A DNA stretch of 19,997 nucleotides, taken from UHGV virus genome UHGV-0061455; one strand, given 5' to 3'. A program made the position numbers and the translations under genes. The notes beneath the pieces were generated by a model, which was not told where the DNA came from, did not search any database, and saw only the letters and a program-made list of their open reading frames with translations. How positions within the stretch are numbered: the first letter of the stretch is position 1; each line of letters starts with the position of its first letter. This document shows positions 1 to 19,997 of the stretch, piece by piece. This DNA is from a virus.

Positions 1-1
1 C

Positions 2-322
2 ATGGCTTATCAGTTCCCACTGATGTTACTGGTGATGAAAGCTAAGGAAGGTATAGACGGTAAGCCTAGCGATGATAGGAAGCTGATTATAGATGCAGTT
101 ATGAATATGTCTGCTCTGGGCGGCATCTCTCTTATTGCACCAATCTTTACCGGGGAGAAACCTCGCCACTCATTGACCAGCATGGCGTACATTACCAGCA
201 CCTTAAGCCTGTTACAGCAGGCAGCATCAGGTAATCTGGATGCGCAGTCACTGTCTAGGCAGCTCCCGCTTGTGCAGGAGTTCATGCCTACTCGTGCAAT
301 TATCAATAACTTTGGAGATTAA
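2..322 (+). CDS. Internal virion protein, C-terminal fragment (5' end lies outside the window)
   Basis: ORF open from the window edge and ending 3 nt before the tail fibre gene. Assignment is by synteny only (the gene preceding gp17-like tail fibre in T7-like phages is an internal virion protein); no diagnostic motif seen. Confidence 0.4.
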   Translation: MAYQFPLMLLVMKAKEGIDGKPSDDRKLIIDAVMNMSALGGISLIAPIFTGEKPRHSLTSMAYITSTLSLLQQAASGNLDAQSLSRQLPLVQEFMPTRAIINNFGD

Positions 323-324
323 GA

Positions 325-3030
325 ATGGCCTATAGTTGGGAAGAGCATCTGTATCCCGCAGGGACTACTAGCATCTCAGTGAATATTCAGTACTTAGACC
401 GCTCTTATATCTACCTGTACGTAGATAACGAGGAAGTGCTTGACTATACTTGGGAGAGCGACGTGCGCATCCGGTTGGATGCTGCACTTACTAAAGAGAG
501 TAAGGTACTAATTGTACGCCGTACAGCGGCGCATTACCTGTACATTAACTTCAAGTCAGGTGCTCCGTTTATCTCTGAGAACTTAGATACTCAGAATACT
601 CAGTTCCTGCACCTAGCTCAGGAGATGACGGAAGGTCGTAGTATCGAGGGATTCTACGGCGATATTAATATGAACGGCTTCCGCATCATTAATCTGGCAG
701 CAGGAGAAGAGGCTACAGACGCGATTAATAAGGCGCAGTTAGATGAAGTAGATTCTAAGGTAAAGGCGTTGGAGGGTACCTTTATAGGTCATACTAATAG
801 TTACCCATGGTACACCGTTATTGTGTCTCCTACGAAGATCATTGCACCTCCTTACTCGTTTACTAAAGCAGCTGTATATTTGAACGGAGTATGTCAAACT
901 CCGGGATATTCTTACAGTGTAGATAATAATACCATTACCTTAGCAGAGGAAGTTCCCGCGGGAACGCACGTGTTTGTGCGATTAGGGGAGGATATACTGG
1001 ATGCTACCTACGTCACAGTAGTAACTTACGCAGACCTTATTCAGCGTCTTACAGACCCAGACGGTGCAGTTAACAGTCCTGAACTTCAGGTGGCTAGGTG
1101 GAGAGACAACGGTGATGTTCGAGGCTGGGGAGCTAAGGTAGATGGAGGTGCAAACGACTCAGGCGCATTTAATGCGGTAGCCGGTGCACCTGCTCACGTA
1201 CCTAACGGTACATCCCGATGCAGTCCTGGTGTGTTTTCTATAGCTGGGTTGACCGGAGAAGTGAACTCAAAGCTTAAGCAGGTTGCTCCTGCAGGTAACT
1301 TCCTATCCTTCCGTCAGCCTGACGGGGGACGTATCGCTAACCTAGATATTGAATCTAATAAGGGAGGGGTAGTATCTGCACAAGGTCACCAGATTGACGT
1401 TCAGGATGGACGTAACGTTACTCTGGAAAACCTTAACTTTAAAGAAGCAGAGGGAACTGGATTTTCCATCATCACTTACAGTAATACTCTTCCATACCAA
1501 GAAGGGTTCATTGTAAAGGGTATTCGTGGGAAATACAATACATCTGTAGCAAACGCCGATGCAGGCTGTGTACTGTTAGACCGTAATCGTAAGTCGCTGG
1601 TTGACGGCGTTATTGCAACAGGTTACCCTCAGTTCGGAGCAGTAGAGCTTAAGAGTGATGCTAAGTATAACATCACGTCTAATATTATTGGAGATAACTG
1701 TGAGAGTACAGTTTACTTAGGTACTGAAACAGAGGCTACACCTAACGCCAATATCATCAGTAACATTATCTCAAGCAAGCCTGGGTTCAGCGCTGTAGAG
1801 GTAGGCAGAGGCCGCCACAATTTAATGTCTAATGTGCTGGCTGACTATACAGAGTCTACAGCAACATCAGCACACGGTGTGACTATGACGGGCGAGTCTA
1901 ATGTTGCTGATAACATACTCATGATGGGAAGTACCGGGGTTAACTCCATAGGCGGCGCGCAGGCGGCATATAATGCAAGATTCCGTGGCACTGCAAGGAA
2001 CAACTATGCCTCTATCTTCCCACACTACACCGCAACGGGGGTCGTGACTTTCGAGGGAGGTACTGCACGTAACTTTGTAGAGATTAAACATCCCGGCTCC
2101 CGCTCTAGTATTTTCGCGCAGGCTTCCACAATTACAGATAAGGCGACAATTACCGGGGACGTTAACAGTAACGTAGTGCATGCACCGGCACTTGGTCAGT
2201 ACTTCGGCACCATGTCAGGAACCTTCGATTGGCGTATCAAGGATGTTACTATCCCATCTGGAGTATTTGTTACAGCCGACCGATTCAGGTTCATATGCGA
2301 TGGCGCAGTTTCCATGGCTGTTGGCGGGGGGACTACATCTCAGTTGAAACTGTTCAACTCAGACGGTACGGCACGGACACTATCACTGAATCAAAACCAG
2401 TCTATCAGGTTGGATATAGGTTCAGGGAACTACCTGCAGTTCAGCTCTAATGTCCTGACACCTAGTCAGACTAACGCTTACTCATTAGGTAATGCGTCAA
2501 AGGCTTGGGCAGGAGGCACAACGCAGACCGCGTTTACAGTTCTATCAGATGAACGTGCTAAGAGCAAACCCTTGACGCTTGCTCGAGGCTCGTTAGCCGA
2601 TATTATAACTTCAGACGGGGAGCAGGTATACTCGTCTGACGCGGTTCTAGATGCTTGGGCTGAAGTAGATTTGGTACAGTACCAGCTGCTAGATCGTATT
2701 GAAGCGAAAGGTGAAGAAGGTGCCCGCTGGCATTTTGGTGTTCTCGCCCAACGTGCAGTTGAGGCATTCTCCCGTCATGGTCTGGACGCCCATCGGTTTG
2801 CTTTCCTGTGCTATGATGAGTGGGACGACCAGTACGGTAAAGTTCAGGTTGGTGATGGAGAGTATATAGAGGTACTGGAAACACCAGCAGGTAACCGTTA
2901 CGGCATCCGCTACGAAGAGGCTTTGATTCTTGAAGCAGCACTTCAACGTCGTAACTATAGCAGGTTGGTTGATAGTTTCAATAAGTTGTCATCTCGTATT
3001 GATGCTATTGAGGCGGTCTGCGCACCTTAA
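325..3030 (+). CDS. Tail fibre/tailspike: T7 gp17-like N-terminal anchor, central beta-helix (pectate-lyase-like, putative depolymerase), C-terminal intramolecular chaperone (peptidase S74-like) domain
   Basis: 901-aa ORF; GGAG RBS 7 nt upstream of ATG 325. N-terminal ~150 aa resemble the T7 gp17 adaptor domain. Central region shows repetitive Asn/Gly/Ser-rich pattern typical of right-handed beta-helices. Motif SDERAK near aa 741 resembles the auto-cleavage site of endosialidase-type chaperone domains. Confidence 0.85.
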   Translation: MAYSWEEHLYPAGTTSISVNIQYLDRSYIYLYVDNEEVLDYTWESDVRIRLDAALTKESKVLIVRRTAAHYLYINFKSGAPFISENLDTQNTQFLHLAQEMTEGRSIEGFYGDINMNGFRIINLAAGEEATDAINKAQLDEVDSKVKALEGTFIGHTNSYPWYTVIVSPTKIIAPPYSFTKAAVYLNGVCQTPGYSYSVDNNTITLAEEVPAGTHVFVRLGEDILDATYVTVVTYADLIQRLTDPDGAVNSPELQVARWRDNGDVRGWGAKVDGGANDSGAFNAVAGAPAHVPNGTSRCSPGVFSIAGLTGEVNSKLKQVAPAGNFLSFRQPDGGRIANLDIESNKGGVVSAQGHQIDVQDGRNVTLENLNFKEAEGTGFSIITYSNTLPYQEGFIVKGIRGKYNTSVANADAGCVLLDRNRKSLVDGVIATGYPQFGAVELKSDAKYNITSNIIGDNCESTVYLGTETEATPNANIISNIISSKPGFSAVEVGRGRHNLMSNVLADYTESTATSAHGVTMTGESNVADNILMMGSTGVNSIGGAQAAYNARFRGTARNNYASIFPHYTATGVVTFEGGTARNFVEIKHPGSRSSIFAQASTITDKATITGDVNSNVVHAPALGQYFGTMSGTFDWRIKDVTIPSGVFVTADRFRFICDGAVSMAVGGGTTSQLKLFNSDGTARTLSLNQNQSIRLDIGSGNYLQFSSNVLTPSQTNAYSLGNASKAWAGGTTQTAFTVLSDERAKSKPLTLARGSLADIITSDGEQVYSSDAVLDAWAEVDLVQYQLLDRIEAKGEEGARWHFGVLAQRAVEAFSRHGLDAHRFAFLCYDEWDDQYGKVQVGDGEYIEVLETPAGNRYGIRYEEALILEAALQRRNYSRLVDSFNKLSSRIDAIEAVCAP

Positions 3031-3044
3031 CTTAAGGAAACAAT

Positions 3045-3344
3045 ATGGCTAAGGCGGCTACAAAGAGTCGCCTCGCTGAACTGCATAAGATGTTCACCGA
3101 GGTGCTTATTTCAGAATTGCAGCAGGCTAAGGATGAAGAAATCCCGATGCCTGCTGCAGATAAATCAGTTATCGCTAACTTCCTTAAGAGCAATAACATC
3201 ACAGCGGATGCAGACTCTACGGAGATGCAGGACCTGCGTGATGAGTTCCAAGATGAGTTAGCAGAGAAACGTAAAGCACGGGCGTCTGAATTACTAGCGA
3301 AAGCTGGTGCAGACCCTGAAGACCCTCTAGCAGGTATTCTATAA
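3045..3344 (+). CDS. Putative terminase small subunit (DNA maturase A)
   Basis: 99-aa highly charged, helical-looking protein directly upstream of the large terminase. Assignment by size and position only. Confidence 0.4.
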   Translation: MAKAATKSRLAELHKMFTEVLISELQQAKDEEIPMPAADKSVIANFLKSNNITADADSTEMQDLRDEFQDELAEKRKARASELLAKAGADPEDPLAGIL

Positions 3345-3661
3345 TGAAGGTAAAACTTAACCCTTACCCCGTTACAGTAGATATTGTATTTAACCGGGAC
3401 GATTTCATTAAGCGCTACAAGAAGGTTCGTGGGTATTCCCCTGATATCGAAGGTTGCGGTGGGATGACTTCTTACCTATCGAGCGATGATTTGCTCATAG
3501 GGGTATTCAATTCCAAAGTGGGTACGCTTGTGCATGAACTTAATCATGCCCTGATTCACACTATGGAGTACGTAGGGTTAAGTATTACACCTCAGACATC
3601 CGAGGCGTACTGCTACTTAATGGATAGCGTGCTGGAACAGGCGCTCCCTAAACTCAAATAA
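3344..3661 (+). CDS. Hypothetical protein with HExxH zinc-metallopeptidase-like motif
   Basis: 105-aa ORF whose ATG overlaps the upstream stop (ATAATGA). Contains VHELNHALIH (HExxH plus a third His 4 residues later) and an upstream GCGG segment. Family unknown. Confidence 0.5.
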   Translation: MKVKLNPYPVTVDIVFNRDDFIKRYKKVRGYSPDIEGCGGMTSYLSSDDLLIGVFNSKVGTLVHELNHALIHTMEYVGLSITPQTSEAYCYLMDSVLEQALPKLK

Positions 3662-3672
3662 AGGAAGATACG

Positions 3673-5496
3673 GTGATTAGTCAAACTACACTGAACAGAT
3701 TGAAGCTAATATCTCAACGTACTACAGTAATGAATGACAGTCCCCGTACTATCCCCAAGGACCAGCGCGAGGAAGTGGCGCTTATGATGGCGGTAACTCT
3801 GAAGGATTTTAGAGAGTTCGCATACTTAGGTATGAAGTTCCTAGGTTTTGACCTTACAGAGATGCAGCGCGATATAGCAGACTTCATGCAGCATGGTCCG
3901 CGTAAGCGCATGGTAGCAGCACAGCGTGGTGAAGCTAAGTCTACGCTGGCTGCCCTGTACGCTGTTTGGCGGTTAATCCAGGACCAGAGTACCCGTATTC
4001 TTATTGTATCTGGTGGTGAGAAGCAGGCGTCTGAAGTAGCTACGCTTGTTATCCGTATGATTGAGACGTGGCCTTTACTATGCTACCTCAAGGCTGATAG
4101 TACCCGAGGTGATCGCACATCTTATGAAGGCTACGACGTTCACTGCGACCTTAAGCCTCTGGATAAGTCCGCTAGCATTGCGTGCGTAGGTATTACTGCG
4201 CAGCTGCAGGGTAAGCGTGCTGACCTGCTGATTCCAGATGATATCGAAACAACCAAGAACGGCCTAACGCAGACTATGCGTGAGCAGTTGCTGAACATCT
4301 CTAAAGACTTCGCCGCTATCTGTACTCATGGTGATACCTTGTACTTGGGAACACCTCAGACTAAGGATAGTATCTACAAAACCCTGCCGGGCCGTGGCTT
4401 TGAAGTTCGAGTCTGGCCTGGACGTATACCGAACGCAGAGATGCGTGAACGTTACGGAGAAACCCTAGCCCCGTATATTCAAACCCTCATCGACGCAGGG
4501 TACAAAGAGACTGGCTTCGGGTTAGACGGTACGTTAGGTGAGTGCACAGATAAAGGACGTTACAACGAAGAAGCGCTGATTGAGAAGGAACTGGACTTTG
4601 GTCCTGAAGGTTTCCAACTCCAGTACATGCTTGATACAACTATGTCCGATGCGCTGCGTACCAAGATTAAACTCTCCGATATGCTCGTGTACTCTGGTTC
4701 TCATGACTCTGCCCCAGACCGCTTAAGCTATATTGCTGATAAGCGCTACATGTTCGCAGAGGAGCATGAAGGTATCCGTGGCCAGTTACTGTACCAGCCG
4801 GCTAGCTATGGCGAGCACATGCTCCCGTACCAGCATAAGCTGATGGTAATCGACCCGGCAGGGTGCGGCGGGGATGAAGTGTCTTACGCCTGTGGCGGCG
4901 CAGCTAACTCATACATACACCTGTTCTCTGTAGGCGGCTTCCAAGGTGGCATTAGTACCGAGAACGTGGATAAGTTTATCGACATTGCTATAGAGATGGG
5001 AATCTCTGATATCTTCATCGAAAGCAACATGGGTCACGGTACAGTAGAAATGCTGTTCCAGAACCGCTTGAAGGAGCGTAGGCTTCCGGGTATCGGTGTC
5101 AGAGGCGGTTATAACACGTCTCAGAAGGAGAAGCGTATCATTGATACTATCTCCCCTGTTACGCGTCGTCATCGCTTTGTGGTGCATTCTAGGGCGCTTA
5201 CTGACGATATCCAAAGCTGTATGCAGTACAGTCGTGATAAGCGCTGGTTGTACAGTGCGTTCCAGCAGTTACAAGGAATTACCTATGACCGAGGCAGCCT
5301 TGCTAAGGATGACCGTGCAGACGCAGTGGCTATGCTTACTGCTGAACTGAACGGCTTCTTGGTAGAGGATGAGAAGGTTGTAGCGGAGAAGGAAATCAAG
5401 AAGAAGGCAATGGAGTTCCTAGCGAATCCGCTAGGGTGGACTGATGTAGATACCAGACCTAAGCGGCGAGGCACTGCATCGCGTATGAGTTACTAG
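3673..5496 (+). CDS. Terminase large subunit (T7 gp19-like)
   Basis: 607 aa; GTG start 5 nt after AAGGAAG RBS. Segments ILIVSGGEKQASE, ACVGITAQLQGKRADLLIPDDIE, LYLGTPQT and LMVIDPAGCGGDEVSYACGG align by eye with T7 gp19 ATPase and nuclease motifs. Confidence 0.9.
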   Translation: MISQTTLNRLKLISQRTTVMNDSPRTIPKDQREEVALMMAVTLKDFREFAYLGMKFLGFDLTEMQRDIADFMQHGPRKRMVAAQRGEAKSTLAALYAVWRLIQDQSTRILIVSGGEKQASEVATLVIRMIETWPLLCYLKADSTRGDRTSYEGYDVHCDLKPLDKSASIACVGITAQLQGKRADLLIPDDIETTKNGLTQTMREQLLNISKDFAAICTHGDTLYLGTPQTKDSIYKTLPGRGFEVRVWPGRIPNAEMRERYGETLAPYIQTLIDAGYKETGFGLDGTLGECTDKGRYNEEALIEKELDFGPEGFQLQYMLDTTMSDALRTKIKLSDMLVYSGSHDSAPDRLSYIADKRYMFAEEHEGIRGQLLYQPASYGEHMLPYQHKLMVIDPAGCGGDEVSYACGGAANSYIHLFSVGGFQGGISTENVDKFIDIAIEMGISDIFIESNMGHGTVEMLFQNRLKERRLPGIGVRGGYNTSQKEKRIIDTISPVTRRHRFVVHSRALTDDIQSCMQYSRDKRWLYSAFQQLQGITYDRGSLAKDDRADAVAMLTAELNGFLVEDEKVVAEKEIKKKAMEFLANPLGWTDVDTRPKRRGTASRMSY

Positions 5497-5504
5497 AAGG
5501 GGCA

Positions 5505-5900
5505 ATGGCCTCAATCATAGCAGCTAAGGATATTTCCAAGCAATATGAGATTGTAGGTAAATGCGAAGATACGTTCCGGCTGATAGGGTCTCGCTACCCT
5601 ATCGGCTTCAACGATAAGGCTAACATTGCAGAGAGTACTCTGTGGAACATGTCCTTACTGGCAATCTATCTCAAGGGGGAGGGCTACCCTGAATCCTTTG
5701 CTTCGGAGTACTTCGTCCGTGACGGGGAGCTTCAGGCGGAATTCGTACTATCCTTCCAAGAAGTAATCAACCTCGGCTACCAGCGCCTCAGTTCATGCTA
5801 CGGCAAGTTCGATGAAGCCCCCGGCACTGAGTTCGACGCAGCAATTCAACGTATGCAGGATGCGCTACGCGCAGCTACAGACGATATCAAAGACTATTAA
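5505..5900 (+). CDS. Hypothetical protein
   Basis: 131-aa ORF with GAAGGGG RBS, tightly packed after the terminase; no recognisable motif. Confidence 0.5.
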   Translation: MASIIAAKDISKQYEIVGKCEDTFRLIGSRYPIGFNDKANIAESTLWNMSLLAIYLKGEGYPESFASEYFVRDGELQAEFVLSFQEVINLGYQRLSSCYGKFDEAPGTEFDAAIQRMQDALRAATDDIKDY

Positions 5901-5910
5901 GGAGTTAATC

Positions 5911-6093
5911 ATGGCAGCAGCAAAAGCAACTCAGGCGCAGTTACAGGAACCTCTGCGCACAACTAACATCGTAGGCAAGGACTTGTACCAACTGCTTACT
6001 CAGCCTCAAGGCAAGGAGCAGGTAGGTCCGTCTATTGATGCGCTTATCTCGGCCCTGGAAGCCGCTGTAGCAGCAGTTAAAGCAGCAGCCTAA
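5911..6093 (+). CDS. Hypothetical small protein (Ala/Gln-rich, helical)
   Basis: ATG 5911 preceded by GGAG immediately after the upstream stop. The longer track ORF from 5812 overlaps the preceding gene and lacks an RBS, so the internal start is preferred. Confidence 0.4.
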   Translation: MAAAKATQAQLQEPLRTTNIVGKDLYQLLTQPQGKEQVGPSIDALISALEAAVAAVKAAA

Positions 6094-6506
6094 TGAAGTC
6101 ATTGGTCGCTGGGTTAATCCTCGCTACGGCTCTTACAGGCTGTTCAGCGACCTCTGCATTGACAGGTCTCATTGGCTCTAAGCCAGACCTGTCTGTGCAA
6201 GCTGGCGCAGAGAACACTAAACAAACTGTAGGCCTTAACGGCAAGTCCGACTCCAGCACGGACAACGAGACAACTATTAAAGATTCTAACGTAGGCACGC
6301 TGGATACTTCAACTAAGAAGCAGTCCAGTTCAGTTACTACTGGAACCATTAACACGGAGCGGGTACAGGTCGTAAACAATGACGGTACTAGCATAATTCT
6401 GGCAGGACTGGCAGGTGCAGCGGTTCCAATCGCAATCCTCATCATCGTCCTGTTGTTCCGCAAGCTCGGAAGAACTAAGGACGGGATCGATGAGTCTACC
6501 AATTAA
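6093..6506 (+). CDS. Putative unimolecular spanin (outer-membrane lipoprotein signal plus C-terminal transmembrane anchor)
   Basis: N-terminus MKSLVAGLILATALTGC has a signal peptide with LTGC lipobox; Ser/Thr-rich middle; C-terminal hydrophobic helix IILAGLAGAAVPIAILIIVLLF followed by basic residues. This topology matches T1 gp11-type u-spanins. ATG overlaps the upstream stop (TAATG). Confidence 0.55.
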   Translation: MKSLVAGLILATALTGCSATSALTGLIGSKPDLSVQAGAENTKQTVGLNGKSDSSTDNETTIKDSNVGTLDTSTKKQSSSVTTGTINTERVQVVNNDGTSIILAGLAGAAVPIAILIIVLLFRKLGRTKDGIDESTN

Positions 6507-6738
6507 CGGGGAAACTATCACCCGTGTAGGAACAAACGTATCTGTCGCTACTATGGGTGGCGGATGGATGGCAGACGTAATGTCTTGGAACTGGGGTACA
6601 ATCTCGTTCATCGTCGGTACGGTAATGGCTGTACTGACCTTCGCATGGAACGCGTACTACAAGCACAAAGAGTATAAGCTCAAGGAAAAGGCACTGGAGA
6701 AGGGGCTGGCATACTATAAGCATAAGCAACAAGGTTAA
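6490..6738 (+). CDS. Putative holin (possibly pinholin-like)
   Basis: 82 aa from ATG 6490. One strongly hydrophobic helix GTISFIVGTVMAVLTFAW preceded by a weaker hydrophobic segment, then a highly charged Lys-rich C-terminus. Sits immediately upstream of the endolysin. Confidence 0.45.
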   Translation: MSLPINGETITRVGTNVSVATMGGGWMADVMSWNWGTISFIVGTVMAVLTFAWNAYYKHKEYKLKEKALEKGLAYYKHKQQG

Positions 6739-6784
6739 AGCTGCACTGGCAGGGGCAACCCTGCTGGGCGGCAGTATCACTGCT

Positions 6785-7258
6785 GTGATTCAGCATAACG
6801 AGGGGTTGTCCCTGACGGCCTACAAAGATTCAGCCGGTGTACCTACCATCTGTTATGGTGAGACTAAAGGCGTACAGATAGGCCAGAAACGCACGCTAAC
6901 GCAATGTCAGGAGCAACTGATACGTTCGGCAGAGGGGCACGCTAAGGCGCTTGACGGCCTTCCTATGACGCTTACAGACGTACAGTTACTTGGCGCTCTG
7001 GACCTGACCTATAACATCGGTATCTCTGGATTCAAGAACAGTACAGTAAAGCGCAAGCTAATGCAAGGCGATACTAAAGGTGCCGCTCAGGCTGTCTTAG
7101 CGTGGCGCTACATCACCGTTAAAGGTAAGAAGTACGACTGTAGTATAGAAGGTAATAAGGTCTGCTACGGGCTCTGGAAGCGCCGTTTGTGGGAATCCCA
7201 AGCTATTGGCAACGAATTTAAATCAGTGCAAGCAGCATTAGCTGCTATTCCTAAGTAA
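6785..7258 (+). CDS. Endolysin, T4-lysozyme-like muramidase (glycoside hydrolase family 24), probably SAR-type with an N-terminal extension upstream of the listed start
   Basis: EGLSLTAYKDSAGVPTICYGET has the E-x8-D-x5-T catalytic spacing of T4/lambda/P22 lysozymes. The frame is open upstream to 6638 and encodes KVKAALAGATLLGGSITAVI, a Gly/Ala-rich hydrophobic stretch resembling a signal-arrest-release domain, but with no ATG/GTG/TTG in frame. Coordinates given are the conservative GTG start. Confidence 0.8.
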   Translation: MIQHNEGLSLTAYKDSAGVPTICYGETKGVQIGQKRTLTQCQEQLIRSAEGHAKALDGLPMTLTDVQLLGALDLTYNIGISGFKNSTVKRKLMQGDTKGAAQAVLAWRYITVKGKKYDCSIEGNKVCYGLWKRRLWESQAIGNEFKSVQAALAAIPK

Positions 7259-7267
7259 GGATTAGGT

Positions 7268-9013
7268 ATGACCCTAGTAAAGTTAGTTGAAGTAGAACTG
7301 GATACCTTGCACGTAGACCACTCTGGGTTAGTGCTTAATACGTACTTGAATGACAACGGGTACAACCTGCGTCAATGGGTAGACTCTGATGCAGCAGATG
7401 CACGAGAAGGAATGCAAGCTGCTATTGACTATATTGAGTCAGTTGGTGGAGGTACGTTAATTATCCCAGATGGTACTTGGATTCTTAACAGTATCAGTAC
7501 TGGCCCAGTGTCCGGGCACAGTGGACTCATTCAGCTTAAGAACAATGTAAGCATTAAGCTGGACGGTGTAGTTAAAGTAGGCCCTGCCTTAGCTAATAGT
7601 TCCTTCCAGGTCTTCGTCGGCTTCACTGATGCCAATCCAGCTAACTCTGGTAACTTGGACAACTGTCACATCTTTGGTGAAGGTAGCATTGACTTTGGAG
7701 GTTATGATTTTGCTGACTCAGGTCACTTGCGCAATGGTATCGCATTTGGTAAGGGGTATAACTGTTCAGTAGATGGCATTACGTTCATTAACGGTGACAT
7801 TACATGGGCTATAACACTTGGGTGGAACGGATATGGTTCAGACTCTTATGTCCGCAACTGCCGCTTCATTAACCTCATCCAAAGTAACGTGAACCGCGAC
7901 CATAGTACAGTGTACGTTAACTGCCCGTTCAGTGGGGTCACTGACTGCACCTTCCGCGCAAGCTCTGCGCGTGCCAAGGTAATAGCATGCACTGTGGAGT
8001 TACATCAACACGACACCTACTACCGCAATAGCAGCATCTCAGGATATACGCGTGGGTGCTATGTAGCGCTGCATGGTTCTGAGTCTGTTGGTGCAGGTAC
8101 GTACCTGTATAATGCCGAAGTCTCTGGGGTCATCGGAGATATCTCTGGTCAGGCCGTTATATTAGCTGCAGGCCCAGACGCTATAGCTACTACGCACATT
8201 CATGGCCTTACGGTATCTAACTGCCGGTTCACTGCTGGGAACTACCCGGGCATGTGCAGCTTCATTGACTTCTTCCAAGATGGTAACTCTGACTCAAGTC
8301 AGTACCTTATCAATCACGTTACGGTTAAGGGGTGCAGCTTCATCGTAGACCGCAGCCGTTCTCTTAGTGCAGCCATTACCCTGAACGGGAGTATTCAAGG
8401 TATCACCTTCCAGGATAACTTCTTCGATGTTAAGCAGGCTATGGTATCGGAACTCCCTAGCGGACGCACTGTGCAGTTAGAGCGCTTTAACTGGGATGCT
8501 AGCAATATCATCGGCGGCGATAACACTGGTACTCGTACTGGCCTGAACCTGTTTGAGACTCGGCGAGTATCCAGTATGTTGCGCTGTAACATTCAACTGC
8601 ATATGCGTCAGCCTAGTGTGGACCTGTACAGCTTTATGTACTTCCGTCCCGGTATCTCCTTCAGTGAGTGTACTATAGAGGTTCTACCTTACAACTGGGG
8701 TACTAGTTCAGGTAATGCACTGTTCTTTGAAGAGGGTGGCGTTCCTCCCCTGAACGTACATTGCAGCTTCCCTAAACAAGTATCTGTAACTCTCGCATCT
8801 GGTTCGAACGTGCAACGCGCTACGGTATCAGGTAACTACGCTTGGGTTGCCCGTGCAGACGCTCTGGATAGACGTGGTATTTCAGGTCAGTTCGATGCCC
8901 CTGCTAGTTACGCAGGTAGCAGCAACGGTCAGTTAACAGGCTTAGGTTGGCAGCTTGATGGGCTTCAACATACGTATGACCACAACGTGCTTCTTACAGG
9001 GCGCAGTAACTAA
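7268..9013 (+). CDS. Second tailspike, beta-helix polysaccharide depolymerase (pectate-lyase-3-like), no T7-type anchor domain
   Basis: 581 aa; AAGGA RBS. N-terminus DAREGMQAAIDYIESVGGGTLIIPDGTWIL resembles the start of pectate-lyase-fold phage depolymerases. Internal repeats (NCHIFGEGSIDF, NCRFINLIQSN, VTDCTFRAS, SNCRFTAG, KGCSFIVD) are typical beta-helix rungs. Confidence 0.75.
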   Translation: MTLVKLVEVELDTLHVDHSGLVLNTYLNDNGYNLRQWVDSDAADAREGMQAAIDYIESVGGGTLIIPDGTWILNSISTGPVSGHSGLIQLKNNVSIKLDGVVKVGPALANSSFQVFVGFTDANPANSGNLDNCHIFGEGSIDFGGYDFADSGHLRNGIAFGKGYNCSVDGITFINGDITWAITLGWNGYGSDSYVRNCRFINLIQSNVNRDHSTVYVNCPFSGVTDCTFRASSARAKVIACTVELHQHDTYYRNSSISGYTRGCYVALHGSESVGAGTYLYNAEVSGVIGDISGQAVILAAGPDAIATTHIHGLTVSNCRFTAGNYPGMCSFIDFFQDGNSDSSQYLINHVTVKGCSFIVDRSRSLSAAITLNGSIQGITFQDNFFDVKQAMVSELPSGRTVQLERFNWDASNIIGGDNTGTRTGLNLFETRRVSSMLRCNIQLHMRQPSVDLYSFMYFRPGISFSECTIEVLPYNWGTSSGNALFFEEGGVPPLNVHCSFPKQVSVTLASGSNVQRATVSGNYAWVARADALDRRGISGQFDAPASYAGSSNGQLTGLGWQLDGLQHTYDHNVLLTGRSN

Positions 9014-9466
9014 GTAATAAACCTGTGGGTGCCTGAGGGTGCCCTGGGATTTCCTGGGATTGCACGTGTAAACGTACACCTAGAAAATATTATACTCACG
9101 CGAGGCCCTCCCTCACCCGACCAAGGCGTCAATCCCCCCATGGGGTAGGCCTCTGGGAATTCACAGGGTGGGGTAGTGGGAGAGGGTGCTAATCCCTCTG
9201 CGTATACTGTGTGCTGCGCTAGACGCTCTGTATCGCTCTGTATCGCTCTGTATCGCTCTGTGAGTCTATAGCAGTACCTAAGGGACACTTCGTGTCTCTA
9301 CGCTGTACAAGGCAAGCCTCTGTGCTTCTCTGTGCTCTCTCTTATGAGGGCAGGAGGGGGCGCATGCTTGCCTATTTTTATGCACGCTGTGCAGTACTGT
9401 ATGCCGCTGCTATACCTCTGTGTATGCGCAGTAGCTTACCTCTTTTGCCTCTAGGCTATGCAATGC
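9014..9466. other. Non-coding genome-terminus or terminal-repeat-like region
   Basis: About 450 nt with no credible ORF between the last late gene and the first early promoter. Contains tandem short repeats, CTCTGT-type motifs, a CCCCATGGGG palindrome and C-rich/G-rich inverted arms. T7-like genomes have short repeat arrays next to their terminal repeats. Confidence 0.5.
9224..9261. repeat. Tandem repeat, about 3.8 copies of 10-bp unit CGCTCTGTAT
   Basis: Read directly: cgctctgtat cgctctgtat cgctctgtat cgctctgt. Related CTCTGTG motifs recur at about 9318-9345 and 9415. Confidence 0.9.
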
Positions 9467-9495
9467 TTGACGCAGGGTTAGCGCTGTGATATGCT
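9467..9495 (+). promoter_or_regulatory. Candidate sigma70-type early promoter P0 (TTGACG-N17-TATGCT)
   Basis: -35 TTGACG at 9467-9472, 17-nt spacer, -10 TATGCT at 9490-9495; about 100 nt upstream of the first early gene. Weaker -10 than the other promoters. Confidence 0.35.
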
Positions 9496-9601
9496 GATAG
9501 TAGTTGTAAGGTTCTTTAACAATCCGGGGAATCAACGACGCAGTGCAGCGAGTCACTACTCAACACTATATAGTAGGGGATATTGGAATACACTATGAAG
9601 G

Positions 9602-10345
9602 ATGCATACAATGCAAGAACGTAATCTTAAGAAGAGTAGTAAGCGTATAGACGGTAAGGTACGCAGTGGTTGGATAGATGTAGATACAGGGGAGTTCTTC
9701 AACACTAAAGCAGAGGCGAATGTAATGCGTAAGATGCGTAGTGATAAGAAGCCTGTAGCTAGGCGTAATGTAATAGCAGTAGCTGATGCAACGCTTAGAA
9801 TGAAGGATGTAGTGCTAGCTTGGGCATTCAGTAATGATTTCCAGCTTAAACATTACAACTTAATGAATGAGTACATGGAAGGGCGCAGTAAGGGCTATGC
9901 AGGGCTTAAGACTATGCAGCGTGCTGGTACTGTACTGGAAGCAGTTAACGTAGCTACAGCGTGGTACAAGCAGTATGACGCTAGGAAGGATAAACGCTAT
10001 CTGGATGATGCACTCTACACCAATCCTACATGGTGTGAGGATAGGGATTGGGTAGACTCTGAGCCATTGGATGAGCTTAGCTTAGAGATAAATGCATTAC
10101 TGGACTCTAGACATGCTGAGTTCTTAGCGAATGAGCCTAAACCTGAGCTTACTGCTAAGGAGTATGAGCGTAGTATACTCAGTAGGGATAAAGCTACTTA
10201 TATACACAGTAAGGGTGCTGTAACAGTGTATGAGGAGAAGCAGGAGAGTAAGAAAGGTTTAACTGAGCATCAACCTAGATGGTCACAGGATGAGTTGTTT
10301 GATTGGACGCAGCGTAACACTACACAACAATACATTAGGGGATAA
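9602..10345 (+). CDS. Early protein, function unknown
   Basis: 247-aa ORF, visibly more A+T-rich than the late genes. ATG 9611 has better RBS spacing (AAGGA 9 nt upstream) than ATG 9602, so the true start may be 9611. Confidence 0.6.
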   Translation: MHTMQERNLKKSSKRIDGKVRSGWIDVDTGEFFNTKAEANVMRKMRSDKKPVARRNVIAVADATLRMKDVVLAWAFSNDFQLKHYNLMNEYMEGRSKGYAGLKTMQRAGTVLEAVNVATAWYKQYDARKDKRYLDDALYTNPTWCEDRDWVDSEPLDELSLEINALLDSRHAEFLANEPKPELTAKEYERSILSRDKATYIHSKGAVTVYEEKQESKKGLTEHQPRWSQDELFDWTQRNTTQQYIRG

Positions 10346-10355
10346 GAGAATACAC

Positions 10356-10532
10356 ATGACTAAAGCAAACTGGCAGGGCTACAAGACACATGCTGATATG
10401 TGGGAGTTTCATAAGCGTATTAATGAGTATGCGTATCAGCGGTTAAAGGCAGAGCATGAGTTAGCAGAGCTAAGGCTCAAGGCGTACAGGGAGGGTAGTT
10501 TTGAATCTGAAGGGGATTGGAAGAGGTATTAA
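10356..10532 (+). CDS. Hypothetical small early protein
   Basis: 58 aa from ATG 10356 with AAGAG RBS-like sequence; same frame as track ORF 10290-10532, whose 5' part overlaps the upstream gene. Confidence 0.4.
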   Translation: MTKANWQGYKTHADMWEFHKRINEYAYQRLKAEHELAELRLKAYREGSFESEGDWKRY

Positions 10533-10576
10533 TGTGACAGTAACTTACCTCTTTTGAAATTAATTTAAAATAGTTG

Positions 10577-10605
10577 TTGACTTCCCTGATTTAAGCAGTT
10601 ATAGT
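10577..10605 (+). promoter_or_regulatory. Strong sigma70-type early promoter P1 (TTGACT-N17-TATAGT with A+T-rich upstream element)
   Basis: -35 TTGACT 10577-10582, exact 17-nt spacer, -10 TATAGT 10600-10605, preceded by aaattaatttaaaatagttg. Same architecture as P2 and P3a. Confidence 0.7.
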
Positions 10606-10629
10606 TCAAGCATAGTAAGGAGATGCAAA

Positions 10630-10770
10630 GGCAGCTGAAGGGGTAGCGGATAACCAAGACTACCCAGCCTAAAAGGACTTGAAGGACGTCGGTAACTGCA
10701 CCGCCTCTGCATCGAGGGAAGCAATGAGCTGCTAAGAGACAAAAGCAGCGCTAAGATGAATGTTCTTAGT
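10630..10770 (+). ncRNA. Conserved structured leader element, copy R1 of 3
   Basis: Begins about 18 nt after the predicted P1 start site. Conserved blocks GGCAGCTGAAGG, ATAACCAAGAC, AGCCTA-AAGGA, CTAAGAGACAA and GCTAAG are shared with R2 and R3. Hairpin A: GGGTAG (10641-10646) pairs with CTACCC (10660-10665) around a 13-nt loop. Hairpin C: CTAAG (10751-10755) pairs with CTTAG (10765-10769). The shared reading frame is broken by a stop in this copy. Confidence 0.5.
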
Positions 10771-10812
10771 TAAGCGTTACATCCTGTAGCGCATACTTAA
10801 GAGGATTTAAAT

Positions 10813-11127
10813 ATGAAGGCTTTAACTATCGTAATCTCCACGCTACTGATGACTGGATGCGCTACTAAGCAGTACCCACAAGCTACTGACCTTACTTTAC
10901 AGGAGCAGTCAGTGTTTGAATGCAAGGACGTACAGGTAGAATTAGCTAAGGCTTACAGTCAGAAGCTGAAGATTGATGAGACGGCAGGCTTCGATGCCGA
11001 AACTATCAGCGGATTCATGCTGGACTTTGGTATTGGTAATGCAATGGCTAAATCTAAGGCGTACGCTCAGGTTAACGGGCGTATCTCTAAACTGGAAGAA
11101 CTGAAGAAGGTGAGATGCAATGCGTAA
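10813..11127 (+). CDS. Early lipoprotein (signal peptide II with LMTGC lipobox)
   Basis: 104 aa; N-terminus MKALTIVISTLLMTGC is a classical lipoprotein signal. First gene after P1 and R1, with AAGAGG RBS. Confidence 0.7.
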   Translation: MKALTIVISTLLMTGCATKQYPQATDLTLQEQSVFECKDVQVELAKAYSQKLKIDETAGFDAETISGFMLDFGIGNAMAKSKAYAQVNGRISKLEELKKVRCNA

Positions 11128-11371
11128 CTTTAAATCTGAATTAAAAATCTGGTTCTCCGCTGCTGCTGTAGCTACTGCGCTGATGTTCTCCGTTAAGGGC
11201 GCTCAGGCTGCCCCTAACAGCATAGAACTGTGTAATTGGGGTAAGTGGGCGTGGCAGCAGAACATTAAGCTAGACGCGCTTGTAGACGCCTTAAACAGCG
11301 TTGAGGCTATGCCCTACGATGATAAGCTGATTGTTGTGCGCTGCTTTGTTGAATCTATGGAGACTATGTAA
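11120..11371 (+). CDS. Early secreted/periplasmic small protein (Sec signal peptide)
   Basis: 83 aa; N-terminus MRNFKSELKIWFSAAAVATALMFSVKGAQA-AP has a basic n-region, hydrophobic core and AQA cleavage motif. Start overlaps the end of the lipoprotein gene, suggesting translational coupling. Confidence 0.6.
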   Translation: MRNFKSELKIWFSAAAVATALMFSVKGAQAAPNSIELCNWGKWAWQQNIKLDALVDALNSVEAMPYDDKLIVVRCFVESMETM

Positions 11372-11547
11372 TGTTTGATTTAACTACTACGAACGAAGTG
11401 CAGACGATGACTAGCCGTGAGATTGCCGAGTTAACTGGTAAGATGCACACCCATGTAATTGCTGATATTCGTAAGATGCTGGCAGAGATTGGAGGAGAAA
11501 CGAAATTCCGCTCGTCCTACATATCGGCTCAAAATAAATTAAAATAA
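11371..11547 (+). CDS. Short Rha-like protein (phage regulatory protein Rha N-terminal DNA-binding domain only)
   Basis: 58-aa ORF below the track's size cutoff; ATG overlaps the upstream stop (TAATG). TSREIAELTGKMHTHVIADIRKM matches the signature N-terminus of Rha/antirepressor-type proteins. Its last codons are the A+T-rich upstream element of P2. Confidence 0.5.
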   Translation: MFDLTTTNEVQTMTSREIAELTGKMHTHVIADIRKMLAEIGGETKFRSSYISAQNKLK

Positions 11548-11550
11548 GTG

Positions 11551-11579
11551 TTGACGACGTACAGGGAAGTGCGTATAGT
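11551..11579 (+). promoter_or_regulatory. Strong sigma70-type early promoter P2 (TTGACG-N17-TATAGT)
   Basis: -35 TTGACG 11551-11556, 17-nt spacer, -10 TATAGT 11574-11579, preceded by aaaataaattaaaataagtg. Confidence 0.7.
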
Positions 11580-11636
11580 TCATTACATCGGGAGGCGAGA
11601 GGCACTAAGCACCTCCTCCCGGAAAGGAGAAGTTAA

Positions 11637-11775
11637 GGCAGCTGAAGGTAACGATGATAGCCAAGACGTTACAGCCTACAAGGAAGTGAACGAAATCCGA
11701 ACCCTACGGTCCCTGCAATCGGGAGAACTGGATGAGAAGCTAAGAGACAAGAGCTTCGCTAAGTGACTACTTAGT
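11637..11775 (+). ncRNA. Conserved structured leader element, copy R2 of 3
   Basis: Same conserved blocks as R1 and R3. Hairpin A: GTAACG (11648-11653) pairs with CGTTAC (11667-11672) around a 13-nt loop atgatagccaaga. Hairpin C: CTAAG (11759-11763) pairs with CTTAG (11770-11774). The 43 nt between element and ATG, including the AAGAGG RBS, are homologous to those after R1. Confidence 0.5.
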
Positions 11776-11817
11776 TAAGCGTCGTACAGTACGGCGCAGA
11801 ATTAAGAGGTTAAAGAA

Positions 11818-12237
11818 ATGAAAGCTACCCGTTCAAACTGGAAAGAAGCTAAAGGCCTGGTTAAGGTAACAACTAAAAGTATGCCTTGCCTTAAGACAGA
11901 AGCAGCACAAGACGAAGGTGCAGTTGCAATGGAACGTAAGCACGCCATGGAGCTTGCAGCGTACAACTCTGAAGCACGCCGTGCAGAGCTTGTAGAGCTG
12001 GCTAACAAGCCTGAAGGTACTGAAGCACGTAAGGTACTGCGTAAGATGCAGACCTTCACTACTAAGCCTCAGTCAATCCCCAGCAATGATTACAGCATGA
12101 AGCTCAGCCAGCGTCGTGCTAAATCTGAAGAATACAACGAGCGTGGCGAGCGTACTTGCCGCCCTTCAAGCAAGACCTGTCAGCGCATTAACAGTTATTT
12201 CCGCAGTAAGTCCTCTACACCTAAAGGAGTTAAATGA
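11818..12237 (+). CDS. Hypothetical early protein (basic, Lys/Arg-rich)
   Basis: 139-aa ORF with AAGAGG RBS; first gene after P2 and R2. Its first three codons match those of the lipoprotein gene after R1. Confidence 0.6.
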   Translation: MKATRSNWKEAKGLVKVTTKSMPCLKTEAAQDEGAVAMERKHAMELAAYNSEARRAELVELANKPEGTEARKVLRKMQTFTTKPQSIPSNDYSMKLSQRRAKSEEYNERGERTCRPSSKTCQRINSYFRSKSSTPKGVK

Positions 12238-12329
12238 TGGTGGGTCATACTAATCAATCTACTGAATGGGAACGTCAGCGTGAAGCTGAGATGTTTAAAC
12301 TGTATAAGGAGTTAACGAAATGGCACTGA
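12237..12329 (+). CDS. Possible small ORF (30 aa)
   Basis: AAGGAG RBS 7 nt upstream of ATG 12237; overlaps the start of the next gene. Small and unsupported beyond RBS and packing. Confidence 0.25.
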   Translation: MVGHTNQSTEWERQREAEMFKLYKELTKWH

Positions 12330-12643
12330 CCAAAGCCGCAGGCGACGTAGGTACTTATACCACAGCAGAGCAATCCGGTTGTTGTAAGGAAAATACTCAG
12401 TACAACGCCTGGAGGCCTCATTATGGGACACGCCAACCTGTTCCGGATGGGACTATGGTATTTATCCGGTATCGCTACGGGGAGCAGCCGAAGACTAGTG
12501 TAGACGCAAAAAATCGATTGTGGGTTTGGGATGGTACATACTCAGACATCGTGGAGTACAAGATTGACATACAGGAATGCAAGCATGAGCAGGTTGTGTA
12601 CGATGTGGATGACTTCCAGACACGATCGAAATGCGGGCGTTAG
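12320..12643 (+). CDS. Hypothetical early protein
   Basis: 107-aa ORF, AAGGAG RBS 8 nt upstream of ATG. Confidence 0.6.
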   Translation: MALTKAAGDVGTYTTAEQSGCCKENTQYNAWRPHYGTRQPVPDGTMVFIRYRYGEQPKTSVDAKNRLWVWDGTYSDIVEYKIDIQECKHEQVVYDVDDFQTRSKCGR

Positions 12644-12678
12644 CATCAGCAAACTTACTTCTACAAGAGAACGCAGAA

Positions 12679-12807
12679 ATGACACAGCATCAGAAAGCTC
12701 AGCAGTTGGCTAAGAACTACCACACTTTCCTGATTAACAACGAATGCAATGTGCGTTTCGCCTGGAACGCAGCAATGGCCCTTTTCAAACTGGAGATGCA
12801 GAAATGA
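12679..12807 (+). CDS. Possible small ORF (42 aa)
   Basis: ATG 12679; stop overlaps the start of the next gene (ATGA). Fills a gap in a tightly packed early operon. Confidence 0.25.
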   Translation: MTQHQKAQQLAKNYHTFLINNECNVRFAWNAAMALFKLEMQK

Positions 12808-12980
12808 TTAACCTGAACCCTGAACTGATTCTGATGCGTAATGATGAAGTAACTGTTGAGACGCTAGCCAAAGAATATGACGCTAGAGAACAGTTGATTG
12901 AGTACTACAAAGGTAAAGCTGAACGTGTAGGCCTCAGCTTCGAAAGCTACATTAAACGCTTCGGCATTACCTTACGCTAA
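12804..12980 (+). CDS. Hypothetical small early protein
   Basis: 58 aa from ATG 12804 with GGAG upstream; same frame as track ORF 12744-12980, whose upstream part lacks an RBS. Confidence 0.45.
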   Translation: MINLNPELILMRNDEVTVETLAKEYDAREQLIEYYKGKAERVGLSFESYIKRFGITLR

Positions 12981-12990
12981 GGGGGCAGAC

Positions 12991-13320
12991 ATGTTGCCAG
13001 TAAATGAAGTAATTGAACAGTACTGGCAGATGCTGGAGAATCAAAGCAGCTTAGGCCGTAAGACACTGCGAGATATTCCAGCAGAGCTACGCAAGCTTTG
13101 CCCTTTGAAGTGGTGTACTGATTGGCAGTACCGTGAAGGAATGCGCTTGCTGGTAGGTTATTACAAGTACGACGCTGAGAGGGCCTCAGAGGTCCTACAG
13201 CGTATGGAATTCGATGTAGTAAGAGAGTTGCAGCAGCTTGGATATGAAGGCGCTAAGCAGGCGTTTAAGGCTGCTTGCATTAATCATTATGAATGGCAGA
13301 CATCTTACAGAGGTATCTAA
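12991..13320 (+). CDS. Hypothetical early protein
   Basis: 109-aa ORF, AAGGGGG RBS. Confidence 0.6.
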   Translation: MLPVNEVIEQYWQMLENQSSLGRKTLRDIPAELRKLCPLKWCTDWQYREGMRLLVGYYKYDAERASEVLQRMEFDVVRELQQLGYEGAKQAFKAACINHYEWQTSYRGI

Positions 13321-13526
13321 TGAAAGTAAAAGCTATTAAAATTGAAGACTCGTCGGCTTTAGATTACCTGACTGAAGGTAAACTCTATGAGGTCGTATAT
13401 TGCTCCAATCGGAAATTTGGTGATTTAGTCCTAGATATAATTGACGATTTAGGCGAGATGATATCAATACTAGTTAGTGATGGGCCAAGCTGTGCTCACG
13501 GTGTTAAATGGGAGATTGTGGAATGA
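13320..13526 (+). CDS. Hypothetical small protein
   Basis: 68 aa from ATG 13320, which overlaps the upstream stop; same frame as track ORF 13293-13526. Confidence 0.45.
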   Translation: MKVKAIKIEDSSALDYLTEGKLYEVVYCSNRKFGDLVLDIIDDLGEMISILVSDGPSCAHGVKWEIVE

Positions 13527-13768
13527 ACTTCGTAGAACACAACCTAAAGATTTCAGATATAAAGTCTCAGAACTCGGCTATCTATAGGCTTGACCAGATG
13601 CATGGGGACAGTACTAATCCTAACGTAAGTACTGTATTCGTAACTAATGATGATATGCTGGAGCTAGTTGAATTATGGCTGAAGAACTGTGGCTACGGCG
13701 AGCGAGACAGTTGGGTGTTGGACAGACTGAAAGGTTTAGGTGTTGTGGTAGAACAGCAGCAGCTGTAA
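13523..13768 (+). CDS. Hypothetical small protein
   Basis: 81 aa from ATG 13523 (GTGGAATGA overlap with upstream stop). The 3' end overlaps the predicted primase start by about 94 nt, so one of the two boundaries is uncertain. Confidence 0.4.
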   Translation: MNFVEHNLKISDIKSQNSAIYRLDQMHGDSTNPNVSTVFVTNDDMLELVELWLKNCGYGERDSWVLDRLKGLGVVVEQQQL

Positions 13769-14463
13769 TAAGAAACGAGCCAGATAAATGGACATGCTCT
13801 TGCTTTAGATGTAAAGGTTATCACGTGGAGCGTAAGCAGTACGCTCAATTAGTAGTACCTGAAGTACTGGGGCGTGAGTTGCCCGCCCCTCAGGACCTGA
13901 AGCGCCTGCCGGAACTGGATGCAGGGCTTCAGCAGTTCCTTTACGGATTCTTAATATCAAAAGGTATCTGGCCTGATATGGCTGGAGATGTTTATTACTC
14001 AGAACAATACAAGAGGTTAGTGTGGAAATTATCAACGGGCAGTTACATAGCGAGAGCATTGCACGAGTACCAGTTTCCGAAGTGGGTGATGCTGGGGAAG
14101 TCGTTACAATGGGCGCAGCTTGGGAATACTGGAACGATAACAGTACTGACAGAGGATTATCTCTCGGCGCTGAAGGTTCAGCAGGTCTCGGAGAAGTATT
14201 CTTCACAGACTGTTACGGCAATAGCATTACTGGGGACTCGCTTAGCTCTTGGGCTTAAGGCTCAGCTGATACGAGAAGGGAAGCCTATAGTGTGCATGTT
14301 GGACGGAGACAAGGCAGGTTACGCTGGAACTGTTCAAATTCACAAACAGTTACGTCCATTTTTAAGGGTAGGCGACTTCCACATTGATGGGCTAGACCCC
14401 AAGGACATGAAGTGTAGTCAAATAATAGAAGGTATAGCAGATGAATTGGGAAGAGTATTATAA
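13675..14463 (+). CDS. DNA primase (zinc-binding region plus TOPRIM domain; T7 gp4 primase-like, separate from the helicase)
   Basis: 262 aa. Cys cluster RFRCCGRTAAAVIRNEPDKWTCSCFRC near the N-terminus; VCMLDGDKAGYAGT resembles the TOPRIM acidic motif (T7 MFDMDEAGRKA). Start is uncertain because of the upstream overlap. Confidence 0.65.
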   Translation: MAEELWLRRARQLGVGQTERFRCCGRTAAAVIRNEPDKWTCSCFRCKGYHVERKQYAQLVVPEVLGRELPAPQDLKRLPELDAGLQQFLYGFLISKGIWPDMAGDVYYSEQYKRLVWKLSTGSYIARALHEYQFPKWVMLGKSLQWAQLGNTGTITVLTEDYLSALKVQQVSEKYSSQTVTAIALLGTRLALGLKAQLIREGKPIVCMLDGDKAGYAGTVQIHKQLRPFLRVGDFHIDGLDPKDMKCSQIIEGIADELGRVL

Positions 14464-14586
14464 GTACGATGAAGAGGTTCCCTCAGGACTTGTTAGAATC
14501 AAAGCTGTAAAGGGTACTAGAGTGGGTACAGAAGACTAAGGTTGAGTTACATGGTGAATTTGCCAACTTAAAGTAAGGGGCATTGA

Positions 14587-15861
14587 ATGGATTTTGTAAT
14601 AGCTAGGGCTATGTGTGAACGTAAGGTGCATGACCGCTTACGGGACAGTATCCCTAAGTCACTGCTTGCGCCGGATACGGTAGCACTGCTAGGATGGATT
14701 GAACTGTATTATGCAACCTACCCTGACTCTAACGAAGTACGCTTTGATGTAATGGATACGCTCCTTAATATGCGTGGGGCGCATTTACAGAAGGAGCAGA
14801 TGGATATCCTTAAGCATATGCTTAAGACCGTTCAGGGCGTTCCTGATGAGGCGGTAGCTGGTACAGTGCGTACGCTGAACGAGCTGGCCTACTCGGGTGA
14901 GATGGCTGCACTGGTCAGTAAGTATCAGGCTGGGGAAGAGATTGACTTTGTACAGGAAGCTAAAGCGCTTGAGCGCAAGTACTCAGGCGTAGCAGCAGCC
15001 AATGATTCACTACTTAAGTGGGAAGATGGGGGTGTAGACGATATTCTCGCGGCTACTGATGAGTCTGGTGGTCTTAAGCTTACTGTGTTCAGTGAGTTGG
15101 CTAGAAACATTCGCGGCTTACGGGGTGGTGATTGTGTTGCTGTTGCTGCCCCTGTTGATGCTGGTAAAACTTCTCTCCTAGCTGCTATAGTAGTTAACCT
15201 AGCGGAACAGATGCATGAGCAGAAGGAGATTTACGCAGAGCGTCCTATCCTGTGGTTGGTGAACGAGTCATTGGCCAAGCGCACTGTACCGCGCATCTAT
15301 CAAGCAGCTACTGGACTTACCTTGCAGCAGATTGTTGAGCAGCATAAAGAAGGTAAGTTTGCTGATAAGTACCTGAAGAAGGTTGGGACTTGGGATAAGA
15401 TTCGCGTTAAGGATGCGCACAGTATGAGCCTAGGTCAAATCTCTACGCTATTGGAAGAGATGCGTCCGGCTGTGCTGGTGATTGACATGGTCGCTAATAT
15501 AAAGGGAGGTAATGCCGAGTCAGAGTATCAGGCATTGGAACAGAAGTGGCAGCAGCTGCGTATGCTGGGATGTGAATATGATTGCGTTATCTTAGGTACG
15601 ATTCAGTTATCTGTTGAAGGTTACGATTGCATGTACCCGCCGCTGACAGCATTGAAAGGAAGTAAGATAGGTGTTCAAGGTGCTTTGGACTTATGCATCA
15701 TGATGGGACGTATGAATGTTAACGATCGTCCTGACATGGCTAACGTACGCGGGATTAGTACACCTAAGAATAAGTTAGGTAAGTCTGGTAGTACTGCATA
15801 TGTGCAGTTCCAAGTGGAGTTTAACGGCGGTACGTGCCAATTCAGTGAAGGTCTAGCGTAA
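14587..15861 (+). CDS. Replicative DNA helicase (DnaB/gp4B-like)
   Basis: 424 aa; AAGGGG RBS. Walker A-like AAPVDAGKTS, Walker B-like hydrophobic stretch ending in D (AVLVIDMVA), and position directly after the primase. Confidence 0.8.
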   Translation: MDFVIARAMCERKVHDRLRDSIPKSLLAPDTVALLGWIELYYATYPDSNEVRFDVMDTLLNMRGAHLQKEQMDILKHMLKTVQGVPDEAVAGTVRTLNELAYSGEMAALVSKYQAGEEIDFVQEAKALERKYSGVAAANDSLLKWEDGGVDDILAATDESGGLKLTVFSELARNIRGLRGGDCVAVAAPVDAGKTSLLAAIVVNLAEQMHEQKEIYAERPILWLVNESLAKRTVPRIYQAATGLTLQQIVEQHKEGKFADKYLKKVGTWDKIRVKDAHSMSLGQISTLLEEMRPAVLVIDMVANIKGGNAESEYQALEQKWQQLRMLGCEYDCVILGTIQLSVEGYDCMYPPLTALKGSKIGVQGALDLCIMMGRMNVNDRPDMANVRGISTPKNKLGKSGSTAYVQFQVEFNGGTCQFSEGLA

Positions 15862-15916
15862 TAGCTAAGCCGTCTTCTTAGGAGGGCGGCTTGTCAATTA
15901 ACTAGGAGGATATTAA

Positions 15917-16381
15917 ATGAGCACTTGCATAGATCATGGTAAGTGTAAAAGCTTATCACCTGAAGGGTATTTATTAGTTACACGTCCTGAGTATTTCAGC
16001 AGAGGTTGTAAGACTAGAAGCATTGCTAAGCATAGGCTAGTACTTCTTACAAAGCTGGGTATAAACTGGTGGGATGAAGAGGCTAAGGATTTAGTAGCGC
16101 TCCACACTTGCGATAATCCTAGATGTATTAATCCCGAGCATCTGGTAGCAGGAACCCGTGGGGACAATAACAGAGATAGGGCAGAAAGAGGGAGAAGTGC
16201 TAAGAAGGTTCCTAGTAAGTGGAAGCTTACCCCTACTGATTGCAAAGCTATAATTAACTCTTATAACAAGAAAGATAGGGAGAATAACAAAAGCGCCTTA
16301 TCAGCACGTTTCAAAGTAGACCGTAAGATAATCACTCAAGTTTTAGAAGGAACATATAGTGGCCTCGATTTTAATCTTTGA
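15917..16381 (+). CDS. HNH homing endonuclease
   Basis: 154 aa; GGAGG RBS. HTCDNPRCINPEHLVAGTRGDNNRD matches the HNH_3-type motif. Gene is visibly more A+T-rich than the flanking helicase and polymerase genes. Confidence 0.8.
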   Translation: MSTCIDHGKCKSLSPEGYLLVTRPEYFSRGCKTRSIAKHRLVLLTKLGINWWDEEAKDLVALHTCDNPRCINPEHLVAGTRGDNNRDRAERGRSAKKVPSKWKLTPTDCKAIINSYNKKDRENNKSALSARFKVDRKIITQVLEGTYSGLDFNL

Positions 16382-17504
16382 TATTGAAACTCAAAACGTG
16401 CCTTACTTTGGAGGGGTAGCTACTCCGTACTGCCCTGAGAACTACATCGTAGAATCAGGGTTCAGGATTGATAGAACTAATCCAGATGGTACAGTAACGT
16501 GCAGTGATGTAGGCAGCGTACGTTATGAATCAAGAGAAGAGTTCTTGCAGGCAGACCCTAAGCAGTGGTTACCTATTCAGGAAGATACATGGTTAATCGT
16601 GGCCCATAACGCTGCGTATGAGATTAGCTGGGCACTGACGTTTGCTAGGGAAGAGTTTGAGGCATTCCTGAAAAGAGGTGGACGTGTATTTGATACAATG
16701 CAGGGGCAATACATCGCCTCTGACTTCCAAGACCTTTACCCGTCACTGGATGAGACGGCCCCCAAGTATGGTGGCAGTCACAAGGTTGATGGTGTTAAGC
16801 TGCTGTGGCAGCAGGGAGTATTAACAGCAGATATTGACCCAGTACTACTGCATGAGTACCTAACAGGGCCGGAAGGAGACATCGTCAATACTGCACTGTG
16901 CTTCTACGGGCAATGTGCATTGTTCGCTGAGCGTGGGCAGATGCCTATGGTCTGGGAAAGGATGGATAGTGTAGTAGCCCTAGCCTACTGTGAGTTTAAT
17001 GGTGTGTACGTAGACATGCCTACAGCCAGAGCTAACCAGAAGGAGCAGGAGGACGCTATCGCAGTACTGAAGCAGACTCTGCAAGGCTTCTTGCCGGAAC
17101 TACCTGAAGGCTTTGAGTTCAACTGGAACAGTGGATACCACATGTCCGCACTGGTGTATGGCGGTATGGTTAAGTACAAGTGCAAGGTCCCGTATGACCC
17201 GCCGAAGTATGTGAAGAAGGAAGTGCAGGATGGGGTATATAAGTCAGGCCGTAACAAGGGCATGCCTAAGTACATTAAAGTAGACACAGACGAGCAGGCT
17301 ATGAAGTGGGGCGAGCGTTTGTATAAGTTCGAAGGACTTGTATGTATTAAGGACCTGCCGGCAGTACTACAAGAGAAGTATGCGGAGCGAGGAGAGTTCC
17401 GAGGTGCTCAGACATTAGCAGACGGTACAGCTGTATTCAGTACAGGTACGGATGCTATGAAAGAACTGGCTAACTATTTTATTGGGATTGAAGACGATGA
17501 GTAA
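16359..17504 (+). CDS. DNA polymerase (family A), N-terminal fragment with 3'-5' exonuclease domain
   Basis: 381 aa from GTG 16359 (GAAGGA RBS 7 nt upstream), overlapping the HNH gene end. Exo I motif ILIFDIETQ and Exo II VAHNAAYEISWAL align with T7 gp5 (IVSDIEANA, VFHNGHKYDVPAL). ORF stops where the methyltransferase gene begins. Confidence 0.8.
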   Translation: MASILIFDIETQNVPYFGGVATPYCPENYIVESGFRIDRTNPDGTVTCSDVGSVRYESREEFLQADPKQWLPIQEDTWLIVAHNAAYEISWALTFAREEFEAFLKRGGRVFDTMQGQYIASDFQDLYPSLDETAPKYGGSHKVDGVKLLWQQGVLTADIDPVLLHEYLTGPEGDIVNTALCFYGQCALFAERGQMPMVWERMDSVVALAYCEFNGVYVDMPTARANQKEQEDAIAVLKQTLQGFLPELPEGFEFNWNSGYHMSALVYGGMVKYKCKVPYDPPKYVKKEVQDGVYKSGRNKGMPKYIKVDTDEQAMKWGERLYKFEGLVCIKDLPAVLQEKYAERGEFRGAQTLADGTAVFSTGTDAMKELANYFIGIEDDE

Positions 17505-18204
17505 TTTTATAAACATTATGCACGGTGACTGTCTGGAGTTGATGAAGGAAATTCCAGCTAAAAGTGTAGATATGGTACTTTGCGACTTACCTTATGGGAC
17601 TACTCAATGTAAATGGGATGTGATTATAGATTTTAAAATGTTATGGGAAAACTACGGTAGGGTAGTTAAGGATACGGGCGCTATAGTCCTAACGGCGGCG
17701 CAGCCGTTCACAAGTACGCTGGTAGTAAGTAATATTAAGAACTTCAAATATCAATGGGTTTGGAAGAAATCAAGACCTACAGGACATCTTAATGCTAAGA
17801 AGCAACCGTTACGGAACACTGAAGACATTCTCGTCTTCTATAAGTCGCAGTGTACGTATAATCCTCAAGGTACACGAGAAACAGACGTCATGGTGTCACG
17901 TACAAACAGGGGCAATTACGGGGAATGTTCAAAAACCACACGGCAGACGGTAACCGGTTACCCTACTACGATTCTGGAATTTGCATCTGAAGTAGGGGAA
18001 CACCCAACACAAAAGCCAGTCGCACTTATGGAGTATCTAATTCGTACATATACAAACGAAGGTGATACTGTTCTAGACAATTGCATGGGCAGTGGTACTA
18101 CGGGGGTAGCAGCTAAGAATACACTCCGTAATTTTATAGGTATCGAAAAGGATGCTACATACTACGATATAGCATTCAATCGCATTCATAATTCAAACGT
18201 GTAA
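17497..18204 (+). CDS. DNA methyltransferase (N6-adenine/N4-cytosine, beta-class)
   Basis: 235 aa from ATG 17497 (overlaps the Pol-N stop). N-terminus MSNFINIMHGDCLELMKEIPAKSVDMVLCDLPYG carries a DLPY variant of motif IV (DPPY). HPTQKP and DNCMGSGTTGVAAK...NFIGIEKD (motif I) are family signatures. Visibly A+T-rich versus neighbours. Confidence 0.85.
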   Translation: MSNFINIMHGDCLELMKEIPAKSVDMVLCDLPYGTTQCKWDVIIDFKMLWENYGRVVKDTGAIVLTAAQPFTSTLVVSNIKNFKYQWVWKKSRPTGHLNAKKQPLRNTEDILVFYKSQCTYNPQGTRETDVMVSRTNRGNYGECSKTTRQTVTGYPTTILEFASEVGEHPTQKPVALMEYLIRTYTNEGDTVLDNCMGSGTTGVAAKNTLRNFIGIEKDATYYDIAFNRIHNSNV

Positions 18205-18211
18205 GGTATGT

Positions 18212-19363
18212 ATGACTACTCAAGCGTCTTCATTCTTTAAAGCATACAACGAACTAACCCTGCGCCAGAAGGACTTAGGCTTCTATGAGGTTAAGGACTA
18301 CAACAAGGATGGTAGCCTGCGTAAGACTACGGGGATGCTTCCTTATGTAATACCTCAGAAGGAAGACGGTAGTGGCATCATTCATCACCGCCTGAATCAC
18401 TGTTCAACTACAACCGGGAGGCTGTCAGCGTCTAACCCGAATATGCAGCAGCTGCCGCGTGAGTCTAAGGTTAAGCAGATTCTTCGCAGTCGCTATGGTG
18501 AGCAGGGCATGATTGCACAGTGCGACTACTCAGCTATGGAAGTTGTAATGGGCTGTGTAATTACCGGTGATAAGAAGCTCCTGTCCCTGCTTGAAGATGG
18601 TACAGACATGCACTGCTACCGCTTAGCATTCCAAGAGGGTATGCCATATGAAGAAGTCTACGAGCTTTGCCATAACCCGGATGCACTGAACCATAAAGAA
18701 TGGAAGAAGAAACGAACAGCAATCAAAACGTTCAGCTTCGCAGCGCAGTACGGAGCTTCCGCTAAAGGATTGGCGTTCGCCTCTGGTGCCAGCCTGAAGG
18801 ATGCTGAGAAGTTCTTAGCTAACGAAGAAGCCCTGTTCCCTGAGTCTATTAAGTATCGCGATGTAATCGCAGCAGAAGTAAACCGCACTGCATTACTGGA
18901 ACCTATCCGTCGTGAGCAGTCAGATGACGGTAGCTGGCGTATCTACCGTGAGGGATACTTCACTGCACCTTGCGGTACTCGCTACCGCTTCCGTCAGAAA
19001 CCTGTGTGGCGTGAAGGGAAGCAGGTCATGGACTTCAAGCCTACAGAGATGGCGAACTATCCGTTTCAGGGCTCAGGTTCCCTGCTTATGCTGATTGCGA
19101 TGGGTATGATTCTGCGTGCAGGGTTAGCGGATAACTGGATGGACGGTAAGTGGTGCATCCTTGCCACTGTGCATGATGCCGTCTATGCAGATTGTGCAGA
19201 CGAAGAGACAGCTAATAAGGTAGGGCAACTTATCAAGCGCTGTATGGAAGGGGCACGCGACCGTATGCTAGCACTGTGGCCTGAGTTTGGTATCCTTAAA
19301 GATGTAAAGTTCCCAGCAGAAGCCGGGCTTGGTAAATCCTTCAAGGAAGAGTACACGATTTAA
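18212..19363 (+). CDS. DNA polymerase (family A), C-terminal fragment with polymerase domain
   Basis: 383 aa. TTTGRLSASNPNMQQLP (O-helix-preceding motif), DYSAMEV (motif A), RTAIKTFSFAAQYGAS (motif B) and VHDAV (motif C) match Pol I/T7 gp5. Confidence 0.85.
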   Translation: MTTQASSFFKAYNELTLRQKDLGFYEVKDYNKDGSLRKTTGMLPYVIPQKEDGSGIIHHRLNHCSTTTGRLSASNPNMQQLPRESKVKQILRSRYGEQGMIAQCDYSAMEVVMGCVITGDKKLLSLLEDGTDMHCYRLAFQEGMPYEEVYELCHNPDALNHKEWKKKRTAIKTFSFAAQYGASAKGLAFASGASLKDAEKFLANEEALFPESIKYRDVIAAEVNRTALLEPIRREQSDDGSWRIYREGYFTAPCGTRYRFRQKPVWREGKQVMDFKPTEMANYPFQGSGSLLMLIAMGMILRAGLADNWMDGKWCILATVHDAVYADCADEETANKVGQLIKRCMEGARDRMLALWPEFGILKDVKFPAEAGLGKSFKEEYTI

Positions 19364-19375
19364 TTAAATTAGTTG

Positions 19376-19404
19376 TTGACATGGCAAGGACGCCTAGGTA
19401 TAGT
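19376..19404 (+). promoter_or_regulatory. Strong sigma70-type promoter P3a (TTGACA-N17-TATAGT)
   Basis: -35 TTGACA 19376-19381, 17-nt spacer, -10 TATAGT 19399-19404, preceded by taattaaattagttg; immediately after the DNA polymerase stop. Confidence 0.7.
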
Positions 19405-19491
19405 AAGCACATCAACGAGGCACGGAGCCTACCAGAAACGGTCAGTAGACGCAGCGTCATACGAAGAGCTGATAAGTTGATAAGAAACAGA

Positions 19492-19520
19492 TTGACAGGC
19501 AGTAACGAAGTAGATAATAT
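19492..19520 (+). promoter_or_regulatory. Candidate tandem promoter P3b (TTGACA-N17-TAATAT)
   Basis: -35 TTGACA 19492-19497, 17-nt spacer, -10 TAATAT 19515-19520. Predicted start lies about 15 nt upstream of R3, matching the P1-to-R1 spacing. Confidence 0.4.
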
Positions 19521-19541
19521 ACACATCAAGGAAGCAGTACT

Positions 19542-19682
19542 GGCAACTGAAGGTAGCGCTGATAACCAAGACGCTATAGCCAACAAGGAAGTGAACGCCC
19601 TCGGCTACGTCGCCGTCCCTGTATCGGGAGAAGACATGAGAGTCTAGGAGAAATAAGACTCGCTAACTGAAGTAGAGTTAGT
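19542..19682 (+). ncRNA. Conserved structured leader element, copy R3 of 3
   Basis: Same conserved blocks (GGCAACTGAAGG, ATAACCAAGAC, AGCCAACAAGGAAGTGAACG). Hairpin A: GTAGCG (19553-19558) pairs with CGCTAT (19572-19577, one G-U) around a 13-nt loop. Hairpin C: CTAAC (19663-19667) pairs with GTTAG (19677-19681), a compensatory change relative to R1 and R2. Confidence 0.5.
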
Positions 19683-19742
19683 GATGCAGTCTTAAGAGAT
19701 TGCAACCTTAACTTTATTCACAGTATTAACAGGAGGTAGTAA

Positions 19743-19925
19743 ATGCGCGTACGTATTCTTAATCACAATGCTTATGGCCCTTTCCTCACTGATGCAGATA
19801 AGAGGATGTATGCAGTAGGTACAGTTCATGAGGTAGTAAACTTCTACCCTGATACCGGGGAGGTAGACTTGGGAGATAGAGAGGTTAGCTTCGCCCCGGC
19901 AGAGTATGAGGTAGTAGAGGAGTAG
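19743..19925 (+). CDS. Hypothetical small protein
   Basis: 60-aa ORF with AGGAGG RBS 6 nt upstream; first gene after P3 and R3. Confidence 0.55.
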   Translation: MRVRILNHNAYGPFLTDADKRMYAVGTVHEVVNFYPDTGEVDLGDREVSFAPAEYEVVEE

Positions 19926-19997
19926 GTGTAGCCCTGCGTAGGAAGGGTTTTATTATACCACTTAACGCTCAATTTGTACAGCAATAAATTGATATTT

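What the first reader, a model, noticed from the sequence alone, without database searches (positions are those of the whole stretch)
325..9013. Two beta-helix receptor-binding proteins: anchored fibre with chaperone domain plus anchorless spike after the lysis cassette
The first protein has a gp17-like N-terminal anchor, a beta-helix and a C-terminal SDERAK-type auto-cleaving chaperone motif. The second (7268-9013) is a pectate-lyase-type beta-helix with no anchor domain, located after the lysis genes as the last late gene before the genome terminus. This matches dual-depolymerase podophages in which the second spike docks on the first, and implies two glycan specificities. The chaperone domain predicts a proteolytically matured fibre.
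Basis: partly seen in the sequence, partly recalled or inferred. Interest (0 to 1): 0.5.

Follow-up and report, generated by a model that had tools for sequence, protein, structure and literature searches.

The report
Branched two-spike tail of an E. coli podophage
This phage carries two sugar-cutting tail spikes, a capsule lyase fixed to the tail and an O18 O-antigen hydrolase that most likely plugs into it; the layout is already well described, and only this enzyme pairing is new.

Summary
ORF 325-3030 (901 aa) has a T7 gp17-type anchor, a conserved branching domain, a KflA-type (K5 lyase) beta-helix and a Peptidase_S74 chaperone domain with S741-DERA-K746. ORF 7268-9013 (581 aa) follows spanin, holin and endolysin and is the last gene before about 590 nt of non-coding DNA and the early genes. 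It has no anchor domain.

- Spike 2 is not a pectate lyase. It is an HK620-type endo-N-acetylglucosaminidase module (TM 0.90 to 6g0x). The catalytic Asp and Glu are conserved. It is 70-75% identical to EP75 TSP1, shown experimentally to be O18A-specific, and to the K1ind spikes.
- Spike 2 is anchorless but not naked. Its N-terminus, MTLVKLV, fits the KP34-virus docking heptapeptide MALxxLV.

The window is a Slopekvirinae phage (relatives PAS7, P64441, phiKDA1, KP34, HRP29). Its tail matches the published "group B KP34virus" anchor-branch system. The likely host is an E. coli O18 strain with a K5-like capsule. K5 specificity is uncertain, because the lyase is only 53-54% identical to known K5 lyases. 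This is a new member of a known kind, of modest interest.

The parts
325..3030 (+). RBP1: anchored, branched tail fibre/spike pre-protein (901 aa, 97.5 kDa; predicted mature form about 79.4 kDa)
325..744 (+). RBP1 aa 1-140: T7 gp17-type N-terminal tail anchor
   Evidence: Pfam PF03906 covers aa 13-140, E 8.8e-12. aa 1-239 match HRP29 gp44 (8es4_G), E 2.7e-84. The region is 47-67% identical to RBP1 of PAS7, P64441, ECO104 4-5-2 and SFN6B.
787..999 (+). RBP1 aa about 155-225: branching (docking) domain, preceded by a helical neck at aa 130-155
   Evidence: It is homologous to HRP29 gp44 residues 142-242, PhiM1 gp47 175-299, 23sh gp9 164-251 and the K1-specific capsule depolymerase 9k4a. Many columns are invariant across relatives whose distal parts differ. 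AF2 predicts a beta domain at aa 157-223. KP34 RBP1 aa 186-242 was called a T4gp10-like fragment in PMC6872550.
1000..1128 (+). RBP1 aa 226-268: module junction and linker, with the motif PELQvARWRDnGDVRGWGA shared by K5-lyase-type spikes that carry other anchors
   Evidence: Similarity to Slopekvirinae relatives ends at about aa 225. Similarity to 9vvr_A and the K5-lyase family begins at about aa 205-245.
1132..2544 (+). RBP1 aa about 270-740: KflA-type polysaccharide lyase beta-helix plus C-terminal trimerisation stalk. E441, K443 and Y464 (nt 1645-1647, 1651-1653, 1714-1716) align with KflA E206, K208 and Y229.
   Evidence: 2x3h E 7e-141. Foldseek 2x3h_A E 3e-41. 53-54% identity to the KflA-like protein and to the 820-aa E. 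coli homologue, and 76-77% to the Leclercia prophage subclade. The three residues are invariant in 11 family members.
2545..3027 (+). RBP1 aa 741-901: C-terminal intramolecular chaperone (Peptidase_S74) with the putative Ser741/Lys746 dyad in SDERAK (nt 2545-2562)
   Evidence: Pfam PF13884. 3gud E 2.9e-19, 3gw6 E 1.3e-15, 4uw8 E 7.5e-9. The 2x3h chain ends at the residue aligned with S741. The motif S[DN]xRxK sits at the same place in all 10 homologues examined.
3045..5496 (+). Intervening packaging genes: terS (3045-3344), a 105-aa HExxH ORF (3344-3661) and terL (3673-5496)
6093..7258 (+). Lysis cassette: Rz-like spanin 6093-6506, holin (ORF 6415-6738, probable start 6490) and lysozyme-type endolysin 6785-7258
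7268..9013 (+). RBP2: anchorless tailspike (581 aa, 62.6 kDa), an HK620/EP75-TSP1-type endo-N-acetylglucosaminidase module
7268..7393 (+). RBP2 aa 1-42: N-terminal docking module. The heptapeptide MTLVKLV (nt 7268-7288) fits MALxxLV.
   Evidence: PMC6872550. 44 of 53 related loci fit M[AST]Lxx[LIV][VIT]. It is the only one of 202 ATG starts in the window that fits M[AST]Lxx[LIV][VI]. P0022 and P0042 share the roughly 40-aa module. It is disordered in the monomer AF2 model.
7394..8956 (+). RBP2 aa 43-563: beta-helix catalytic body. D211 (7898-7900) and E244 (7997-7999) correspond to HK620 D339 and E372. F336 (8273-8275) lies at the position of HK620 G468 and EP75 F509.
9014..9601 (.). Non-coding stretch between the last late gene and the first early gene. 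It is the presumed terminal or terminal-repeat region, with sigma70-like promoters at 9467 and 9583 and a 3x GCTCTGTATC repeat.

Best explanation
The window is the right end, joined to the left end, of a Slopekvirinae (phiKMV/KP34-like) coliphage genome. Its receptor-binding apparatus is the branched 'anchor-branch' type.

RBP1 is expected to form a trimer. Its gp17-like N-terminus (aa 1-140) would fix it to the tail at the six fibre positions. After a short helical neck comes a small beta domain (aa about 155-225), which is the docking site for RBP2. RBP1 then continues into a KflA-type beta-helical polysaccharide lyase. Folding and trimerisation of the lyase's C-terminal stalk would be driven by the S74 intramolecular chaperone (aa 741-901). 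The chaperone would then cut itself off at Ser741 using a Ser741/Lys746 dyad, leaving a mature spike of about 79 kDa.

RBP2 is encoded as the last late gene, after the lysis cassette. It would form a trimer of an HK620-type endo-N-acetylglucosaminidase body. It would be held on the virion only through its short N-terminal peptide (MTLVKLV, within a roughly 40-aa module), bound to the RBP1 branching domain.

The virion would therefore carry two enzymes. One is a beta-eliminating lyase for an acidic capsule, most likely K5 heparosan or a close relative. The other is a hydrolase for the unbranched O18A-type O-antigen.

Shown here: the domain homologies, the folds, the conserved catalytic and cleavage residues, the docking motif and the synteny. 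Inferred: physical docking, autocleavage, stoichiometry and the exact substrates.
For: Anchor and branching domain:
- Pfam and PDB hits, with 8es4_G E 2.7e-84 over aa 1-239.
- Conservation up to about aa 225 across relatives whose distal parts differ.
- HRP29 gp44 is described as the tailspike adapter and is purified as a gp44/gp52 complex.

Docking peptide:
- MALxxLV is the motif defined for the second RBP of KP34viruses (PMC6872550).
- 44 of 53 IMG/VR relatives fit the pattern, and RBP2 is the only fitting start in the window.

Lyase:
- 2x3h E 7e-141 and Foldseek 2x3h_A E 3e-41.
- E441, K443 and Y464 are invariant with KflA E206, K208 and Y229.

Chaperone:
- PF13884, 3gud and 3gw6 all match.
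- SDERAK aligns with SDARDK or SDARCK of K5 lyases, and the 2x3h chain ends at that Ser.

Spike 2:
- 2vji E 4e-136 and TM 0.90.
- D211 and E244 correspond to EP75 D384 and E417 and to HK620 D339 and E372, the same numbering as in PMC8217332.
- It is 70.6% identical to EP75 TSP1, whose O18A specificity was shown experimentally, and 74.6% to the K1ind3 spike from an O18:K1:H7 host.
- It has Phe at the Gly-to-Phe position that PMC8217332 proposes excludes the branched O18A1 glucose.

Synteny: RBP1 follows the internal virion protein and RBP2 follows the endolysin in P64441, PAS7, ECO104 4-5-2, SFN6B and about 50 IMG/VR contigs.
Against: - No complex could be modelled, because the tools predict monomers only.
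- The N-terminal 40 aa of RBP2 have pLDDT below 50.
- The heptapeptide has Thr instead of the consensus Ala at position 2.
- The T4gp10 likeness of the branching domain was not tested directly. It rests on homology to KP34-type and HRP29-type proteins.
- The lyase body is only 53-54% identical to the KflA-like protein and to the 820-aa E. coli homologue (ElmA-like by length, from memory), which are 63% identical to each other. It belongs to a separate subclade with a Leclercia prophage protein at 76%, so the substrate may not be K5.
- The KflA residue numbers E206, K208 and Y229 come from my memory of Thompson et al. 2010, which could not be read here. They are corroborated only by finding E, K and Y at those positions in the KflA-like P0217.
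- The RBP1 model is poor outside the beta-helix (mean pLDDT 72).
Confidence: 0.85

Rival explanations
1. Same architecture, but RBP1 is not K5-specific. Its lyase would cut a different acidic capsule or exopolysaccharide, for example one made by Leclercia or Enterobacter-like hosts or a non-K5 E. coli K antigen. The pairing would then be 'unknown capsule plus O18A'.
For: The lyase body is 76-77% identical to a Leclercia sp. prophage protein and to two metagenomic proteins, but only 51-56% to every K5-lyase-type protein. Those proteins cluster at 60-96% among themselves. A K5-lyase-like tail fibre (ES17) bound heparan sulfate but showed no lyase activity.
Against: KflA-like proteins and the 820-aa E. 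coli homologue (ElmA-like by length, from memory) are themselves only 63% identical. If both are K5 lyases, as I recall but could not check here, substantial divergence is compatible with K5 specificity. The proposed catalytic residues and 15 charged or aromatic positions in the helix are invariant. O18 strains commonly carry K1 or K5 group 2 capsules (my own knowledge, not checked here).
Confidence: 0.4
2. RBP2 is attached directly to the tail (nozzle or adaptor) or is not a virion component at all. In the second case it would be a soluble enzyme released at lysis, which is why it sits after the lysis genes.
For: It has no recognisable anchor domain. It lies next to the lysis genes. Its N-terminus is disordered in the monomer model. 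Free RBP2 producing halos has been seen when incorporation fails in engineered phages.
Against: The position after the endolysin is the conserved RBP2 slot of the whole subfamily. In PAS7 the protein in that slot is the O103 specificity determinant. In HRP29 it forms a complex with the gp44 adapter. The docking heptapeptide is conserved although the bodies are unrelated.
Confidence: 0.07
3. One of the two spikes is an inactive relic that only binds or does nothing. Truncated or non-enzymatic RBPs of this kind occur in KP34virus groups A and C and in K1E.
For: Such decay is documented in the family. Several relatives with a long RBP1 have lost RBP2.
Against: Both ORFs are full length. Both keep their catalytic residues, the cleavage dyad and confident beta-helix folds.
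Confidence: 0.08

Closest known systems
KP34virus (Drulisvirus/Slopekvirinae) group B dual-RBP 'anchor-branch' system (Latka et al. 2019, PMC6872550; validated in PMC13352976)
   Same: The gene positions match: RBP1 after the internal virion protein and RBP2 after the endolysin at the genome end. RBP1 has a gp17-type anchor plus a branching domain. RBP2 has the N-terminal heptapeptide MALxxLV (here MTLVKLV). Both RBPs carry beta-helical enzymes.
   Different: The host genus is different, and so are the enzymes: a K5-lyase-type module with an S74 chaperone and an O-antigen endoglycosidase, instead of two Klebsiella capsule depolymerases. Position 2 of the peptide is Thr. The terminase is only about 75% identical.
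Shigella phage HRP29 (Buco) gp44 adapter / gp52 tailspike complex (PDB 8ES4)
   Same: RBP1 aa 1-239 match gp44 residues 1-242 (E 2.7e-84). An O-antigen tailspike of P22/Sf6/HK620 ancestry has lost its head-binding domain and hangs on a truncated T7-like fibre.
   Different: gp44 stops after the branching domain (260 aa). Here the same module continues into a 660-aa lyase plus chaperone, so the adapter is itself a second spike.
Coliphage K5A/K1-5 K5 lyase KflA (PDB 2X3H) and Kayfunavirus 843-aa K5-type spikes (9VVR)
   Same: The beta-helix lyase fold, the E/K/Y residues, the C-terminal stalk and the S74 chaperone with SDxRxK are shared.
   Different: Identity is only 53-54%, and the window protein sits in a separate subclade. 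The N-terminal attachment module also differs: a Slopekvirinae anchor plus branch here, an SP6-type short peptide in K1-5, and a T7-type anchor in Kayfunavirus.
EP75 TSP1 / K1ind1-3 tailspikes and HK620 gp9 (PDB 2VJI)
   Same: The catalytic body is shared, at 70-75% identity to EP75 and K1ind and 44% to HK620. The Asp and Glu are conserved, and the Phe at the O18A/O18A1 discriminating position is present.
   Different: The N-terminal attachment differs: a Kuttervirus TSP1 N-domain, a 63D-like N-domain, or the P22-type head-binding domain PF09008. Here there is only a 42-aa docking module.
Coliphage K1F gp17 endosialidase, and P64441 RBP1
   Same: All have a gp17-type anchor, a capsule-degrading enzyme and an S74 chaperone in one polypeptide. 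P64441 is a close relative with an endosialidase in the RBP1 slot and its own RBP2.
   Different: K1F has no branching domain and no second RBP. The enzyme is a sialidase, not a lyase.

Membership tests
KP34virus-type branched dual-RBP system (group B) | RBP1 has a T7 gp17-like N-terminal anchor | tested here: met
   PF03906 covers aa 13-140, E 8.8e-12. 8es4_G E 2.7e-84.
KP34virus-type branched dual-RBP system (group B) | A branching (T4gp10-like fragment) domain lies directly after the anchor | tested here: inconclusive
   aa about 155-225 are clearly homologous to the corresponding domain of HRP29 gp44, PhiM1 gp47, 23sh gp9 and the K1-specific capsule depolymerase 9k4a. Similarity to T4 gp10 itself was not detected or tested.
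KP34virus-type branched dual-RBP system (group B) | RBP2 is encoded separately, after the endolysin, as the last gene before the genome end | tested here: met
KP34virus-type branched dual-RBP system (group B) | RBP2 has the N-terminal conserved heptapeptide MALxxLV | tested here: met
   MTLVKLV has one conservative change, A2T. Relatives also show MSL and MTL.
KP34virus-type branched dual-RBP system (group B) | RBP2 physically binds RBP1 in the virion | not testable with these tools
   Only monomer prediction is available. Virion proteomics or cryo-EM is needed.
Peptidase S74 / C-terminal intramolecular chaperone domain | A C-terminal domain homologous to the endosialidase and GA-1 chaperones | tested here: met
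   PF13884 E 1.9e-9. 3gud E 2.9e-19 and 3gw6 E 1.3e-15.
Peptidase S74 / C-terminal intramolecular chaperone domain | A Ser-Lys dyad in an S-D-x-R-x-K motif at the boundary of the mature protein | tested here: met
   S741-D-E-R-A-K746 is aligned with the same motif in 10 homologues. The 2x3h chain ends at the aligned Ser. The dyad assignment comes from my knowledge of Schulz et al. 2010.
Peptidase S74 / C-terminal intramolecular chaperone domain | Autoproteolytic release after trimer folding | not testable with these tools
   An experiment is needed, such as SDS-PAGE of wild type against S741A.
KflA-type K5 (heparosan) lyase | A single-stranded right-handed beta-helix homologous to 2X3H | tested here: met
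KflA-type K5 (heparosan) lyase | The proposed catalytic residues (KflA E206, K208, Y229) are present | tested here: met
   E441, K443 and Y464 are invariant in 11 sequences. The residue list is from memory of Thompson et al. 2010 and could not be read here.
KflA-type K5 (heparosan) lyase | Specificity for heparosan [-4GlcA-beta1,4-GlcNAc-alpha1-] | not testable with these tools
   Identity to K5-lyase-type proteins is 53-54%, and the protein sits in a separate subclade.
HK620-type tailspike endo-N-acetylglucosaminidase | The beta-helix body is homologous to HK620 gp9 residues 111-710 | tested here: met
   E 4e-136. TM 0.90.
HK620-type tailspike endo-N-acetylglucosaminidase | The catalytic Asp339 and Glu372 are present | tested here: met
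   D211 and E244. The residues are named in PMC8217332.
HK620-type tailspike endo-N-acetylglucosaminidase | A P22-type N-terminal head-binding domain (PF09008) | tested here: not met
   It is absent. Many homologues have it. Only the catalytic module is shared, not the P22-like attachment.
   No pectate-lyase Pfam family matched at E <= 0.01. The nearest characterised relatives are hydrolases. Only the general parallel beta-helix fold is shared (ranks 30-36).

The most novel reading that the evidence does not exclude
The two spikes may be a two-layer tool for one host rather than a host-range expander. On an O18:K5-type ExPEC cell, the RBP1 lyase would clear the group 2 capsule. The RBP2 hydrolase, mounted on the same fibre node, would then process the underlying O18A O-antigen. 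Infection would then need both enzymes on the same cell.

The relatives hint at a wider pattern in E. coli Slopekvirinae, though they do not establish it. P64441 has a K1 endosialidase in the RBP1 slot. PAS7 has an O103 spike and HRP29 a Shigella O-antigen spike in the RBP2 slot. The RBP1 extension slot may be used for capsules and the RBP2 slot for O-antigens.
Probability: 0.35. Interest if true: 0.45.

Novelty: new member of a known kind. Interest (0 to 1): 0.28.

Why it matters
This adds an E. coli example to a tail architecture worked out mainly in Klebsiella phages. Modules from four different phage lineages have been recombined onto one Slopekvirinae scaffold: a KflA-type lyase with its S74 chaperone, and an HK620/EP75-type O18 hydrolase.

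It gives concrete, cheap predictions:
- Host serotype: O18A, with a K5-like capsule.
- RBP1 is processed from 97.5 kDa to about 79 kDa.
- RBP2 is held on the virion by its N-terminal heptapeptide.

It also offers two enzymes that could be useful against ExPEC. It does not change how such tails are understood.

Tried and rejected
- A direct read of the KflA structure paper (PMC2911314) and the kflA cloning paper (PMC94548) failed, because neither is held. The catalytic residues are therefore cited from memory and checked indirectly.
- A single-sequence locus search with RBP1 aa 1-240 found only the window's own contig plus two weak loci. An alignment-based search was needed to obtain 69 loci.
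- I tried to infer the specificity of P64441 RBP2 to test the 'RBP2 slot = O-antigen' idea. It has no characterised relative, with at most 27% identity over most of its length to Vibrio and Aeromonas phage proteins.
- Literature searches for a Slopekvirinae K5 phage, or for an O18:K5 statement, gave nothing usable.
- The pectate-lyase label for spike 2 is rejected.
- A soluble, non-virion RBP2 is considered unlikely (see rivals).
- I considered a 'distal versus proximal reach' argument for sequential action and dropped it. Both enzymatic bodies start at about the same node and have similar lengths.
- The third fold search and the representative-protein search were not used, because sequence homology to solved structures already settled the folds.

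Full report
**What is in the window.** All sizeable ORFs lie on the + strand. From left to right they are:
- the 3' end of an internal virion protein (2-322, PHROG 342);
- RBP1 (325-3030);
- terS (3045-3344) and a 105-aa ORF (3344-3661);
- terL (3673-5496) and two small ORFs;
- an Rz-like spanin (6093-6506), a holin (within 6415-6738) and a lysozyme-type endolysin (6785-7258);
- RBP2 (7268-9013).

About 590 nt without a convincing ORF follow. This stretch carries sigma70-like promoters at 9467 and 9583 and a short tandem repeat. Early and replication genes come next: primase-like, DnaB-like helicase, HNH endonuclease, methylase and DNA polymerase A.

At the DNA level the nearest records are Escherichia phages ECO104 4-5-2, vB_EcoP_P64441 and vB_EcoP_PAS7, followed by Enterobacter phiKDA1-like, SFN6B and KP34-like phages. 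All are Slopekvirinae. The window is 100% identical to IMG/VR contig UViG_3300045988_002189. Both spike proteins already sit in public collections as 'hypothetical protein'.

**RBP1 (901 aa) has four parts.**
1. aa 1-140 are a T7 gp17-type anchor (PF03906, E 8.8e-12).
2. A helical neck follows (AF2 helix 130-155). After it comes a beta domain at aa about 155-225.
   - aa 1-239 match HRP29 gp44 (8es4_G) at E 2.7e-84.
   - aa 143-240 match gp44 residues 142-242, PhiM1 gp47, a 307-aa 'tail fiber gp9' (23sh) and the K1-specific capsule depolymerase 9k4a.
   - This N-terminal module is 47-67% identical across P64441, PAS7, ECO104 4-5-2 and SFN6B, with dozens of invariant positions. Similarity stops abruptly at about aa 225.
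3. A linker carries the motif PELQvARWRDnGDVRGWGA, which is also found in K5-lyase-type spikes on other anchors. After it, aa about 270-740 are a KflA-type lyase.
   - 2x3h matches at E 7e-141 over aa 295-741, and 9vvr_A at E 6e-202.
   - In the AF2 model, pLDDT is mostly above 90 (lowest 10-residue block 77) over aa 270-560, and the top Foldseek hit is 2x3h_A.
   - Positions equivalent to KflA E206, K208 and Y229 are E441, K443 and Y464. They are invariant in 11 family members. Their identity as the proposed catalytic residues comes from my memory of Thompson et al. 2010. It is corroborated only by finding E, K and Y at exactly those positions in the KflA-like protein P0217.
4. aa 741-901 are an S74 intramolecular chaperone.
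   - PF13884 matches, as do 3gud (E 2.9e-19), 3gw6 (E 1.3e-15) and 4uw8.
   - S741-DERA-K746 is aligned with SDARDK, SDARCK or SDERAK in every homologue examined.
   - The crystallised KflA chain ends at the aligned Ser.
- Release of 160 or 161 residues (18.1 kDa) would reduce RBP1 from 97.5 kDa to about 79.4 kDa.

**RBP2 (581 aa).**
- aa 43-563 match HK620 tailspike residues about 171-693 (2vji, E 4e-136).
- The AF2 model (pLDDT 88.5) superposes on 6g0x with TM 0.90.
- Pfam finds Phage_spike_2, and a sub-threshold match to HK620_9_C. It finds no pectate-lyase family, no PF03906 and no PF09008 head-binding domain.
- The protein is 74.6% identical to the K1ind3 tailspike (host O18:K1:H7) and 70.6% to EP75 TSP1.
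- EP75 TSP1 was shown experimentally to produce halos on O18A and to block adsorption to it. It had no activity on O18A1, O18B or O18B1. HK620 gp9 is an endo-N-acetylglucosaminidase specific for O18A1 (PMC8217332).
- In my alignment D211 and E244 fall on EP75 D384 and E417 and on HK620 D339 and E372, exactly the pairs named in that paper. The only position that is Gly in HK620 and Phe in EP75 (G468/F509) is Phe336 here.
- RBP2 is therefore a hydrolase module of the O18A subtype. The 'pectate-lyase' label is correct only as a fold superfamily.

**How RBP2 is attached.**
- Its first 42 residues have no counterpart in HK620, EP75 or K1ind. They are low-confidence in the monomer model.
- They begin MTLVKLV. 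Latka et al. defined MALxxLV as the universally conserved N-terminal heptapeptide of the second RBP of KP34viruses. They proposed that it docks on the T4gp10-like fragment of the first RBP (PMC6872550).
- The branching-domain/peptide pairing has since been validated by phage engineering in KP32 and K11, with KP34 modules used as donor parts (PMC13352976).
- 53 IMG/VR relatives have an ORF of at least 400 aa starting just after the endolysin. Of these, 44 fit M[AST]Lxx[LIV][VIT], which is 19 of 25 distinct peptides. Several of the nine exceptions differ at a single position.
- In the window, RBP2 is the only one of 202 ATG-initiated candidate starts that fits.
- Two metagenomic proteins (P0022, P0042) share the roughly 40-aa N-terminal module but carry different HK620-like bodies. 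The module therefore behaves as a portable attachment unit.
- HRP29 gp44, the closest solved relative of the RBP1 N-terminus, is described as a tailspike adapter and is purified as a gp44/gp52 complex.
- In PAS7 the protein in the RBP2 slot is the O103 specificity determinant.
- Docking in this particular phage remains an inference.

**Position at the genome end.**
- 23 of 26 related contigs that terminate downstream do so 0-520 nt after the RBP2 stop.
- SFN6B ends 22 nt after its spike.
- The window simply runs through the junction, as a permuted or concatemeric assembly would.
- The jump in GC and AT skew at about 9000-9500 fits a switch from late to early genes.

**Specificity and host.**
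- The O18A assignment of RBP2 is fairly strong.
- The K5 assignment of RBP1 is weaker. In the helix-plus-stalk region the window protein is 53-54% identical to a KflA-like protein and to an 820-aa E. coli chromosomal homologue (ElmA-like by length, from memory). Those two are 63% identical to each other. The window protein is 76-77% identical to a Leclercia prophage protein and to two metagenomic proteins.
- I put K5 or heparosan at about 55-60%.
- An O18 host with a K5-like group 2 capsule would explain the pairing.
- Whether the enzymes serve two alternative hosts or two layers of one host cannot be decided here.

**Comparison and verdict.** This is the 'group B KP34virus' anchor-branch architecture (PMC6872550). 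HRP29 gives it structural precedent, and close E. coli relatives share it: P64441 has an endosialidase plus a second RBP, and PAS7 has a short RBP1 plus an O103 spike. At least 15 of the related IMG/VR loci combine an RBP1 of 500 aa or more with an RBP2. What is new is the particular module combination in an uncultivated coliphage. The finding is a new member of a known kind, of modest interest.

Noticed in passing
window 6716-6787: The codons in frame upstream of the endolysin GTG (6785) encode ISISNKVKAALAGATLLGGSITAV. This is homologous to the hydrophobic, SAR-like N-terminus MSISNKVKAALAGTSLLGASIAMV of the P64441 endolysin. Here, however, the start codon is ATA instead of ATG, and no ATG, GTG or TTG lies between the preceding stop and 6785. 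Either the endolysin starts at a non-canonical codon or it has lost its membrane-tethering segment.
   Followed up: partly
window 3344-3661: A 105-aa ORF with an HExxH motif (VHELNHAL) and PHROG 1365 of unknown function lies between terS and terL. P64441 and PAS7 have no gene at that position.
   Followed up: partly
window 9222-9260: A threefold tandem repeat of GCTCTGTATC lies in the non-coding stretch after RBP2. It may be part of the terminal repeat or the packaging region.
   Followed up: no
window 15917-19363: The DNA polymerase region looks interrupted. It contains an HNH endonuclease (15917-16381), a 381-aa ORF without a Pfam hit (16359-17504), an N6/N4 DNA methylase (17482-18204) and then a DNA_pol_A C-terminal part (18212-19363).
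   Followed up: no
protein P0022 (Logan contig, 1935 nt) compared with window 7268-9013: A 581-aa sibling spike is 82-88% identical over aa 1-200 and then switches to an HK620-proper-like body. It has Gly at the O18A/O18A1 discriminating position. This indicates recombination inside the beta-helix, not only at the anchor/body junction.
   Followed up: partly
loci L015, L060, L069, L071 (IMG/VR relatives): Several relatives with a long RBP1 (794-889 aa) have no ORF of at least 400 aa starting just after the endolysin. L069 and L071 still have about 3.6 kb of sequence downstream. The dual and single-long-RBP states therefore seem to interconvert within the subfamily.
   Followed up: partly
window 9602-10345: The first early ORF (247 aa) has no Pfam or PHROG match. 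Similar N-termini occur at the same position in L009 (MQERNLKKSSKRIDG) and, more loosely, in P64441 (244 aa).
   Followed up: no
window 6093-6506: The spanin has an N-terminal lipobox (LTGC) and a C-terminal transmembrane segment in one polypeptide. It therefore looks like a unimolecular spanin rather than an Rz/Rz1 pair. Its 3' end overlaps the holin start.
   Followed up: no

Follow-up and report, generated by a model that had tools for sequence, protein, structure and literature searches.

The small gene between the two terminase genes of the virus genome UHGV-0061455 appears, with somewhat better than even confidence, to be a mobile accessory cassette of one gene whose product, made late along with the terminase, is a minimal metallopeptidase of the gluzincin type that stands alone and likely serves as a conflict effector. 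The analysis was centred on the window, that is the whole stretch of 19,997 nucleotides, which comes from a phage of the Autographiviridae, subfamily Slopekvirinae. In GenBank its nearest relatives are ECO104 4-5-2, vB_EcoP_PAS7, P64441 and Enterobacter phage EhYP. An original prediction, made by reading the DNA without database searches, had placed a 105-residue open reading frame with an HELNH motif at 3344-3661, between the small and the large terminase genes, and the Pfam matches of the two flanking genes (PF11123 and PF22530) confirmed this arrangement. The features of the locus, numbered from the first letter of the window, are the following.

3045..3344, + strand: small terminase gene (terS), upstream in the same operon; PF11123 DNA_Packaging_2, E=9e-19, and phrog_891
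3342..3346, + strand: TAATG, in which the terS stop and the start of the 105-residue ORF overlap by one base
3344..3661, + strand: the 105-residue ORF, a phrog_1365 member; predicted minimal zincin-type metallopeptidase
3346..3659, + strand: cassette of ~314 bp, carried by the window phage and by some uncultured relatives and missing from PAS7, ECO104 4-5-2 and EhYP (alignment and junction strings)
3533..3547, + strand: codons 64-68, HELNH (H64-E65-L66-N67-H68), in predicted helix 59-76; proposed two Zn ligands and general-base Glu
3557..3559, + strand: codon of H72, the 'third His' of the original prediction; variable across homologues
3602..3616, + strand: codons of E87-A-Y-C-Y91, with which predicted helix 86-103 starts; E87 is proposed as a third, gluzincin-type Zn ligand
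3659..3675, + strand: ORF stop TAA, then the ribosome-binding site AAGGAAG, then the GTG start of terL (sequence and junction comparison)
3673..5496, + strand: large terminase gene (terL) of the T7 type, downstream in the same operon; PF22530, E=2e-30, and phrog_38, E=3e-112

The ORF begins with ATG and its product, which includes ...TLVHELNHALIH..., has a mass of 11.8 kDa, a pI of 6.3 and no hydrophobic segment. The motif reads V-H64-E-L-N-H68-A-L-I-H72. The TAATG overlap, which was also found in the contigs L012 and L013, implies by its sequence that translation of the ORF would be coupled to that of terS. No antisense ORF of at least 40 residues overlaps 3344..3661, and neither a sigma-70-like promoter on the + strand nor an intrinsic terminator was found within 2800-3900. 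The possibility was considered that the gene belongs to a transposon-like or RNA element. This was rejected, as no inverted repeats flank the ORF and no Rfam families or tRNAs were found in the window. The only repeat of this kind lies inside the ORF, a 15-nt inverted pair with arms at 3350-3364 and 3574-3588 that are 93% complementary and 209 nt apart, and it probably arose by chance.

Searches of protein families returned one clear match. The 105-residue protein matched phrog_1365 (PHROGs v4, 'unknown function') with E=1.3e-23, residues 1-105 aligning with positions 6-117 of the 127-position profile, and 54 of 54 divergent homologues matched the same entry. Pfam gave only a sub-threshold match to DUF4344 (E=0.06), NCBIfam gave no match, the PADLOC defence-system models returned 0 families at E<=10, and searches of PDB sequences with both the single protein and the profile returned nothing significant. 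The earlier statement that the protein could not be placed in a known family was thus upheld, since the PHROG that it matches has no assigned function. An exhaustive profile search of 1.84 billion cluster representatives retrieved 1,614 clusters, counted at 50% identity, with E<=1e-3, nearly all of them proteins that stand alone and have 100-140 residues; the median length of the family was 117.5 residues among 200 retrieved homologues.

Phage homologues in GenBank with less than 60% identity were found in N4-like Gamaleyavirus, Ackermannviridae (Det7 gp68), Guernseyvirinae phiEap-2, Pectobacterium phage Horatius and many P22-like phages. The family is carried by T7-like, N4-like, Vi1-like, Jersey-like and P22-like phages; in the last of these its member lies between sieA and mnt and is the ORF called 'hkcC-like'. 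A gene of plasmid leading regions was rejected because only 12 plasmid matches were obtained, mostly from phage-plasmids or megaplasmid prophages. Species-representative bacterial genomes gave no confirmed matches when scanned with two sub-clade patterns, which set the reach of that scan. The sub-clade formed by L044, L076, L079, L068 and ~20 similar viral contigs has longer homologues of ~170-180 residues with a Lys-rich N-terminal extension, which score 54-63 bits against the family HMM. The L044-type members have a fixed gene order of a 357-residue gene, a 64-residue gene, the zincin, a PhoH-like gene and the large terminase.

Conservation was examined across 54 representatives with 23-47% identity to the query. 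Only H64, E65, H68, E87 and Y91 are invariant, while Y8, G40, G53 and F55 are nearly so. The HExxH motif is not a chance occurrence, as it was present in 199 of the 200 retrieved homologues and the dN/dS of the gene against its orthologues was 0.09-0.14, values that also show the gene to be under purifying selection. The longer pattern HExxH-x17-20-E-x-hydrophobic-x-[YFW] was found in 186 of the 200, with a spacing of 18 in 155. The original prediction had described the motif as HExxH plus a third His. This part did not survive the comparison, because the position of H72 is His in 18 of 199 homologues and W or E in close ones. The conserved third candidate ligand is instead E87, 18 residues past H68, followed one helical turn on by the invariant Y91. 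The five residues H, E, H, E and Y are kept in P22-like, Det7, phiEap-2, ECBP1 and metagenomic homologues.

An AlphaFold2 model, calculated from a 14-sequence alignment, had a mean pLDDT of 94.6 and a pTM of 0.86. Strands were predicted at residues 2-4, 11-15, 40-44 and 49-54 and helices at 18-29, 59-76 and 86-103. The HExxH motif lies within helix 59-76, on an alpha-helix as in zincins of the Peptidase MA clan; E87 stands at the start of helix 86-103 and Y91 one turn later. The core of the zincin MPTases has been defined as a small three-stranded sheet with an N-terminal helix, the HExxH helix and a second C-terminal helix bearing a Glu ligand (Iyer et al. 2017, PMC5512222). The model has this core topology, and the 105-residue protein is predicted to be a bare zincin core. 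The invariance of E87 and its place at the start of the second helix make it a candidate third ligand of the gluzincin type. The best matches in a viral structure library (TM 0.73-0.90, E down to 1e-9) were uncharacterised phage proteins of ~100-150 residues, and lower matches were annotated as PolyVal metallopeptidase (BFVD), SprT-like, IrrE and metalloprotease. The conserved HExxH and the predicted fold together bear out the earlier description of a minimal zincin-like protein. The product is quite probably an active zincin peptidase, with both metal binding and proteolysis as predicted properties.

Soluble stand-alone peptidase scaffolds with HExxH and Glu and ~105-110 residues are reportedly represented by the minigluzincins proabylysin and projannalysin, said to have been described by Lopez-Pelegrin et al. 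in 2013. The description in PMC4559962, which cites that work, agrees with this size and ligand set. They resemble the window protein in both respects and were returned by none of the sequence or fold searches. A metzincin was rejected, as HExxHxxGxxH is absent, no Gly, His or Asp is conserved after H68 and no residue between H68 and E87 is invariant. Matches to astacin-family structures in the PDB were weak, with E of about 0.5-1.2.

The MPTase domains of polyvalent proteins, including the C-terminal domain of ArdC, have the same core as the window protein, and both occur in mobile-element and conflict contexts (Iyer et al. 2017, PMC5512222). However, the former are built into giant multidomain proteins, whose processing in cis is their main proposed role (PMC5512222), whereas the window protein is a 105-residue stand-alone product with no fusions and no Pfam match to that family. 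Membership of this group was rejected; the longer homologues likewise have no recognisable fused domain. P22 hkcC, HK620 hkcC-like, ST64T Orf-129 and phage L Orf129 belong to the same sequence family as the window protein. All five of H, E, H, E and Y are retained in the P22-like homologue, a small stand-alone ORF in a moron, but it is only 25-33% identical to the window protein and occupies the 'ant moron' site instead of lying between terminase genes. Membership of phrog_1365 supplies no mechanism because hkcC has no assigned function, the epsilon34 genome paper listing it as an unknown-function gene in the 'ant moron' (PMC2629481).

Two groups of HExxH proteases were considered as alternatives. 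An ImmA/IrrE/CapP-like (M78-type) protease would have an anti-repressor role, cutting an XRE-type repressor or regulator that belongs, for instance, to a resident prophage or to an operon of host defence. This explanation is unlikely, as proteins of peptidase family M78 are larger, about 170-280 residues, and have a cognate XRE-type repressor encoded alongside, whereas no profile match to them and no adjacent XRE/HTH repressor partner were found for the window protein.

A SprT/Wss1/Spartan-like protease, removing proteins stuck or cross-linked to DNA and so clearing the genome for replication and packaging, is slightly less probable again. Such a protease would explain a site beside terminase or replication genes. 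A terminase lies within 1-6 genes of the family gene in Slopekvirinae, four other Autographiviridae contigs, the L044 group, L088 and L016, and the gene is placed in the replication module in phiEap-2, L014 and L086. The SprT-like / WLM / Spartan group (PF10263) likewise consists of a small HExxH zincin domain, and 4 of 54 family members matched the Pfam SprT-like entry (best E=4e-6). However, these matches were confined to the 16-residue HExxH helix, hhalign of the family profile against E. coli SprT/YggI gave a probability of 16% over 13 columns, and the window protein itself gave no match to PF10263. The third ligand of SprT-like proteins is a His, whereas the candidate in this family is a Glu and no third His is conserved; the family also lacks a Zn ribbon and a DNA-binding module, and the pI of 6.3 counts in the same direction. 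SprT-like membership was rejected on these grounds. Furthermore, contig L089 encodes both a phrog_1365 member (4426-4746) and, seven genes downstream, a true SprT-like gene (6313-6741, 142 residues), and the two are therefore distinct. These two small zincins co-exist and are presumably not redundant. The proximity to terminase genes is itself not an established enrichment: six Autographiviridae loci have a T7-type terL at a distance of 1-6 genes and a few more loci have other terminases nearby, which represents few independent lineages and is not clearly above chance.

The genomic context of the family was surveyed at 82 loci, which were reduced to 34 non-redundant family genes, with neighbours taken within four genes on either side. 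No conserved partner gene or operon was found, the 264 neighbours falling into 218 clusters, and for 133 neighbours the Pfam and PHROG annotations were mixed, with PhoH, terminases, Rz/LysC, integrase, HNH and helicases among them. The ORF calls of the survey were rough and noisy, and missed an Acb2/Tad1 gene that is present in database gene calls. In the database calls the family gene lies directly after an Acb2/Tad1-hairpin gene in one context and is clustered with a Tad2-like gene in one. It adjoins a Lar-like gene in one context and sieA in P22-like phages. Further contexts were a replication or nucleotide-metabolism cluster, a position between an HTH_17 gene and an integrase, and arrays of small early ORFs. 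The anti-defence factor proposed by the original prediction is possible, although the neighbourhoods that bear on it (Acb2/Tad1, Tad2, Lar and sieA) are few and anecdotal. In two unrelated phage contigs (L087:3468-9373 and L017:7719-8513) the family gene lies a few genes from a Peptidase_C26 / GATase / COOH-NH2_lig / Amidoligase_2 cluster, a predicted phage peptide-ligation system, and this proximity may be coincidence.

Comparison of the terS-terL junction among relatives showed that the gene is a discrete insertion. In PAS7, EhYP and ECO104 4-5-2 the junction is an empty spacer of 14-58 bp. TATAAT is followed directly by AAAGGAAG in non-carriers, whereas in carriers TATAAT is followed by G...AAAT and then by AAAGGAAG. 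A repeat of AAT at the two junctions leaves an uncertainty of 3 nt in the boundaries of the cassette, and its 3' end recreates the ancestral translation-initiation context of terL. Several metagenomic Slopekvirinae contigs encode at the same junction an identical protein or orthologues with 76-77% identity. Presence or absence of the cassette was independent of the similarity of the flanks: the non-carrier ECO104 is 89% identical to the window at the nucleotide level in both terS and the start of terL, and the carrier L012 is 87% identical in terS and 81% in the start of terL. This pattern in the sequences points to gain and loss or to cassette exchange. The gene also diverges faster than its neighbours, the same orthologues being 94-95% identical in terS and 87% in terL at the amino acid level. 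Since the nearest relatives lack the cassette and their terS and terL abut, the gene is read as a dispensable accessory and not as a core maturation function; that it is accessory and non-essential is very probable indeed.

These comparisons bear on two further suggestions. The original prediction had described the site as one where T7-like phages normally carry lysis or spanin genes. This is correct for T7 itself, which has 18.5/18.7 between genes 18 and 19, but not for the Slopekvirinae relatives of the window phage, which have only the empty spacer there and their lysis genes downstream of terL. A check of conservation and position in related genomes had also been proposed, and it found the motif kept across homologues, the position variable and the junction unoccupied in the nearest relatives. 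The other suggestion was a virion maturation or processing protease for structural or ejected proteins, possibly itself packaged, and the chance of this now seems small. The closest relatives lack the gene although their structural and terminase genes are orthologous, many other phages have it in early or replication clusters at a distance from the structural genes, and T7-like capsids mature without a prohead protease. Consistent with such a protease are the late expression with packaging genes in the window phage, the position of the P22 homologue after the ejection-protein genes 20 and 16 in the direction of late transcription, and the proposal that MPTase domains process polyvalent virion proteins (PMC5512222).

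In two relatives terL itself is read as more than one ORF. In the metagenomic Slopekvirinae contig L013 (4330-6933; ENA ERZ27239203), terL, just downstream of the mini-zincin orthologue, appears split into ORFs of 86 and 523 residues by a 169-residue HNH_3 endonuclease gene, an arrangement that looks homing-endonuclease or intron-like. In the Escherichia phage ECO104 4-5-2 (GenBank OR844702; L002:816-2893), terL is found as two ORFs of 190 and 407 residues with a gap of ~280 bp, which could be a sequencing frameshift or an insertion. OR844702 is the closest GenBank relative and is flagged UNVERIFIED_ORG, with no annotation. Records labelled as Listeria phage LM 4-11-1 and 4-14-1 (OR846963 and OR848465) and Salmonella phage S.Kent 1-2-1 (OR850875) have the same bit score as ECO104 4-5-2, 2897, and 91.1-91.2% identity over this Enterobacteria-type terminase region. 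The host labels of these three records look unreliable, for example through shared contamination or carry-over.

Other features of the window phage were also recorded. A 901-residue tail fibre (325-3030) begins with a T7-tail domain and ends with a Peptidase_S74 (endosialidase chaperone) domain, and a 581-residue Phage_spike_2 tailspike (7268-9013) follows the lysis cassette at the genome end. The two are receptor-binding proteins in a dual-RBP arrangement, and the tail fibre is the most variable gene among cassette carriers, with lengths of 901, 594 and 374 residues. The Rz-like spanin ORF 6093..6506 (phrog_1804) overlaps the listed holin ORF 6415..6738 (phrog_20) by ~90 nt; in the database gene calls of identical contigs the holin starts later and has 82 residues, and its true start is probably near 6490. 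The ~590 bp at 9013-9602 have no + strand ORF of at least 70 residues and one 92-residue ORF on the - strand (9010..9288), and are followed by many small + strand ORFs. The window appears to run through the genome end, from late into early genes, in a contig assembled as a circle, and positions around 9013-9602 are where the terminal repeat and the early promoters would be expected.

The poorest of the alternatives is a non-catalytic small protein, a binder or regulator with a structural or vestigial HExxH, since the protein is indeed very small, has no curated peptidase-family match and is an enzyme by prediction, but the sole residues that stay invariant across ~200 very diverse homologues are exactly those expected for catalysis and metal binding in a zincin, and inactivated zincin homologues typically lose such residues.

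As a minimal gluzincin-type metallopeptidase, the protein would be a soluble cytoplasmic zinc enzyme of ~12 kDa with the bare core beta-alpha-beta-beta-alpha-alpha. Zn2+ would be held in the gluzincin arrangement, by H64 and H68 of the active-site helix together with E87, with which the following helix starts, and the catalytic water would be activated by E65. Y91, one turn past E87, may stabilise the transition state or position a ligand. The substrate is proposed to dock as an extra strand on the edge of the sheet that precedes the active-site helix, where G53-x-F55 is conserved. The cassette would be a moron that sits precisely at the terS/terL junction but does not belong to the packaging machinery. 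Translation of its gene would be coupled to that of terS, and its transcription would be late and shared with the terminase genes. The family as a whole moves freely among accessory, early and module-boundary sites of many unrelated phages.

Because the family relocates freely and has no fixed partner gene, the protein would most likely act by itself, on a protein of the host or of a competing phage. A role in phage-host or phage-phage conflict is suggested by the dispensability of the gene, its rapid divergence, its free relocation and the occasional anti-defence neighbours. A counter-defence or host-takeover effector is a tentative assignment, and the class of target is likewise putative. 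More speculative by a small step is the idea that phrog_1365 proteins are minimal proteolytic effectors, in which a 12-kDa phage zincin would cleave and disable a specific host immune or competing-phage protein. Counter-defence genes are not usually expressed late. In the window phage and in other T7-like phages, however, production alongside the terminase might direct the protein against sensors of the late phase, such as systems triggered by terminase or portal proteins. To our knowledge, proteolysis is barely represented among catalogued phage anti-defence mechanisms. A literature search found no paper that mentions phrog_1365 and none in which a small phage zincin of the stand-alone kind has an anti-defence role.

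The zincin superfamily, the idea of phage zincins and the PHROG cluster were already known, as was hkcC as a P22 gene since at least 2008 (PMC2629481). The new element is the recognition that these ORFs form a single family, very large, whose members are minimal stand-alone zincins sharing the signature HExxH-x18-ExxxY, together with the documentation of the cassette behaviour and the link to the model phage P22. At present this amounts to a solid annotation and an experimental lead, not a surprise, and if the gene were found to have no phenotype it would simply be another moron of unknown role. If the prediction is true, these proteins would be among the smallest natural zincin peptidases and a very widespread phage accessory enzyme, with at least 1,614 clusters at 50% identity in podo-, myo- and siphoviruses, P22 hkcC included, for which neither Pfam nor NCBIfam now has a model. 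The presence of hkcC in P22 would make the idea of a proteolytic effector testable in a classic model phage. The substrate, once found, could expose proteolytic host takeover or immune evasion and could annotate thousands of 'hypothetical proteins'.

What the first reader, a model, noticed from the sequence alone, without database searches (positions are those of the whole stretch)
6638..7258. SAR-like endolysin N-terminus with no canonical start codon, overlapping the holin gene
The lysozyme domain is unambiguous, and the frame upstream of the first canonical start (GTG 6785) is open back to 6638 and encodes a Gly/Ala-rich hydrophobic stretch typical of a signal-arrest-release domain. That stretch contains no in-frame ATG, GTG or TTG; only ATA, ATC and CTG codons are present. 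Either initiation uses a non-canonical codon, or the holin and endolysin frames are joined by a frameshift or reinitiation event (the holin frame ends at 6738 inside this region), or the assembly has an indel here.
Basis: partly seen in the sequence, partly recalled or inferred. Interest (0 to 1): 0.55.

Follow-up and report, generated by a model that had tools for sequence, protein, structure and literature searches.

The report
Endolysin start codon mutated to ATA
A gut coliphage's cell-wall-cutting enzyme gene has had its normal ATG start changed to ATA by a single recent base substitution seen in one stool sample; otherwise it is an ordinary membrane-tethered (SAR) endolysin, which probably still starts weakly at the ATA.

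Summary
The lysozyme frame is open from 6638. It encodes a SAR-type N-terminal segment, and its only canonical in-frame start is GTG 6785, inside that segment.

The cause is one transition. ATA at 6716-6718 sits exactly where every relative has the endolysin's start codon. That holds for six close relatives, for 79 of 80 IMG/VR loci (the 80th is this same genome) and for all other protein clusters found. A sibling genome that is 99.5% identical, from a different sequencing run, has ATG there.

The same base change turns holin Glu77 into Lys. A second window-specific change at 6710 turns holin Glu74 into Ala. There is no indel, and nothing supports a frameshift fusion.

The Shine-Dalgarno site upstream of ATA 6716 is intact. 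The 22 codons of the SAR segment are unchanged at the protein level.

All contigs carrying ATA appear to be re-assemblies of one low-coverage human gut sample, so a read-level check is still needed.

Most likely reading: a recent, real, probably mildly harmful mutation in a standard KP34-like lysis cassette (u-spanin, S21-type holin, SAR endolysin). Translation would start at AUA at reduced efficiency. This is ordinary biology and of low interest.

The parts
6093..6506 (+). Unimolecular spanin: N-terminal lipoprotein signal with lipobox LTGC, and a C-terminal transmembrane domain
   Evidence: PHROG 1804 'Rz-like spanin', E = 6e-43. Hydropathy peaks at residues 1-17 and 98-122. Same position as the annotated 'putative spanin' in P64441 and PAS7.
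6490..6738 (+). S21-type holin (predicted pinholin), 82 aa. The window allele carries E74A and E77K in the cytoplasmic tail.
   Evidence: Pfam PF04971, 31.7 bits against a cut-off of 26. PHROG 20 holin, E = 2e-18. All other cluster members retrieved end in GLEYYE..., against GLAYYK here. Tail net charge is +5 against +2.
6696..6709 (+). Shine-Dalgarno region (GGAGAAGGGGCTGG) serving the endolysin start
   Evidence: Duplex with the 16S rRNA tail is -8.6 kcal/mol with a 6-nt spacer to 6716. That equals the holin's own ribosome-binding site (-8.7) and is stronger than any other in-frame candidate. The core GGAGAAGGGG is identical in four of six close relatives; the other two carry A at 6702.
6710..6710 (+). 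Window-specific substitution A>C (holin Glu74>Ala), 6 nt upstream of the endolysin start
   Evidence: All six close relatives and the 99.5% sibling L096 have A. It has no effect on predicted mRNA structure.
6716..6718 (+). ATA occupying the ancestral ATG start codon of the endolysin. G>A at 6718 also makes holin Glu77>Lys.
   Evidence: ATG is at the aligned codon in P64441 (annotated endolysin start), ECO104, IMG/VR 3300010266, L090, L092, L093 and L096, and in 67 of 80 IMG/VR loci. The remainder have a canonical start nearby, except this genome.
6716..7258 (+). SAR endolysin ORF, 180 codons counted from the ATA; GH24 lysozyme
   Evidence: PF00959, E = 9e-25. Aligns to phage 21 R (PDB 3HDE) from residue 6, SAR segment included. 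Relatives are 179-205 aa.
6740..6790 (+). SAR hydrophobic core AALAGATLLGGSITAVI (residues 9-25), preceded by the basic residues K6 and K8
   Evidence: Hydropathy and composition. Zero non-synonymous and 4-5 synonymous differences against L003, L090 and L092 across 6719-6784.
6785..6787 (+). GTG chosen by gene callers (157-aa product). It is really the codon for Val24 inside the SAR helix.
   Evidence: Weak ribosome-binding site (-5.7 kcal/mol, 12-nt spacer). It is not a start in any relative.
6800..6847 (+). Catalytic triad codons with E-8-D-5-T spacing: Glu29 (6800-6802), Asp38 (6827-6829), Thr44 (6845-6847)
   Evidence: Read from the translation. The aligned block in R21 is EG..Y.D..GV.T.C.G.
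6740..6772 (+). Strong local RNA hairpin just after the holin stop, inside the SAR-coding segment
   Evidence: -26.3 kcal/mol, z = -4.8 against shuffles. The sequence is kept in the close E. coli-phage clade only, with no covariation support. Its role is unknown and it may be incidental.

Best explanation
This is a standard lysis cassette of the KP34-like / Slopekvirinae type: unimolecular spanin, S21-type holin, then a SAR (signal-arrest-release) GH24 endolysin.

In this genome the endolysin's ATG start (6716-6718) became ATA through one recent G>A transition. Because the two genes overlap, the same base change converts holin Glu77 to Lys.

The endolysin is most likely still made as the full 180-residue SAR protein. 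Initiator tRNA would pair with the near-cognate AUA, helped by the unchanged Shine-Dalgarno site 6 nt upstream and by ribosomes arriving from the overlapping holin ORF. Initiation efficiency would be reduced, from a few per cent up to perhaps 15% of ATG depending on context.

The protein would then behave as its relatives are thought to. It is exported by Sec, tethered inactive in the inner membrane by the Gly/Ala-rich helix, and released and activated when the holin depolarises the membrane.

**Shown here:** the substitution, its polarity, the intact ribosome-binding site and the intact SAR coding sequence.
**Inferred:** that AUA is used, and that the resulting amount of enzyme supports lysis.
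For: 1. **The start is orthologous.** The aligned codon is the annotated or called ATG start in every relative.
2. **The change is recent.** An independent sibling, Logan ERR10101420 (43.4 kb, 99.5% identical over 13.3 kb, same gene order), has GGAATACTATG and a 180-aa endolysin. Both 6710 and 6718 are derived in the window.
3. **The ribosome-binding site is intact.** The anti-SD duplex is -8.6 kcal/mol with a 6-nt spacer, the best of all in-frame candidates. The G>A change also lowers the predicted cost of opening the site from 10.0 to 6.8 kcal/mol.
4. **The SAR segment is undamaged.** It shows 0 non-synonymous and 4-5 synonymous differences against three relatives. The endolysin body has dN/dS of 0.05-0.11 against five of six close relatives and 0.19 against the most distant one.
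5. **AUA can initiate in E. coli.** Reporters give 1-2% of AUG in vivo (bioRxiv 10.1101/063800). A T4 rIIB AUG>AUA mutant keeps about 15% at 25 C, and an AUA mRNA is highly active in vitro (PMC5499595).
6. **A product from GTG 6785 would be useless.** It would lack the export segment, and pinholin pores are described as too narrow for endolysin passage (PMC4411677). A phage abundant enough to assemble into a 42.5-kb scaffold therefore needs the longer product.
7. **It is the only lost start in the window.** All 13 other genes whose N-termini could be projected keep ATG or GTG, and conserved genes show no frameshifts.
Against: - No expression data exist.
- All ATA-bearing contigs are 100% identical. 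Two of them name the same run (ERR414380), so they are almost certainly re-assemblies of one human gut sample at about 4x k-mer coverage. The allele has no independent replication.
- Differences between the window and its sibling are mostly non-synonymous (18 of 25). That pattern fits unpurged deleterious mutations or errors as well as it fits tolerated change.
- In-vivo reporter efficiency of AUA is low (1-2%), and the dose requirement for this endolysin is unknown.
Confidence: 0.6

Rival explanations
1. The mutation is real but disables the gene. The ATA allele makes too little SAR endolysin, so this genome is a lysis-defective or strongly delayed variant. It would have been caught transiently in one sample, or be carried along by co-infecting relatives that supply endolysin.
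For: The window-versus-sibling differences look unpurged: 18 non-synonymous against 7 synonymous. AUA reporters give only 1-2% of AUG. Two of the re-assemblies break at 7357-7422, at the start of the tailspike gene, which would fit co-occurring related strains in the sample. No other lineage among about 200 relatives tolerates loss of the start.
Against: The allele is the assembly consensus of a phage abundant enough to give a 42.5-kb scaffold. A lytic phage that cannot lyse should not become the majority genotype. The ribosome-binding site and SAR coding sequence are intact. AUA retained substantial activity in the T4 rIIB case and in vitro.
Confidence: 0.2
2. Sequencing or consensus error. 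The phage actually has ATG, and the A at 6718 (and possibly the C at 6710) comes from miscalled bases in a low-coverage region of a single older Illumina data set.
For: The contig name gives k-mer coverage 4.0. All carriers trace to one sample or run. The differences from the sibling are rich in non-synonymous changes and include five A:T>C:G transversions, 6710 among them; from my own knowledge, that is a frequent Illumina error type.
Against: Five assemblies with different contig boundaries agree base for base. They include a 'k127' MEGAHIT-style contig. A Logan contig of the same run also confirms eight of the other window-specific alleles at 1655-3401. From my own knowledge, not tested here, both kinds of assembler discard k-mers seen only once. 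Several other window-versus-sibling differences are shared with more distant relatives and so are real polymorphisms. G>A is an ordinary biological transition. An error landing on one particular codon in 20 kb has a prior of about 1e-4.
Confidence: 0.12
3. Translation now starts at GTG 6785. This gives a 157-residue soluble lysozyme that reaches the wall through the holin, so the phage has switched to a canonical holin-endolysin mode.
For: GTG 6785 is the only canonical start and is what gene callers chose.
Against: The holin is of the S21 family, predicted in KP34-like phages to be a pinholin whose pores do not pass endolysins. The site is poor: -5.7 kcal/mol, a 12-nt spacer, immediately after a -26 kcal/mol hairpin. 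The catalytic Glu would be only the fifth residue. In R21, from my own knowledge (Sun et al. 2009), the released SAR helix refolds into the enzyme body and is needed for the active conformation. No relative starts there.
Confidence: 0.03
4. A +1 ribosomal frameshift, or termination-reinitiation independent of AUA, joins the holin and endolysin frames and produces a holin-SAR-lysozyme fusion.
For: The endolysin frame is +1 relative to the holin frame and is open for 101 nt before the holin stop. The topology of such a fusion would be formally consistent.
Against: Relatives have an ordinary ATG and Shine-Dalgarno site at this position, so no recoding exists in the family. I saw no slippery or stall motif in 6638-6738 on reading the sequence; no formal motif scan was run. 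A recoding signal would have had to arise together with a single point mutation.
Confidence: 0.02

Closest known systems
Phage 21 lysis pair: SAR endolysin R21 (PDB 3HDE/3HDF) and pinholin S21
   Same: The enzyme is a GH24 lysozyme with E-8-D-5-T spacing and an N-terminal Gly/Ala-rich weakly hydrophobic helix after basic residues. It aligns to R21 from residue 6, SAR segment included (E = 1e-14). The partner holin matches Pfam 'P21 holin S'.
   Different: Sequence identity is low. Here the gene order is spanin-holin-endolysin with a unimolecular spanin, the holin shows no dual-start motif, and the endolysin start codon is ATA.
KP34-like (Drulisvirus / Slopekvirinae) lysis cassette: u-spanin, pinholin, SAR endolysin (PMC4411677)
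   Same: Gene order is the same, the holin is of similar size (82 aa), the endolysin has a SAR N-terminus and the spanin is unimolecular. Klebsiella KP34-like endolysins are 55-61% identical across the full 180 residues. The closest named phages are classified as Slopekvirinae.
   Different: This is an E. coli-phage branch whose tailspike differs from those of the annotated relatives. The endolysin ATG has mutated to ATA, and the holin tail carries E74A and E77K.
T4 rIIB initiation-codon mutant AUG>AUA (Belin et al. 1979, as cited in PMC5499595)
   Same: The same single transition in a phage start codon. The protein was still made from AUA at reduced level, about 15% at 25 C.
   Different: That was a laboratory mutant in a non-essential gene with measured expression. 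This is a natural allele in an essential lysis gene, with no expression data.
Regulated non-AUG starts such as infC (AUU)
   Same: A near-cognate AUN start codon behind a good Shine-Dalgarno site, giving low and IF3-sensitive initiation.
   Different: The infC non-AUG start is conserved across bacteria and is autoregulatory. Here the non-AUG start is confined to one genome and is absent from a 99.5% identical sibling, so it is not a conserved regulatory feature.

Membership tests
SAR endolysin (R21 / P1 Lyz type, GH24) | T4-lysozyme-like (GH24) catalytic domain with an E-8aa-D/C-5aa-T triad | tested here: met
   PF00959, E = 9e-25. Glu29, Asp38 and Thr44 have the right spacing. Aligns to R21 structures 3HDE/3HDF.
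SAR endolysin (R21 / P1 Lyz type, GH24) | N-terminal weakly hydrophobic Gly/Ala/Ser/Thr-rich transmembrane helix preceded by basic residues and directly abutting the catalytic domain | tested here: met
   K6 and K8 are followed by AALAGATLLGGSITAVI (65% G/A/S/T, hydropathy 1.78) and then QHNE(catalytic)G. The segment is conserved in all relatives.
SAR endolysin (R21 / P1 Lyz type, GH24) | The N-terminal segment is actually translated, meaning a usable start codon lies upstream of it | tested here: inconclusive
   There is no ATG/GTG/TTG upstream. ATA 6716 sits at the orthologous start behind an intact Shine-Dalgarno site. Whether AUA is used has not been measured.
SAR endolysin (R21 / P1 Lyz type, GH24) | Sec-dependent export, membrane tethering, then release and activation on depolarisation | not testable with these tools
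   This needs fractionation and lysis experiments.
S21-type holin (pinholin) | Sequence membership of the P21 holin S family | tested here: met
   PF04971, 31.7 bits against a gathering cut-off of 26, covering profile positions 10-63 of 64. PHROG 20 holin, E = 2e-18.
S21-type holin (pinholin) | Two transmembrane segments, the first weakly hydrophobic, plus a charged cytoplasmic C-terminal tail | tested here: inconclusive
   There is one clear transmembrane domain (residues 33-52) and a weakly hydrophobic Gly-rich segment before it that stays below the hydropathy threshold. The tail is highly charged. The published KP34 analysis called one transmembrane domain.
S21-type holin (pinholin) | Forms small (about 2 nm) channels that do not pass endolysin | not testable with these tools
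   This is predicted for KP34-like holins only because they pair with a SAR endolysin (PMC4411677).
Unimolecular spanin (T1 gp11 type) | One protein with an N-terminal lipoprotein signal (lipobox Cys) and a C-terminal transmembrane domain | tested here: met
   MKSLVAGLILATALTGC... gives the lipobox, and the C-terminal helix spans residues 98-122. PHROG 1804 spanin, E = 6e-43.
Conserved, regulatory non-AUG start (infC-like) | The non-canonical start codon is conserved among orthologues | tested here: not met
   ATA occurs only in this genome. Of 80 IMG/VR loci, 79 have canonical starts, as do all other protein clusters, and the 99.5% sibling has ATG.
Programmed frameshift or gene fusion at a gene overlap | Conserved slippery or stimulatory signal, and no independent start for the downstream frame in relatives | tested here: not met
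   Relatives have their own ATG and Shine-Dalgarno site at the overlap. I saw no slippery motif in 6638-6738 on reading the sequence; no formal scan was run.

The most novel reading that the evidence does not exclude
The G>A at 6718 was selected for its effect on the holin. Together with 6710 A>C it removes two acidic residues from the cytoplasmic tail (E74A, E77K; net charge +2 to +5), which would retune lysis timing. Because the genes overlap, the same base lowers endolysin translation 10- to 100-fold. On this reading one nucleotide co-tunes the timer and the enzyme dose of a pinholin/SAR-endolysin system, in a lineage whose other recent changes concentrate in host-interaction genes (8 of 8 non-synonymous in the tail fibre, 3 of 4 in the tailspike).
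Probability: 0.12. Interest if true: 0.45.

Novelty: new member of a known kind. Interest (0 to 1): 0.2.

Why it matters
The main value is practical. Gene callers truncate this endolysin to 157 aa (Prodigal-style and IMG calls) and so lose the SAR export segment. Anyone mining the sequence for enzybiotics, or classifying the lysis system, would conclude wrongly that it is a soluble endolysin.

Biologically it is a natural example of a start-codon transition in an essential phage gene that sits inside a gene overlap, so one base changes two lysis proteins at once. If the allele is confirmed in the reads and shown to be functional, it would give a small natural test of how little SAR endolysin a T7-like phage needs. 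It does not reveal a new mechanism.

Tried and rejected
- **Indel or assembly frameshift: rejected.** The junction aligns without gaps to seven relatives. Against the 99.5% sibling it differs by two substitutions only.
- **Holin-endolysin frameshift fusion: rejected.** Relatives have an independent ATG and Shine-Dalgarno site, and I saw no slippery motif.
- **6710 A>C compensating for the weak start through mRNA structure: rejected.** Predicted accessibility is unchanged by it. Only the G>A itself loosens the region, from 10.0 to 6.8 kcal/mol.
- **The 6740-6772 hairpin as a conserved element helping initiation: not supported.** It is strong (z = -4.8), but it is kept only where the sequence itself is nearly identical, and distant relatives show no compensatory changes.
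- **The two substitutions 8 nt apart as evidence of selection: not significant.** With 25 substitutions in 9 kb, about 0.5 such close pairs are expected by chance (my calculation). Other unique changes also occur in close pairs.
- **Several assemblies as independent replication: rejected.** The IMG/VR, NCBI UMAM01, ENA ERZ919597, ERZ28596627 and ERZ1310330 contigs are 100% identical. Two name run ERR414380, so they are one sample.
- **Search for other ATA carriers: none found.** One IMG/VR pattern scan and the single metagenome scan found only this genome with ATA and one relative with ATG.
- **Polarising all window-versus-sibling differences: mostly failed.** Outgroups do not align in the tail-fibre and tailspike genes.

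Full report
**1. What is in the sequence**

The window is ENA contig ERZ1310330 NODE_1251_length_19997_cov_4.0. It comes from a T7-like podophage whose closest named relatives are E. coli phages classified as Slopekvirinae: vB_EcoP_P64441 at 85% identity and vB_EcoP_PAS7 at 77%.

Around the finding lie three lysis genes.
- **Spanin, 6093-6506.** A lipoprotein-plus-C-terminal-transmembrane-domain protein matching PHROG 'Rz-like spanin' at E = 6e-43. It is a unimolecular spanin.
- **Holin, 6490-6738.** An 82-aa holin of the phage-21 S family (PF04971, above the gathering score).
- **Lysozyme, ending at 7258.** A GH24 lysozyme (PF00959, E = 9e-25).

The lysozyme frame is open from 6638, after TGA at 6635-6637. 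Its only canonical in-frame start before the catalytic domain is GTG 6785. Upstream there are only near-cognate codons: ACG 6650, ATA 6674/6716/6722, CTG 6746/6761/6764 and ATC 6776.

The stretch before 6785 encodes ISISNKVKAALAGATLLGGSITA. Together with the next residues it forms a basic-then-Gly/Ala-rich helix of the signal-arrest-release (SAR) kind. In composition and hydropathy it resembles the SAR segment of phage 21 R, to which it aligns.

**2. What it is**

Alignment with relatives settles the start-codon puzzle. In P64441 the annotated endolysin starts at an ATG that aligns exactly with window ATA 6716-6718. The same holds for ECO104 4-5-2, IMG/VR 3300010266 and three metagenomic relatives.

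Of 80 related IMG/VR loci, 67 have ATG at the aligned codon. All the others have a canonical start just before the SAR segment. The single exception is the contig that is this very genome. Among the 120 best protein clusters from 5.8 billion sequences, all but two are 179-205 aa (one is 173 aa). The only call truncated to the catalytic domain, at 157 aa, is this genome's own.

A sibling genome from another sequencing run, Logan ERR10101420, is a 43.4-kb contig that is 99.5% identical over 13.3 kb and has the same gene order. It reads GGAATACTATGAGC where the window reads GGCATACTATAAGC, and it encodes a 180-aa endolysin. Outgroups show that both differences are derived in the window.

So there is no indel and no recoding. 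The ancestral ATG suffered a G>A transition at 6718.

Because the endolysin start lies 20 nt upstream of the holin stop, the same base is the first position of holin codon 77 (GAG Glu > AAG Lys). The neighbouring change at 6710 makes holin Glu74 > Ala. Together they raise the net charge of the holin tail from +2 to +5.

**3. Is the allele real?**

Five records carry it: ENA ERZ1310330, ERZ919597 and ERZ28596627, NCBI UMAM01002916.1 and JGI 3300045988. They are 100% identical wherever they overlap. One is named after run ERR414380 (PRJEB5224, human gut), a sixth 100%-identical contig that does not reach 6718 is the Logan assembly of the same run, and a third is labelled with a sample from what appears to be the same study. 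I treat them as re-assemblies of one low-coverage sample, not as replication.

Arguments against a base-call error:
- Different assemblers agree, including ones that (from my own knowledge) drop k-mers seen only once.
- Several other differences from the sibling are shared with more distant relatives and are therefore real polymorphisms.
- The chance of an error hitting this one codon is very small.

Arguments for caution:
- Coverage is about 4x.
- The window-versus-sibling differences are mostly non-synonymous, 18 of 25. More distant comparisons give dN/dS of 0.05-0.11 in most cases and 0.19 for the most distant relative. An excess of non-synonymous change is expected for very recent, not yet purged mutations, but also for errors.

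I put an error at about 0.12.

A control shows that this is the only lost start in the window. All 13 other genes whose N-termini could be projected from the P64441 annotation keep ATG or GTG, and conserved genes have identical lengths.

**4. How it most likely works**

The translation-initiation region is otherwise untouched. The Shine-Dalgarno stretch GGAGAAGGGG pairs with the 16S rRNA tail at -8.6 kcal/mol with a 6-nt spacer to 6716. That is as good as the holin's own site and better than any other in-frame candidate. GTG 6785 scores -5.7 kcal/mol with a 12-nt spacer and sits just behind a -26 kcal/mol hairpin. The G>A change itself lowers the predicted cost of opening the site from 10.0 to 6.8 kcal/mol. 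The 6710 change has no such effect.

The 22 SAR codons after the ATA are identical in protein to three relatives despite 4-5 synonymous differences.

AUA is a known near-cognate initiator in E. coli. Reporters give 1-2% of AUG in vivo (bioRxiv 10.1101/063800). A T4 rIIB AUG>AUA mutant keeps about 15% at 25 C, and in-vitro activity depends strongly on context and can approach that of AUG (PMC5499595).

A product from GTG 6785 would lack the export helix. The partner holin belongs to the S21 family, which in KP34-like phages is predicted to be a pinholin whose pores do not pass endolysins (PMC4411677).

The genotype was abundant enough to assemble into a near-complete 42.5-kb scaffold. The most economical reading is that full-length SAR endolysin is still made from AUA at reduced level and that this suffices, possibly with delayed lysis. 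That AUA is used, and that the dose is sufficient, are inferences. Confidence is 0.6.

The main rival is that the allele is real but disabling, and transient or complemented by co-infecting relatives (0.2). Then come base-call error (0.12), a switch to the GTG 6785 product (0.03) and a frameshift fusion (0.02).

**5. Comparison with known systems**

The cassette matches the published KP34-like arrangement of u-spanin, holin and SAR endolysin. The enzyme and holin are homologues of the phage 21 R/S pair.

The membership tests for a GH24 catalytic domain, a SAR-type N-terminus, the S21 holin family and a unimolecular spanin are met by sequence. Membrane behaviour cannot be tested here.

It is not a conserved regulatory non-AUG start of the infC kind, because the ATA is confined to one genome. 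The nearest precedent for the mutation itself is the T4 rIIB AUG>AUA initiation mutant.

**6. Verdict**

This is a real and correctly described oddity with an ordinary explanation. One recent point mutation, so far found in a single sample, hit the start codon of an otherwise standard SAR endolysin at a gene overlap.

The practical lesson concerns annotation. The 157-aa gene call is wrong about the protein's N-terminus and hides its export signal.

The most novel reading still open is selection on holin tail charge, with endolysin down-tuning as a coupled effect of the same base. It is not excluded but has no specific support: the closeness of the two substitutions is not statistically unusual.

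Interest is 0.2. Novelty: new member of a known kind.

Noticed in passing
window 1-9013 versus L096 (Logan ERR10101420_2173): The two genomes are 99.5% identical, yet 18 of their 25 coding substitutions are non-synonymous. All 8 in the 901-aa tail-fibre gene (325-3030) and 3 of 4 in the tailspike (7268-9013) change the protein. This suggests diversifying selection on receptor-binding proteins or unpurged recent mutations. Errors are not fully excluded.
   Followed up: partly
window 6740-6772 (+): A very stable RNA hairpin (-26.3 kcal/mol, z = -4.8) starts 2 nt after the holin stop codon, inside the SAR-coding part of the endolysin. It is present in the close E. coli-phage clade and is not conserved as a structure in Klebsiella-phage relatives. 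Its function is unknown.
   Followed up: partly
window 16359-19363 (+): The family-A DNA polymerase is split into two ORFs (16359-17504 and 18212-19363), as in phage P64441 where the halves abut. In this genome a DNA methyltransferase gene (17482-18204; PF01555, E = 2e-29) sits between the two halves.
   Followed up: partly
window 9100-9345 (intergenic, downstream of the tailspike): This is the most divergent stretch against the 99.5% sibling. The window has extra sequence here that L096 lacks, including a perfect 10-nt tandem repeat (CGCTCTGTAT x 3.8 at 9224-9261) and further short repeats nearby. It may be the genome-end or terminal-repeat region between late and early genes.
   Followed up: no
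window 7357-7422: Two other assemblies of the same genome (IMG/VR 31.7-kb contig, NCBI UMAM01002916.1) end within about 65 nt of each other, just inside the tailspike gene. This hints at co-occurring strains with different tailspikes in that sample.
   Followed up: no
window 11371-11547 and 12237-12329: Two small ORFs are much shorter than their P64441 counterparts: 58 aa against a 221-aa 'DNA binding protein', and 30 aa against 58 aa. The sibling L096 has the same short forms, so this is probably mosaic early-region content and not damage.
   Followed up: no

What the first reader, a model, noticed from the sequence alone, without database searches (positions are those of the whole stretch)
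9014..9600. Genome terminus captured in the window: repeat arrays and a G-rich/C-rich inverted structure
The last late gene and the first early promoter are separated by about 450-590 nt of non-coding DNA containing a 10-bp tandem repeat (9224-9261), a duplicated CCTGGGATT (9043-9061), recurring CTCTGTG motifs, a GTGTA-aacg-TACAC hairpin (9066-9079), and a C-rich arm (about 9106-9118) facing a G-rich arm (about 9158-9180) around the palindrome CCCCATGGGG (9127-9136). This is where a T7-like linear genome's direct terminal repeat and packaging signals would sit, so the contig appears to run through the physical ends as a circularised assembly or concatemer junction.
Basis: partly seen in the sequence, partly recalled or inferred. 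Interest (0 to 1): 0.5.

Follow-up and report, generated by a model that had tools for sequence, protein, structure and literature searches.

The report
Phage genome-end repeat, collapsed junction
This non-coding stretch is the place where the two physical ends of a T7-like (KP34-type) phage chromosome meet in the assembly, holding one copy of its roughly 254-bp terminal repeat with the flanking cutting and packaging signals; this is ordinary for the phage family, though not yet annotated for this E. coli-phage lineage.

Summary
The window is a metagenome contig of a Slopekvirinae (KP34-like, T7 supergroup) phage. The gap between the last late gene (tailspike, stop at 9013) and the first early gene (9611) holds one copy of the direct terminal repeat (DTR).

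The left boundary is at 9111 (CCTCACCC...). It aligns base for base with the experimentally mapped blunt left end of Klebsiella phage fHe-Kpn01 and with the annotated DTR starts of KP34, KpV48, AttikonH1 and phiKDA1. The right boundary falls at about 9363-9365, just before the conserved CTTGCCTATTTT motif. That gives a DTR of about 254 bp.

All the listed repeats exist and are far more concentrated here than chance allows. Two details fail:
- The palindrome is at 9136-9145, not 9127-9136.
- The C-arm/G-arm fold is no better than shuffled sequence.

The junction core is shared with T7, T3, SP6 and phiKMV: an A/T box, a CTC-type terminus and a C-run-AT(A)-G-run motif at about +25. A strong terminator-like hairpin (9310-9373) spans the predicted right end. 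The tandem arrays vary in copy number between isolates. The DTR interior is hypervariable.

Physical ends could not be tested because no reads were available. Verdict: a new member of a known kind, of modest interest.

The parts
3045..3344 (+). Terminase small subunit gene (context: the packaging enzyme that would act on the junction)
   Evidence: phrog_891 terminase small subunit, E = 2.6e-28
3673..5496 (+). Terminase large subunit gene, T7 type
   Evidence: phrog_38, E = 2.9e-112; PF22530 Terminase-T7_RNaseH-like on the identical product
7268..9013 (+). Tailspike gene, the last late gene before the right genome end
   Evidence: phrog_20900 tail spike, E = 2e-286; PF18781
9022..9061 (+). Short tandem decamers just left of the junction core (CCTGNGGGTG x2, CCTGGGATTT x2). 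Comparable in position to the CTGGGG/CTGGGA repeats of Drulisvirus and to the short repeats left of the T7 right DTR.
   Evidence: TRF. One copy of the first decamer is missing in isolate L052. Similar repeats are seen in Klebsiella phages. The segment matches the G-quadruplex consensus.
9061..9110 (+). Conserved pre-DTR block that abuts the left-end cut. It contains GCACGTGTAAACGTACAC (hairpin 9066-9079), an A/T box (AGAAAATATTATACT) and CACGCGAGGCCCTC.
   Evidence: 78-86% identical to four clade relatives, while the neighbouring 9014-9060 is 19-43% identical. Conserved across 33 Drulisvirus loci. An A/T box sits at the same offset in T7, T3, SP6 and phiKMV. Hairpin: 86% of cells paired, one compensatory pair.
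9111..9364 (.). Predicted direct terminal repeat, single collapsed copy. Left boundary 9111 +/-1; right boundary 9363-9365.
   Evidence: The left boundary is homologous to the first base of the DTR of fHe-Kpn01 (mapped experimentally), KP34, KpV48, AttikonH1 and phiKDA1. The right boundary follows from GCGCTC|TGCCTTGCTTATTTTG (Drulisvirus) and GGGCGCAG|GCTTACCTCTTTTG (phiKDA1). There is no second copy in the window.
9134..9145 (.). CCCCCCATGGGG, a C-run-AT-G-run palindrome at DTR positions 24-35
   Evidence: Same motif at the same offset in KP34 and fHe-Kpn01 (CCCCCATAGGGGG), T7 (nt 25-37), T3, SP6 and phiKMV. It is invariant or nearly so in 33 Drulisvirus loci.
9166..9186 (+). G-rich tract GGGTGGGGTAGTGGGAGAGGG, the counterpart of the G13-14 run of Drulisvirus DTRs
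   Evidence: It is one of only two G-quadruplex-consensus matches in the window, both strands counted.
9224..9261 (+). 10-bp tandem array CGCTCTGTAT x3.8 inside the variable DTR core
   Evidence: TRF score 76, 100% match. Isolate L052 has 2.8 copies; the array is absent from L051, P64441, PAS7 and L025.
9310..9373 (+). Long terminator-like hairpin that spans the predicted right DTR end, followed by TATTTTT
   Evidence: RNA MFE -39.7 kcal/mol, z = -4.41, 0 of 200 shuffles as stable. The consensus hairpin holds in 6 clade sequences, with 4 pairs kept through double changes. Flagged by the terminator scan.
9367..9378 (+). CTTGCCTATTTT, the conserved motif immediately right of the DTR end
   Evidence: It starts 2-4 nt after the annotated DTR end in KP34, KpV48, AttikonH1, fHe-Kpn01 and phiKDA1. 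It is present once at 146-300 nt from the DTR start in nearly all loci. phiKMV has CCTTGCCTCT at the same place.
9435..9446 (+). Second copy of the motif (CTTACCTCTTTT), 32 nt upstream of the first early promoter. A third copy at 10544-10555 lies 33 nt upstream of the second promoter.
9467..9495 (+). First early sigma70-type promoter: TTGACG, 17 nt, TATGCT, with a TG extension
   Evidence: Promoter scan. Conserved in S.Kent, P64441 and L025.
9611..10345 (+). First early gene (244 aa, no family match)
   Evidence: Gene as called in four public assemblies; no PHROG hit

Best explanation
Window 9014-9610 is the joint between the right and left ends of a linear, T7-type phage chromosome (Slopekvirinae, close to the proposed genus Cepavirus). 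It contains one copy of the direct terminal repeat, about 9111 to 9364 (~254 bp).

The layout, from left to right:
- Short decamer repeats and a conserved 50-nt block that abuts the cut making the left genome end.
- The DTR itself. It opens with CCTCACCC, carries a C-run-AT-G-run palindrome at about +25 and then a G-rich tract. Its core is fast-evolving and repeat-rich. It closes with a conserved pyrimidine-rich segment.
- At its right edge, a strong hairpin plus the CTTGCCTATTTT motif, followed by the early promoters.

Mechanism, inferred by analogy with T7/T3. Replication gives head-to-tail concatemers joined through a single DTR. The TerS/TerL terminase (3045-3344, 3673-5496) cuts at the right DTR edge to start packaging leftwards, and at the left DTR edge of the next joint to finish. 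The DTR is duplicated by repair synthesis, so each virion carries it at both ends.

The hairpin and U-run at the right edge most likely stop or pause rightward late transcription there. The class II pause site ATCTGTT does this at the T7 joint.

What is shown: the sequence homology, the boundary positions in relatives, the single copy, the gene context, and the conservation and fold statistics. What is inferred: the physical ends of this particular phage, the cutting order, and the roles of the hairpin, the motif and the repeats.
For: - Taxonomy and gene order. The nearest records are Slopekvirinae phages. The order is TerS, TerL, lysis genes, tailspike, gap, early genes. TerL carries the T7-type nuclease domain PF22530.
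- Left boundary. The window reads ...ACTCACGCGAGGCCCTC|CCTCACCCGACC.... This matches ...ACTCACGCGAGCCCCTC|CCTCACCCT... in KpV48, AttikonH1 and KP34, and the corresponding junctions of KPPK108.1 (annotated one base later), fHe-Kpn01 and phiKDA1. In all of these the bar marks the annotated DTR start. The fHe-Kpn01 ends were mapped experimentally and are blunt (PMC7291057).
- Artefact at a relative's end. An IMG/VR contig of a relative ends in an inverted copy of the DTR start that stops exactly at CCTCACCC. This is an artefact typical of a physical end.
- Right boundary. In 5 of 6 annotated relatives the DTR ends 1-3 nt before CTTRCYTNTTTT. The window has that motif once, at 9367.
- Single copy in the window. 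Three independent assemblies read through the joint.
- The junction core is shared with T7, T3, SP6 and phiKMV.
- Conservation is block-wise: high at both boundaries, low in the core.
- Hairpin 9310-9373: z = -4.4, with compensatory changes.
- A class II pause site lies at the T7 joint (bioRxiv 10.1101/2021.01.11.426313; PMC3276506).
Against: - No reads were available, so neither the two-fold coverage block nor read-start pile-ups could be checked for this phage.
- No member of the E. coli-phage clade (PAS7, P64441, S.Kent) has mapped ends. The PAS7 paper does not mention termini.
- The right boundary rests on a short motif and could be off by a few bases or more. In KPPK108.1 the annotated DTR ends about 90 nt before the motif.
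- The motif CTTRCCTNTTTT also sits about 32 nt upstream of both early promoters. In KpV48 it overlaps an annotated -35 box. It may therefore be promoter-related rather than a packaging or pause signal.
- The strong hairpin is specific to this clade. Drulisvirus has only a weak one with almost no covariation.
- The T7 signal ATCTGTT is absent here.
- Tandem-array copy number varies, and the arrays are absent in close relatives. They are unlikely to be essential signals.
Confidence: 0.85

Rival explanations
1. The terminus is in this gap, but the DTR boundaries differ from those predicted. One example is a shorter repeat that ends near 9219, or one that ends before the hairpin.
For: Two public contigs carrying this phage (JGI 3300045988 and ENA ERZ919597) are identical to the window up to 9219. 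They then continue with an unrelated 31-nt tail and stop. KPPK108.1 has an annotated DTR that ends about 90 nt before the boundary motif. Predicted DTR lengths vary from 146 to 253 bp within the clade.
Against: The ENA contig comes from run ERR414380. The JGI contig carries the identical unrelated 31-nt tail, so it probably stems from the same reads, and the two are unlikely to be independent. The tail matches nothing else, which fits a chimeric read next to the tandem array. Nothing is conserved at 9219, whereas the sequence around 9363-9378 is conserved in three genera with annotated ends.
Confidence: 0.12
2. The repeats, the hairpin and the CTTGCCTATTTT motif serve early gene expression or replication, not packaging. 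On this reading they are a terminator for late transcripts, upstream elements of early promoters, or a left-end origin, and the DTR merely happens to lie among them.
For: The motif recurs about 32 nt upstream of both sigma70-like early promoters. In KpV48 it overlaps an annotated promoter. The hairpin plus U-run has the form of an intrinsic terminator. In T7 the left end also carries promoters and a secondary origin (T7 annotation; origin from general knowledge).
Against: This is not exclusive with the main explanation. The first motif copy has no convincing -10 box downstream (read from the sequence). It keeps a fixed offset of 1-3 nt from the DTR end in five annotated relatives, although DTR length varies by 75 bp among those five and by about 150 bp across all loci.
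Confidence: 0.2
3. There is no physical terminus here. The gap is an ordinary intergenic regulatory region of a circularly permuted (headful) or otherwise-ended genome.
For: The contig reads straight through with no break. Nothing in the sequence alone proves a cut. No reads were examined.
Against: Both DTR boundaries of relatives with mapped or annotated ends fall here. The terminase is of the T7 type. The gene order is late genes, gap, early genes.
Confidence: 0.03

Closest known systems
Direct terminal repeats of Slopekvirinae phages: Drulisvirus (KP34, 216 bp; fHe-Kpn01, 222 bp, ends mapped experimentally; KpV48, 192 bp; AttikonH1, 247 bp) and Koutsourovirus phiKDA1 (267 bp)
   Same: Same position, after the tailspike gene and before the early genes. 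Same pre-DTR block (..TTATACTCACGCGAG.CCCTC). Same first bases (CCTCACCC). Same C-run-ATA-G-run at about +25 and G-rich tract at about +55-75. Same boundary motif CTTRCYTNTTTT just after the right end.
   Different: The DTR core is unrelated in sequence and carries its own 10-bp array. The palindrome is CCCCATGGGG rather than CCCCCATAGGGGG. A mixed G-rich tract replaces the G13-14 homopolymer. In this clade the boundary motif is drawn into a much stronger hairpin.
Concatemer junction of T7/T3 (Studiervirinae) and SP6 (Molineuxvirinae)
   Same: One DTR lies between the right-end and left-end unique DNA. An A/T-rich box sits 18-30 nt before the left cut. The terminus starts (T/C)CTC. A C-run-ATA-G-run lies at nt 25-40. 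A CTCTCTGTG-type pyrimidine run lies near the right DTR end. Short strand-biased repeats flank the DTR (CCTAAAG in T7, CTCTGTG/CTGGGA here). A conserved signal follows directly after the right end.
   Different: The signal after the right end is (A)TCTGTT in T7, T3 and SP6. That is the class II RNA polymerase pause site, and it is absent here. Here the signal is CTTGCCTATTTT preceded by a hairpin. Apart from the short motifs there is no extended sequence similarity.
phiKMV (Krylovirinae), 414-bp DTR
   Same: The terminus starts TCCC. CCCCCGTAGGCCC lies at +26. CCTTGCCTCT follows directly after the right DTR end and is repeated three times, resembling GCTTGCCTATTTT and its repeats here.
   Different: The DTR is longer and GC-rich. 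A separate terminator is annotated before the DTR. There is no U-run after the motif.

Membership tests
T7-type short direct terminal repeat / concatemer junction (Autographiviridae, Slopekvirinae) | Lies between the last late (right-end) gene and the early (left-end) region of a co-linear T7-like gene map | tested here: met
   The order is TerS, TerL, spanin, endolysin, tailspike, then a 597-nt gap, then early genes and the helicase
T7-type short direct terminal repeat / concatemer junction (Autographiviridae, Slopekvirinae) | Sequence homologous to the DTR of relatives whose ends are mapped, including the left boundary | tested here: met
   Window 9061-9150 aligns with the right-end junction of fHe-Kpn01 (ends mapped, PMC7291057), KP34, KpV48, AttikonH1 and phiKDA1. 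Their DTR starts fall at window 9111, within one base.
T7-type short direct terminal repeat / concatemer junction (Autographiviridae, Slopekvirinae) | Right boundary homologous to that of relatives | tested here: met
   GGGGGCGC(AT)|GCTTGCCTATTTT aligns with GGGCGCTC|CGTCTTACCTATTTT (fHe-Kpn01), GCGCTC|TGCCTTGCTTATTTT (KP34) and GGGCGCAG|GCTTACCTCTTTT (phiKDA1). The position is good to about +/-2 nt. One annotated relative, KPPK108.1, disagrees.
T7-type short direct terminal repeat / concatemer junction (Autographiviridae, Slopekvirinae) | Genome encodes a T7-type terminase | tested here: met
   PF22530 Terminase-T7_RNaseH-like; phrog_38 and phrog_891
T7-type short direct terminal repeat / concatemer junction (Autographiviridae, Slopekvirinae) | The repeat is present at both ends of virion DNA: two-fold read coverage, read-start pile-ups, and run-off sequencing that stops at the ends | not testable with these tools
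   No reads or virion DNA were available. The window contains the sequence only once, as expected for a collapsed DTR or a concatemer joint.
T7 class II pause/termination signal at the concatemer junction | The sequence ATCTGTT on the non-template strand just right of the DTR | tested here: not met
   ATCTGTT is absent from 9014-9601. It is present at that position in T7 and T3, and as TCTGTT in SP6.
Intrinsic (hairpin plus U-run) transcription terminator | A stable GC-rich stem followed directly by a U-rich tract, conserved with compensatory changes | tested here: inconclusive
   Hairpin 9310-9373 followed by UAUUUUU: z = -4.41, kept in 6 clade sequences, with 4 pairs changed on both sides. 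There are only 6 sequences, the covariation term is small, and termination was not measured.
Conserved stem-loop left of the DTR (candidate counterpart of the inverted repeat left of the T7 junction) | Base pairing maintained across relatives | tested here: inconclusive
   For 9066-9079, 86% of cells are paired over 16 distinct sequences, against 49% or less for slid controls. Only one pair shows a double change (G-C to C-G), and 6 of 16 sequences break it.

The most novel reading that the evidence does not exclude
In Slopekvirinae, and perhaps in phiKMV-like phages, the conserved CTTGCCTATTTT-type motif that starts 2-4 nt after the right DTR end may be the functional counterpart of the T7 class II ATCTGTT pause site. 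In this E. coli-phage clade the motif is built into a strong hairpin. On this reading it stops the phage RNA polymerase at the concatemer joint and so marks where terminase makes the initiating cut. The A/T box, the CTC terminus and the C-run-ATA-G-run at +25 would then form a cutting signal common to all Autographiviridae.
Probability: 0.25. Interest if true: 0.45.

Novelty: new member of a known kind. Interest (0 to 1): 0.25.

Why it matters
- It fixes where the linear chromosome of this uncultured E. coli-type Slopekvirinae phage begins and ends (about 9111 and about 9364 in the window). Relatives deposited as 'circular' (PAS7, P64441) can therefore be re-oriented and their DTRs annotated.
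- It shows that the assembly is a collapsed or concatemer form, and that the true genome is about 254 bp longer than a circularised contig.
- The comparison gives a compact list of junction elements shared from T7 to KP34-like phages. It also gives a candidate replacement for the T7 pause signal. Both are testable and useful for engineering or rebooting such phages.
- None of this is surprising for the family.

Tried and rejected
- **Metagenome scan.** A 36-nt degenerate junction pattern scanned against metagenome contigs gave nothing.
- **Promoter-pattern scan.** A scan of viral contigs with the early-promoter pattern found only L025. The clade sample therefore stayed at 6 distinct junctions, too few for firm covariation.
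- **RNA gene searches.** Rfam at E <= 1 over 8800-9800 and a tRNA scan of the window gave nothing.
- **ORFs in the gap.** The two mechanical ORFs, 9010-9288 (-) and 9292-9489 (+), have no PHROG match. Relatives differ from them by indels that are not multiples of three. They were rejected as genes.
- **C-arm/G-arm cruciform.** The fold is no better than shuffles. Rejected as a structure.
- **The 31-nt foreign tail.** It sits on two contigs that break at 9219 and was searched in the window and in IMG/VR. It occurs only in those contigs. It was treated as a chimeric end, not as evidence for a terminus at 9219.
- **Strong right-end hairpin as a subfamily-wide feature.** Drulisvirus shows only a weak hairpin with one compensatory pair. 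Rejected as general.
- **Literature.** The SP6 genome paper could not be retrieved. A full-text search for CCCCATAGGG returned 22 papers; none of the 10 listed deals with phage termini. Whether the +25 motif has been described before is unknown to me.
- **First gene start.** A look-up of the 247-aa reading of the first gene failed. The 244-aa start at 9611 is the one on record.

Full report
**What the window is.** The window is ENA metagenome contig ERZ1310330 NODE_1251 (19,997 bp, coverage about 4x). Its nearest database relatives are Slopekvirinae podophages of the T7 supergroup:
- 'Salmonella phage S.Kent 1-2-1';
- E. coli phage P64441;
- E. coli phage PAS7, the proposed genus Cepavirus;
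- more distantly, Koutsourovirus (phiKDA1) and Drulisvirus (KP34-like Klebsiella phages).

All genes read on the + strand. The order is tail fibre (325-3030), small terminase (3045-3344), large terminase (3673-5496, T7-type nuclease domain PF22530), spanin, endolysin and tailspike (7268-9013). A gap without credible genes follows, and then come early genes from 9611 and a DnaB-like helicase.

**Checking the observation.**
- The 10-bp array CGCTCTGTAT x3.8 lies at 9224-9261.
- CCTGGGATT lies at 9043 and 9053.
- The hairpin GTGTA-aacg-TACAC lies at 9066-9079.
- CTCTGTG lies at 9256, 9318, 9328 and 9416.

Two further small arrays exist, at 9022-9043 and 9318-9342.

The concentration is not chance. 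Four of the eight TRF arrays of the window fall in this 3% of it (P = 5e-5). Seven of the nine CTCTGT copies fall here too (P = 6e-10), all on one strand.

Two details do not hold. The palindrome CCCCATGGGG is at 9136-9145, nine bases right of the stated position. The 'C-rich arm facing a G-rich arm' is real as composition, but as a fold it is no more stable than shuffled sequence (z = -0.23).

**Locating the terminal repeat, left boundary.** A sensitive search with 8900-9700 hit the extreme right ends of many Klebsiella Drulisvirus records, under features annotated as terminal repeats. Reading those records shows a block that is nearly identical across the subfamily...GCACGTCTATACCTGGACCTGAAATTTATTAGACTCACGCGAGCCCCTC|CCTCACCCT...CCCCCATAGGGGG.... 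The bar marks the annotated first base of the DTR.

The window reads ...GCACGTGTAAACGTACACCTAGAAAATATTATACTCACGCGAGGCCCTC|CCTCACCCGACC...CCCCCCATGGGG.... That puts the homologous boundary at 9111.

The best anchor is fHe-Kpn01. Its blunt ends were mapped by PhageTerm, restriction digestion, Sanger sequencing on phage DNA and a ligation assay (PMC7291057). Its genome starts CCTCACCCTGAACG. phiKDA1 (Koutsourovirus, 267-bp DTR) gives the same boundary.

There is also an independent hint. One IMG/VR contig of a relative ends with an inverted copy of the DTR start that stops exactly at CCTCACCC, which is the kind of artefact produced at a physical end.

**Right boundary.** The annotated right DTR boundaries read as follows:

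| Phage | Sequence at the right DTR end |
|---|---|
| KP34, KpV48, AttikonH1 | ...GGGGTGCGCTC\|TGCCTTGCTTATTTTG |
| fHe-Kpn01 | ...GGGCGCTC\|CGTCTTACCTATTTTG |
| phiKDA1 | ...GGGCGCAG\|GCTTACCTCTTTTG |

The motif CTTRCYTNTTTT occurs once, 146-300 nt after the DTR start, in almost every locus that extends far enough. The window has GGGGGCGCATGCTTGCCTATTTTT with the motif at 9367-9378. The right end therefore falls at 9363-9365 and the DTR is about 254 bp.

One annotated relative, KPPK108.1, ends its DTR about 90 nt before the motif, so this boundary is less secure than the left one.

The window contains no second copy of this sequence. Three independent assemblies read through it.

**Anatomy and conservation.** Six distinct clade junctions were available: the window, L051, S.Kent, P64441, PAS7 and IMG/VR L025. 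L052 is a copy-number variant of the window. Four of these relatives were aligned with the window; L051 and L052 were aligned with it separately. Across them, conservation is block-wise:

| Window segment | Identity to clade relatives |
|---|---|
| 9014-9060 | 19-43% |
| 9061-9110 (pre-DTR block) | 78-86% |
| 9111-9150 (first 40 nt of the DTR) | 75-98% |
| 9151-9310 (DTR core) | 46-85%, with large indels |
| 9311-9380 (DTR end plus motif) | 62-84% |

The predicted DTR length ranges from 146 to 253 bp within the clade.

The tandem arrays are unstable. Isolate L052 lacks one decamer of each of two arrays, and the 10-bp array is absent in the other relatives.

One case stands out. Contig L051 (43.4 kb) is 99-100% identical to the window on both sides, but only 58% identical, with 51 gap positions, across 9128-9310. 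The DTR core is thus a hot spot of replacement.

**A junction core shared across the family.** The ends of T7, T3, SP6 and phiKMV were fetched. They show the same layout:
- An A/T-rich box lies 18-30 nt left of the left cut. It reads TTTAAAATAT in T7, CAAAATTTTGATAT in SP6 and phiKMV, and AGAAAATATTAT here.
- The terminus starts (T/C)C(T/C)C.
- A C-run-(A/G)T(A)-G-run lies at nt 24-40. In T7 it is CCCCCATAGGGGG at 25-37, identical to KP34.

At the right end, T7, T3 and SP6 have (A)TCTGTT immediately after the DTR. [quoted passage not shown] RNA polymerase pausing there has been linked to the start of maturation and packaging (PMC3276506).

Slopekvirinae lack ATCTGTT and have CTTGCCTATTTT instead. 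phiKMV has CCTTGCCTCT at the same place.

**The right-end hairpin.** In the window the motif forms the 3' arm of a long hairpin (9310-9373) followed by UAUUUUU. The RNA MFE is -39.7 kcal/mol, z = -4.41, and none of 200 shuffles is as stable. The terminator scan also flags it.

The hairpin is kept in all six clade sequences, with four pairs changed on both sides and many G-U pairs. That points to a + strand RNA structure rather than a DNA cruciform. In Drulisvirus only a weak hairpin with almost no covariation is found, so the strong version is specific to this clade.

**A caveat on the motif.** Copies of the motif also lie about 32 nt upstream of both early sigma70-like promoters, at 9435 and 10544. 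In KpV48 a copy overlaps an annotated -35 box. A promoter-related role therefore cannot be excluded.

**The small hairpin at 9066-9079.** It is mostly maintained: 86% of cells are paired over 16 distinct sequences, against 49% or less for slid controls. Only one pair shows a double change, and 6 of 16 sequences break that pair. The result is inconclusive.

**Mechanism.** By analogy with T7/T3 (general knowledge of that system), concatemers joined through one DTR are cut by TerS/TerL. The cut at the right DTR edge (about 9364) would start packaging leftwards. This is probably helped by transcription stopping at the hairpin/motif. The cut at the left edge (9111) of the neighbouring joint would finish it, and the DTR would be duplicated by repair synthesis. 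The conserved blocks next to each cut are the likely recognition sequences. The variable, repeat-rich core and the decamer arrays are probably dispensable spacers that expand and contract by slippage. These steps are inferred, not shown.

**Verdict.** This is a new, previously unannotated member of a well-known kind of element. The physical ends remain to be measured from reads or virion DNA.

Noticed in passing
window 10616-10755, 11623-11763, 19528-19667 (+ strand): Three copies of a ~140-nt repeat, 69-84% identical, in the early/middle region. Each has two internal palindromes. The repeats partly overlap short ORFs (11548-11766, 19381-19647). They could be a promoter, processing or terminator cassette, or a repeated peptide-coding segment.
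   Followed up: no
window 9128-9310 versus L051 (Logan ERR10101420, 43.4-kb contig): Two genomes that are 99-100% identical on both flanks differ sharply in the DTR interior: 58% identity with 51 gap positions. The repeat core is a hot spot of replacement or rapid change.
   Followed up: partly
L056 (JGI 3300045988) and L057 (ENA ERZ919597); break at window 9219/9220: Both contigs match the window exactly up to 9219, 4 nt before the 10-bp array. Both then end in the same unrelated 31-nt tail, GATTATTATCGGACGATAAGCCGGAAACAGT, which is found nowhere else. L057 comes from run ERR414380, and the identical tail suggests that L056 derives from the same reads. The most likely cause is a chimeric read.
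   Followed up: partly
window 9027-9058 and 9166-9186 (+ strand): The only two matches to the G-quadruplex consensus (four G3+ runs with loops of 1-7 nt) in the whole 20-kb window, both strands counted, lie here. One is just left of the DTR and one is inside it. Drulisvirus has a G13-14 homopolymer at the second position, and several IMG/VR contigs break there.
   Followed up: no
window 9435-9446 and 10544-10555: The sequence CAGTARCTTACCTCTTTTG sits 32-33 nt upstream of the -35 box of both sigma70-like early promoters (9467-9495 and 10577-10605). It is a variant of the motif at the DTR right end.
   Followed up: partly
L014 (IMGVR_UViG_3300045988_019900), last ~50 nt: This contig of a Klebsiella-phage relative ends in an inverted copy of its own DTR start, stopping exactly at the first DTR base. 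This is an assembly artefact that marks a physical end.
   Followed up: no
window 9506-9533: The block CTTTAACAATC.GG.GA.TCA, downstream of the first early promoter, is conserved in all five aligned clade members, while the surrounding sequence is not. Its function is unknown.
   Followed up: no

What the first reader, a model, noticed from the sequence alone, without database searches (positions are those of the whole stretch)
9467..19520. Family of near-consensus host-type promoters sharing an A+T-rich upstream element
P1 (10577-10605), P2 (11551-11579) and P3a (19376-19404) all read TTGAC(N)-17 nt-TATAGT preceded by aaatta(g/a)t(t)gTTGAC; weaker candidates P0 and P3b exist. P3a/P3b lie after the DNA polymerase gene, deep inside the replication region, suggesting host RNA polymerase also drives a mid-genome operon. 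The shared -10 TATAGT and upstream element, together with the downstream R elements, indicate duplication of a whole promoter-leader module, including the RBS and first three codons in the case of P1 and P2.
Basis: seen in the sequence. Interest (0 to 1): 0.45.

Follow-up and report, generated by a model that had tools for sequence, protein, structure and literature searches.

The report
Phage early promoters with switch leaders
The promoters are real relatives of the classic T7 early promoters, and the more interesting part is that each is fused to an undescribed, folded leader RNA that appears able to hide or expose the ribosome-binding site of the first gene.

Summary
TTGAC-N18-TATAGT occurs three times against 0.01 expected, always behind the same A+T-rich, UP-like element. 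All three sites are conserved in five related phiKMV-like (Slopekvirinae) coliphages.

P3a/P3b are homologues of T7 A1 and A2/A3. P0 is conserved and is followed by a perfect Nus-factor boxA (GTTCTTTAACA), as in T7. The promoters themselves are therefore ordinary.

The "R elements" are not passive duplicates. They are a roughly 180-230 nt structured leader RNA with seven covarying helices. It has no Rfam family and no match in E. coli genomes. It also occurs in Koutsourovirus phages.

Its 3' core looks bistable. The strand UCUUAGUU pairs either with CGCUAAGA (helix H5, ribosome site free) or with AAUUAAGAGG, the Shine-Dalgarno region of the first gene (site closed). Both helices are kept by compensatory changes, including one three-way covariation, and their predicted energies are close.

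My best reading is a portable cassette of promoter, leader switch and translation start. The trigger is unknown: RNase III, a protein, a ribosome on a mini-ORF, or folding kinetics. Nothing here has been tested experimentally.

The parts
9467..9495 (+). P0: TTGACG-17-TATGCT with a TG extended -10. It is the leftmost early promoter, just inside the genome end.
   Evidence: Scan. Conserved block in 5 phages (alignment A3).
9511..9521 (+). boxA (GTTCTTTAACA), the NusB/NusE loading site, in the P0 leader.
   Evidence: Perfect match to the consensus GYTCTTTAANA (PMC5725501). It is the only site in the window within 1 mismatch of GCTCTTTAACAA. Relatives carry GCTCTTTAACAATCAGG at the same place. T7 has GCTCTTTAACAATCTGG downstream of A3.
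10521..10556 (+). Weak terminator-like hairpin (AAGAGGTA...TACCTCTTTTG) ending just upstream of the P1 UP-like element.
   Evidence: Fold at -11.5 kcal/mol. Read from the sequence.
10556..10605 (+). P1: A+T-rich UP-like element (10556-10576) plus TTGACT-17-TATAGT (10577-10605).
   Evidence: (family D4). Conserved in relatives.
10612..10812 (+). Leader R1, running from the inferred transcription start to the start codon at 10813. Helices: H1 10629-32/10667-70; H2 10641-46/10660-65; H3 10690-93/10700-03; H4 10704-07/10714-17; hpB 10728-32/10745-49; H5 10750-56/10764-70; hpC 10774-79/10787-92.
   Evidence: RNAalifold and pair counts. Covariance model hit of 125.7 bits.
10764..10804 (+). R1 switch region. 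The strand TCTTAGTT (10764-10771) pairs either with 10750-10756 (H5) or with the tail ACTTAAGA (10795-10802), which overlaps the Shine-Dalgarno GAGG (10801-10804).
   Evidence: Predicted energies: H5 state -38.4, alternative state -37.6 kcal/mol.
10724..10735 (+). Mini-ORF ATG AGC TGC TAA, preceded by a Shine-Dalgarno-like GAGGG (the 3' strand of H4). Its codons 2-3 form the 5' strand of hpB.
   Evidence: Read from the sequences. AUGAG is present in 15 of 16 aligned leaders. Its significance is untested.
11530..11579 (+). P2: UP-like element plus TTGACG-17-TATAGT (11551-11579).
11586..11817 (+). Leader R2. It has an extra 5' hairpin (11589-11620). Then H1 11636-39/11674-77; H2 11648-53/11667-72; mini-ORF 11732-11743; H5 11758-64/11769-75; alternative helix 11770-76/11800-06; Shine-Dalgarno region 11804-11809; ATG 11818.
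   Evidence: 108.1 bits; H5 state -34.9 against alternative state -35.2 kcal/mol.
19355..19404 (+). P3a: UP-like element plus TTGACA-17-TATAGT. It resembles T7 A1: the transcript starts ATCAACGAGGCACGGAGCC, against T7 A1 ATCGAGAGGGACACGG.
   Evidence: The same leader start occurs in phiKDA1.
19411..19491 (+). Leader between P3a and P3b, homologous to the T7 A1-A2 interval.
   Evidence: Local alignment to T7, z = 5.0, 0/300 shuffles. Conserved out to phiKDA1 with a few compensatory pairs.
19492..19520 (+). P3b: TTGACA-17-TAATAT, of the T7 A2/A3 type, sharing the spacer motif GTAACGAAGTA. It lies 116 bp downstream of P3a.
   Evidence: The same promoter type occurs in 174 phage records, mostly Klebsiella Drulisvirus, and is annotated 'promoter' in SU552A.
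19527..19742 (+). Leader R3. H1 19541-44/19579-82; H2 19553-58/19572-77; mini-ORF 19636-19647; hpB 19640-44/19657-61; H5 19662-68/19676-82; hairpin 19686-91/19698-703; alternative helix 19677-83/19706-12, extending outward to 19672/19718. Then TTAACTTTA, Shine-Dalgarno AGGAGG (19731-36) and ATG 19743.
   Evidence: (94.6 bits).

Best explanation
The window comes from a phiKMV-like (Slopekvirinae) coliphage. It runs from the late genes across the genome end into the early and DNA-replication genes. In these phages the host RNA polymerase must express everything up to the phage polymerase gene.

Five sigma-70 promoters do this work. P0 has a canonical boxA, which would load the Nus factors for antitermination, as in T7. 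P1, P2 and the tandem P3a/P3b each combine an A+T-rich UP-like element with a near-consensus core. P3a/P3b are homologues of T7 A1 and A2/A3 that have been placed after the DNA polymerase gene.

P1, P2 and P3b are each fused to a structured leader RNA of about 180-230 nt, a family with no Rfam entry. It has a variable 5' domain and a conserved 3' core that ends in the ribosome-binding site of the first gene.

The core has two mutually exclusive folds. In one, UCUUAGUU pairs with CGCUAAGA (H5), leaving the Shine-Dalgarno region free. In the other, UCUUAGUU pairs with AAUUAAGAGG, closing a 20-25 bp irregular hairpin over the Shine-Dalgarno region. In R3 the closed partner is an upstream UUAACUUUA segment instead.

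I infer that the leader gates translation of the first cistron of each host-polymerase transcript, and probably its processing too.

Shown here: the motifs, their conservation, the homology to T7, the boxA match, the RNA helices and the two alternative pairings. Inferred: promoter activity, that the two folds really alternate in the cell, and what shifts the balance.
For: Promoters: motif statistics, conservation in relatives, and homology of the P3 region to T7 A1-leader/A2 (z = 5.0, 0/300 shuffles; T7 sequence).

boxA: exact match to GYTCTTTAANA, conserved in relatives. The T7 boxA downstream of the early promoters is documented (PMC3709561).

Transcription scheme of phiKMV-like phages: PMC10914365 and PMC6834552.

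RNA structure:
- The three window copies alone give 36 predicted pairs, 15 of them compensatory.
- The 16-sequence core alignment is 98.6% paired, against 30-45% when partners are slid; covariation score 0.543 against 0.02-0.20; 0/500 shuffles reach it.
- The 5' helices H1-H4 also covary.
- A covariance model finds exactly the expected copies at 77-130 bits and nothing else.

Switch:
- The alternative helix plus hpC is 95.5% paired, against 37-48% when slid; 0/500 shuffles.
- Columns 88/107/145 covary three ways: G,C,G in 13 sequences; C,G,C in 2; G,U,A in 1.
- P64441 P1 keeps the alternative helix through two double changes while its Shine-Dalgarno sequence changes to AAAGG.
- R2-type leaders keep H5 through an A-U to U-A swap.
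- In 13 of 16 leaders the two states lie within about 4.5 kcal/mol.

The genes downstream of the leader differ between phages, so the leader is a general device and not gene-specific.
Against: There are no experimental data: no mapped transcription starts, no structure probing, no reporter assays. The central base pairs of both helices are invariant, so support for each rests on a few compensatory events at the helix ends, and the sequences are related. The energies are predictions. In two leaders the closed form is favoured by 8-9.5 kcal/mol, and in window R3 the open form by 6.4. In R3 the closed helix covers a segment about 13 nt upstream of the Shine-Dalgarno sequence, not the sequence itself. 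No trigger has been identified. The 5' domain differs between phages (W, P and phiKDA1 types), and some leaders in relatives lack the core altogether (PAS7 P2, KKP 3828, SU552A), so the switch is not indispensable for early expression.
Confidence: 0.55

Rival explanations
1. The closed hairpin is mainly an RNase III processing site, the counterpart of T7 R0.3. RNase III would cut or bind the 20-25 bp irregular hairpin just upstream of the first gene. That would trim the leader and free the ribosome-binding site, as happens for T7 gene 0.3 and the lambda N and cIII mRNAs. This could coexist with the switch and could be its trigger.
For: The predicted closed form has a lower stem of 7-12 bp, a small internal loop and an upper stem of 6-9 bp, directly at the translation start. 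T7 has the same order: promoters, boxA, R0.3 hairpin, Shine-Dalgarno sequence. The promoters are homologous to those of T7. There is a 15/16 nt match, TAGCGGATAAC-CAAG, between the R1 H2 loop and the T7 R0.3 region (z = 2.6, 7/300 shuffles).
Against: That 15/16 match sits in a different structural context and is only marginal statistically. A processing site alone would not explain why H5, the competing helix, is preserved by compensatory changes. Cleavage cannot be predicted from sequence.
Confidence: 0.25
2. The leader acts on the transcribing host RNA polymerase, as a processive antitermination or anti-Rho element in the manner of HK022 put RNA. That would let transcripts from P1-P3 cover the long early and middle region, and help pull the genome into the cell.
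For: The leader lies directly behind the promoters and does not depend on the downstream gene. Host polymerase must transcribe a long stretch in phiKMV-like phages. boxA at P0 shows that processivity is under selection in this phage. Terminator-like hairpins follow the first units.
Against: The leaders contain no boxA. They show no resemblance to any known antitermination RNA and give no Rfam hit. The conserved core ends exactly at the ribosome-binding site and pairs with it, which points to translation. The downstream terminator-like hairpins are weak.
Confidence: 0.12
3. The leader is a riboswitch-like or protein-responsive sensor. The variable 5' domain would bind a metabolite, a host protein or an early phage protein, and set the H5/closed balance, for instance to shut off early-gene translation later in infection.
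For: The architecture is two-part, with a structured 5' domain and a bistable 3' platform. Loop and linker sequences are invariant (CUGAAGG, GAUAACCAAGAC, AAGGAAGUGAACG). GAUAA and UAAGA words are about 4-fold enriched in leaders (the sequences are not independent).
Against: It is the platform that is conserved and the putative sensor that varies, which is the reverse of known riboswitches. The downstream genes are unrelated and not metabolic. No candidate RNA-binding protein was recognised among the early genes. GGA motifs (CsrA sites) are not clearly enriched.
Confidence: 0.12
4. The leader is only a stabilising, insulating 5' UTR: folded RNA that protects against RNases and Rho and presents a good ribosome-binding site. 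On this view the closed fold is a by-product of similar UAAG-containing words. The repeated cassettes would then matter mainly at the DNA level, as recombination points for swapping early genes, like the PeSL cassettes of T4-type phages.
For: The genes behind the leader differ between close relatives, and a Rha-like gene is cut short exactly at P2. The words CUAAG, UUAAG and CUUAG recur, so some alternative pairing is expected by default.
Against: The three-way covariation, and the two double compensatory changes that follow an altered Shine-Dalgarno sequence in P64441 P1, are hard to explain without selection on the closed helix. Seven helices and invariant single-stranded motifs are more than stabilisation needs.
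Confidence: 0.15

Closest known systems
T7 early control region (E. coli promoters A1, A2, A3, boxA, RNase III site R0.3, gene 0.3)
   Same: Strong tandem sigma-70 promoters about 120 bp apart (116 bp here; 128 and 124 bp in T7). P3b and its upstream leader align with T7 A2 (z = 5.0). P3a starts like A1. boxA is nearly identical (GCTCTTTAACAATC). A structured leader abuts the first gene's ribosome-binding site.
   Different: In this window the A1/A2-like pair lies after the DNA polymerase gene and not at the left end. boxA follows a separate promoter, P0. The leader core (AUGAG-hpB-CGCUAAG...CUUAGUUAAG-hpC-AAUUAAGAGG) has no counterpart in T7. Each promoter has its own copy of the leader.
Lambda cIII mRNA alternative structures, and the lambda N leader (stated from established knowledge, not tested here)
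   Same: A phage early mRNA with two alternative folds, one of which occludes the translation start. RNase III shifts or resolves the balance.
   Different: There is no sequence relationship. Here the element is a long multi-helix leader repeated three times per genome and linked to the promoter. RNase III involvement is only a hypothesis.
rrn P1/P2 promoters with UP element and boxA antitermination
   Same: An A+T-rich UP-like element directly upstream of -35, tandem promoters about 118 bp apart, and a boxA matching the rrn consensus.
   Different: The leaders show no significant similarity to the rrnB leader (z < 1). The discriminator is A+T-rich where rrn P1 is G+C-rich. No boxB or boxC was recognised.
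PeSL mobile regulatory cassettes of T4-type phages (early promoter plus stem-loop; stated from established knowledge)
   Same: Repeated cassettes of promoter plus RNA structure flank variable small early genes, and gene content behind them differs between close relatives.
   Different: PeSLs are short: a promoter plus a terminator hairpin. Here the RNA part is a 180-230 nt covarying leader tied to the ribosome-binding site.
HK022 put RNA (cis-acting antitermination RNA behind PL and PR; stated from established knowledge)
   Same: Paralogous structured RNAs placed directly downstream of the early promoters of one phage, acting without regard to the downstream genes.
   Different: put is about 70 nt with two stem-loops and is unrelated to the ribosome-binding site. 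No similarity was found, and no effect on termination has been shown here.

Membership tests
Sigma-70 promoter with UP element | -35 and -10 hexamers close to TTGACA/TATAAT, 17 +/- 1 bp apart | tested here: met
   P3a 11/12; P1, P2 and P3b 10/12; P0 9/12 with TG. All have a 17 bp spacer. The motif occurs 3 times against 0.01 expected.
Sigma-70 promoter with UP element | A+T-rich element at about -40 to -60 | tested here: met
   aaattaatttaaaatagttg, aaataaattaaaataagtg and atttaattaaattagttg lie directly upstream of -35. They resemble the UP consensus and the rrnB P1 UP element, judged by eye only.
Sigma-70 promoter with UP element | Transcription starts there with host holoenzyme | not testable with these tools
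   Needs 5' end mapping or in vitro transcription.
T7-group early promoters (A1, A2/A3) | Sequence homology extending beyond the two hexamers | tested here: met
   P3 region against T7 563-625: z = 5.0, 0/300 shuffles. P3a initial transcript is ATCAACGAGGCACGG against ATCGAGAGGGACACGG. P1 and P2 show no significant extra similarity (z = 0.2-2.6).
T7-group early promoters (A1, A2/A3) | Clustered at the left genome end | tested here: not met
   P3a/P3b follow the DNA polymerase gene. The homologous pair is at the left end in phiKDA1 and SU552A.
boxA (NusB/NusE site) | Match to GYTCTTTAANA in a 5' leader downstream of a promoter | tested here: met
   Window 9511-9521 is GTTCTTTAACA, 15 nt after the P0 -10 hexamer. 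Conserved in relatives.
boxA (NusB/NusE site) | Binds NusB/NusE and confers resistance to termination | not testable with these tools
   Needs binding assays and nus mutant hosts.
Any Rfam family (riboswitches, ribozymes, leaders, sRNAs) | Covariance-model score at or near the gathering threshold | tested here: not met
   No hit at gathering threshold in the window or in three relatives, apart from group I introns elsewhere in L122. Only noise at E up to 10.
Riboswitch | Conserved aptamer, alternative expression platform, ligand-related downstream genes | tested here: inconclusive
   An alternative platform is present. The 5' domain is not conserved across phages. The downstream genes are unrelated. 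No ligand is known.
T7-type RNase III processing site | Irregular hairpin of about 20 bp or more, with an internal loop, between or ahead of genes | tested here: inconclusive
   The closed-state hairpin has this shape, but cleavage cannot be predicted. Similarity to T7 R0.3 is limited to 15/16 nt in a different structural context.
put-like, nut-like or EAR-like antitermination RNA | Promoter-proximal RNA that makes the polymerase resistant to terminators | not tested
   Only the position fits. There is no boxA in the leaders and no model of put was available to compare.

The most novel reading that the evidence does not exclude
The leader may be a new class of phage riboregulator. A conserved bistable translation platform would be driven by interchangeable sensor domains, of which at least three architectures exist (W, P and phiKDA1 types). 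These would read a host or phage signal, such as a protein, a metabolite, ribosome load through the mini-ORF, or RNase III, to time the expression of every host-polymerase transcription unit. Alternatively, or in addition, the same RNA may act on the elongating polymerase.
Probability: 0.2. Interest if true: 0.75.

Novelty: new variant of a known kind. Interest (0 to 1): 0.5.

Why it matters
The promoters add little. They are relatives of the T7 A promoters, and a boxA behind early promoters is already known from T7. Their value is that they show the T7 early control region is ancient and modular across Autographivirales, and that it can be redeployed in mid-genome where the host polymerase has to do more of the work.

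The leader is the useful part. It is an undescribed structured RNA family with strong covariation, three copies per genome, and comparative evidence for two competing folds at the ribosome-binding site. If the switch is real, it is a compact, portable and testable device for controlling early phage gene expression after transcription. It could also serve as a part for engineered phages and expression systems.

Tried and rejected
- **Rfam.** Searched at gathering and permissive thresholds on the window and three relatives. Nothing relevant was found.
- **Mimicry of the rrn leader.** Short words such as ACCAAG and GUGAACG looked similar by eye. Local alignment to rrnB was no better than shuffles (z < 1), and BLAST of the leaders against 5,426 E. 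coli genomes found nothing. Rejected.
- **boxA inside the R leaders.** Only P0 has one. The GYUCUUAG words in some copies form a paired, covarying strand. Rejected.
- **CsrA sponge.** GGA counts were 5-6 against about 4 expected. Not supported.
- **Hammerhead-like CUGAAGG/AUGAG cores.** The required GAAA and A9 positions are absent, and Rfam gave no hit. Rejected.
- **An N-like protein from the P0 operon.** No family hit for the 247 aa and 58 aa products. Left open.
- **Loose DNA patterns in IMG/VR.** These returned mostly chance hits. Stricter patterns in viral, metagenome and GTDB collections found only a few related phage contigs and no bacterial genome.
- **Mini-ORF as the trigger.** Short (3-codon) and long (15-codon) versions would have opposite effects on the switch. 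Left as an observation.
- **Similarity to T7 R0.3.** 15/16 nt, marginal. Kept only as a lead.

Full report
**What the window is.** The nearest annotated relatives are the Escherichia phages P64441 and PAS7 (Autographivirales, Slopekvirinae). Several unannotated records are about 89% identical. The gene order shows that the window runs from the late genes (tail fibre, terminase, lysis genes, tailspike; 1-9013) across the genome end. A conserved block there matches the start of the phiKDA1 terminal repeat. The window then continues into small early genes, primase, helicase and a split DNA polymerase that ends at 19363. The finding therefore covers the early region and the end of the replication module.

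**Checking the observation.**
- TTGAC-N18-TATAGT occurs three times, all on the + strand, against 0.01 expected.
- The upstream AAWTARKTGTTGAC occurs at the same three sites against 0.04 expected.
- A generic promoter scan is not enriched overall, but these sites are its best + strand hits.
- The same three promoters, with the same A+T-rich element, are present in five related phages.
- P0 is a conserved block in five phages.
- The A+T-rich element has the position and composition of a UP element; compare rrnB P1.
- The claim that P1 and P2 share their first three codons does not hold in the orthologous modules of relatives.

**Relation to known promoters.** Reading the T7 left end settled the ancestry.
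- The P3a-P3b interval and P3b align with the T7 A1 leader and the A2 promoter. Window: CTGATAAGTTGATAAGAAACAGATTGACAGGCAGTAACGAAGTAGATAATATACACATC. T7: CTGATAAGTCGCACGAAAAACAGGTATTGACAACATGAAGTAACATGCAGTAAGATACAAATC. The alignment has z = 5.0, and 0 of 300 shuffles reach it.
- The P3a transcript begins ATCAACGAGGCACGG. In phiKDA1 it begins ATCGAGAGGCAAGG, and T7 A1 begins ATCGAGAGGGACACGG.
- The P3a-P3b spacing of 116 bp matches the 124-128 bp spacing of A1-A2-A3.
- The P3b type, including its spacer, is conserved in 174 phage records, mostly Klebsiella Drulisvirus. There it lies about 1 kb from the left end and is annotated as a promoter.

So the pair that is normally at the left end has a copy behind the DNA polymerase gene in this clade. 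That fits the transcription scheme reported for phiKMV-like phages: host promoters at the left end, and phage-polymerase promoters only downstream of the late-placed polymerase gene (PMC10914365; PMC6834552). The host enzyme must therefore cover the whole early and replication region.

**P0 and boxA.** Fifteen bases after the P0 -10 hexamer lies GTTCTTTAACA. This is a perfect match to the boxA consensus GYTCTTTAANA (PMC5725501), and it is the only close boxA match in the window. Relatives carry GCTCTTTAACAATCAGG at the same place. T7 has GCTCTTTAACAATCTGG downstream of A3, where a boxA antitermination element is documented (PMC3709561). This part is a new member of a known kind.

**The R elements are a structured RNA.**
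- The three window copies alone give a consensus fold of 36 pairs, 15 of them with compensatory changes.
- More copies were collected from OR844702, an IMG/VR contig, PAS7, P64441, L126 and the Koutsourovirus phages phiKDA1, SDFMU_EhYP and Entb_48.
- Two parts emerged. The 5' domain is variable: W type in the window, P type in PAS7 and P64441, and a third type in phiKDA1. The 3' core is conserved: H4, AUGAG, hairpin hpB, helix H5 (CGCUAAG/CUUAGU), UUAAG, hairpin hpC, then AAUUAAGAGG and the start codon.
- On 16 sequences the three core helices are 98.6% paired, against 30-45% when the partners are slid. The covariation score is 0.543 against 0.02-0.20, and no shuffle reaches it.
- H1-H4 of the W domain also covary.
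- A covariance model recovers exactly these copies (77-130 bits). It finds nothing in KKP 3828, Buco, SU552A or SDFMU_Pec.
- Collection scans found only a handful of related phage contigs and no bacterial genome.
- Rfam has no matching family, and E. coli genomes have no similar sequence.

**The switch.** Unconstrained folding of the core rarely predicted H5. Instead, the 3' strand of H5 (UCUUAGUU) paired with the tail AAUUAAGAG(G), which is the Shine-Dalgarno region of the first gene. This extends hpC into a hairpin of 20-25 bp.
- When each state is forced, the two lie within about 4.5 kcal/mol in 13 of 16 leaders. R1 gives -38.4 against -37.6 and R2 gives -34.9 against -35.2.
- The comparative data support both helices. 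The alternative helix plus hpC is 95.5% paired, against 37-48% when slid, and 0 of 500 shuffles reach it.
- Column 107 covaries with both of its partners. Columns 88, 107 and 145 read G,C,G in 13 sequences; C,G,C in the R3-type leaders; and G,U,A in P64441 P1.
- In P64441 P1 the Shine-Dalgarno region has changed to AAAGG, and the opposing strand has changed with it (U-A to C-G and C-G to U-A). H5 is weakened there.
- In R2-type leaders H5 keeps its end pair through an A-U to U-A swap, at the cost of the alternative helix.
- In R3-type leaders the old tail has become part of a new hairpin. A new downstream segment, CCUUAAC(UUUAUU) at 19706-19718, supplies the alternative partner. It overlaps a UUAACUUUA word that recalls the T7 gene 10 enhancer (a comparison from memory, not tested).

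The near invariance of CUAAG, CUUAG and UUAAG over phages whose polymerases are only about 57% identical is what one expects of strands that must each fit two partners.

**How it probably works.** H5 can form as soon as it is transcribed, which leaves the ribosome site open on the nascent RNA. The closed hairpin can form only after the tail emerges.
- What sets the balance is unknown.
- The closed hairpin has the size and place of a T7 RNase III site. T7 has the same order: promoters, boxA, R0.3, Shine-Dalgarno sequence.
- A mini-ORF lies at hpB: a Shine-Dalgarno-like GAGGG or GGGAG, 5-8 nt, AUG, then mostly two codons and a stop. It occurs in 15 of 16 leaders. In a few leaders it is 15 codons long, and the two lengths would act on the switch differently.
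- The downstream genes are unrelated between phages: a lipoprotein here, other small proteins elsewhere. The leader is therefore a general device attached to the promoter.
- I put 0.55 on the cassette-with-translational-switch reading. RNase III processing is the likeliest partner mechanism. Antitermination, a sensor function, and a purely protective or recombinational role are the rivals.

**Limits.** Everything about activity is inferred. The central pairs of both helices never vary, the sequences are related, and the energies are predictions. Some leaders in relatives lack the core entirely.

**Verdict.** The promoter interpretation is essentially right but ordinary: relatives of T7 A1-A3, with a boxA as in T7. 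The added value is an undescribed leader RNA family with comparative evidence for a bistable ribosome-binding-site switch.

Noticed in passing
window 19952-19980 (- strand) and 19930-19958 (+ strand): A near-consensus sigma-70 promoter points backwards towards P3: TGTACA-17-TATAAT here, and a perfect TTGACA-17-TATAAT in the close relative L125. It overlaps a terminator-like hairpin on the + strand. Its transcript would be antisense to the 60-aa ORF and to R3. A very similar promoter-plus-hairpin cassette lies in sense orientation between the internal virion protein genes in PAS7, OR844702 and P64441.
   Followed up: partly
window 16359-19363: The DNA polymerase is split into two ORFs (16359-17504 and 18212-19363), with an N6/N4 DNA methylase gene (17482-18204, Pfam PF01555, E = 2e-29) between them. 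In OR844702 the C-terminal part matches in two pieces spanning a region that holds a group I intron (3356-4042). PAS7 has two adjacent polymerase ORFs with nothing between them.
   Followed up: partly
window 9224-9261: Tandem 10-bp repeat CGCTCTGTAT (about four copies) in the non-coding region near the inferred genome end, upstream of P0. It is variable or absent in relatives.
   Followed up: no
window 9435-9447 and 10544-10556: The word CTTACCTCTTTTG lies about 20 nt upstream of the -35 of both P0 and P1. At P0 it is invariant in five phages. At P1 it is the 3' half of a terminator-like hairpin.
   Followed up: partly
window 11371-11547: A 58-aa ORF with the N-terminal part of a Rha/Ant-type regulator domain (Pfam PF09669) ends exactly in the P2 UP-like element. 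It shares only its first 15 residues with the 251-aa DNA-binding protein of PAS7. This suggests the promoter-leader cassette marks a recombination junction.
   Followed up: partly
window 10724-10735, 11732-11743, 19636-19647: Each leader holds a three-codon mini-ORF (ATG AGC TGC TAA; ATG AGA AGC TAA; ATG AGA GTC TAG) with a correctly spaced Shine-Dalgarno-like sequence. Most use the rare AGA codon. Relatives have TAA, TAG or TGA at the same place, or a 15-codon version.
   Followed up: partly
window 19708-19736: The 60-aa ORF behind R3 has a very strong translation start: TTAACTTTA (like the T7 gene 10 'epsilon' enhancer, recalled from memory) followed by AGGAGG. The first part is the alternative pairing partner of the R3 switch strand.
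   Followed up: partly
GenBank records OR847174, OR848645, OR847472, OR849530 ('Listeria phage') and OR850875 ('Salmonella phage'): Records labelled as Listeria or Salmonella phages give the same identity, E-value and bit scores as the E. coli phage record OR844702 for this region. All belong to one set of unannotated records (OR844702 is flagged UNVERIFIED_ORG). The host labels look unreliable.
   Followed up: no
L144 (Enterobacter phage Entb_48) 119-130: In this Koutsourovirus-like phage a perfect boxA (GCTCTTTAACAATCC) follows the A1-type leader and precedes the A2-type promoter and the core-containing leader. boxA and the R-type leader can therefore sit on one transcript.
   Followed up: no
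L146 (metagenome contig UMAM01049034.1): A 4.4 kb metagenome contig carries two leaders with covariance-model scores identical to those of window R1 and R2. It is probably the same phage or a near-identical one.
   Followed up: no

What the first reader, a model, noticed from the sequence alone, without database searches (positions are those of the whole stretch)
10577..19682. Three paralogous structured leader elements after strong early promoters, with compensatory stem changes
Three copies of a ~140-nt element (10630-10770, 11637-11775, 19542-19682) each lie 15-50 nt downstream of a near-consensus sigma70 promoter and upstream of the first gene of an early operon. They share long identical blocks but do not behave as coding sequence: substitutions between copies fall at all codon positions and R1 has an in-frame stop. 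Two hairpins are supported by covariation. Hairpin A has a 6-bp stem that differs between copies (GGGTAG/CTACCC, GTAACG/CGTTAC, GTAGCG/CGCTAT) while the 13-nt loop keeps ATA(A/G)CCAAGA. Hairpin C is CTAAG/CTTAG in R1 and R2 but CTAAC/GTTAG in R3. This points to a structured RNA. Candidate roles are T7-type RNase III processing or stability sites, put/nut-like antitermination elements, or a phage sRNA or protein-binding leader. I do not recognise it as a named family.
Basis: seen in the sequence. Interest (0 to 1): 0.85.

Follow-up and report, generated by a model that had tools for sequence, protein, structure and literature searches.

The report
Structured leader RNAs of phage early operons
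Three related, untranslated, heavily folded RNA leaders sit between strong host-type promoters and the first gene of three operons of a small T7-like coliphage; the fold is real and undescribed, but its function can only be inferred.

Summary
The window comes from a ~43-kb Slopekvirinae (KP34/phiKMV-like) coliphage. It holds exactly three paralogous ~200-nt leaders (10612-10812, 11586-11817, 19527-19742). Each follows one of the four best sigma70-like sites in the window and ends at a start codon.

Nine type I copies from three phages support four short hairpins: 96.7% of cells paired and 13 of 20 pairs changed on both sides. Ten copies support a fifth, long bipartite hairpin of 12 + 8 bp just before the ribosome binding site (93.8% paired). 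Invariant G-U pairs, stop codons and frameshifts point to non-coding plus-strand RNA.

No match was found in Rfam, HK022 put, T7 or E. coli. Sister phages keep the promoters and the 3' part but carry an unrelated, equally structured 5' domain, so the leader is modular.

My best reading (inferred, about 0.4) has three parts:
- The 3' part is a two-state expression platform and an RNase III-sized hairpin that controls Shine-Dalgarno access.
- That hairpin may also cut the leader off the mRNA.
- The 5' domain is a binding module for an unknown partner.

Antitermination, a released small RNA and a riboswitch remain open.

The parts
10577..10605 (+). Promoter P1 (TTGACT-17-TATAGT) with an A/T-rich upstream stretch
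   Evidence: 10/12. The same promoter is conserved at the same place in relatives.
10612..10812 (+). Leader R1. The transcription start is inferred, about 7 nt after the -10 hexamer. The leader ends at start codon 10813.
   Evidence: 164 bits.
10641..10665 (+). R1 hairpin A: GGGUAG / CUACCC, loop CGGAUAACCAAGA
   Evidence: helix 1: 100% paired, 4 of 6 pairs changed on both sides.
10690..10717 (+). R1 hairpins B1 (CGGU/ACCG, 10690-10703) and B2 (CCUC/GAGG, 10704-10717)
   Evidence: helices 2 and 3. The few unpaired cells come from a 1-nt misregister of the R2 row in the MAFFT alignment.
10724..10749 (+). R1 conserved AUGAG linker, then hairpin D (GCUGCU/AGCAGC, 10728-10749) with the Shine-Dalgarno-like loop AAGAGACAAA. 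AUG 10724 opens a 3-codon mini-ORF (MSC*).
   Evidence: helix 4 (5 of 6 pairs changed on both sides).
10750..10770 (+). It is mutually exclusive with the outer stem of the long hairpin.
   Evidence: One compensatory G-C to C-G change in R3-type copies.
10757..10809 (+). R1 long bipartite hairpin C. The inner stem is GCGUUAC/GUAGCGC. The outer stem pairs the Shine-Dalgarno sequence AAGAGG (10799-10804).
   Evidence: (93.8% paired, 10 of 20 pairs changed on both sides).
11551..11579 (+). Promoter P2 (TTGACG-17-TATAGT)
11590..11620 (+). Extra 5'-terminal hairpin specific to R2 (GGGAGG...CCUCCUCCC)
   Evidence: A different hairpin takes its place in the Ga0129314 orthologue.
11637..11817 (+). Leader R2. 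Hairpin A 11648-11672, B1 11697-11709, B2 11710-11724, D 11736-11757, E 11758-11775, C 11764-11812. Shine-Dalgarno 11804-11809, start codon 11818.
19376..19404 (+). Promoter P3a (TTGACA-17-TATAGT), followed by a conserved ~85-nt stretch with no significant fold
   Evidence: z -0.35.
19492..19520 (+). Promoter P3b (TTGACA-17-TAATAT), directly upstream of R3
19542..19742 (+). Leader R3. Hairpin A 19553-19577, B1 19602-19615, B2 19616-19629, D 19640-19661 (loop AGGAGAAAUA), E 19662-19682 (GCUAAC/GUUAGU). A diverged long hairpin spans 19671-19718 and contains UUAACUUUA. A free Shine-Dalgarno AGGAGG lies at 19731-19736; start codon 19743.
   Evidence: z -3.09; 24.6 bits to the hairpin C model.

Best explanation
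Each copy is the untranslated 5' leader of an operon read by the host RNA polymerase. It is a modular RNA with two parts.

(1) The 5' domain has three short hairpins (A, B1, B2) joined by highly conserved purine-rich single strands. I infer that it is a binding module for a protein or other partner that is not yet identified.

(2) The 3' expression platform has three elements: hairpin D, which shows a Shine-Dalgarno-like loop; hairpin E; and a long bipartite hairpin C of about 20-25 stacked positions.

E and the outer stem of C compete for the same CUUAGU segment.
- E is transcribed first. With E formed, the ribosome binding site is free.
- In the more stable state, hairpin C pairs the Shine-Dalgarno sequence (R1- and R2-type copies).

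Hairpin C has the size and two-stem layout of a T7-type RNase III signal. I infer that RNase III cuts it. That would free the ribosome binding site and detach a leader RNA of about 170 nt ending in a 3' hairpin.

Shown: the fold, the strand, the non-coding nature, the copy number, the modularity and the two competing structures. Inferred: transcription from these promoters, RNase III cleavage, control of translation, and any binding partner.
For: Fold:
- 96.7% of cells paired, against 33-48% when partners are slid; 13 of 20 pairs changed on both sides; 0 of 500 shuffles reach this.
- Hairpin C: 93.8% paired, against 39-46% when slid; 10 of 20 pairs changed on both sides; G-U is invariant at one pair and common at three others, which fits only the plus strand.
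- Unpaired core columns are invariant in 56% of cases, paired columns in 22%. This suggests that the single strands and loops are read by sequence.

Two states:
- The conformer with E, the inner stem of C and a free Shine-Dalgarno sequence lies 3-9 kcal/mol above the long-hairpin conformer in the nine copies where my constraint was set correctly.
- E keeps pairing through the change from GCUAAG/CUUAGU to GCUAAC/GUUAGU.

RNase III-like architecture:
- An inner stem of 7-9 bp, a 2x2 internal loop and an outer stem of 7-12 bp, ending 4-10 nt before the start codon.
- T7 sites folded the same way show upper stem, internal loop and lower stem just before the next gene.
- E. coli RNase III reads about 24 duplex positions (PMC6212723).
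- A second bipartite hairpin lies before the ribosome binding site of gene 15917.

Generic expression cassette:
- Homology ends at the start codon, and the downstream genes differ between phages.
- The 5' domain is swapped as a unit in sister phages, while the promoter and the D/E/C part are kept.

From established knowledge, not tested here: RNase III cutting stimulates translation of T7 0.3 and lambda N by freeing the ribosome binding site.
Against: - There are no transcript data for this phage. Start sites, processing and expression are all inferred.
- Hairpin C shares no sequence with T7 RNase III sites.
- The base-pair preferences of E. coli RNase III could not be scored, because the matrix is not held.
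- In R3-type copies the true Shine-Dalgarno sequence lies outside the hairpin, so sequestration is not universal.
- The middle leader of type II phages (PAS7 2990-3158) lacks D/E/C. It has a different hairpin and a 19-codon upstream ORF.
- E is supported by only one compensatory event.
- This model says nothing specific about what the 5' domain does, and that domain is the part the finding was about.
- Shine-Dalgarno-like sites are not enriched over shuffles.
Confidence: 0.4

Rival explanations
1. Cis-acting processive antiterminator or anti-pausing RNA, working like HK022 put. The nascent 5' domain would bind the elongating host RNA polymerase, which would then read through terminators and Rho across the long early and middle operons and reach the phage RNA polymerase gene.
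For: - There is one copy behind each host-type promoter and none elsewhere.
- The copies are paralogous, with compensatory stem changes and conserved unpaired bases, as described for putL and putR (PMC9378689).
- The operon after R2 is about 7.5 kb.
- A terminator-like hairpin follows the small gene after R3 (19930-19949; PAS7 10783-10802), upstream of the genes leading to the phage RNA polymerase.
- In PAS7 one copy lies about 270 nt from its promoter, behind a small ORF, as putR does.
Against: - There is no homology to put. The model finds no match anywhere near the put regions of HK022; its best hit is 8.3 bits, E = 3, at 37199-37305.
- The architecture differs: five hairpins in about 180 nt, against two stem-loops in about 70 nt.
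- Terminator-like sites downstream are not above the shuffle expectation (11 against 12.8; 17 against 14.4).
- This model does not explain the D/E/C platform, the pairing with the Shine-Dalgarno sequence, or why homology stops at the start codon.
Confidence: 0.15
2. The leader is mainly a precursor of an abundant trans-acting small RNA. After processing it would titrate or redirect a host factor, such as an RNA chaperone, a nuclease or a defence sensor, early in infection. This can coexist with the best explanation.
For: - Three strong promoters would drive three related RNAs.
- The conserved loops and single strands suggest a sequence-specific partner.
- A hairpin at the 3' end of a released leader would stabilise it.
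- The 5' domain is exchangeable between phages as a unit.
- 5'UTR-derived non-coding RNA candidates have been reported in lytic phages, including the phiKMV-like LUZ19 (PMC10914365).
Against: - No complementarity to the conserved motifs exists elsewhere in the phage genome.
- There is no similarity to any E. coli sequence.
- The resemblance to CsrA sites and the count of Shine-Dalgarno-like sites do not exceed what the base composition gives.
- No partner has been identified.
Confidence: 0.15
3. Riboswitch-like sensor. The 5' domain would be an aptamer for a small molecule or ion, and would set the choice between hairpin E and hairpin C.
For: - The layout is two-part: a conserved multi-helix domain followed by a platform with two exclusive structures.
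- Unpaired positions are highly conserved.
- Two unrelated 5' domains are joined to the same platform.
Against: - No helix links the 5' domain to the switching segment. Hairpin D lies in between, and no conserved pseudoknot or closing helix was found.
- No Rfam riboswitch matches, even at E = 10.
- The family is confined to about seven phage genomes.
Confidence: 0.05
4. The copies are only recombination and expression cassettes, in the manner of T4 PeSL elements. They would be kept because they move promoters and genes around, with no function for the RNA fold itself. Alternatively, they encode small paralogous peptides.
For: - The genes behind the cassettes differ between phages.
- A Rha-like gene is cut off exactly at the P2 cassette.
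- One frame is open across most of R2 and R3.
Against: - Compensatory changes in five helices, together with invariant loops, show selection on the RNA fold.
- The open frame is broken in all R1 copies and in one R2 orthologue. It also has no start codon inside the transcript.
Confidence: 0.05

Closest known systems
T7 RNase III processing signals (R0.3, R1.1 and others) and the T7 early leader
   Same: - Both are T7-like podophages with strong host promoters at the left end.
- Both have a bipartite hairpin (upper stem, internal loop, lower stem, about two helical turns) just before the ribosome binding site of the next gene.
- In T7, cutting there frees the 0.3 ribosome binding site (own knowledge).
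   Different: - There is no sequence homology.
- T7 has a single site shared by promoters A1-A3, whereas here each promoter has its own leader.
- T7 has no counterpart of the A/B1/B2/D/E hairpins.
- The internal loop here is small and symmetrical.
- R1 and T7 R0.3 share the 11-nt string UAGCGGAUAAC. It falls partly in a stem that varies between copies, so it is probably chance.
HK022 putL and putR antiterminator RNAs
   Same: - Paralogous structured RNAs lie behind the early host promoters of a coliphage.
- Stems covary and unpaired bases are conserved.
- No dedicated phage protein is evident (PMC9378689).
   Different: - put is about 70 nt with two stems; this element is about 180-200 nt with five or six helices.
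- There is no homology.
- This element ends at a start codon and pairs with the Shine-Dalgarno sequence.
- No downstream terminators that would need suppression could be shown.
T4-type PeSL mobile regulatory cassettes (PMC2839356, PMC4122927)
   Same: Repeated early-promoter cassettes with a stem-loop flank variable accessory genes and mark deletion and insertion end points. Here, a truncated Rha gene ends at P2.
   Different: - PeSLs are short promoter-terminator composites in myoviruses.
- Here the repeat is a long leader downstream of the promoter, with a conserved multi-hairpin fold and a ribosome binding site.
5'UTR-derived non-coding RNA candidates of lytic phages (LUZ19, phiKZ and others; PMC10914365)
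   Same: Short structured RNAs come from the 5' untranslated regions of phage operons, are conserved within a genus, and have unknown function.
   Different: - Those were found from transcript ends and premature termination.
- Here there are no transcript data and no terminator inside the leader. There is, however, strong comparative evidence for the fold.

Membership tests
T7-type RNase III processing signal | Hairpin of about two helical turns, split by an internal loop, placed just upstream of the next gene's ribosome binding site | tested here: met
   12 + 8 bp with a 2x2 loop, or 5 + 7 + 2 + 8 bp in R1. It ends 4-10 nt before the start codon. Covariation supports it. T7 sites folded for comparison.
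T7-type RNase III processing signal | Sequence relatedness to the T7 site consensus (ACUCAAGG ... CCUUUAUGAU) | tested here: not met
   The hairpin C model finds nothing in T7 at E <= 5. The consensus is absent from hairpin C.
T7-type RNase III processing signal | Base-pair preferences of E. coli RNase III (proximal, middle and distal boxes) | not testable with these tools
   The scoring matrix is in a supplementary table that is not held.
T7-type RNase III processing signal | Cleavage by RNase III in vivo or in vitro | not testable with these tools
   Needs experiments.
HK022 put antiterminator RNA | Paralogous copies downstream of the early host promoters | tested here: met
HK022 put antiterminator RNA | About 70 nt, two stem-loops, homologous to putL and putR | tested here: not met
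   The element has five or six helices in 180-200 nt. The model's best hit in HK022 scores 8.3 bits, E = 3, far from the put regions.
HK022 put antiterminator RNA | Terminators downstream that are read through | tested here: inconclusive
   Terminator-like sites are at or below the shuffle expectation. The one plausible hairpin with a U run lies after the first gene behind R3 (19930-19949). Rho sites cannot be predicted.
HK022 put antiterminator RNA | Binding to the zinc-binding domain of RNA polymerase beta' | not testable with these tools
   Needs experiments.
Lambda-type nut site (boxA and boxB with N and Nus factors) | Conserved boxA (CGCUCUUA or UGCUCUUUAACAA) next to a boxB hairpin | tested here: not met
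   UGCUCUUA occurs in two copies (PAS7-1, Ga0129314 R1). It reads UGUUCUUA in R1 and CUACUUA in R2. The segment is the strand that pairs with the Shine-Dalgarno sequence, which explains the resemblance.
Any Rfam 15 family | Score at or near the gathering threshold | tested here: not met
   No match at gathering scores. Only noise appears at E <= 10 over the leaders.
T4-type PeSL cassette | Repeated early promoter with stem-loop, flanking variable genes and rearrangement end points | tested here: met
T4-type PeSL cassette | Short composite of a terminator stem-loop and a promoter | tested here: not met
   The repeat lies downstream of the promoter and is about 200 nt long. No terminator lies upstream of P1 or P2.

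The most novel reading that the evidence does not exclude
The 5' domains (type I here, type II in sister phages) are interchangeable RNA modules of a new class that act on a host machine. They could reprogramme the elongating RNA polymerase without any similarity to put. Alternatively, after RNase III release, they could act as abundant decoy RNAs against a host RNA-binding or defence factor. All three leaders of one genome always carry the same type, although the paralogues are old. This could mean they are co-adapted to one partner.
Probability: 0.2. Interest if true: 0.8.

Novelty: new variant of a known kind. Interest (0 to 1): 0.55.

Why it matters
Very little is known about how phiKMV/KP34-like phages control the genes that the host polymerase reads in the first minutes of infection. 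This work provides a well-supported, undescribed RNA fold, present three times per genome at exactly those control points. It also provides a natural swap experiment (type I against type II 5' domains) and a clear two-state platform that can be tested with simple reporter fusions. If the leader proves to be an RNase III-dependent switch, it adds a compact, portable expression cassette of natural origin. If the 5' domain binds polymerase or a host factor, it is a new kind of phage RNA effector. The family is narrow, about seven genomes, so its general importance is uncertain.

Tried and rejected
- Rfam at gathering and permissive thresholds: nothing. tRNA and tmRNA search: none.
- Homology to HK022 put, T7, KP34, Buco and KKP 3828 with two covariance models: none. 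No comparable repeats occur in the early regions of KP34, Buco or KKP 3828, so the family is limited to one small E. coli clade.
- Host mimicry: no similarity to any complete E. coli genome.
- A trans antisense partner in the phage: none.
- A gene present only in type I or only in type II phages: none found.
- More family members:
  - One viral scan was wasted on a wrong spacer.
  - The 3' module pattern in the viral collection gave three contigs of the clade.
  - The metagenome scan gave only a contig identical to the window (UMAM01049034.1) and a contig already known.
  - Two corrected viral scans added only chance hits.
- Coding hypothesis: rejected because of stops and frameshifts.
- Enrichment of Shine-Dalgarno-like, standby or CsrA-like GGA sites: not significant against dinucleotide shuffles.
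- boxA resemblance: not conserved, and explained by pairing with the Shine-Dalgarno sequence.
- ops resemblance of the hairpin A stem: it lies in a stem that varies between copies.
- Hammerhead-like CUGAAG: the rest of the catalytic core is absent.
- Homology between type I and type II 5' domains: global alignment z = 0.5-3.3, inflated by the shared 3' end. Only short motifs are shared (AGC(C)AAGACGUUA, CUGAAG, GAUAA in loops).
- Conserved pseudoknots or a closing helix in type I: none found by inspection. A long-range helix seen in the R1 minimum-energy fold is not conserved.
- Base composition of the leaders: only slightly more purine-rich than the genome.
- The stretch between promoters P3a and P3b: no significant fold.

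Full report
**What the window is**

The window is part of a ~43-kb podophage of the Slopekvirinae (Autographivirales, KP34/phiKMV-like).
- The nearest records are unannotated wastewater isolates (ECO104 4-5-2, about 90% identical).
- More distant relatives are Escherichia phages PAS7 and P64441.
- A metagenome contig, UMAM01049034.1, is identical over R1 and R2.
- Positions 1-9013 hold late genes, and 9013-9600 is non-coding. Early genes begin after that.
- Primase, helicase and a split DNA polymerase fill 13.7-19.4 kb.

**The observation**

Three copies are present at the stated coordinates. A covariance model finds exactly three copies in the window and three in each complete relative, at 142-165 bits. 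Each copy follows one of the four best plus-strand sigma70-like sites in the 20 kb: 10577-10605, 11551-11579 and 19492-19520, with a further site at 19376-19404. The promoters are conserved, with an A/T-rich upstream stretch, in all relatives. The element is longer than reported, because homology runs to the start codons at 10813, 11818 and 19743.

**It is a folded, non-coding, plus-strand RNA**

I aligned nine type I copies: three sites in three phages. Orthologues are 82-97% identical, apart from the R2 pair involving the Ga0129314 contig (66-76%). Paralogues are 61-70% identical.

Four hairpins are supported on this alignment:
- 96.7% of cells pair, against 33-48% when the partners are slid.
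- 13 of 20 pairs change on both sides.
- No shuffle out of 500 reaches these values.
- The stems are:
  - A: GGGUAG/CUACCC, GUAACG/CGUUAC, GUAGCG/CGCUAU, GCGGUG/CACCGU.
  - B1: six different 3-4-bp stems.
  - B2: CCUC/GAGG or UCCC/GGGA.
  - D: five different 6-bp stems.

A fifth structure is a long bipartite hairpin just before the ribosome binding site. On ten distinct copies it is 93.8% paired, with 10 of 20 pairs changed on both sides. It contains an invariant G-U pair and several frequent U-G pairs. These would be A-C mismatches on the other strand, so the plus strand is the one that folds.

Unpaired core positions are invariant more often than paired ones (56% against 22%). This is the pattern expected when loops and linkers are read by sequence.

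A protein-coding reading fails. Every frame has stops in most copies. The one frame that stays open in R2 and R3 is broken in all R1 copies and, by a 1-nt deletion, in one R2 orthologue. It also has no start codon inside the transcript.

**Anatomy (R1 coordinates)**

| Feature | Position | Notes |
|---|---|---|
| Inferred transcription start | about 10612 | About 7 nt after the -10 hexamer |
| Conserved block | 10630-10641 | GGCAGCUGAAGG |
| Hairpin A | 10641-10665 | Loop GAUAACCAAGA |
| Linker | after A | AGCCUA-AAGGA... |
| Hairpin B1 | 10690-10703 | |
| Hairpin B2 | 10704-10717 | |
| Linker | from 10724 | AUGAG |
| Hairpin D | 10728-10749 | Loop AAGAGACAAA resembles the Shine-Dalgarno sequence of the gene behind it; AGGAGA in R3, whose gene uses AGGAGG |
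| Hairpin E | 10750-10770 | |
| Long hairpin C | 10757-10809 | Its 3' arm contains the Shine-Dalgarno sequence AAGAGG (10799-10804) |

E and the outer stem of C use the same CUUAGU segment, so only one can form at a time. I folded eleven copies with the 3' arm of C blocked. My constraint was mis-set for two of them. In the other nine, the state with E, the inner stem of C and a free Shine-Dalgarno sequence lies only 3-9 kcal/mol above the long hairpin. E is completed before the 3' arm of C is transcribed.

**Modularity**

PAS7, P64441 and two IMG/VR contigs keep the same promoters. At two of the three sites they also keep the same D/E/C part. The 5' domain, however, is replaced by an unrelated one, which I call type II.
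- Type II has three covarying hairpins of its own and a possible H-type pseudoknot. This is from my reading of nine copies and was not scored formally.
- Within each genome all leaders carry the same type.
- The paralogues are old, and I found no gene specific to either type.
- Global alignment of the two types is barely above shuffles.
- At the middle site, type II phages have a different 3' part: another bipartite hairpin and a 19-codon upstream ORF that stops 2 nt before the main start codon.

The genes behind the cassettes differ between phages. In the window, a Rha-type gene is cut to 58 codons exactly at the P2 cassette. This recalls the promoter cassettes of T4-type phages (PMC2839356).

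**Comparison with known systems**

Nothing in Rfam 15 matches, even permissively. The models find nothing in HK022 (put), T7, KP34, Buco or KKP 3828. The early regions of KP34, Buco and KKP 3828 have no comparable repeats. E. coli genomes hold no similar sequence. Further scans of viral and metagenome collections added no members, so the family is confined to about seven genomes.

The closest analogy for hairpin C is a T7-type RNase III signal.
- T7 sites fold as upper stem, internal loop and lower stem just before the next gene.
- E. coli RNase III reads about 24 duplex positions (PMC6212723).
- The size and position of hairpin C fit this. The sequence does not, and the enzyme's base-pair preferences could not be scored.

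put shares only the position and the pattern of evolution (PMC9378689). Terminator-like sites downstream are not enriched. One does sit right after the small gene behind R3.

**Mechanism**

I commit to the following, at about 0.4 confidence. The 3' part is an expression platform whose ground state buries the ribosome binding site (R1- and R2-type copies) in an RNase III-sized hairpin. Expression follows either from the early-forming E conformer or from RNase III cutting. Cutting would also release the leader as a stable RNA.

The 5' domain is a sequence-specific binding module whose partner is unknown. Antitermination (0.15), a trans-acting released RNA (0.15, compatible with the main model) and a ligand sensor (0.05) remain open. 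All functional steps are inferred, and there are no transcript data.

**Verdict**

This is a real, well-supported and previously undescribed family of modular leader RNAs. It belongs to a known general kind (phage early-mRNA leaders), has a narrow distribution, and has an unresolved function.

Noticed in passing
window 11371-11547: A 58-codon ORF is the N-terminal fragment of a Rha/Ant-type regulator (PF09669). It ends inside the upstream element of promoter P2. The gene is full length (251 codons) in PAS7. This looks like a deletion with its end point at the promoter cassette.
   Followed up: partly
window 17482-18204; L002 3356-4042 and 31551-31804: An N6/N4 DNA methylase gene (PF01555) sits between the two halves of the DNA polymerase gene in the window. 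The close relative ECO104 has a group I intron at that place and a second one in the late region (Rfam RF00028).
   Followed up: partly
window 19926-19985: A plus-strand terminator-like hairpin (19930-19949, followed by a U run) lies right after the 60-codon gene behind R3. A minus-strand sigma70-like site overlaps it (19980-19952). The same promoter with an AAAACCCTTCC motif recurs in plus orientation in the late region of relatives (L002 25697, L003 30596).
   Followed up: partly
window 15863-15919: Another bipartite hairpin of about 21 bp lies directly before the Shine-Dalgarno sequence AGGAGG of the HNH-type gene at 15917. The hairpin C model matches it weakly (17.4 bits, E = 0.21). It may be a further processing site.
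   Followed up: partly
window 10724-10735 (also 11732-11743, 19636-19647); L003 3097-3156: The conserved AUG of the AUGAG linker lies 6-8 nt after GAGGG or GGGAG. It opens a 3-codon mini-ORF that stops at the UAA, UAG or UGA in the loop of hairpin D in 12 of 15 copies. The exceptions are 15 codons in the ECO104 R3 copy, 7 codons in P64441-1, and AUA instead of AUG in P64441-3. Type II middle-site leaders instead carry a 19-codon upstream ORF (MKVVLQSLLRRASIKPLRR) that ends 2 nt before the main start codon. An earlier count gave wrong coordinates for this ORF (the correct ones are L003 3097-3156) and a wrong count of 13 of 15 (the correct count is 12 of 15).
   Followed up: partly
window 9013-9600: This non-coding, G+C-rich stretch has the strongest local fold in the window (9309-9372, -37 kcal/mol). 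It shares CCCTCACCCGACCAA with the end region of PAS7. It is probably the genome terminus or terminal repeat.
   Followed up: no
L003 (PAS7) 10868-11400: A plus-strand pentapeptide-repeat gene is annotated in the record on the opposite strand as 'modular polyketide synthase'. P64441 annotates the homologue correctly.
   Followed up: partly
L066 (T7) 812-824 and 853-870, compared with window 10643-10660: The T7 early leader has a boxA (CGCTCTTTAACAA). Its R0.3 site contains TAGCGGATAACTCAAGG, which shares 11 consecutive bases with hairpin A of R1 (GTAGCGGATAACCAAGAC). Part of the match lies in a stem that varies between copies, so it is probably chance.
   Followed up: partly

What the first reader, a model, noticed from the sequence alone, without database searches (positions are those of the whole stretch)
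10813..11371. Early-expressed exported protein pair: lipoprotein plus periplasmic protein
The first two genes after promoter P1 encode a lipoprotein (LMTGC lipobox) and a Sec-secreted small protein, translationally coupled. Early phage proteins sent to the envelope are typically superinfection-exclusion or receptor-masking factors (T5 Llp and T4 Imm/Sp are precedents) or modifiers of envelope processes. For a depolymerase-carrying phage this is a plausible exclusion module, but the proteins have no recognisable family.
Basis: partly seen in the sequence, partly recalled or inferred. Interest (0 to 1): 0.55.

Follow-up and report, generated by a model that had tools for sequence, protein, structure and literature searches.

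The report
Two exported early phage proteins
A lytic coliphage makes an outer-membrane lipoprotein and a tiny periplasmic protein at the very start of infection; both are real genes of unknown function, and the lipoprotein belongs to an unnamed family carried by plasmids, prophages and phages, so it is a cheap candidate to test as a new envelope-protection or exclusion factor.

Summary
ORF1 (10813-11127) has a canonical lipobox (LLMTG|C16, Ala at +2). ORF2 (11120-11371) has a classical Sec signal peptide (…GAQA|AP). The two overlap by 8 nt and sit directly behind a sigma70-like promoter, a structured leader and an RBS. Both are under purifying selection (dN/dS about 0.11-0.12).

"No recognisable family" is only partly right. 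ORF1 matches phrog_13472 and phrog_10370 and belongs to an unnamed proteobacterial lipoprotein family (294 clusters; no Pfam, NCBIfam, PADLOC or PDB match). Its members occur in these places:
- tiny ColE1-like plasmids, where they are essentially the only cargo
- an ICE
- prophage immunity regions, co-transcribed with the repressor in Pseudomonas phage Fc02 ("e4")
- a T4-like Aeromonas phage
- bacterial chromosomes

ORF2 (phrog_19819) is a 53-aa, two-cysteine, three-helix protein found only in lytic coliphages (Slopekvirinae and Drexlerviridae).

The two are not an obligate pair. In the closest relatives ORF1's slot holds a 33-aa hydrophobic peptide instead.

Superinfection exclusion or envelope protection is the best-supported reading for ORF1, from context only. 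Nothing shows it directly, and neither protein is homologous to Llp, Cor, Imm or Sp. Moderately interesting and easy to test.

The parts
   Evidence: 10 of 12 consensus matches. The same sequence is conserved in relatives S.Kent 1-2-1 and P64441.
10606..10812 (+). structured 5' leader, ending in the RBS AAGAGGA (10799-10805) 7 nt before the ORF1 ATG; copy 1 of 3 in the window
   Evidence: Further copies lie at 11580-11817 and about 19525-19720. RNAalifold on 10 copies gives 26 pairs, 15 of them with compensatory changes. No Rfam match.
10813..11127 (+). ORF1: 104-aa prolipoprotein. Signal peptide aa 1-15, lipid-attachment Cys16 (codon 10858-10860), Ala +2. Mature 89 aa with conserved Cys37 and Cys102 and the DFGIGN motif (aa 71-76).
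11120..11127 (+). 8-nt overlap between the ORF2 start codon and the ORF1 stop codon (translational coupling)
   Evidence: Identical in L019.
11120..11371 (+). ORF2: 83-aa precursor. Signal peptide aa 1-30 (11120-11209), cleavage AQA|AP. Mature 53 aa, acidic, three helices, invariant Cys38 and Cys75, CNWGKW motif.
11371..11547 (+). ORF3 (context): 58-aa Rha-type N-terminal DNA-binding fragment, start overlapping the ORF2 stop (ATGTAATG). It is the third coupled gene of the unit and is truncated relative to the 221-251 aa proteins of relatives.
11551..11579 (+). next sigma70-like promoter (TTGACG-17-TATAGT), which bounds the three-gene unit

Best explanation
Two independent small proteins are made from the first positions of a host-RNAP early transcription unit and are exported across the inner membrane. 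They act on the cell envelope from the periplasmic side.

ORF1 is processed as a lipoprotein. [quoted passage not shown] Its folded part is predicted to be an antiparallel helical hairpin, probably closed at its base by a Cys37-Cys102 disulfide, with the invariant DFGIGN motif near the tip. It is a horizontally acquired cassette from an unnamed lipoprotein family that mobile elements carry as accessory cargo.

ORF2 is cleaved by signal peptidase I to a 53-aa acidic three-helix protein, probably stapled by a Cys38-Cys75 disulfide. It is a long-standing accessory early gene of this phage lineage.

The most likely role of ORF1 is protection or closure of the infected or host cell's envelope. That would mean excluding later-arriving phages at or after adsorption, or blocking another envelope-directed attack, by binding a conserved outer-membrane or periplasmic component. 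This works like T5 Llp without being related to it. ORF2 most likely binds a periplasmic target, either of incoming phage ejection machinery or of the host. That is Spackle-like in logic only.

Shown: the genes, the export signals, purifying selection, family membership, genomic contexts and non-obligate pairing. Inferred: localisation, disulfides, early timing, and the whole functional claim.
For: - Export signals and coupling.
- Purifying selection, omega 0.11-0.12.
- Position directly on the conserved promoter-leader-RBS cassette.
- Phage identity (Slopekvirinae, phiKMV-like, early region upstream of primase, helicase and DNA polymerase).
- ORF1 relatives sit in classic accessory, immunity-type or cargo places:
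  - Directly downstream of, and co-transcribed with, the repressor in Pseudomonas phage Fc02 lysogens (Fc02_20 = 'e4'; PMC9936078).
  - Convergent to an S24 CI-type repressor in a temperate phage contig.
  - Beside the integrase of a Citrobacter prophage.
  - After the TraI relaxase, next to a NACHT NTPase, in an ICE.
  - Essentially the only cargo of 2.0-2.6 kb ColE1-like plasmids, at 96% identity or more across E. coli, Salmonella, Enterobacter and Shigella.
  - In T4-like Aeromonas phage 65.
- The lipid anchor plus a terminus-stapling Cys pair parallels T5 Llp (Cys1 lipid, Cys11-Cys58; PMC9586334).
- ORF2 is restricted to lytic coliphage contigs. In Drexlerviridae it is again the first or second gene of an early operon, with signal peptide and Cys pair conserved.
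- ORF2 is sometimes truncated (L014; P0038, P0055), as expected for a dispensable accessory function.
Against: - There is no functional datum for any member of either family. In Fc02 and Ps56 the exclusion phenotypes were assigned to other genes (olg1, gene 10, genes 9/10), and e4 is stated to have no assigned function.
- There is no homology to Llp, Cor, Imm, Sp, SieA, TraT or TrbK. Only signal-peptide-level matches were seen.
- There is no PADLOC hit.
- ORF1-family genes also occur as stable chromosomal singletons in Pantoea and Morganella, and in distant phyla, between housekeeping genes. This suggests a general envelope function that need not concern phages.
- Known receptor-masking lipoproteins are receptor-specific, whereas this family spans hosts with unrelated receptors.
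- The structure models are only moderately confident (pLDDT 64 and 75), and fold searches returned only generic helical matches.
Confidence: 0.42

Rival explanations
1. ORF1 is an orphan immunity-type lipoprotein. It neutralises a periplasm-acting toxin or hydrolase, such as a T6SS peptidoglycan amidase or glycosidase effector, a bacteriocin, or a lysozyme or lytic transglycosylase. Mobile elements carry it because it protects the host cell. The phage uses it to keep the infected cell intact until lysis.
For: - It is a small periplasm-facing lipoprotein with a conserved disulfide pair and one invariant surface motif (DFGIGN), kept across very different hosts. That fits a conserved enzymatic target better than a variable receptor.
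- It is scattered as singletons in chromosomes, plasmids, ICEs and prophages without a fixed partner.
- In Citrobacter it lies next to an NlpC/P60-like plus DUF3828 gene pair that resembles an effector-immunity pair.
Against: - No cognate toxin gene is consistently adjacent.
- There is no similarity to known immunity or lysozyme-inhibitor families (Pfam and NCBIfam empty for 70 members).
- The benefit during a lytic cycle of a few tens of minutes is unclear.
- The Citrobacter adjacency is a single case.
Confidence: 0.2
2. The proteins are host-takeover or anti-defence factors for the phage's own infection. They would inhibit or rewire a host envelope process, for example an envelope stress sensor, a periplasmic protease, outer-membrane vesicle shedding, or a membrane-acting abortive-infection effector. 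They would not exclude other phages.
For: - First position in an early unit with a strong promoter, leader and RBS.
- The slot upstream of ORF2 is a variable 'envelope slot' holding different small membrane proteins in different relatives: a 33-aa peptide, a 112-aa TM protein, a 77-aa TM protein. This looks like host-adaptive accessory content.
- ORF2 is conserved in two unrelated lytic coliphage families that share hosts but not virion machinery. That favours a host target.
Against: - ORF1 relatives are expressed from prophages in the lysogenic state and from cryptic plasmids, where host takeover makes little sense.
- No known target exists, and there is no similarity to known anti-defence proteins.
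Confidence: 0.2
3. ORF2, with the neighbouring small membrane peptide in relatives, is a lysis-timing regulator. It would be a periplasmic antiholin or sensor of the T4 RI type that delays lysis when superinfection is sensed.
For: - It is a small exported helical protein made early.
- Its N-terminal hydrophobic segment is rich in Ala, Ser and Thr, as in releasable signal-anchor domains.
- In relatives it is paired with a tiny membrane peptide.
Against: - It has a canonical A-x-A cleavage site conserved in all homologues.
- It lies about 5 kb from the lysis cassette, on the other side of the genome end (5505-7258).
- It does not match the RI or RIII PHROGs.
- Lysis inhibition is not known in phiKMV-like or T1-like phages (own knowledge).
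Confidence: 0.06
4. ORF1 is an outer-membrane spanin subunit (Rz1-like) or another lysis lipoprotein.
For: It is a small lipoprotein. There are weak PHROG matches to Rz-like spanins (E 0.1-0.2).
Against: - Those matches cover only the signal peptide.
- ORF1 is helical and not Pro-rich, has no i-spanin partner, and lies in the early unit.
- The phage has its own lysis cassette with spanin, holin and endolysin at 5505-7258.
- Relatives of ORF1 stand alone on plasmids and chromosomes.
Confidence: 0.02

Closest known systems
T5 Llp, and the related Cor lipoproteins of T1, phi80 and N15
   Same: Llp is a small lipoprotein made early by a lytic phage. It is anchored in the inner leaflet of the outer membrane and faces the periplasm, and a disulfide ties the ends of its folded part (Llp Cys11-Cys58; PMC9586334). 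ORF1 has the same layout: lipid Cys16, Ala +2, and conserved Cys37 and Cys102 at the two ends of the folded domain.
   Different: - No sequence relationship. The Cor PHROG matches at E 0.09 over the signal peptide only, and there is no Llp match.
- ORF1 is longer (89 aa mature versus 61 aa) and is predicted to be all-helical.
- Its family spans bacteria and elements with unrelated receptors, so a FhuA-type specific target is unlikely.
- No exclusion phenotype is known.
T4 Spackle (Sp, gp61.3) and Imm
   Same: These are early, exported small proteins of a lytic phage that act in the periplasm or inner membrane against incoming phage DNA ejection (own knowledge). ORF2 is likewise a small, helical, disulfide-containing periplasmic protein. 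In relatives it is paired with a tiny membrane peptide.
   Different: - At 53 aa, ORF2 is smaller.
- Its target is unknown.
phrog_13472 / phrog_10370 lipoproteins: Aeromonas phage 65 65p327; Pseudomonas B3-like phage 'e4' (Fc02_20, JBD25 gp22); ColE1-like plasmid protein WP_000718044
   Same: These are true homologues of ORF1, at 32-47% identity over the whole domain. They share the invariant Cys, CATKQ and DFGIGN motifs and the second Cys pair.
   Different: - The Pseudomonas versions carry a C-terminal extension of about 60 aa and are expressed from the lysogenic repressor transcript.
- The plasmid and chromosomal versions are not phage genes.
- None has an assigned function.
Lambda Bor / Iss and F TraT (lipoprotein morons and plasmid surface-exclusion lipoproteins)
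   Same: These are outer-membrane lipoproteins carried by prophages and plasmids as accessory genes that change envelope properties (own knowledge). The ORF1 family has a comparable distribution.
   Different: There is no Pfam match to the Bor or TraT families in ORF1 or in 70 relatives. Serum resistance would be irrelevant to a lytic phage.

Membership tests
Bacterial lipoproteins (Lgt/LspA/Lnt substrates) | N-terminal signal peptide ending in a lipobox [LVI..][ASTVI][GAS]C, with a basic residue near the N-terminus | tested here: met
   MKALTIVISTLLMTG|C16 fits the PROSITE-type rule. 104 of 122 family members fit it, and the Cys is invariant.
Bacterial lipoproteins (Lgt/LspA/Lnt substrates) | Actual lipidation and globomycin-sensitive processing; outer-membrane sorting | not testable with these tools
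   Only the sorting rule could be applied. Ala at +2 (117 of 122 members; none of the 122 has Asp) predicts outer-membrane targeting in Enterobacteriaceae.
Sec/SPase I secreted proteins (ORF2) | Signal peptide with n, h and c regions and small residues at -3 and -1 | tested here: met
   R2/K5/K9, then a 16-residue hydrophobic core, then A28-Q-A30|A31. The N-terminal part diverges faster than the mature part (omega 0.65 versus 0.12 against P64441). All homologues keep an equivalent site. No dedicated predictor was available.
phrog_13472 / phrog_10370 (phage lipoprotein, function unknown) | Full-length profile match | tested here: met
   E 6.2e-22 (residues 3-102 of 104) and 3.8e-14. tblastn found homologues in 30 phage records.
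phrog_19819 (unknown function) | Profile match of the ORF2 mature domain | tested here: met
   E 3.8e-8, residues 30-78. BFVD hits to Drexlerviridae proteins have probability 1.0.
Llp / Cor superinfection-exclusion lipoproteins | Sequence or profile homology to Llp or Cor | tested here: not met
   Cor phrog_1119 matches at E 0.09, residues 1-42 only (signal peptide). There is no Llp family hit.
Llp / Cor superinfection-exclusion lipoproteins | Binds and inactivates the phage's outer-membrane receptor (FhuA) | not testable with these tools
   The receptor of this phage is unknown. No complex prediction was available.
T4 Spackle / Imm | Homology in sequence or fold | tested here: not met
   [not shown]
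o-spanin (Rz1-like) | Lipoprotein gene embedded in or next to an i-spanin gene in the lysis cassette; short Pro-rich mature part | tested here: not met
   ORF1 is in the early unit, is helical, and has no i-spanin neighbour. The lysis genes lie at 5505-7258.
Known anti-phage defence systems (PADLOC-DB 2.0) | Match to any defence protein model | tested here: not met
   No hits at E of 1 or below for ORF1, ORF2, the Citrobacter homologue or the JBD25 homologue.
Pfam / NCBIfam curated families | Any curated family covering the ORF1 domain | tested here: not met
   ORF1 alone and 70 diverse members gave only lipid-attachment-site or signal-peptide level matches. The PDB sequence search was empty.

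The most novel reading that the evidence does not exclude
The ORF1 family is a previously unrecognised single-gene envelope shield that does not depend on a particular receptor. It would be a periplasm-facing outer-membrane lipoprotein whose conserved DFGIGN hairpin blocks a step common to many invaders, such as formation of the trans-envelope DNA-ejection channel or the action of a peptidoglycan-cutting enzyme. That would explain why the smallest plasmids, ICEs, prophage immunity regions and even lytic phages all carry it. ORF2 would be a second, lytic-phage-specific periplasmic blocker.
Probability: 0.2. Interest if true: 0.75.

Novelty: new variant of a known kind. Interest (0 to 1): 0.5.

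Why it matters
Envelope-level exclusion is one of the least catalogued layers of phage-phage and phage-host conflict. Only a handful of proteins are understood (Llp, Cor, Imm, Sp, SieA, Sim).

ORF1 belongs to a compact lipoprotein domain of about 90 aa that has no Pfam or NCBIfam model. It has been picked up by 2-kb ColE1-like plasmids, an ICE, temperate phages (next to their repressors), a T4-like phage and this phiKMV-like phage. A gene that is the only cargo of a minimal plasmid is very likely selectable. If it confers resistance to phages or toxins, it would matter in three ways:
- It would be a new single-gene defence.
- It would be a marker to watch for in phage-therapy targets, since it already circulates in clinical E. 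coli, Salmonella and Enterobacter plasmids.
- It would be a handle on a conserved envelope step.

ORF2 gives a second small, easily synthesised periplasmic binder, shared by two unrelated lytic coliphage families.

Tried and rejected
- Pfam, NCBIfam, PADLOC and PDB sequence searches on ORF1 and ORF2 found nothing beyond signal-peptide-level matches. The Pfam and NCBIfam scans were repeated on 70 diverse ORF1-family members with the same result.
- BFVD was informative only for ORF2, where it found Drexlerviridae homologues.
- I looked for a conserved gene partner of the ORF1 family in 75 bacterial genome loci. There is none. The only synteny is within a genus (Pantoea, Morganella), between unrelated housekeeping genes.
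- I looked for the relatives' 33-aa hydrophobic peptide elsewhere in the window and did not find it.
- E. coli complete genomes have no DNA-level match to the two genes.
- IMG/VR yielded only one related locus for ORF2.
- Literature:
  - No paper names the plasmid protein accessions.
  - The Shigella pSFxv_2 paper calls it only 'a lipoprotein'.
  - The Fc02 paper calls the homologue 'e4', with no assigned function.
  - The Ps56 exclusion paper (PMC7375383) is not held.
  - One literature search was badly specified and gave nothing useful.
- Spanin, Bor/TraT-type and Cor/Llp membership were considered and rejected (see the membership tests).
- I checked whether ORF1 looks compositionally foreign. 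It does not: GC is 0.45 against 0.47 for the window.
Full report
CONTEXT

The window is a circularly permuted piece of a phage of about 43 kb in the subfamily Slopekvirinae (phiKMV-like Autographivirales).
- Its nearest database relatives are unannotated wastewater contigs (S.Kent 1-2-1, ECO104 4-5-2) and Escherichia phages vB_EcoP_P64441 and vB_EcoP_PAS7.
- Late genes fill 1-9013:
  - a 901-aa tail protein with a T7 tail-fibre N-terminal domain and an endosialidase-chaperone C-terminal domain
  - the terminase
  - the lysis genes
  - a second, 581-aa spike protein
- The early region starts after about 9450 and runs into primase, helicase and DNA polymerase.
Early timing is inferred from position and promoter type.

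THE OBSERVATION

It is confirmed.
- ORF1 (10813-11127, 104 aa) starts MKALTIVISTLLMTG|C16ATKQ. It has one basic residue, an 11-residue hydrophobic core and a lipobox that satisfies the PROSITE-type rule.
- ORF2 (11120-11371, 83 aa) starts MRNFKSELKIWFSAAAVATALMFSVKGAQA|APNS. This is a textbook n, h and c signal peptide with A-x-A at -3 and -1.
- The ORF2 ATG lies 8 nt inside ORF1 (GTGAGATGCAATGCGTAA), behind a GGTGAG Shine-Dalgarno.
- ORF2 in turn overlaps the start of a third gene (ATGTAATG), a 58-aa Rha-type DNA-binding fragment.
- A TTGACT-17-TATAGT site lies at 10577-10605, and no + strand ORF separates it from ORF1.
- Both genes are under purifying selection. Against a second phage contig (L019) with the same arrangement and the same 8-nt overlap, ORF1 has dN/dS 0.11 (dS 0.53) and ORF2 has 0.12 (dS 1.1).
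- Ten ORF1 variants at 90% identity or more exist on contigs of up to 43 kb. Several of these contig lengths coincide with those of contigs carrying ORF2 homologues, which suggests that the arrangement recurs in a subclade.

ORF1 IS A MEMBER OF A LARGE UNNAMED FAMILY

- An exhaustive profile search found 294 clusters (50% identity representatives) at E of 1e-3 or below, 188 of them at 1e-10 or below.
- The domain is about 90 aa. It comprises an invariant lipid Cys followed by A-T-K-Q, a second invariant Cys (C37), the motif D-F-G-I-G-N (71-76), and a third Cys (C102) at the C-terminal end.
- Among 122 members with the N-terminus present:
  - 104 pass the lipobox rule
  - 117 have Ala at +2, which predicts outer-membrane sorting in enterobacteria
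  - 105 have exactly two further Cys
- AlphaFold2 (pLDDT 64, moderate) predicts an antiparallel hairpin of two long helices (37-57 and 72-101). C37 and C102 sit at its open end, and the DFGIGN motif starts the second helix. A disulfide closing the hairpin is therefore plausible but inferred.
- Some members add Pro/Ala-rich tails or extra Cys-containing C-terminal regions.
- No Pfam, NCBIfam, PADLOC or PDB entry covers the domain, even when 70 diverse members are scanned.

WHERE ORF1 RELATIVES LIVE

This is the most informative result.
1. Pseudomonas B3-like transposable phages (Fc02, Ps56, JBD25 and others). The homologue lies immediately downstream of the repressor gene. [quoted passage not shown]
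2. A temperate phage contig, where it lies convergent to an S24 CI-type repressor.
3. A Citrobacter prophage, next to the integrase and beside an NlpC/P60-like plus DUF3828 pair and a toxin-antitoxin pair.
4. An ICE, just after the TraI relaxase and before a NACHT NTPase and an integrase.
5. 73 plasmids, nearly all small ColE1-like replicons of 2.0-13.9 kb in E. coli, Salmonella, Enterobacter, Shigella and Citrobacter.
   - The protein is 96% identical or more across them.
   - In the 2.0-2.6 kb plasmids it is essentially the only cargo besides Rop.
   - The Shigella serotype-converting plasmid pSFxv_2 also carries it, described only as 'a lipoprotein' (PMC3458804).
6. T4-like Aeromonas phage 65.
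7. Bacterial chromosomes: stable singletons in Pantoea and Morganella and scattered copies in Alpha-, Beta-, Gamma- and Deltaproteobacteria and beyond. They lie between unrelated housekeeping genes and have no conserved neighbour.

The family therefore works alone. It is repeatedly captured by mobile elements as accessory cargo, and it is expressed when the element is resident.

ORF2 IS A DIFFERENT KIND OF GENE

- It matches phrog_19819.
- Its 82 database relatives all come from phage-sized contigs.
- Within Slopekvirinae coliphages the mature 53 aa are strongly conserved (invariant E-x-C-N-W-G-K-W and a C-terminal Cys). The signal peptide drifts (omega 0.65 versus 0.12 against P64441).
- Distant homologues at about 30-35% identity occur in Drexlerviridae siphoviruses (AugustePiccard bas01_0063, MM01_00069, AHS24, Ec_L1). 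They have the same signal peptide plus two-Cys layout and are again the first or second gene of an early operon.
- A few natural copies are truncated (L014, P0038, P0055), so the gene is dispensable at least sometimes.

NOT AN OBLIGATE PAIR

- In the closest relative (S.Kent 1-2-1) the promoter, leader and RBS are almost identical to the window up to the start codon. There, a 33-aa hydrophobic peptide (…PFLVIYALIKLFS) replaces ORF1, and the sequences rejoin at ORF2.
- PAS7 has the same peptide. P64441 has a 112-aa TM protein plus the peptide. An IMG/VR relative has other small TM proteins.
- L019 has a longer peptide-bearing protein, then ORF1, then ORF2.
- The window has no copy of the peptide.
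- So the slot upstream of ORF2 is a variable 'small envelope protein' slot, and ORF1 is a cassette inserted or substituted there.
- Conversely, none of the ORF1 relatives elsewhere has an ORF2-like neighbour.

MECHANISM

Shown: two translationally coupled, selected genes with export signals, at the most favoured expression position of an early unit.

Inferred:
- ORF2 is released into the periplasm.
- Both are oxidised by DsbA.

Functional reading:
- For ORF1, contexts such as 'next to the repressor', 'only cargo of a minimal plasmid' and 'ICE cargo beside a defence-type NTPase' are where exclusion and host-protection genes are typically found.
- The architecture (lipid anchor plus a terminus-stapling Cys pair) parallels T5 Llp, which binds the periplasmic face of FhuA (PMC9586334).
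- I therefore rank envelope protection or superinfection exclusion first (about 0.4).
- I would expect a conserved target rather than a specific receptor, because the same motif is kept in hosts as different as Pseudomonas, Aeromonas, Pantoea and Caulobacter.
- The main rivals are an orphan-immunity role against periplasm-acting toxins or hydrolases, and a host-takeover or anti-defence role. A lysis-timing role for ORF2 and a spanin role for ORF1 are unlikely.
- There is no direct functional evidence for any member. In the B3-like phages, exclusion was mapped to other genes.

COMPARISON AND NOVELTY

ORF1 and ORF2 work, at most, like Llp/Cor and Sp/Imm. They are not members of those families, because the homology tests failed. 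They are members of PHROGs with no known function. I class the finding as a new variant of a known kind: early exported phage proteins and mobile-element lipoprotein cargo. The breadth of the ORF1 family and its presence on minimal plasmids make it a good, cheap experimental target.

SIDE OBSERVATION

Each of three sigma70-consensus promoters in the window (10577, 11551, about 19493) is followed by a homologous leader of about 200 nt.
- The leader has four hairpins, and 15 of 26 predicted pairs show compensatory changes across ten copies from six phages.
- It ends in a conserved RBS.
- There is no Rfam match.
- ORF1 is the gene fused to the first of these cassettes.

Noticed in passing
window 10606-10812, 11580-11817, about 19525-19720 (promoters at 10577-10605, 11551-11579, about 19493-19521): Three copies of a structured leader of about 200 nt, each directly downstream of a sigma70-consensus promoter and ending in a conserved RBS (CTTAAGAGGATTT). 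RNAalifold on 10 copies from 6 phages gives 4 hairpins and 26 pairs, 15 with compensatory double changes. No Rfam family matches. This could be a processing site, a stabiliser or an antitermination RNA. The spurious ORFs 11548-11766 and 19381-19647 lie inside it.
   Followed up: partly
window 11371-11547: A Rha-type DNA-binding gene is cut to 58 aa (N-terminal Phage_pRha part only), exactly where the second promoter-leader cassette begins. Relatives encode 221-251 aa proteins here (P64441, PAS7, S.Kent).
   Followed up: partly
L017 2889-2990; L002 1273-1374; L001 11067-11168; L019 3627-3872 (C-terminal part): A conserved hydrophobic peptide of about 33 aa (…PFLAIYGLIxL..) sits directly upstream of ORF2 in relatives. 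It is absent from the window, where ORF1 takes its place. It may be ORF2's usual membrane partner.
   Followed up: partly
plasmids, e.g. NZ_CP038611.1 (L096 1676-1993), NZ_CP081781.1 (L097), NC_017320.1 pSFxv_2 (L095 5571-5888): An ORF1-family lipoprotein (WP_000718044, WP_000718045, WP_058673115; about 46% identical to ORF1) is essentially the only cargo of 2.0-2.6 kb ColE1-like plasmids. It is 96% conserved or more across 68 small plasmids of E. coli, Salmonella, Enterobacter and Shigella.
   Followed up: partly
window 9224-9261 and 9429-9495: A 10-nt tandem repeat (CGCTCTGTAT, about 4 copies) lies in the non-coding stretch between the late and early regions, possibly near the physical genome end. 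A 19-nt element (CAGTAGCTTACCTCTTTTG) is repeated upstream of both the 9467 and the 10577 promoter-like sites. This suggests a third early promoter at 9467-9495, ahead of genes 9602-10532.
   Followed up: no
window 325-3030 and 7268-9013: There are two receptor-binding or spike-type genes. One is a 901-aa protein with a T7 tail-fibre N-terminal domain and an endosialidase-chaperone (Peptidase_S74) C-terminal domain. The other is a 581-aa protein with Phage_spike_2 and a weak, sub-threshold match to the HK620 tailspike C-terminal domain. In P64441 the first position holds an endo-N-acetylneuraminidase, so the spikes are swapped between relatives.
   Followed up: partly
L014 3001-3210; proteins P0038, P0055: Some natural ORF2 copies are truncated or frameshifted (69-76 aa, losing the last helix and the second Cys). 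ORF2 is therefore dispensable in at least some phages.
   Followed up: no
phage records OR847174, OR848645, OR850875 and others: The closest database relatives are labelled 'Listeria phage' or 'Salmonella phage' (UNVERIFIED_ORG, wastewater enrichments), yet they are nearly identical to coliphage-type Slopekvirinae contigs. The host labels of these records look unreliable.
   Followed up: no

What the first reader, a model, noticed from the sequence alone, without database searches (positions are those of the whole stretch)
11371..11579. Truncated Rha-like DNA-binding domain ending inside promoter P2
A 58-aa ORF carries the signature Rha N-terminal motif but ends where full-length Rha proteins would continue for about 150-200 more residues, and its final codons form the A+T-rich upstream element of P2. 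Either the promoter-leader module inserted into an ancestral rha gene, or this is a stand-alone mini-regulator that could autoregulate the adjacent promoter.
Basis: partly seen in the sequence, partly recalled or inferred. Interest (0 to 1): 0.4.

Follow-up and report, generated by a model that had tools for sequence, protein, structure and literature searches.

The report
Deletion remnant of a phage rha gene
The 58-codon reading frame is the leftover front half of a phage Rha-type regulator gene that related phages carry at full length at this spot; a deletion joined it to the edge of an early promoter, and this is ordinary gene decay in a mosaic region.

Summary
ORF 11371..11547 (+, 58 aa) matches Pfam Phage_pRha above the curated cut-off, but only over profile positions 1-50 of 91. 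It stops 3 nt before the -35 hexamer of a strong sigma-70-type promoter (TTGACG 11551-56, 17 nt, TATAGT 11574-79).

The window is the early region of a Slopekvirinae-like coliphage. Three relatives have a full-length 221-251 aa DNA-binding gene at the same locus that starts with the same codons. In two it is Rha-type; PAS7's has a different, non-Rha N-domain. All three have the same promoter downstream.

Homology to full-length Rha proteins ends exactly at codon 56 (nt 11538). Homology to the promoter module begins at 11531. The two overlap in an 8-nt AAAATAAA microhomology. No 3' half of rha exists elsewhere in the window.

The ORF keeps two helices and one strand of a predicted H-H-b-b-H-H domain. 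It lacks the nearly invariant downstream residues and the whole C-terminal domain.

A gene ending on this TAA, inside the A+T-rich upstream element, is also seen in two relatives, so that overlap did not arise with the truncation.

Most likely this is a recent deletion scar, probably still translated and probably functionless. A stand-alone autoregulator is not supported. Interest is low.

The parts
11371..11547 (+). 58-aa ORF, a truncated rha (Rha N-terminal half-domain plus 2 junction codons and a stop)
   Evidence: ORF. (PF09669, 35.8 bits, profile positions 1-50 of 91). (homologues align to residues 1-56 only).
11371..11442 (+). Conserved 5' anchor: codons 1-24, MFDLTTTNEVQTMTSREIAELTGK. 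Shared at the DNA level with the full-length genes of relatives. The left boundary of the variable cassette lies at 11442/11443.
   Evidence: window 11359-11442 is 89% identical to L001 3631-3713, and similarity then stops. Window 11141-11447 matches L002 at 76%; the same first residues occur in three different full-length proteins.
11443..11538 (+). Allele-specific remnant: codons 25-56 of a third rha allele (second HTH helix, loop, first wing strand and hairpin turn). It has no DNA match in the sister phages.
   Evidence: no match to L001; the closest relative, P0002/L039, is 76% identical as protein, shares a 29/30-nt identical DNA stretch, and continues ...QNK|RVVMFNLPKDLTITLVSGYS; five full-length Rha proteins all stop aligning at 11538.
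11531..11538 (+). Deletion or recombination junction: the AAAATAAA microhomology, assignable both to rha (codons Q54-N55-K56) and to the promoter module.
   Evidence: a three-way comparison. Identity to the rha allele is 31/45 left of the junction and 15/48 right of it. Identity to L001 P2 is 16/45 left and 46/48 right. The 26 nt 11531-11556 are identical to PAS7.
11531..11550 (+). A+T-rich UP-like element of P2. It carries a TAA in each of the three forward frames (11535, 11540, 11545), so any upstream ORF ends here.
   Evidence: Read directly from the sequence. AAAATA[AG][GT]TGTTGAC is conserved in all promoter copies. UP-element function is inferred, not tested.
11551..11579 (+). Core promoter P2 (sigma-70 type): TTGACG, 17 nt, TATAGT.
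   Evidence: 10 of 12 matches. The hexamers are conserved while the spacers differ in L002 and PAS7. Activity was not tested.
11580..11817 (+). Structured leader of the P2 transcript, up to the SD and ATG of the next gene. Context only, not part of rha.
   Evidence: 40 pairs, 14 with compensatory double changes, against 0-3 in the slid controls. No Rfam match.
11120..11371 (+). Upstream 83-aa early gene with a signal-peptide-like N-terminus. Its stop overlaps the rha start (TAATG), with GGAG 8 nt upstream, so the remnant is probably still translated by coupling.
   Evidence: The same TAATG junction to the full-length gene is present in L002.
10577..10605 (+). Promoter P1 (TTGACT, 17 nt, TATAGT), the presumed source of the transcript carrying the 104-aa, 83-aa and 58-aa ORFs.
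   Evidence: It is a paralogue of the P2 module. That this transcript carries the ORF is inferred.
11818..12237 (+). First gene of the P2 transcript (139 aa, no Pfam match). Conserved in relatives, and shows that synteny resumes right after the module.
   Evidence: (89% identical to L001 4860-5345).

Best explanation
The ORF is a deletion scar of an accessory early gene.

In this group of Slopekvirinae-like coliphages, the last gene of the P1 early transcript is a 221-251 aa DNA-binding or anti-repressor-type protein. It has a complete Rha domain in two of the three relatives, a different N-domain in PAS7, and a variable C-terminal domain (KilAC/ANT in one relative). It is followed at once by the P2 promoter-leader module.

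The gene is a mosaic cassette. It is bounded on the left by a conserved 5' anchor (codons 1-24) and on the right by the conserved promoter module. In the window's lineage the cassette carried a third rha allele.

An illegitimate, microhomology-associated deletion (AAAATAAA, 11531-11538) then removed everything from rha codon 57 to the left edge of the P2 upstream element. Because that A+T-rich element holds a TAA in all three frames, the remnant reads two more codons (L, K) and stops. P2 itself is intact.

The remnant keeps its SD and its TAATG-coupled start, so a 58-residue peptide is probably still made early in infection. It has only helix 1, helix 2 and the first wing strand of an H-H-b-b-H-H domain, and no C-terminal domain. 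It is most likely unstable or inert.

Shown: the truncation, the full-length genes at the same locus, the junction position, the loss of the 3' part, and the conservation of the promoter.

Inferred: the direction and mechanism of the event (deletion via microhomology), translation of the remnant, and lack of function.
For: (1) Domain truncated. PF09669 matches profile positions 1-50 of 91 in the ORF and 1-91 in the relatives' proteins, one of which adds PF03374 ANT/KilAC.

(2) Same locus, full length. L001 3642..4397 (251 aa) and L002 4228..4893 (221 aa) are Rha-type, and PAS7 2015..2770 (251 aa) has a non-Rha N-domain. All begin MFDLTTT, and each lies upstream of the P2 homologue.

(3) Sharp junction. 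All full-length Rha proteins tested stop aligning at nt 11538. Nearly all of the 150 best phmmer matches end at or before query residue 56. DNA identity switches from the rha allele to the promoter module across 11531-11538.

(4) The closest allele, P0002, continues past QNK with RVVMFNLPKDLTITLVSGYSAPLRLKIV, which is the missing strand and helices.

(5) A 50-sequence alignment shows nearly invariant L, GY, R, R and LE downstream of the break. The ORF has none of them.

(6) No rha 3' fragment is found elsewhere in the window.

(7) The short form occurs only in near-identical genomes, with zero differences across 11318-11750 among three contigs. Its 90%-identity cluster has one member.

(8) Other short Rha ORFs in the databases are decay products. 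P0003, for example, is a Rha-ANT gene cut by an in-frame stop.

(9) The full-length gene of L002 and an unrelated 55-aa gene of PAS7 both end on the same TAA 3 nt before the -35.
Against: The start codon, SD and translational coupling are intact, and the frame is open, so expression is likely. The helix-turn-helix core (residues 15-39) is retained. The form is present in phages sampled in several independent metagenomes, so it is at least not strongly deleterious. No full-length copy of this particular allele was found in a close relative, so the ancestral state is inferred from other alleles. The near-identity of all carriers gives no power to test for purifying selection or its absence.
Confidence: 0.75

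Rival explanations
1. Stand-alone mini-regulator. The 58-aa peptide is a functional minimal HTH protein. It would bind at or near P2 (autoregulating or timing early transcription), or act as a dominant-negative or decoy against a Rha partner.
For: The start, SD and TAATG coupling are intact. The two HTH helices are retained. The ORF lies directly next to P2. The form was recovered from several samples. A minority of the database Rha homologues are short: 9 of the 150 best representatives are 70 aa or less.
Against: Half of the conserved domain is missing, including nearly invariant residues, the second wing strand and two helices. The short form has no diverged homologues; its cluster has one member. 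The short Rha ORFs whose context was inspected are a nonsense-split gene (P0003), an 85-aa ORF ending in aberrant sequence just short of a complete Rha domain (P0002), and a protein named 'partial' by its source (P0006). The P2 core is 46/48 identical in OR844702, whose Rha differs completely after residue 24, that is, in the putative recognition helix. This argues against an allele-specific operator in P2. No inverted repeat of 8 nt or more is found around P2. The adjacency to P2 is also seen with the full-length gene of L002.
Confidence: 0.13
2. Insertion model. The promoter-leader module transposed or recombined into the middle of an intact rha gene and split it.
For: The module is repeated in the genome. 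P1 and P2 copies share promoter and leader, so it behaves as a duplicable unit. The break lies exactly at the module's left edge.
Against: In three relatives the same module already sits immediately downstream of the full-length gene. No insertion is therefore needed to bring it there. An insertion would leave the 3' half of rha downstream of the leader. Instead the conserved 139-aa gene follows directly, and tblastn finds no rha 3' sequence anywhere in the window.
Confidence: 0.05
3. Assembly or sequencing artefact: a chimeric contig or a collapsed repeat created the short ORF.
For: The window is a metagenome contig of about 4x coverage (its record name). The promoter module is repeated, and repeats can mislead assemblers.
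Against: The identical ORF and junction occur in independent assemblies from other samples, including a 43-kb contig (ERR10101420), ERR11457371 and UMAM01049034.
Confidence: 0.02

Closest known systems
Phage regulatory protein Rha family (Pfam PF09669). My own knowledge: the family is named after the rha genes of lambdoid phages such as phi80 and P22.
   Same: Significant match to the N-terminal half of the domain, including the MTSREIAELTGK-H-V--DIRK motif.
   Different: Only profile positions 1-50 of 91 are present. The second wing strand, the two C-terminal helices of the domain and the whole C-terminal region are absent.
Full-length early DNA-binding proteins at this locus in sister phages: XXQ42876.1 of Escherichia phage vB_EcoP_P64441 (221 aa, Rha + ANT/KilAC), the 251-aa ORF of OR844702, and WMX18779.1 of vB_EcoP_PAS7.
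   Same: Same genomic position, same first 8-24 codons at the DNA level, same upstream partner gene and TAATG coupling (P64441), and the same downstream P2 promoter.
   Different: They are 4 times longer. Their sequence after codon 24 is a different allele. PAS7's N-domain is not Rha at all.
Decayed Rha/ANT genes in other phage contigs, for example P0003 on ENA k141_529756.
   Same: A short ORF carrying only the Rha N-terminus, annotated PF09669.
   Different: There the gene is interrupted by a single in-frame stop, and the rest of the gene still follows. Here the rest has been deleted.
Early host-RNA-polymerase promoters of T7-like (Autographivirales) phages, such as T7 A1-A3 (my own knowledge).
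   Same: Near-consensus sigma-70 hexamers at the start of the early region, in several tandem copies, with A+T-rich upstream sequence.
   Different: Here each promoter carries a ~210-240-nt structured leader, and the promoters are separated by small gene cassettes. Activity was not tested.

Membership tests
Rha family (PF09669 Phage_pRha) | Sequence match to the family profile above the curated gathering score | tested here: met
   35.8 bits against a cut-off of 29.9, E=1.2e-08.
Rha family (PF09669 Phage_pRha) | Complete domain (profile positions 1-91; predicted H-H-b-b-H-H fold) | tested here: not met
   Only positions 1-50 match, while relatives match 1-91. The AlphaFold model of the closest allele shows 4 helices and 2 strands, of which the ORF retains 2 helices and 1 strand. 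The nearly invariant L, GY, R, R and LE are absent.
Rha family (PF09669 Phage_pRha) | Winged-helix DNA-binding fold | tested here: inconclusive
   Foldseek of the P0002 model against the PDB gives only weak hits (best E=0.13, TM about 0.3), though nearly all are MarR/PadR winged-helix regulators. No solved relative is found by sequence.
Rha-KilAC / Ant-type anti-repressor proteins | C-terminal ANT/KilAC (PF03374) or equivalent effector domain | tested here: not met
   The ORF ends at residue 58. PF03374 is present in the L002 orthologue. No such sequence is found anywhere in the window.
Rha-KilAC / Ant-type anti-repressor proteins | Regulatory or anti-repressor activity | not testable with these tools
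   Needs genetics or biochemistry.
Gene remnant (deletion pseudogene) | Full-length orthologue at the syntenic position in relatives | tested here: met
Gene remnant (deletion pseudogene) | Homology breaks inside a conserved domain and the missing part is absent from the genome region | tested here: met
Gene remnant (deletion pseudogene) | No purifying selection on the short form | tested here: inconclusive
   All carriers are identical across the ORF and the 90% cluster has one member, so there is no divergence to measure.
Sigma-70-type promoter (P2) | -35 and -10 hexamers with a 16-18 nt spacer, conserved across relatives | tested here: met
   10 of 12 matches with a 17-nt spacer. The hexamers are conserved while the spacers diverge in L002 and PAS7.
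Sigma-70-type promoter (P2) | Transcription initiation in vivo or in vitro | not testable with these tools
   No expression data are available.

The most novel reading that the evidence does not exclude
The half-domain peptide is kept because it does something. For example, it could be a minimal HTH or decoy made early in infection that binds phage or host DNA near P2, or that titrates a host or prophage partner of Rha-type proteins. That would make it a natural 'micro-Rha' created by deletion.
Probability: 0.1. Interest if true: 0.4.

Novelty: new member of a known kind. Interest (0 to 1): 0.12.

Why it matters
It matters little beyond annotation. The ORF should be labelled as a truncated Rha-domain remnant, not as a regulator. 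The locus is a clean small example of how mosaic phage early regions evolve. A variable accessory cassette is bounded by a conserved 5' gene anchor and a conserved promoter module. A microhomology deletion ends at the promoter's A+T-rich upstream element, which stops translation in all three frames. The finding also shows that Rha/anti-repressor-type genes are dispensable accessories in these virulent podophages.

Tried and rejected
- The first homologous-protein run timed out. The repeat worked but returned only 6 candidates.
- AlphaFold of the 58-mer without an alignment gave one long helix plus a second helix. I regard this as a single-sequence artefact and did not use it.
- Foldseek against the PDB gave no hit at E<=0.001.
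- A sequence search of the PDB with the full-length L002 protein gave only spurious RTF1 hits.
- An exact-pattern scan of IMG/VR for the allele-specific 24-mer found nothing.
- blastn of the ORF against E. coli complete genomes found nothing. Against phages it found only ~73% matches over the conserved HTH motif. No donor and no full-length copy of this allele was identified.
- The metagenome scan found one more identical copy and many full-length distant Rha genes, but no intermediate.
- Rfam gave no match in 9000-13000.
- The PAS7 paper says nothing about this locus. Literature searches for Rha/KilAC gave nothing relevant to truncated forms.
- I considered whether ending in frame on the relatives' stop codon implies selection, and rejected it. 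The element has a TAA in all three frames (11535, 11540, 11545), so any deletion would give a short ORF ending here.
- I considered the 72-aa GTG ORF 11548..11766 in the leader as coding, and rejected it. Its counterpart in L001 changes frame halfway, the P1 copy lacks it, and the region shows RNA-type covariation.

Full report
**What is there.** Window 11371..11547 (+) is an open frame of 58 codons: MFDLTTTNEVQTMTSREIAELTGKMHTHVIADIRKMLAEIGGETKFRSSYISAQNKLK. Its ATG overlaps the stop of the preceding 83-aa gene (TAATG), and a GGAG lies 8 nt upstream. Three nucleotides after its TAA (11545-47) comes a near-consensus sigma-70-type promoter: TTGACG 11551-56, a 17-nt spacer, and TATAGT 11574-79. 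A paralogous promoter, P1, lies at 10577-10605.

**Is the Rha call real?** Yes. Pfam PF09669 (Phage_pRha) scores 35.8 bits (cut-off 29.9, E=1.2e-08), but only profile positions 1-50 of 91 are covered. Eight PHROG families annotated as Rha, anti-repressor or transcriptional regulator match at E<=1e-4. In each case the match is to about 50 residues of a 205-431-position profile. A full phmmer scan of 1.84 billion representatives gives 999 hits at E<=1e-3. Of the best 150, 93 are longer than 150 aa (median 178), and the matched stretch in the query ends at or before residue 56 in nearly all of them.

**What the window is.** The contig is ENA ERZ1310330 NODE_1251. By DNA similarity it belongs with Slopekvirinae podophages of Enterobacteria: OR844702/OR850875 at about 88%, vB_EcoP_P64441 at about 81%, and vB_EcoP_PAS7. 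The finding lies in the early region, after the terminase and tail-spike genes and before the DnaB-type helicase.

**The same locus in relatives.**
- OR844702 (L001) has a 251-aa gene (3642..4397), and P64441 (L002) has a 221-aa gene (4228..4893, annotated 'DNA binding protein'). Both start MFDLTTT(N/T)(E/D)VQTMTSREIAELTGK. Both have the complete Rha domain (profile 1-91), and L002 adds an ANT/KilAC domain.
- PAS7 has a 251-aa 'putative DNA-binding protein' that starts MFDLTTTN. It continues with a different, non-Rha N-domain, and its C-terminal half is clearly similar to that of the L001 protein.
- At the DNA level, the window matches L001 through 11442 (codon 24), has no match from 11443 to 11539, and matches again from 11540 at 92% through the promoter and leader.

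The locus is therefore a mosaic cassette between two conserved anchors: the first 24 codons, and the P2 module.

**Where the truncation is.**
- The allele-specific part (codons 25-56) is closest to P0002, an 85-aa Rha ORF from an unrelated metagenome contig. It is 76% identical as protein and shares a 29/30-nt identical stretch, GGAGAAACGAAATTCCG(C/T)TCGTCCTACAT. P0002 continues ...EQNK-RVVMFNLPKDLTITLVSGYSAPLRLKIV, whereas the window reads ...AQNK-LK-stop.
- tblastn of five full-length Rha proteins against the window ends at nt 11538 every time. It finds no other Rha-like segment in the 20 kb.
- From the other side, 11531-11556 (AAAATAAATTAAAATAAGTGTTGACG) is 26/26 identical to PAS7, and 11539-11586 is 46/48 identical to L001.
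- The two homologies overlap in AAAATAAA (11531-11538). This is a microhomology of the kind left by illegitimate deletion.

**What was lost.**
- A 50-sequence alignment of full-length relatives shows a conserved block that continues past the break...QNKxxPxFxLPKxETLxLVSGYSxxLRxxIIDRWxELE. Its L, GY, R, R and LE are nearly invariant.
- An AlphaFold model of P0002 built with that alignment (pLDDT 88) gives helix, helix, strand, strand, helix, helix.
- Mapped onto the window ORF, only helix 1 (about residues 15-22), helix 2 (about 26-39), the first strand (about 47-51) and the hairpin turn remain.
- Foldseek against the PDB gives only weak hits, nearly all MarR/PadR winged-helix regulators. This is consistent with a winged HTH but does not prove it.

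**The overlap with the promoter is not new.**
- In L002 the full-length gene ends ...ISK TAA GTGTTGACA. In PAS7 an unrelated 55-aa gene ends ...ENKLK TAA GTGTTGACG. Both use the same TAA 3 nt before the -35.
- The A+T-rich element 11531-11550 has TAA at 11535, 11540 and 11545, one in each frame. Whatever lies upstream therefore terminates here.
- So 'the last codons form the upstream element' is a general property of this promoter's left edge, and the in-frame ending carries no information.

**Deletion or insertion?** The P2 module sits downstream of the full-length gene in all three relatives, and the conserved 139-aa gene follows the leader directly in the window. An insertion into rha would leave the 3' half of the gene downstream, and none is found. 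Deletion, or an equivalent illegitimate recombination at the module's edge, is the economical reading.

**Function?**
- In favour of expression: the start, SD and coupling are intact.
- Against function: the domain is halved. The short form is found only in near-identical genomes, with no differences across 11318-11750 among three contigs that differ elsewhere, for example by an HNH gene. Its 90% cluster has a single member.
- The short Rha ORFs I inspected elsewhere are not intact short genes: P0003 is a Rha-ANT gene with an in-frame stop, P0002 stops just short of a complete domain in aberrant sequence, and P0006 is named 'partial' by its source.
- Against autoregulation of P2: the P2 core is nearly identical in L001, whose Rha differs completely in the putative recognition helix (RHDNVKRTIEDLL against MHTHVIADIRKML). 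No dyad symmetry of 8 nt or more surrounds P2.
- I put the functionless-remnant reading at about 0.75, a functional mini-protein at about 0.13, insertion at 0.05 and an artefact at 0.02.

**Verdict.** This is an ordinary decay product in a mosaic early region, and interest is low.

**A side observation of more interest.** The duplicated promoter-leader module has strong covariation support for a structured 5' leader and no Rfam counterpart. It is listed under 'noticed in passing'.

Noticed in passing
window 10606-10812 and 11580-11817 (with promoters 10577-10605 and 11551-11579); L001 about 2677-2885 and 4476-4720: The ~210-240-nt leaders behind P1 and P2 are paralogous and fold into a shared multi-hairpin structure. 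There are 40 consensus pairs, 98.8% of cells are paired, and 14 pairs carry compensatory double changes, against 0-3 when the partners are slid. There is no Rfam match at E<=1. blastn finds the element only in this small phage clade, with up to 3 places per genome. The P2 copies carry an extra 5' hairpin (about 11589-11619). It could be an mRNA-stabilising or processing (RNase III-type) leader of early host-polymerase transcripts. That is a guess.
   Followed up: partly
window 11371-11442; L001 3642-3713; L002 4228-4299; L043 2015-2040: The first 8-24 codons (MFDLTTTN...) are conserved at the DNA level in front of three or four unrelated continuations: two different Rha alleles, the window's third allele, and a non-Rha N-domain in PAS7. 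This looks like a recombination anchor for swapping cassettes.
   Followed up: partly
window 11531-11550 and the equivalent positions in L002 (about 4880-4896) and L043 (about 2932-2951): The A+T-rich element upstream of P2 carries TAA in all three frames. It serves as the stop for three different upstream genes in three phages.
   Followed up: yes
window 10813-11127 and 11120-11371: The two early genes upstream of the remnant encode small exported proteins. The 104-aa product has a lipoprotein-type signal (…LLMTGC), and the 83-aa product has a cleavable signal-peptide-like N-terminus (…AQA/AP). Neither has a Pfam match. They may be superinfection-exclusion or envelope-modifying early proteins.
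   Followed up: no
window about 14440-14920 (L038 7071-7217 against L036 7073-7543): Otherwise near-identical genomes from other samples carry a 156-aa HNH_3 endonuclease gene just upstream of the DnaB-type helicase gene. The window has only a 32-aa ORF there. This is a presence/absence polymorphism typical of homing endonucleases.
   Followed up: no
window 9224-9261: A perfect tandem repeat of the 10-mer CGCTCTGTAT (about 4 copies) lies in the non-coding stretch between the tail-spike gene and the first early promoter-like site (9467-9495). This may be near the genome end or terminal repeat.
   Followed up: no
L001 3231-3640: OR844702 carries about 400 nt with two overlapping small ORFs (63 and 126 aa) between the 81-aa gene and rha. 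The window and P64441 lack this stretch, which is another indel in the same variable locus.
   Followed up: no
L041 4001-4666 (ENA k141_529756): A Rha-ANT anti-repressor gene in an unrelated phage contig is split into 64-aa and 144-aa ORFs by one in-frame stop codon (LLLDK*ETLILVSGYS). It serves as an example of how short 'Rha' ORFs arise.
   Followed up: yes
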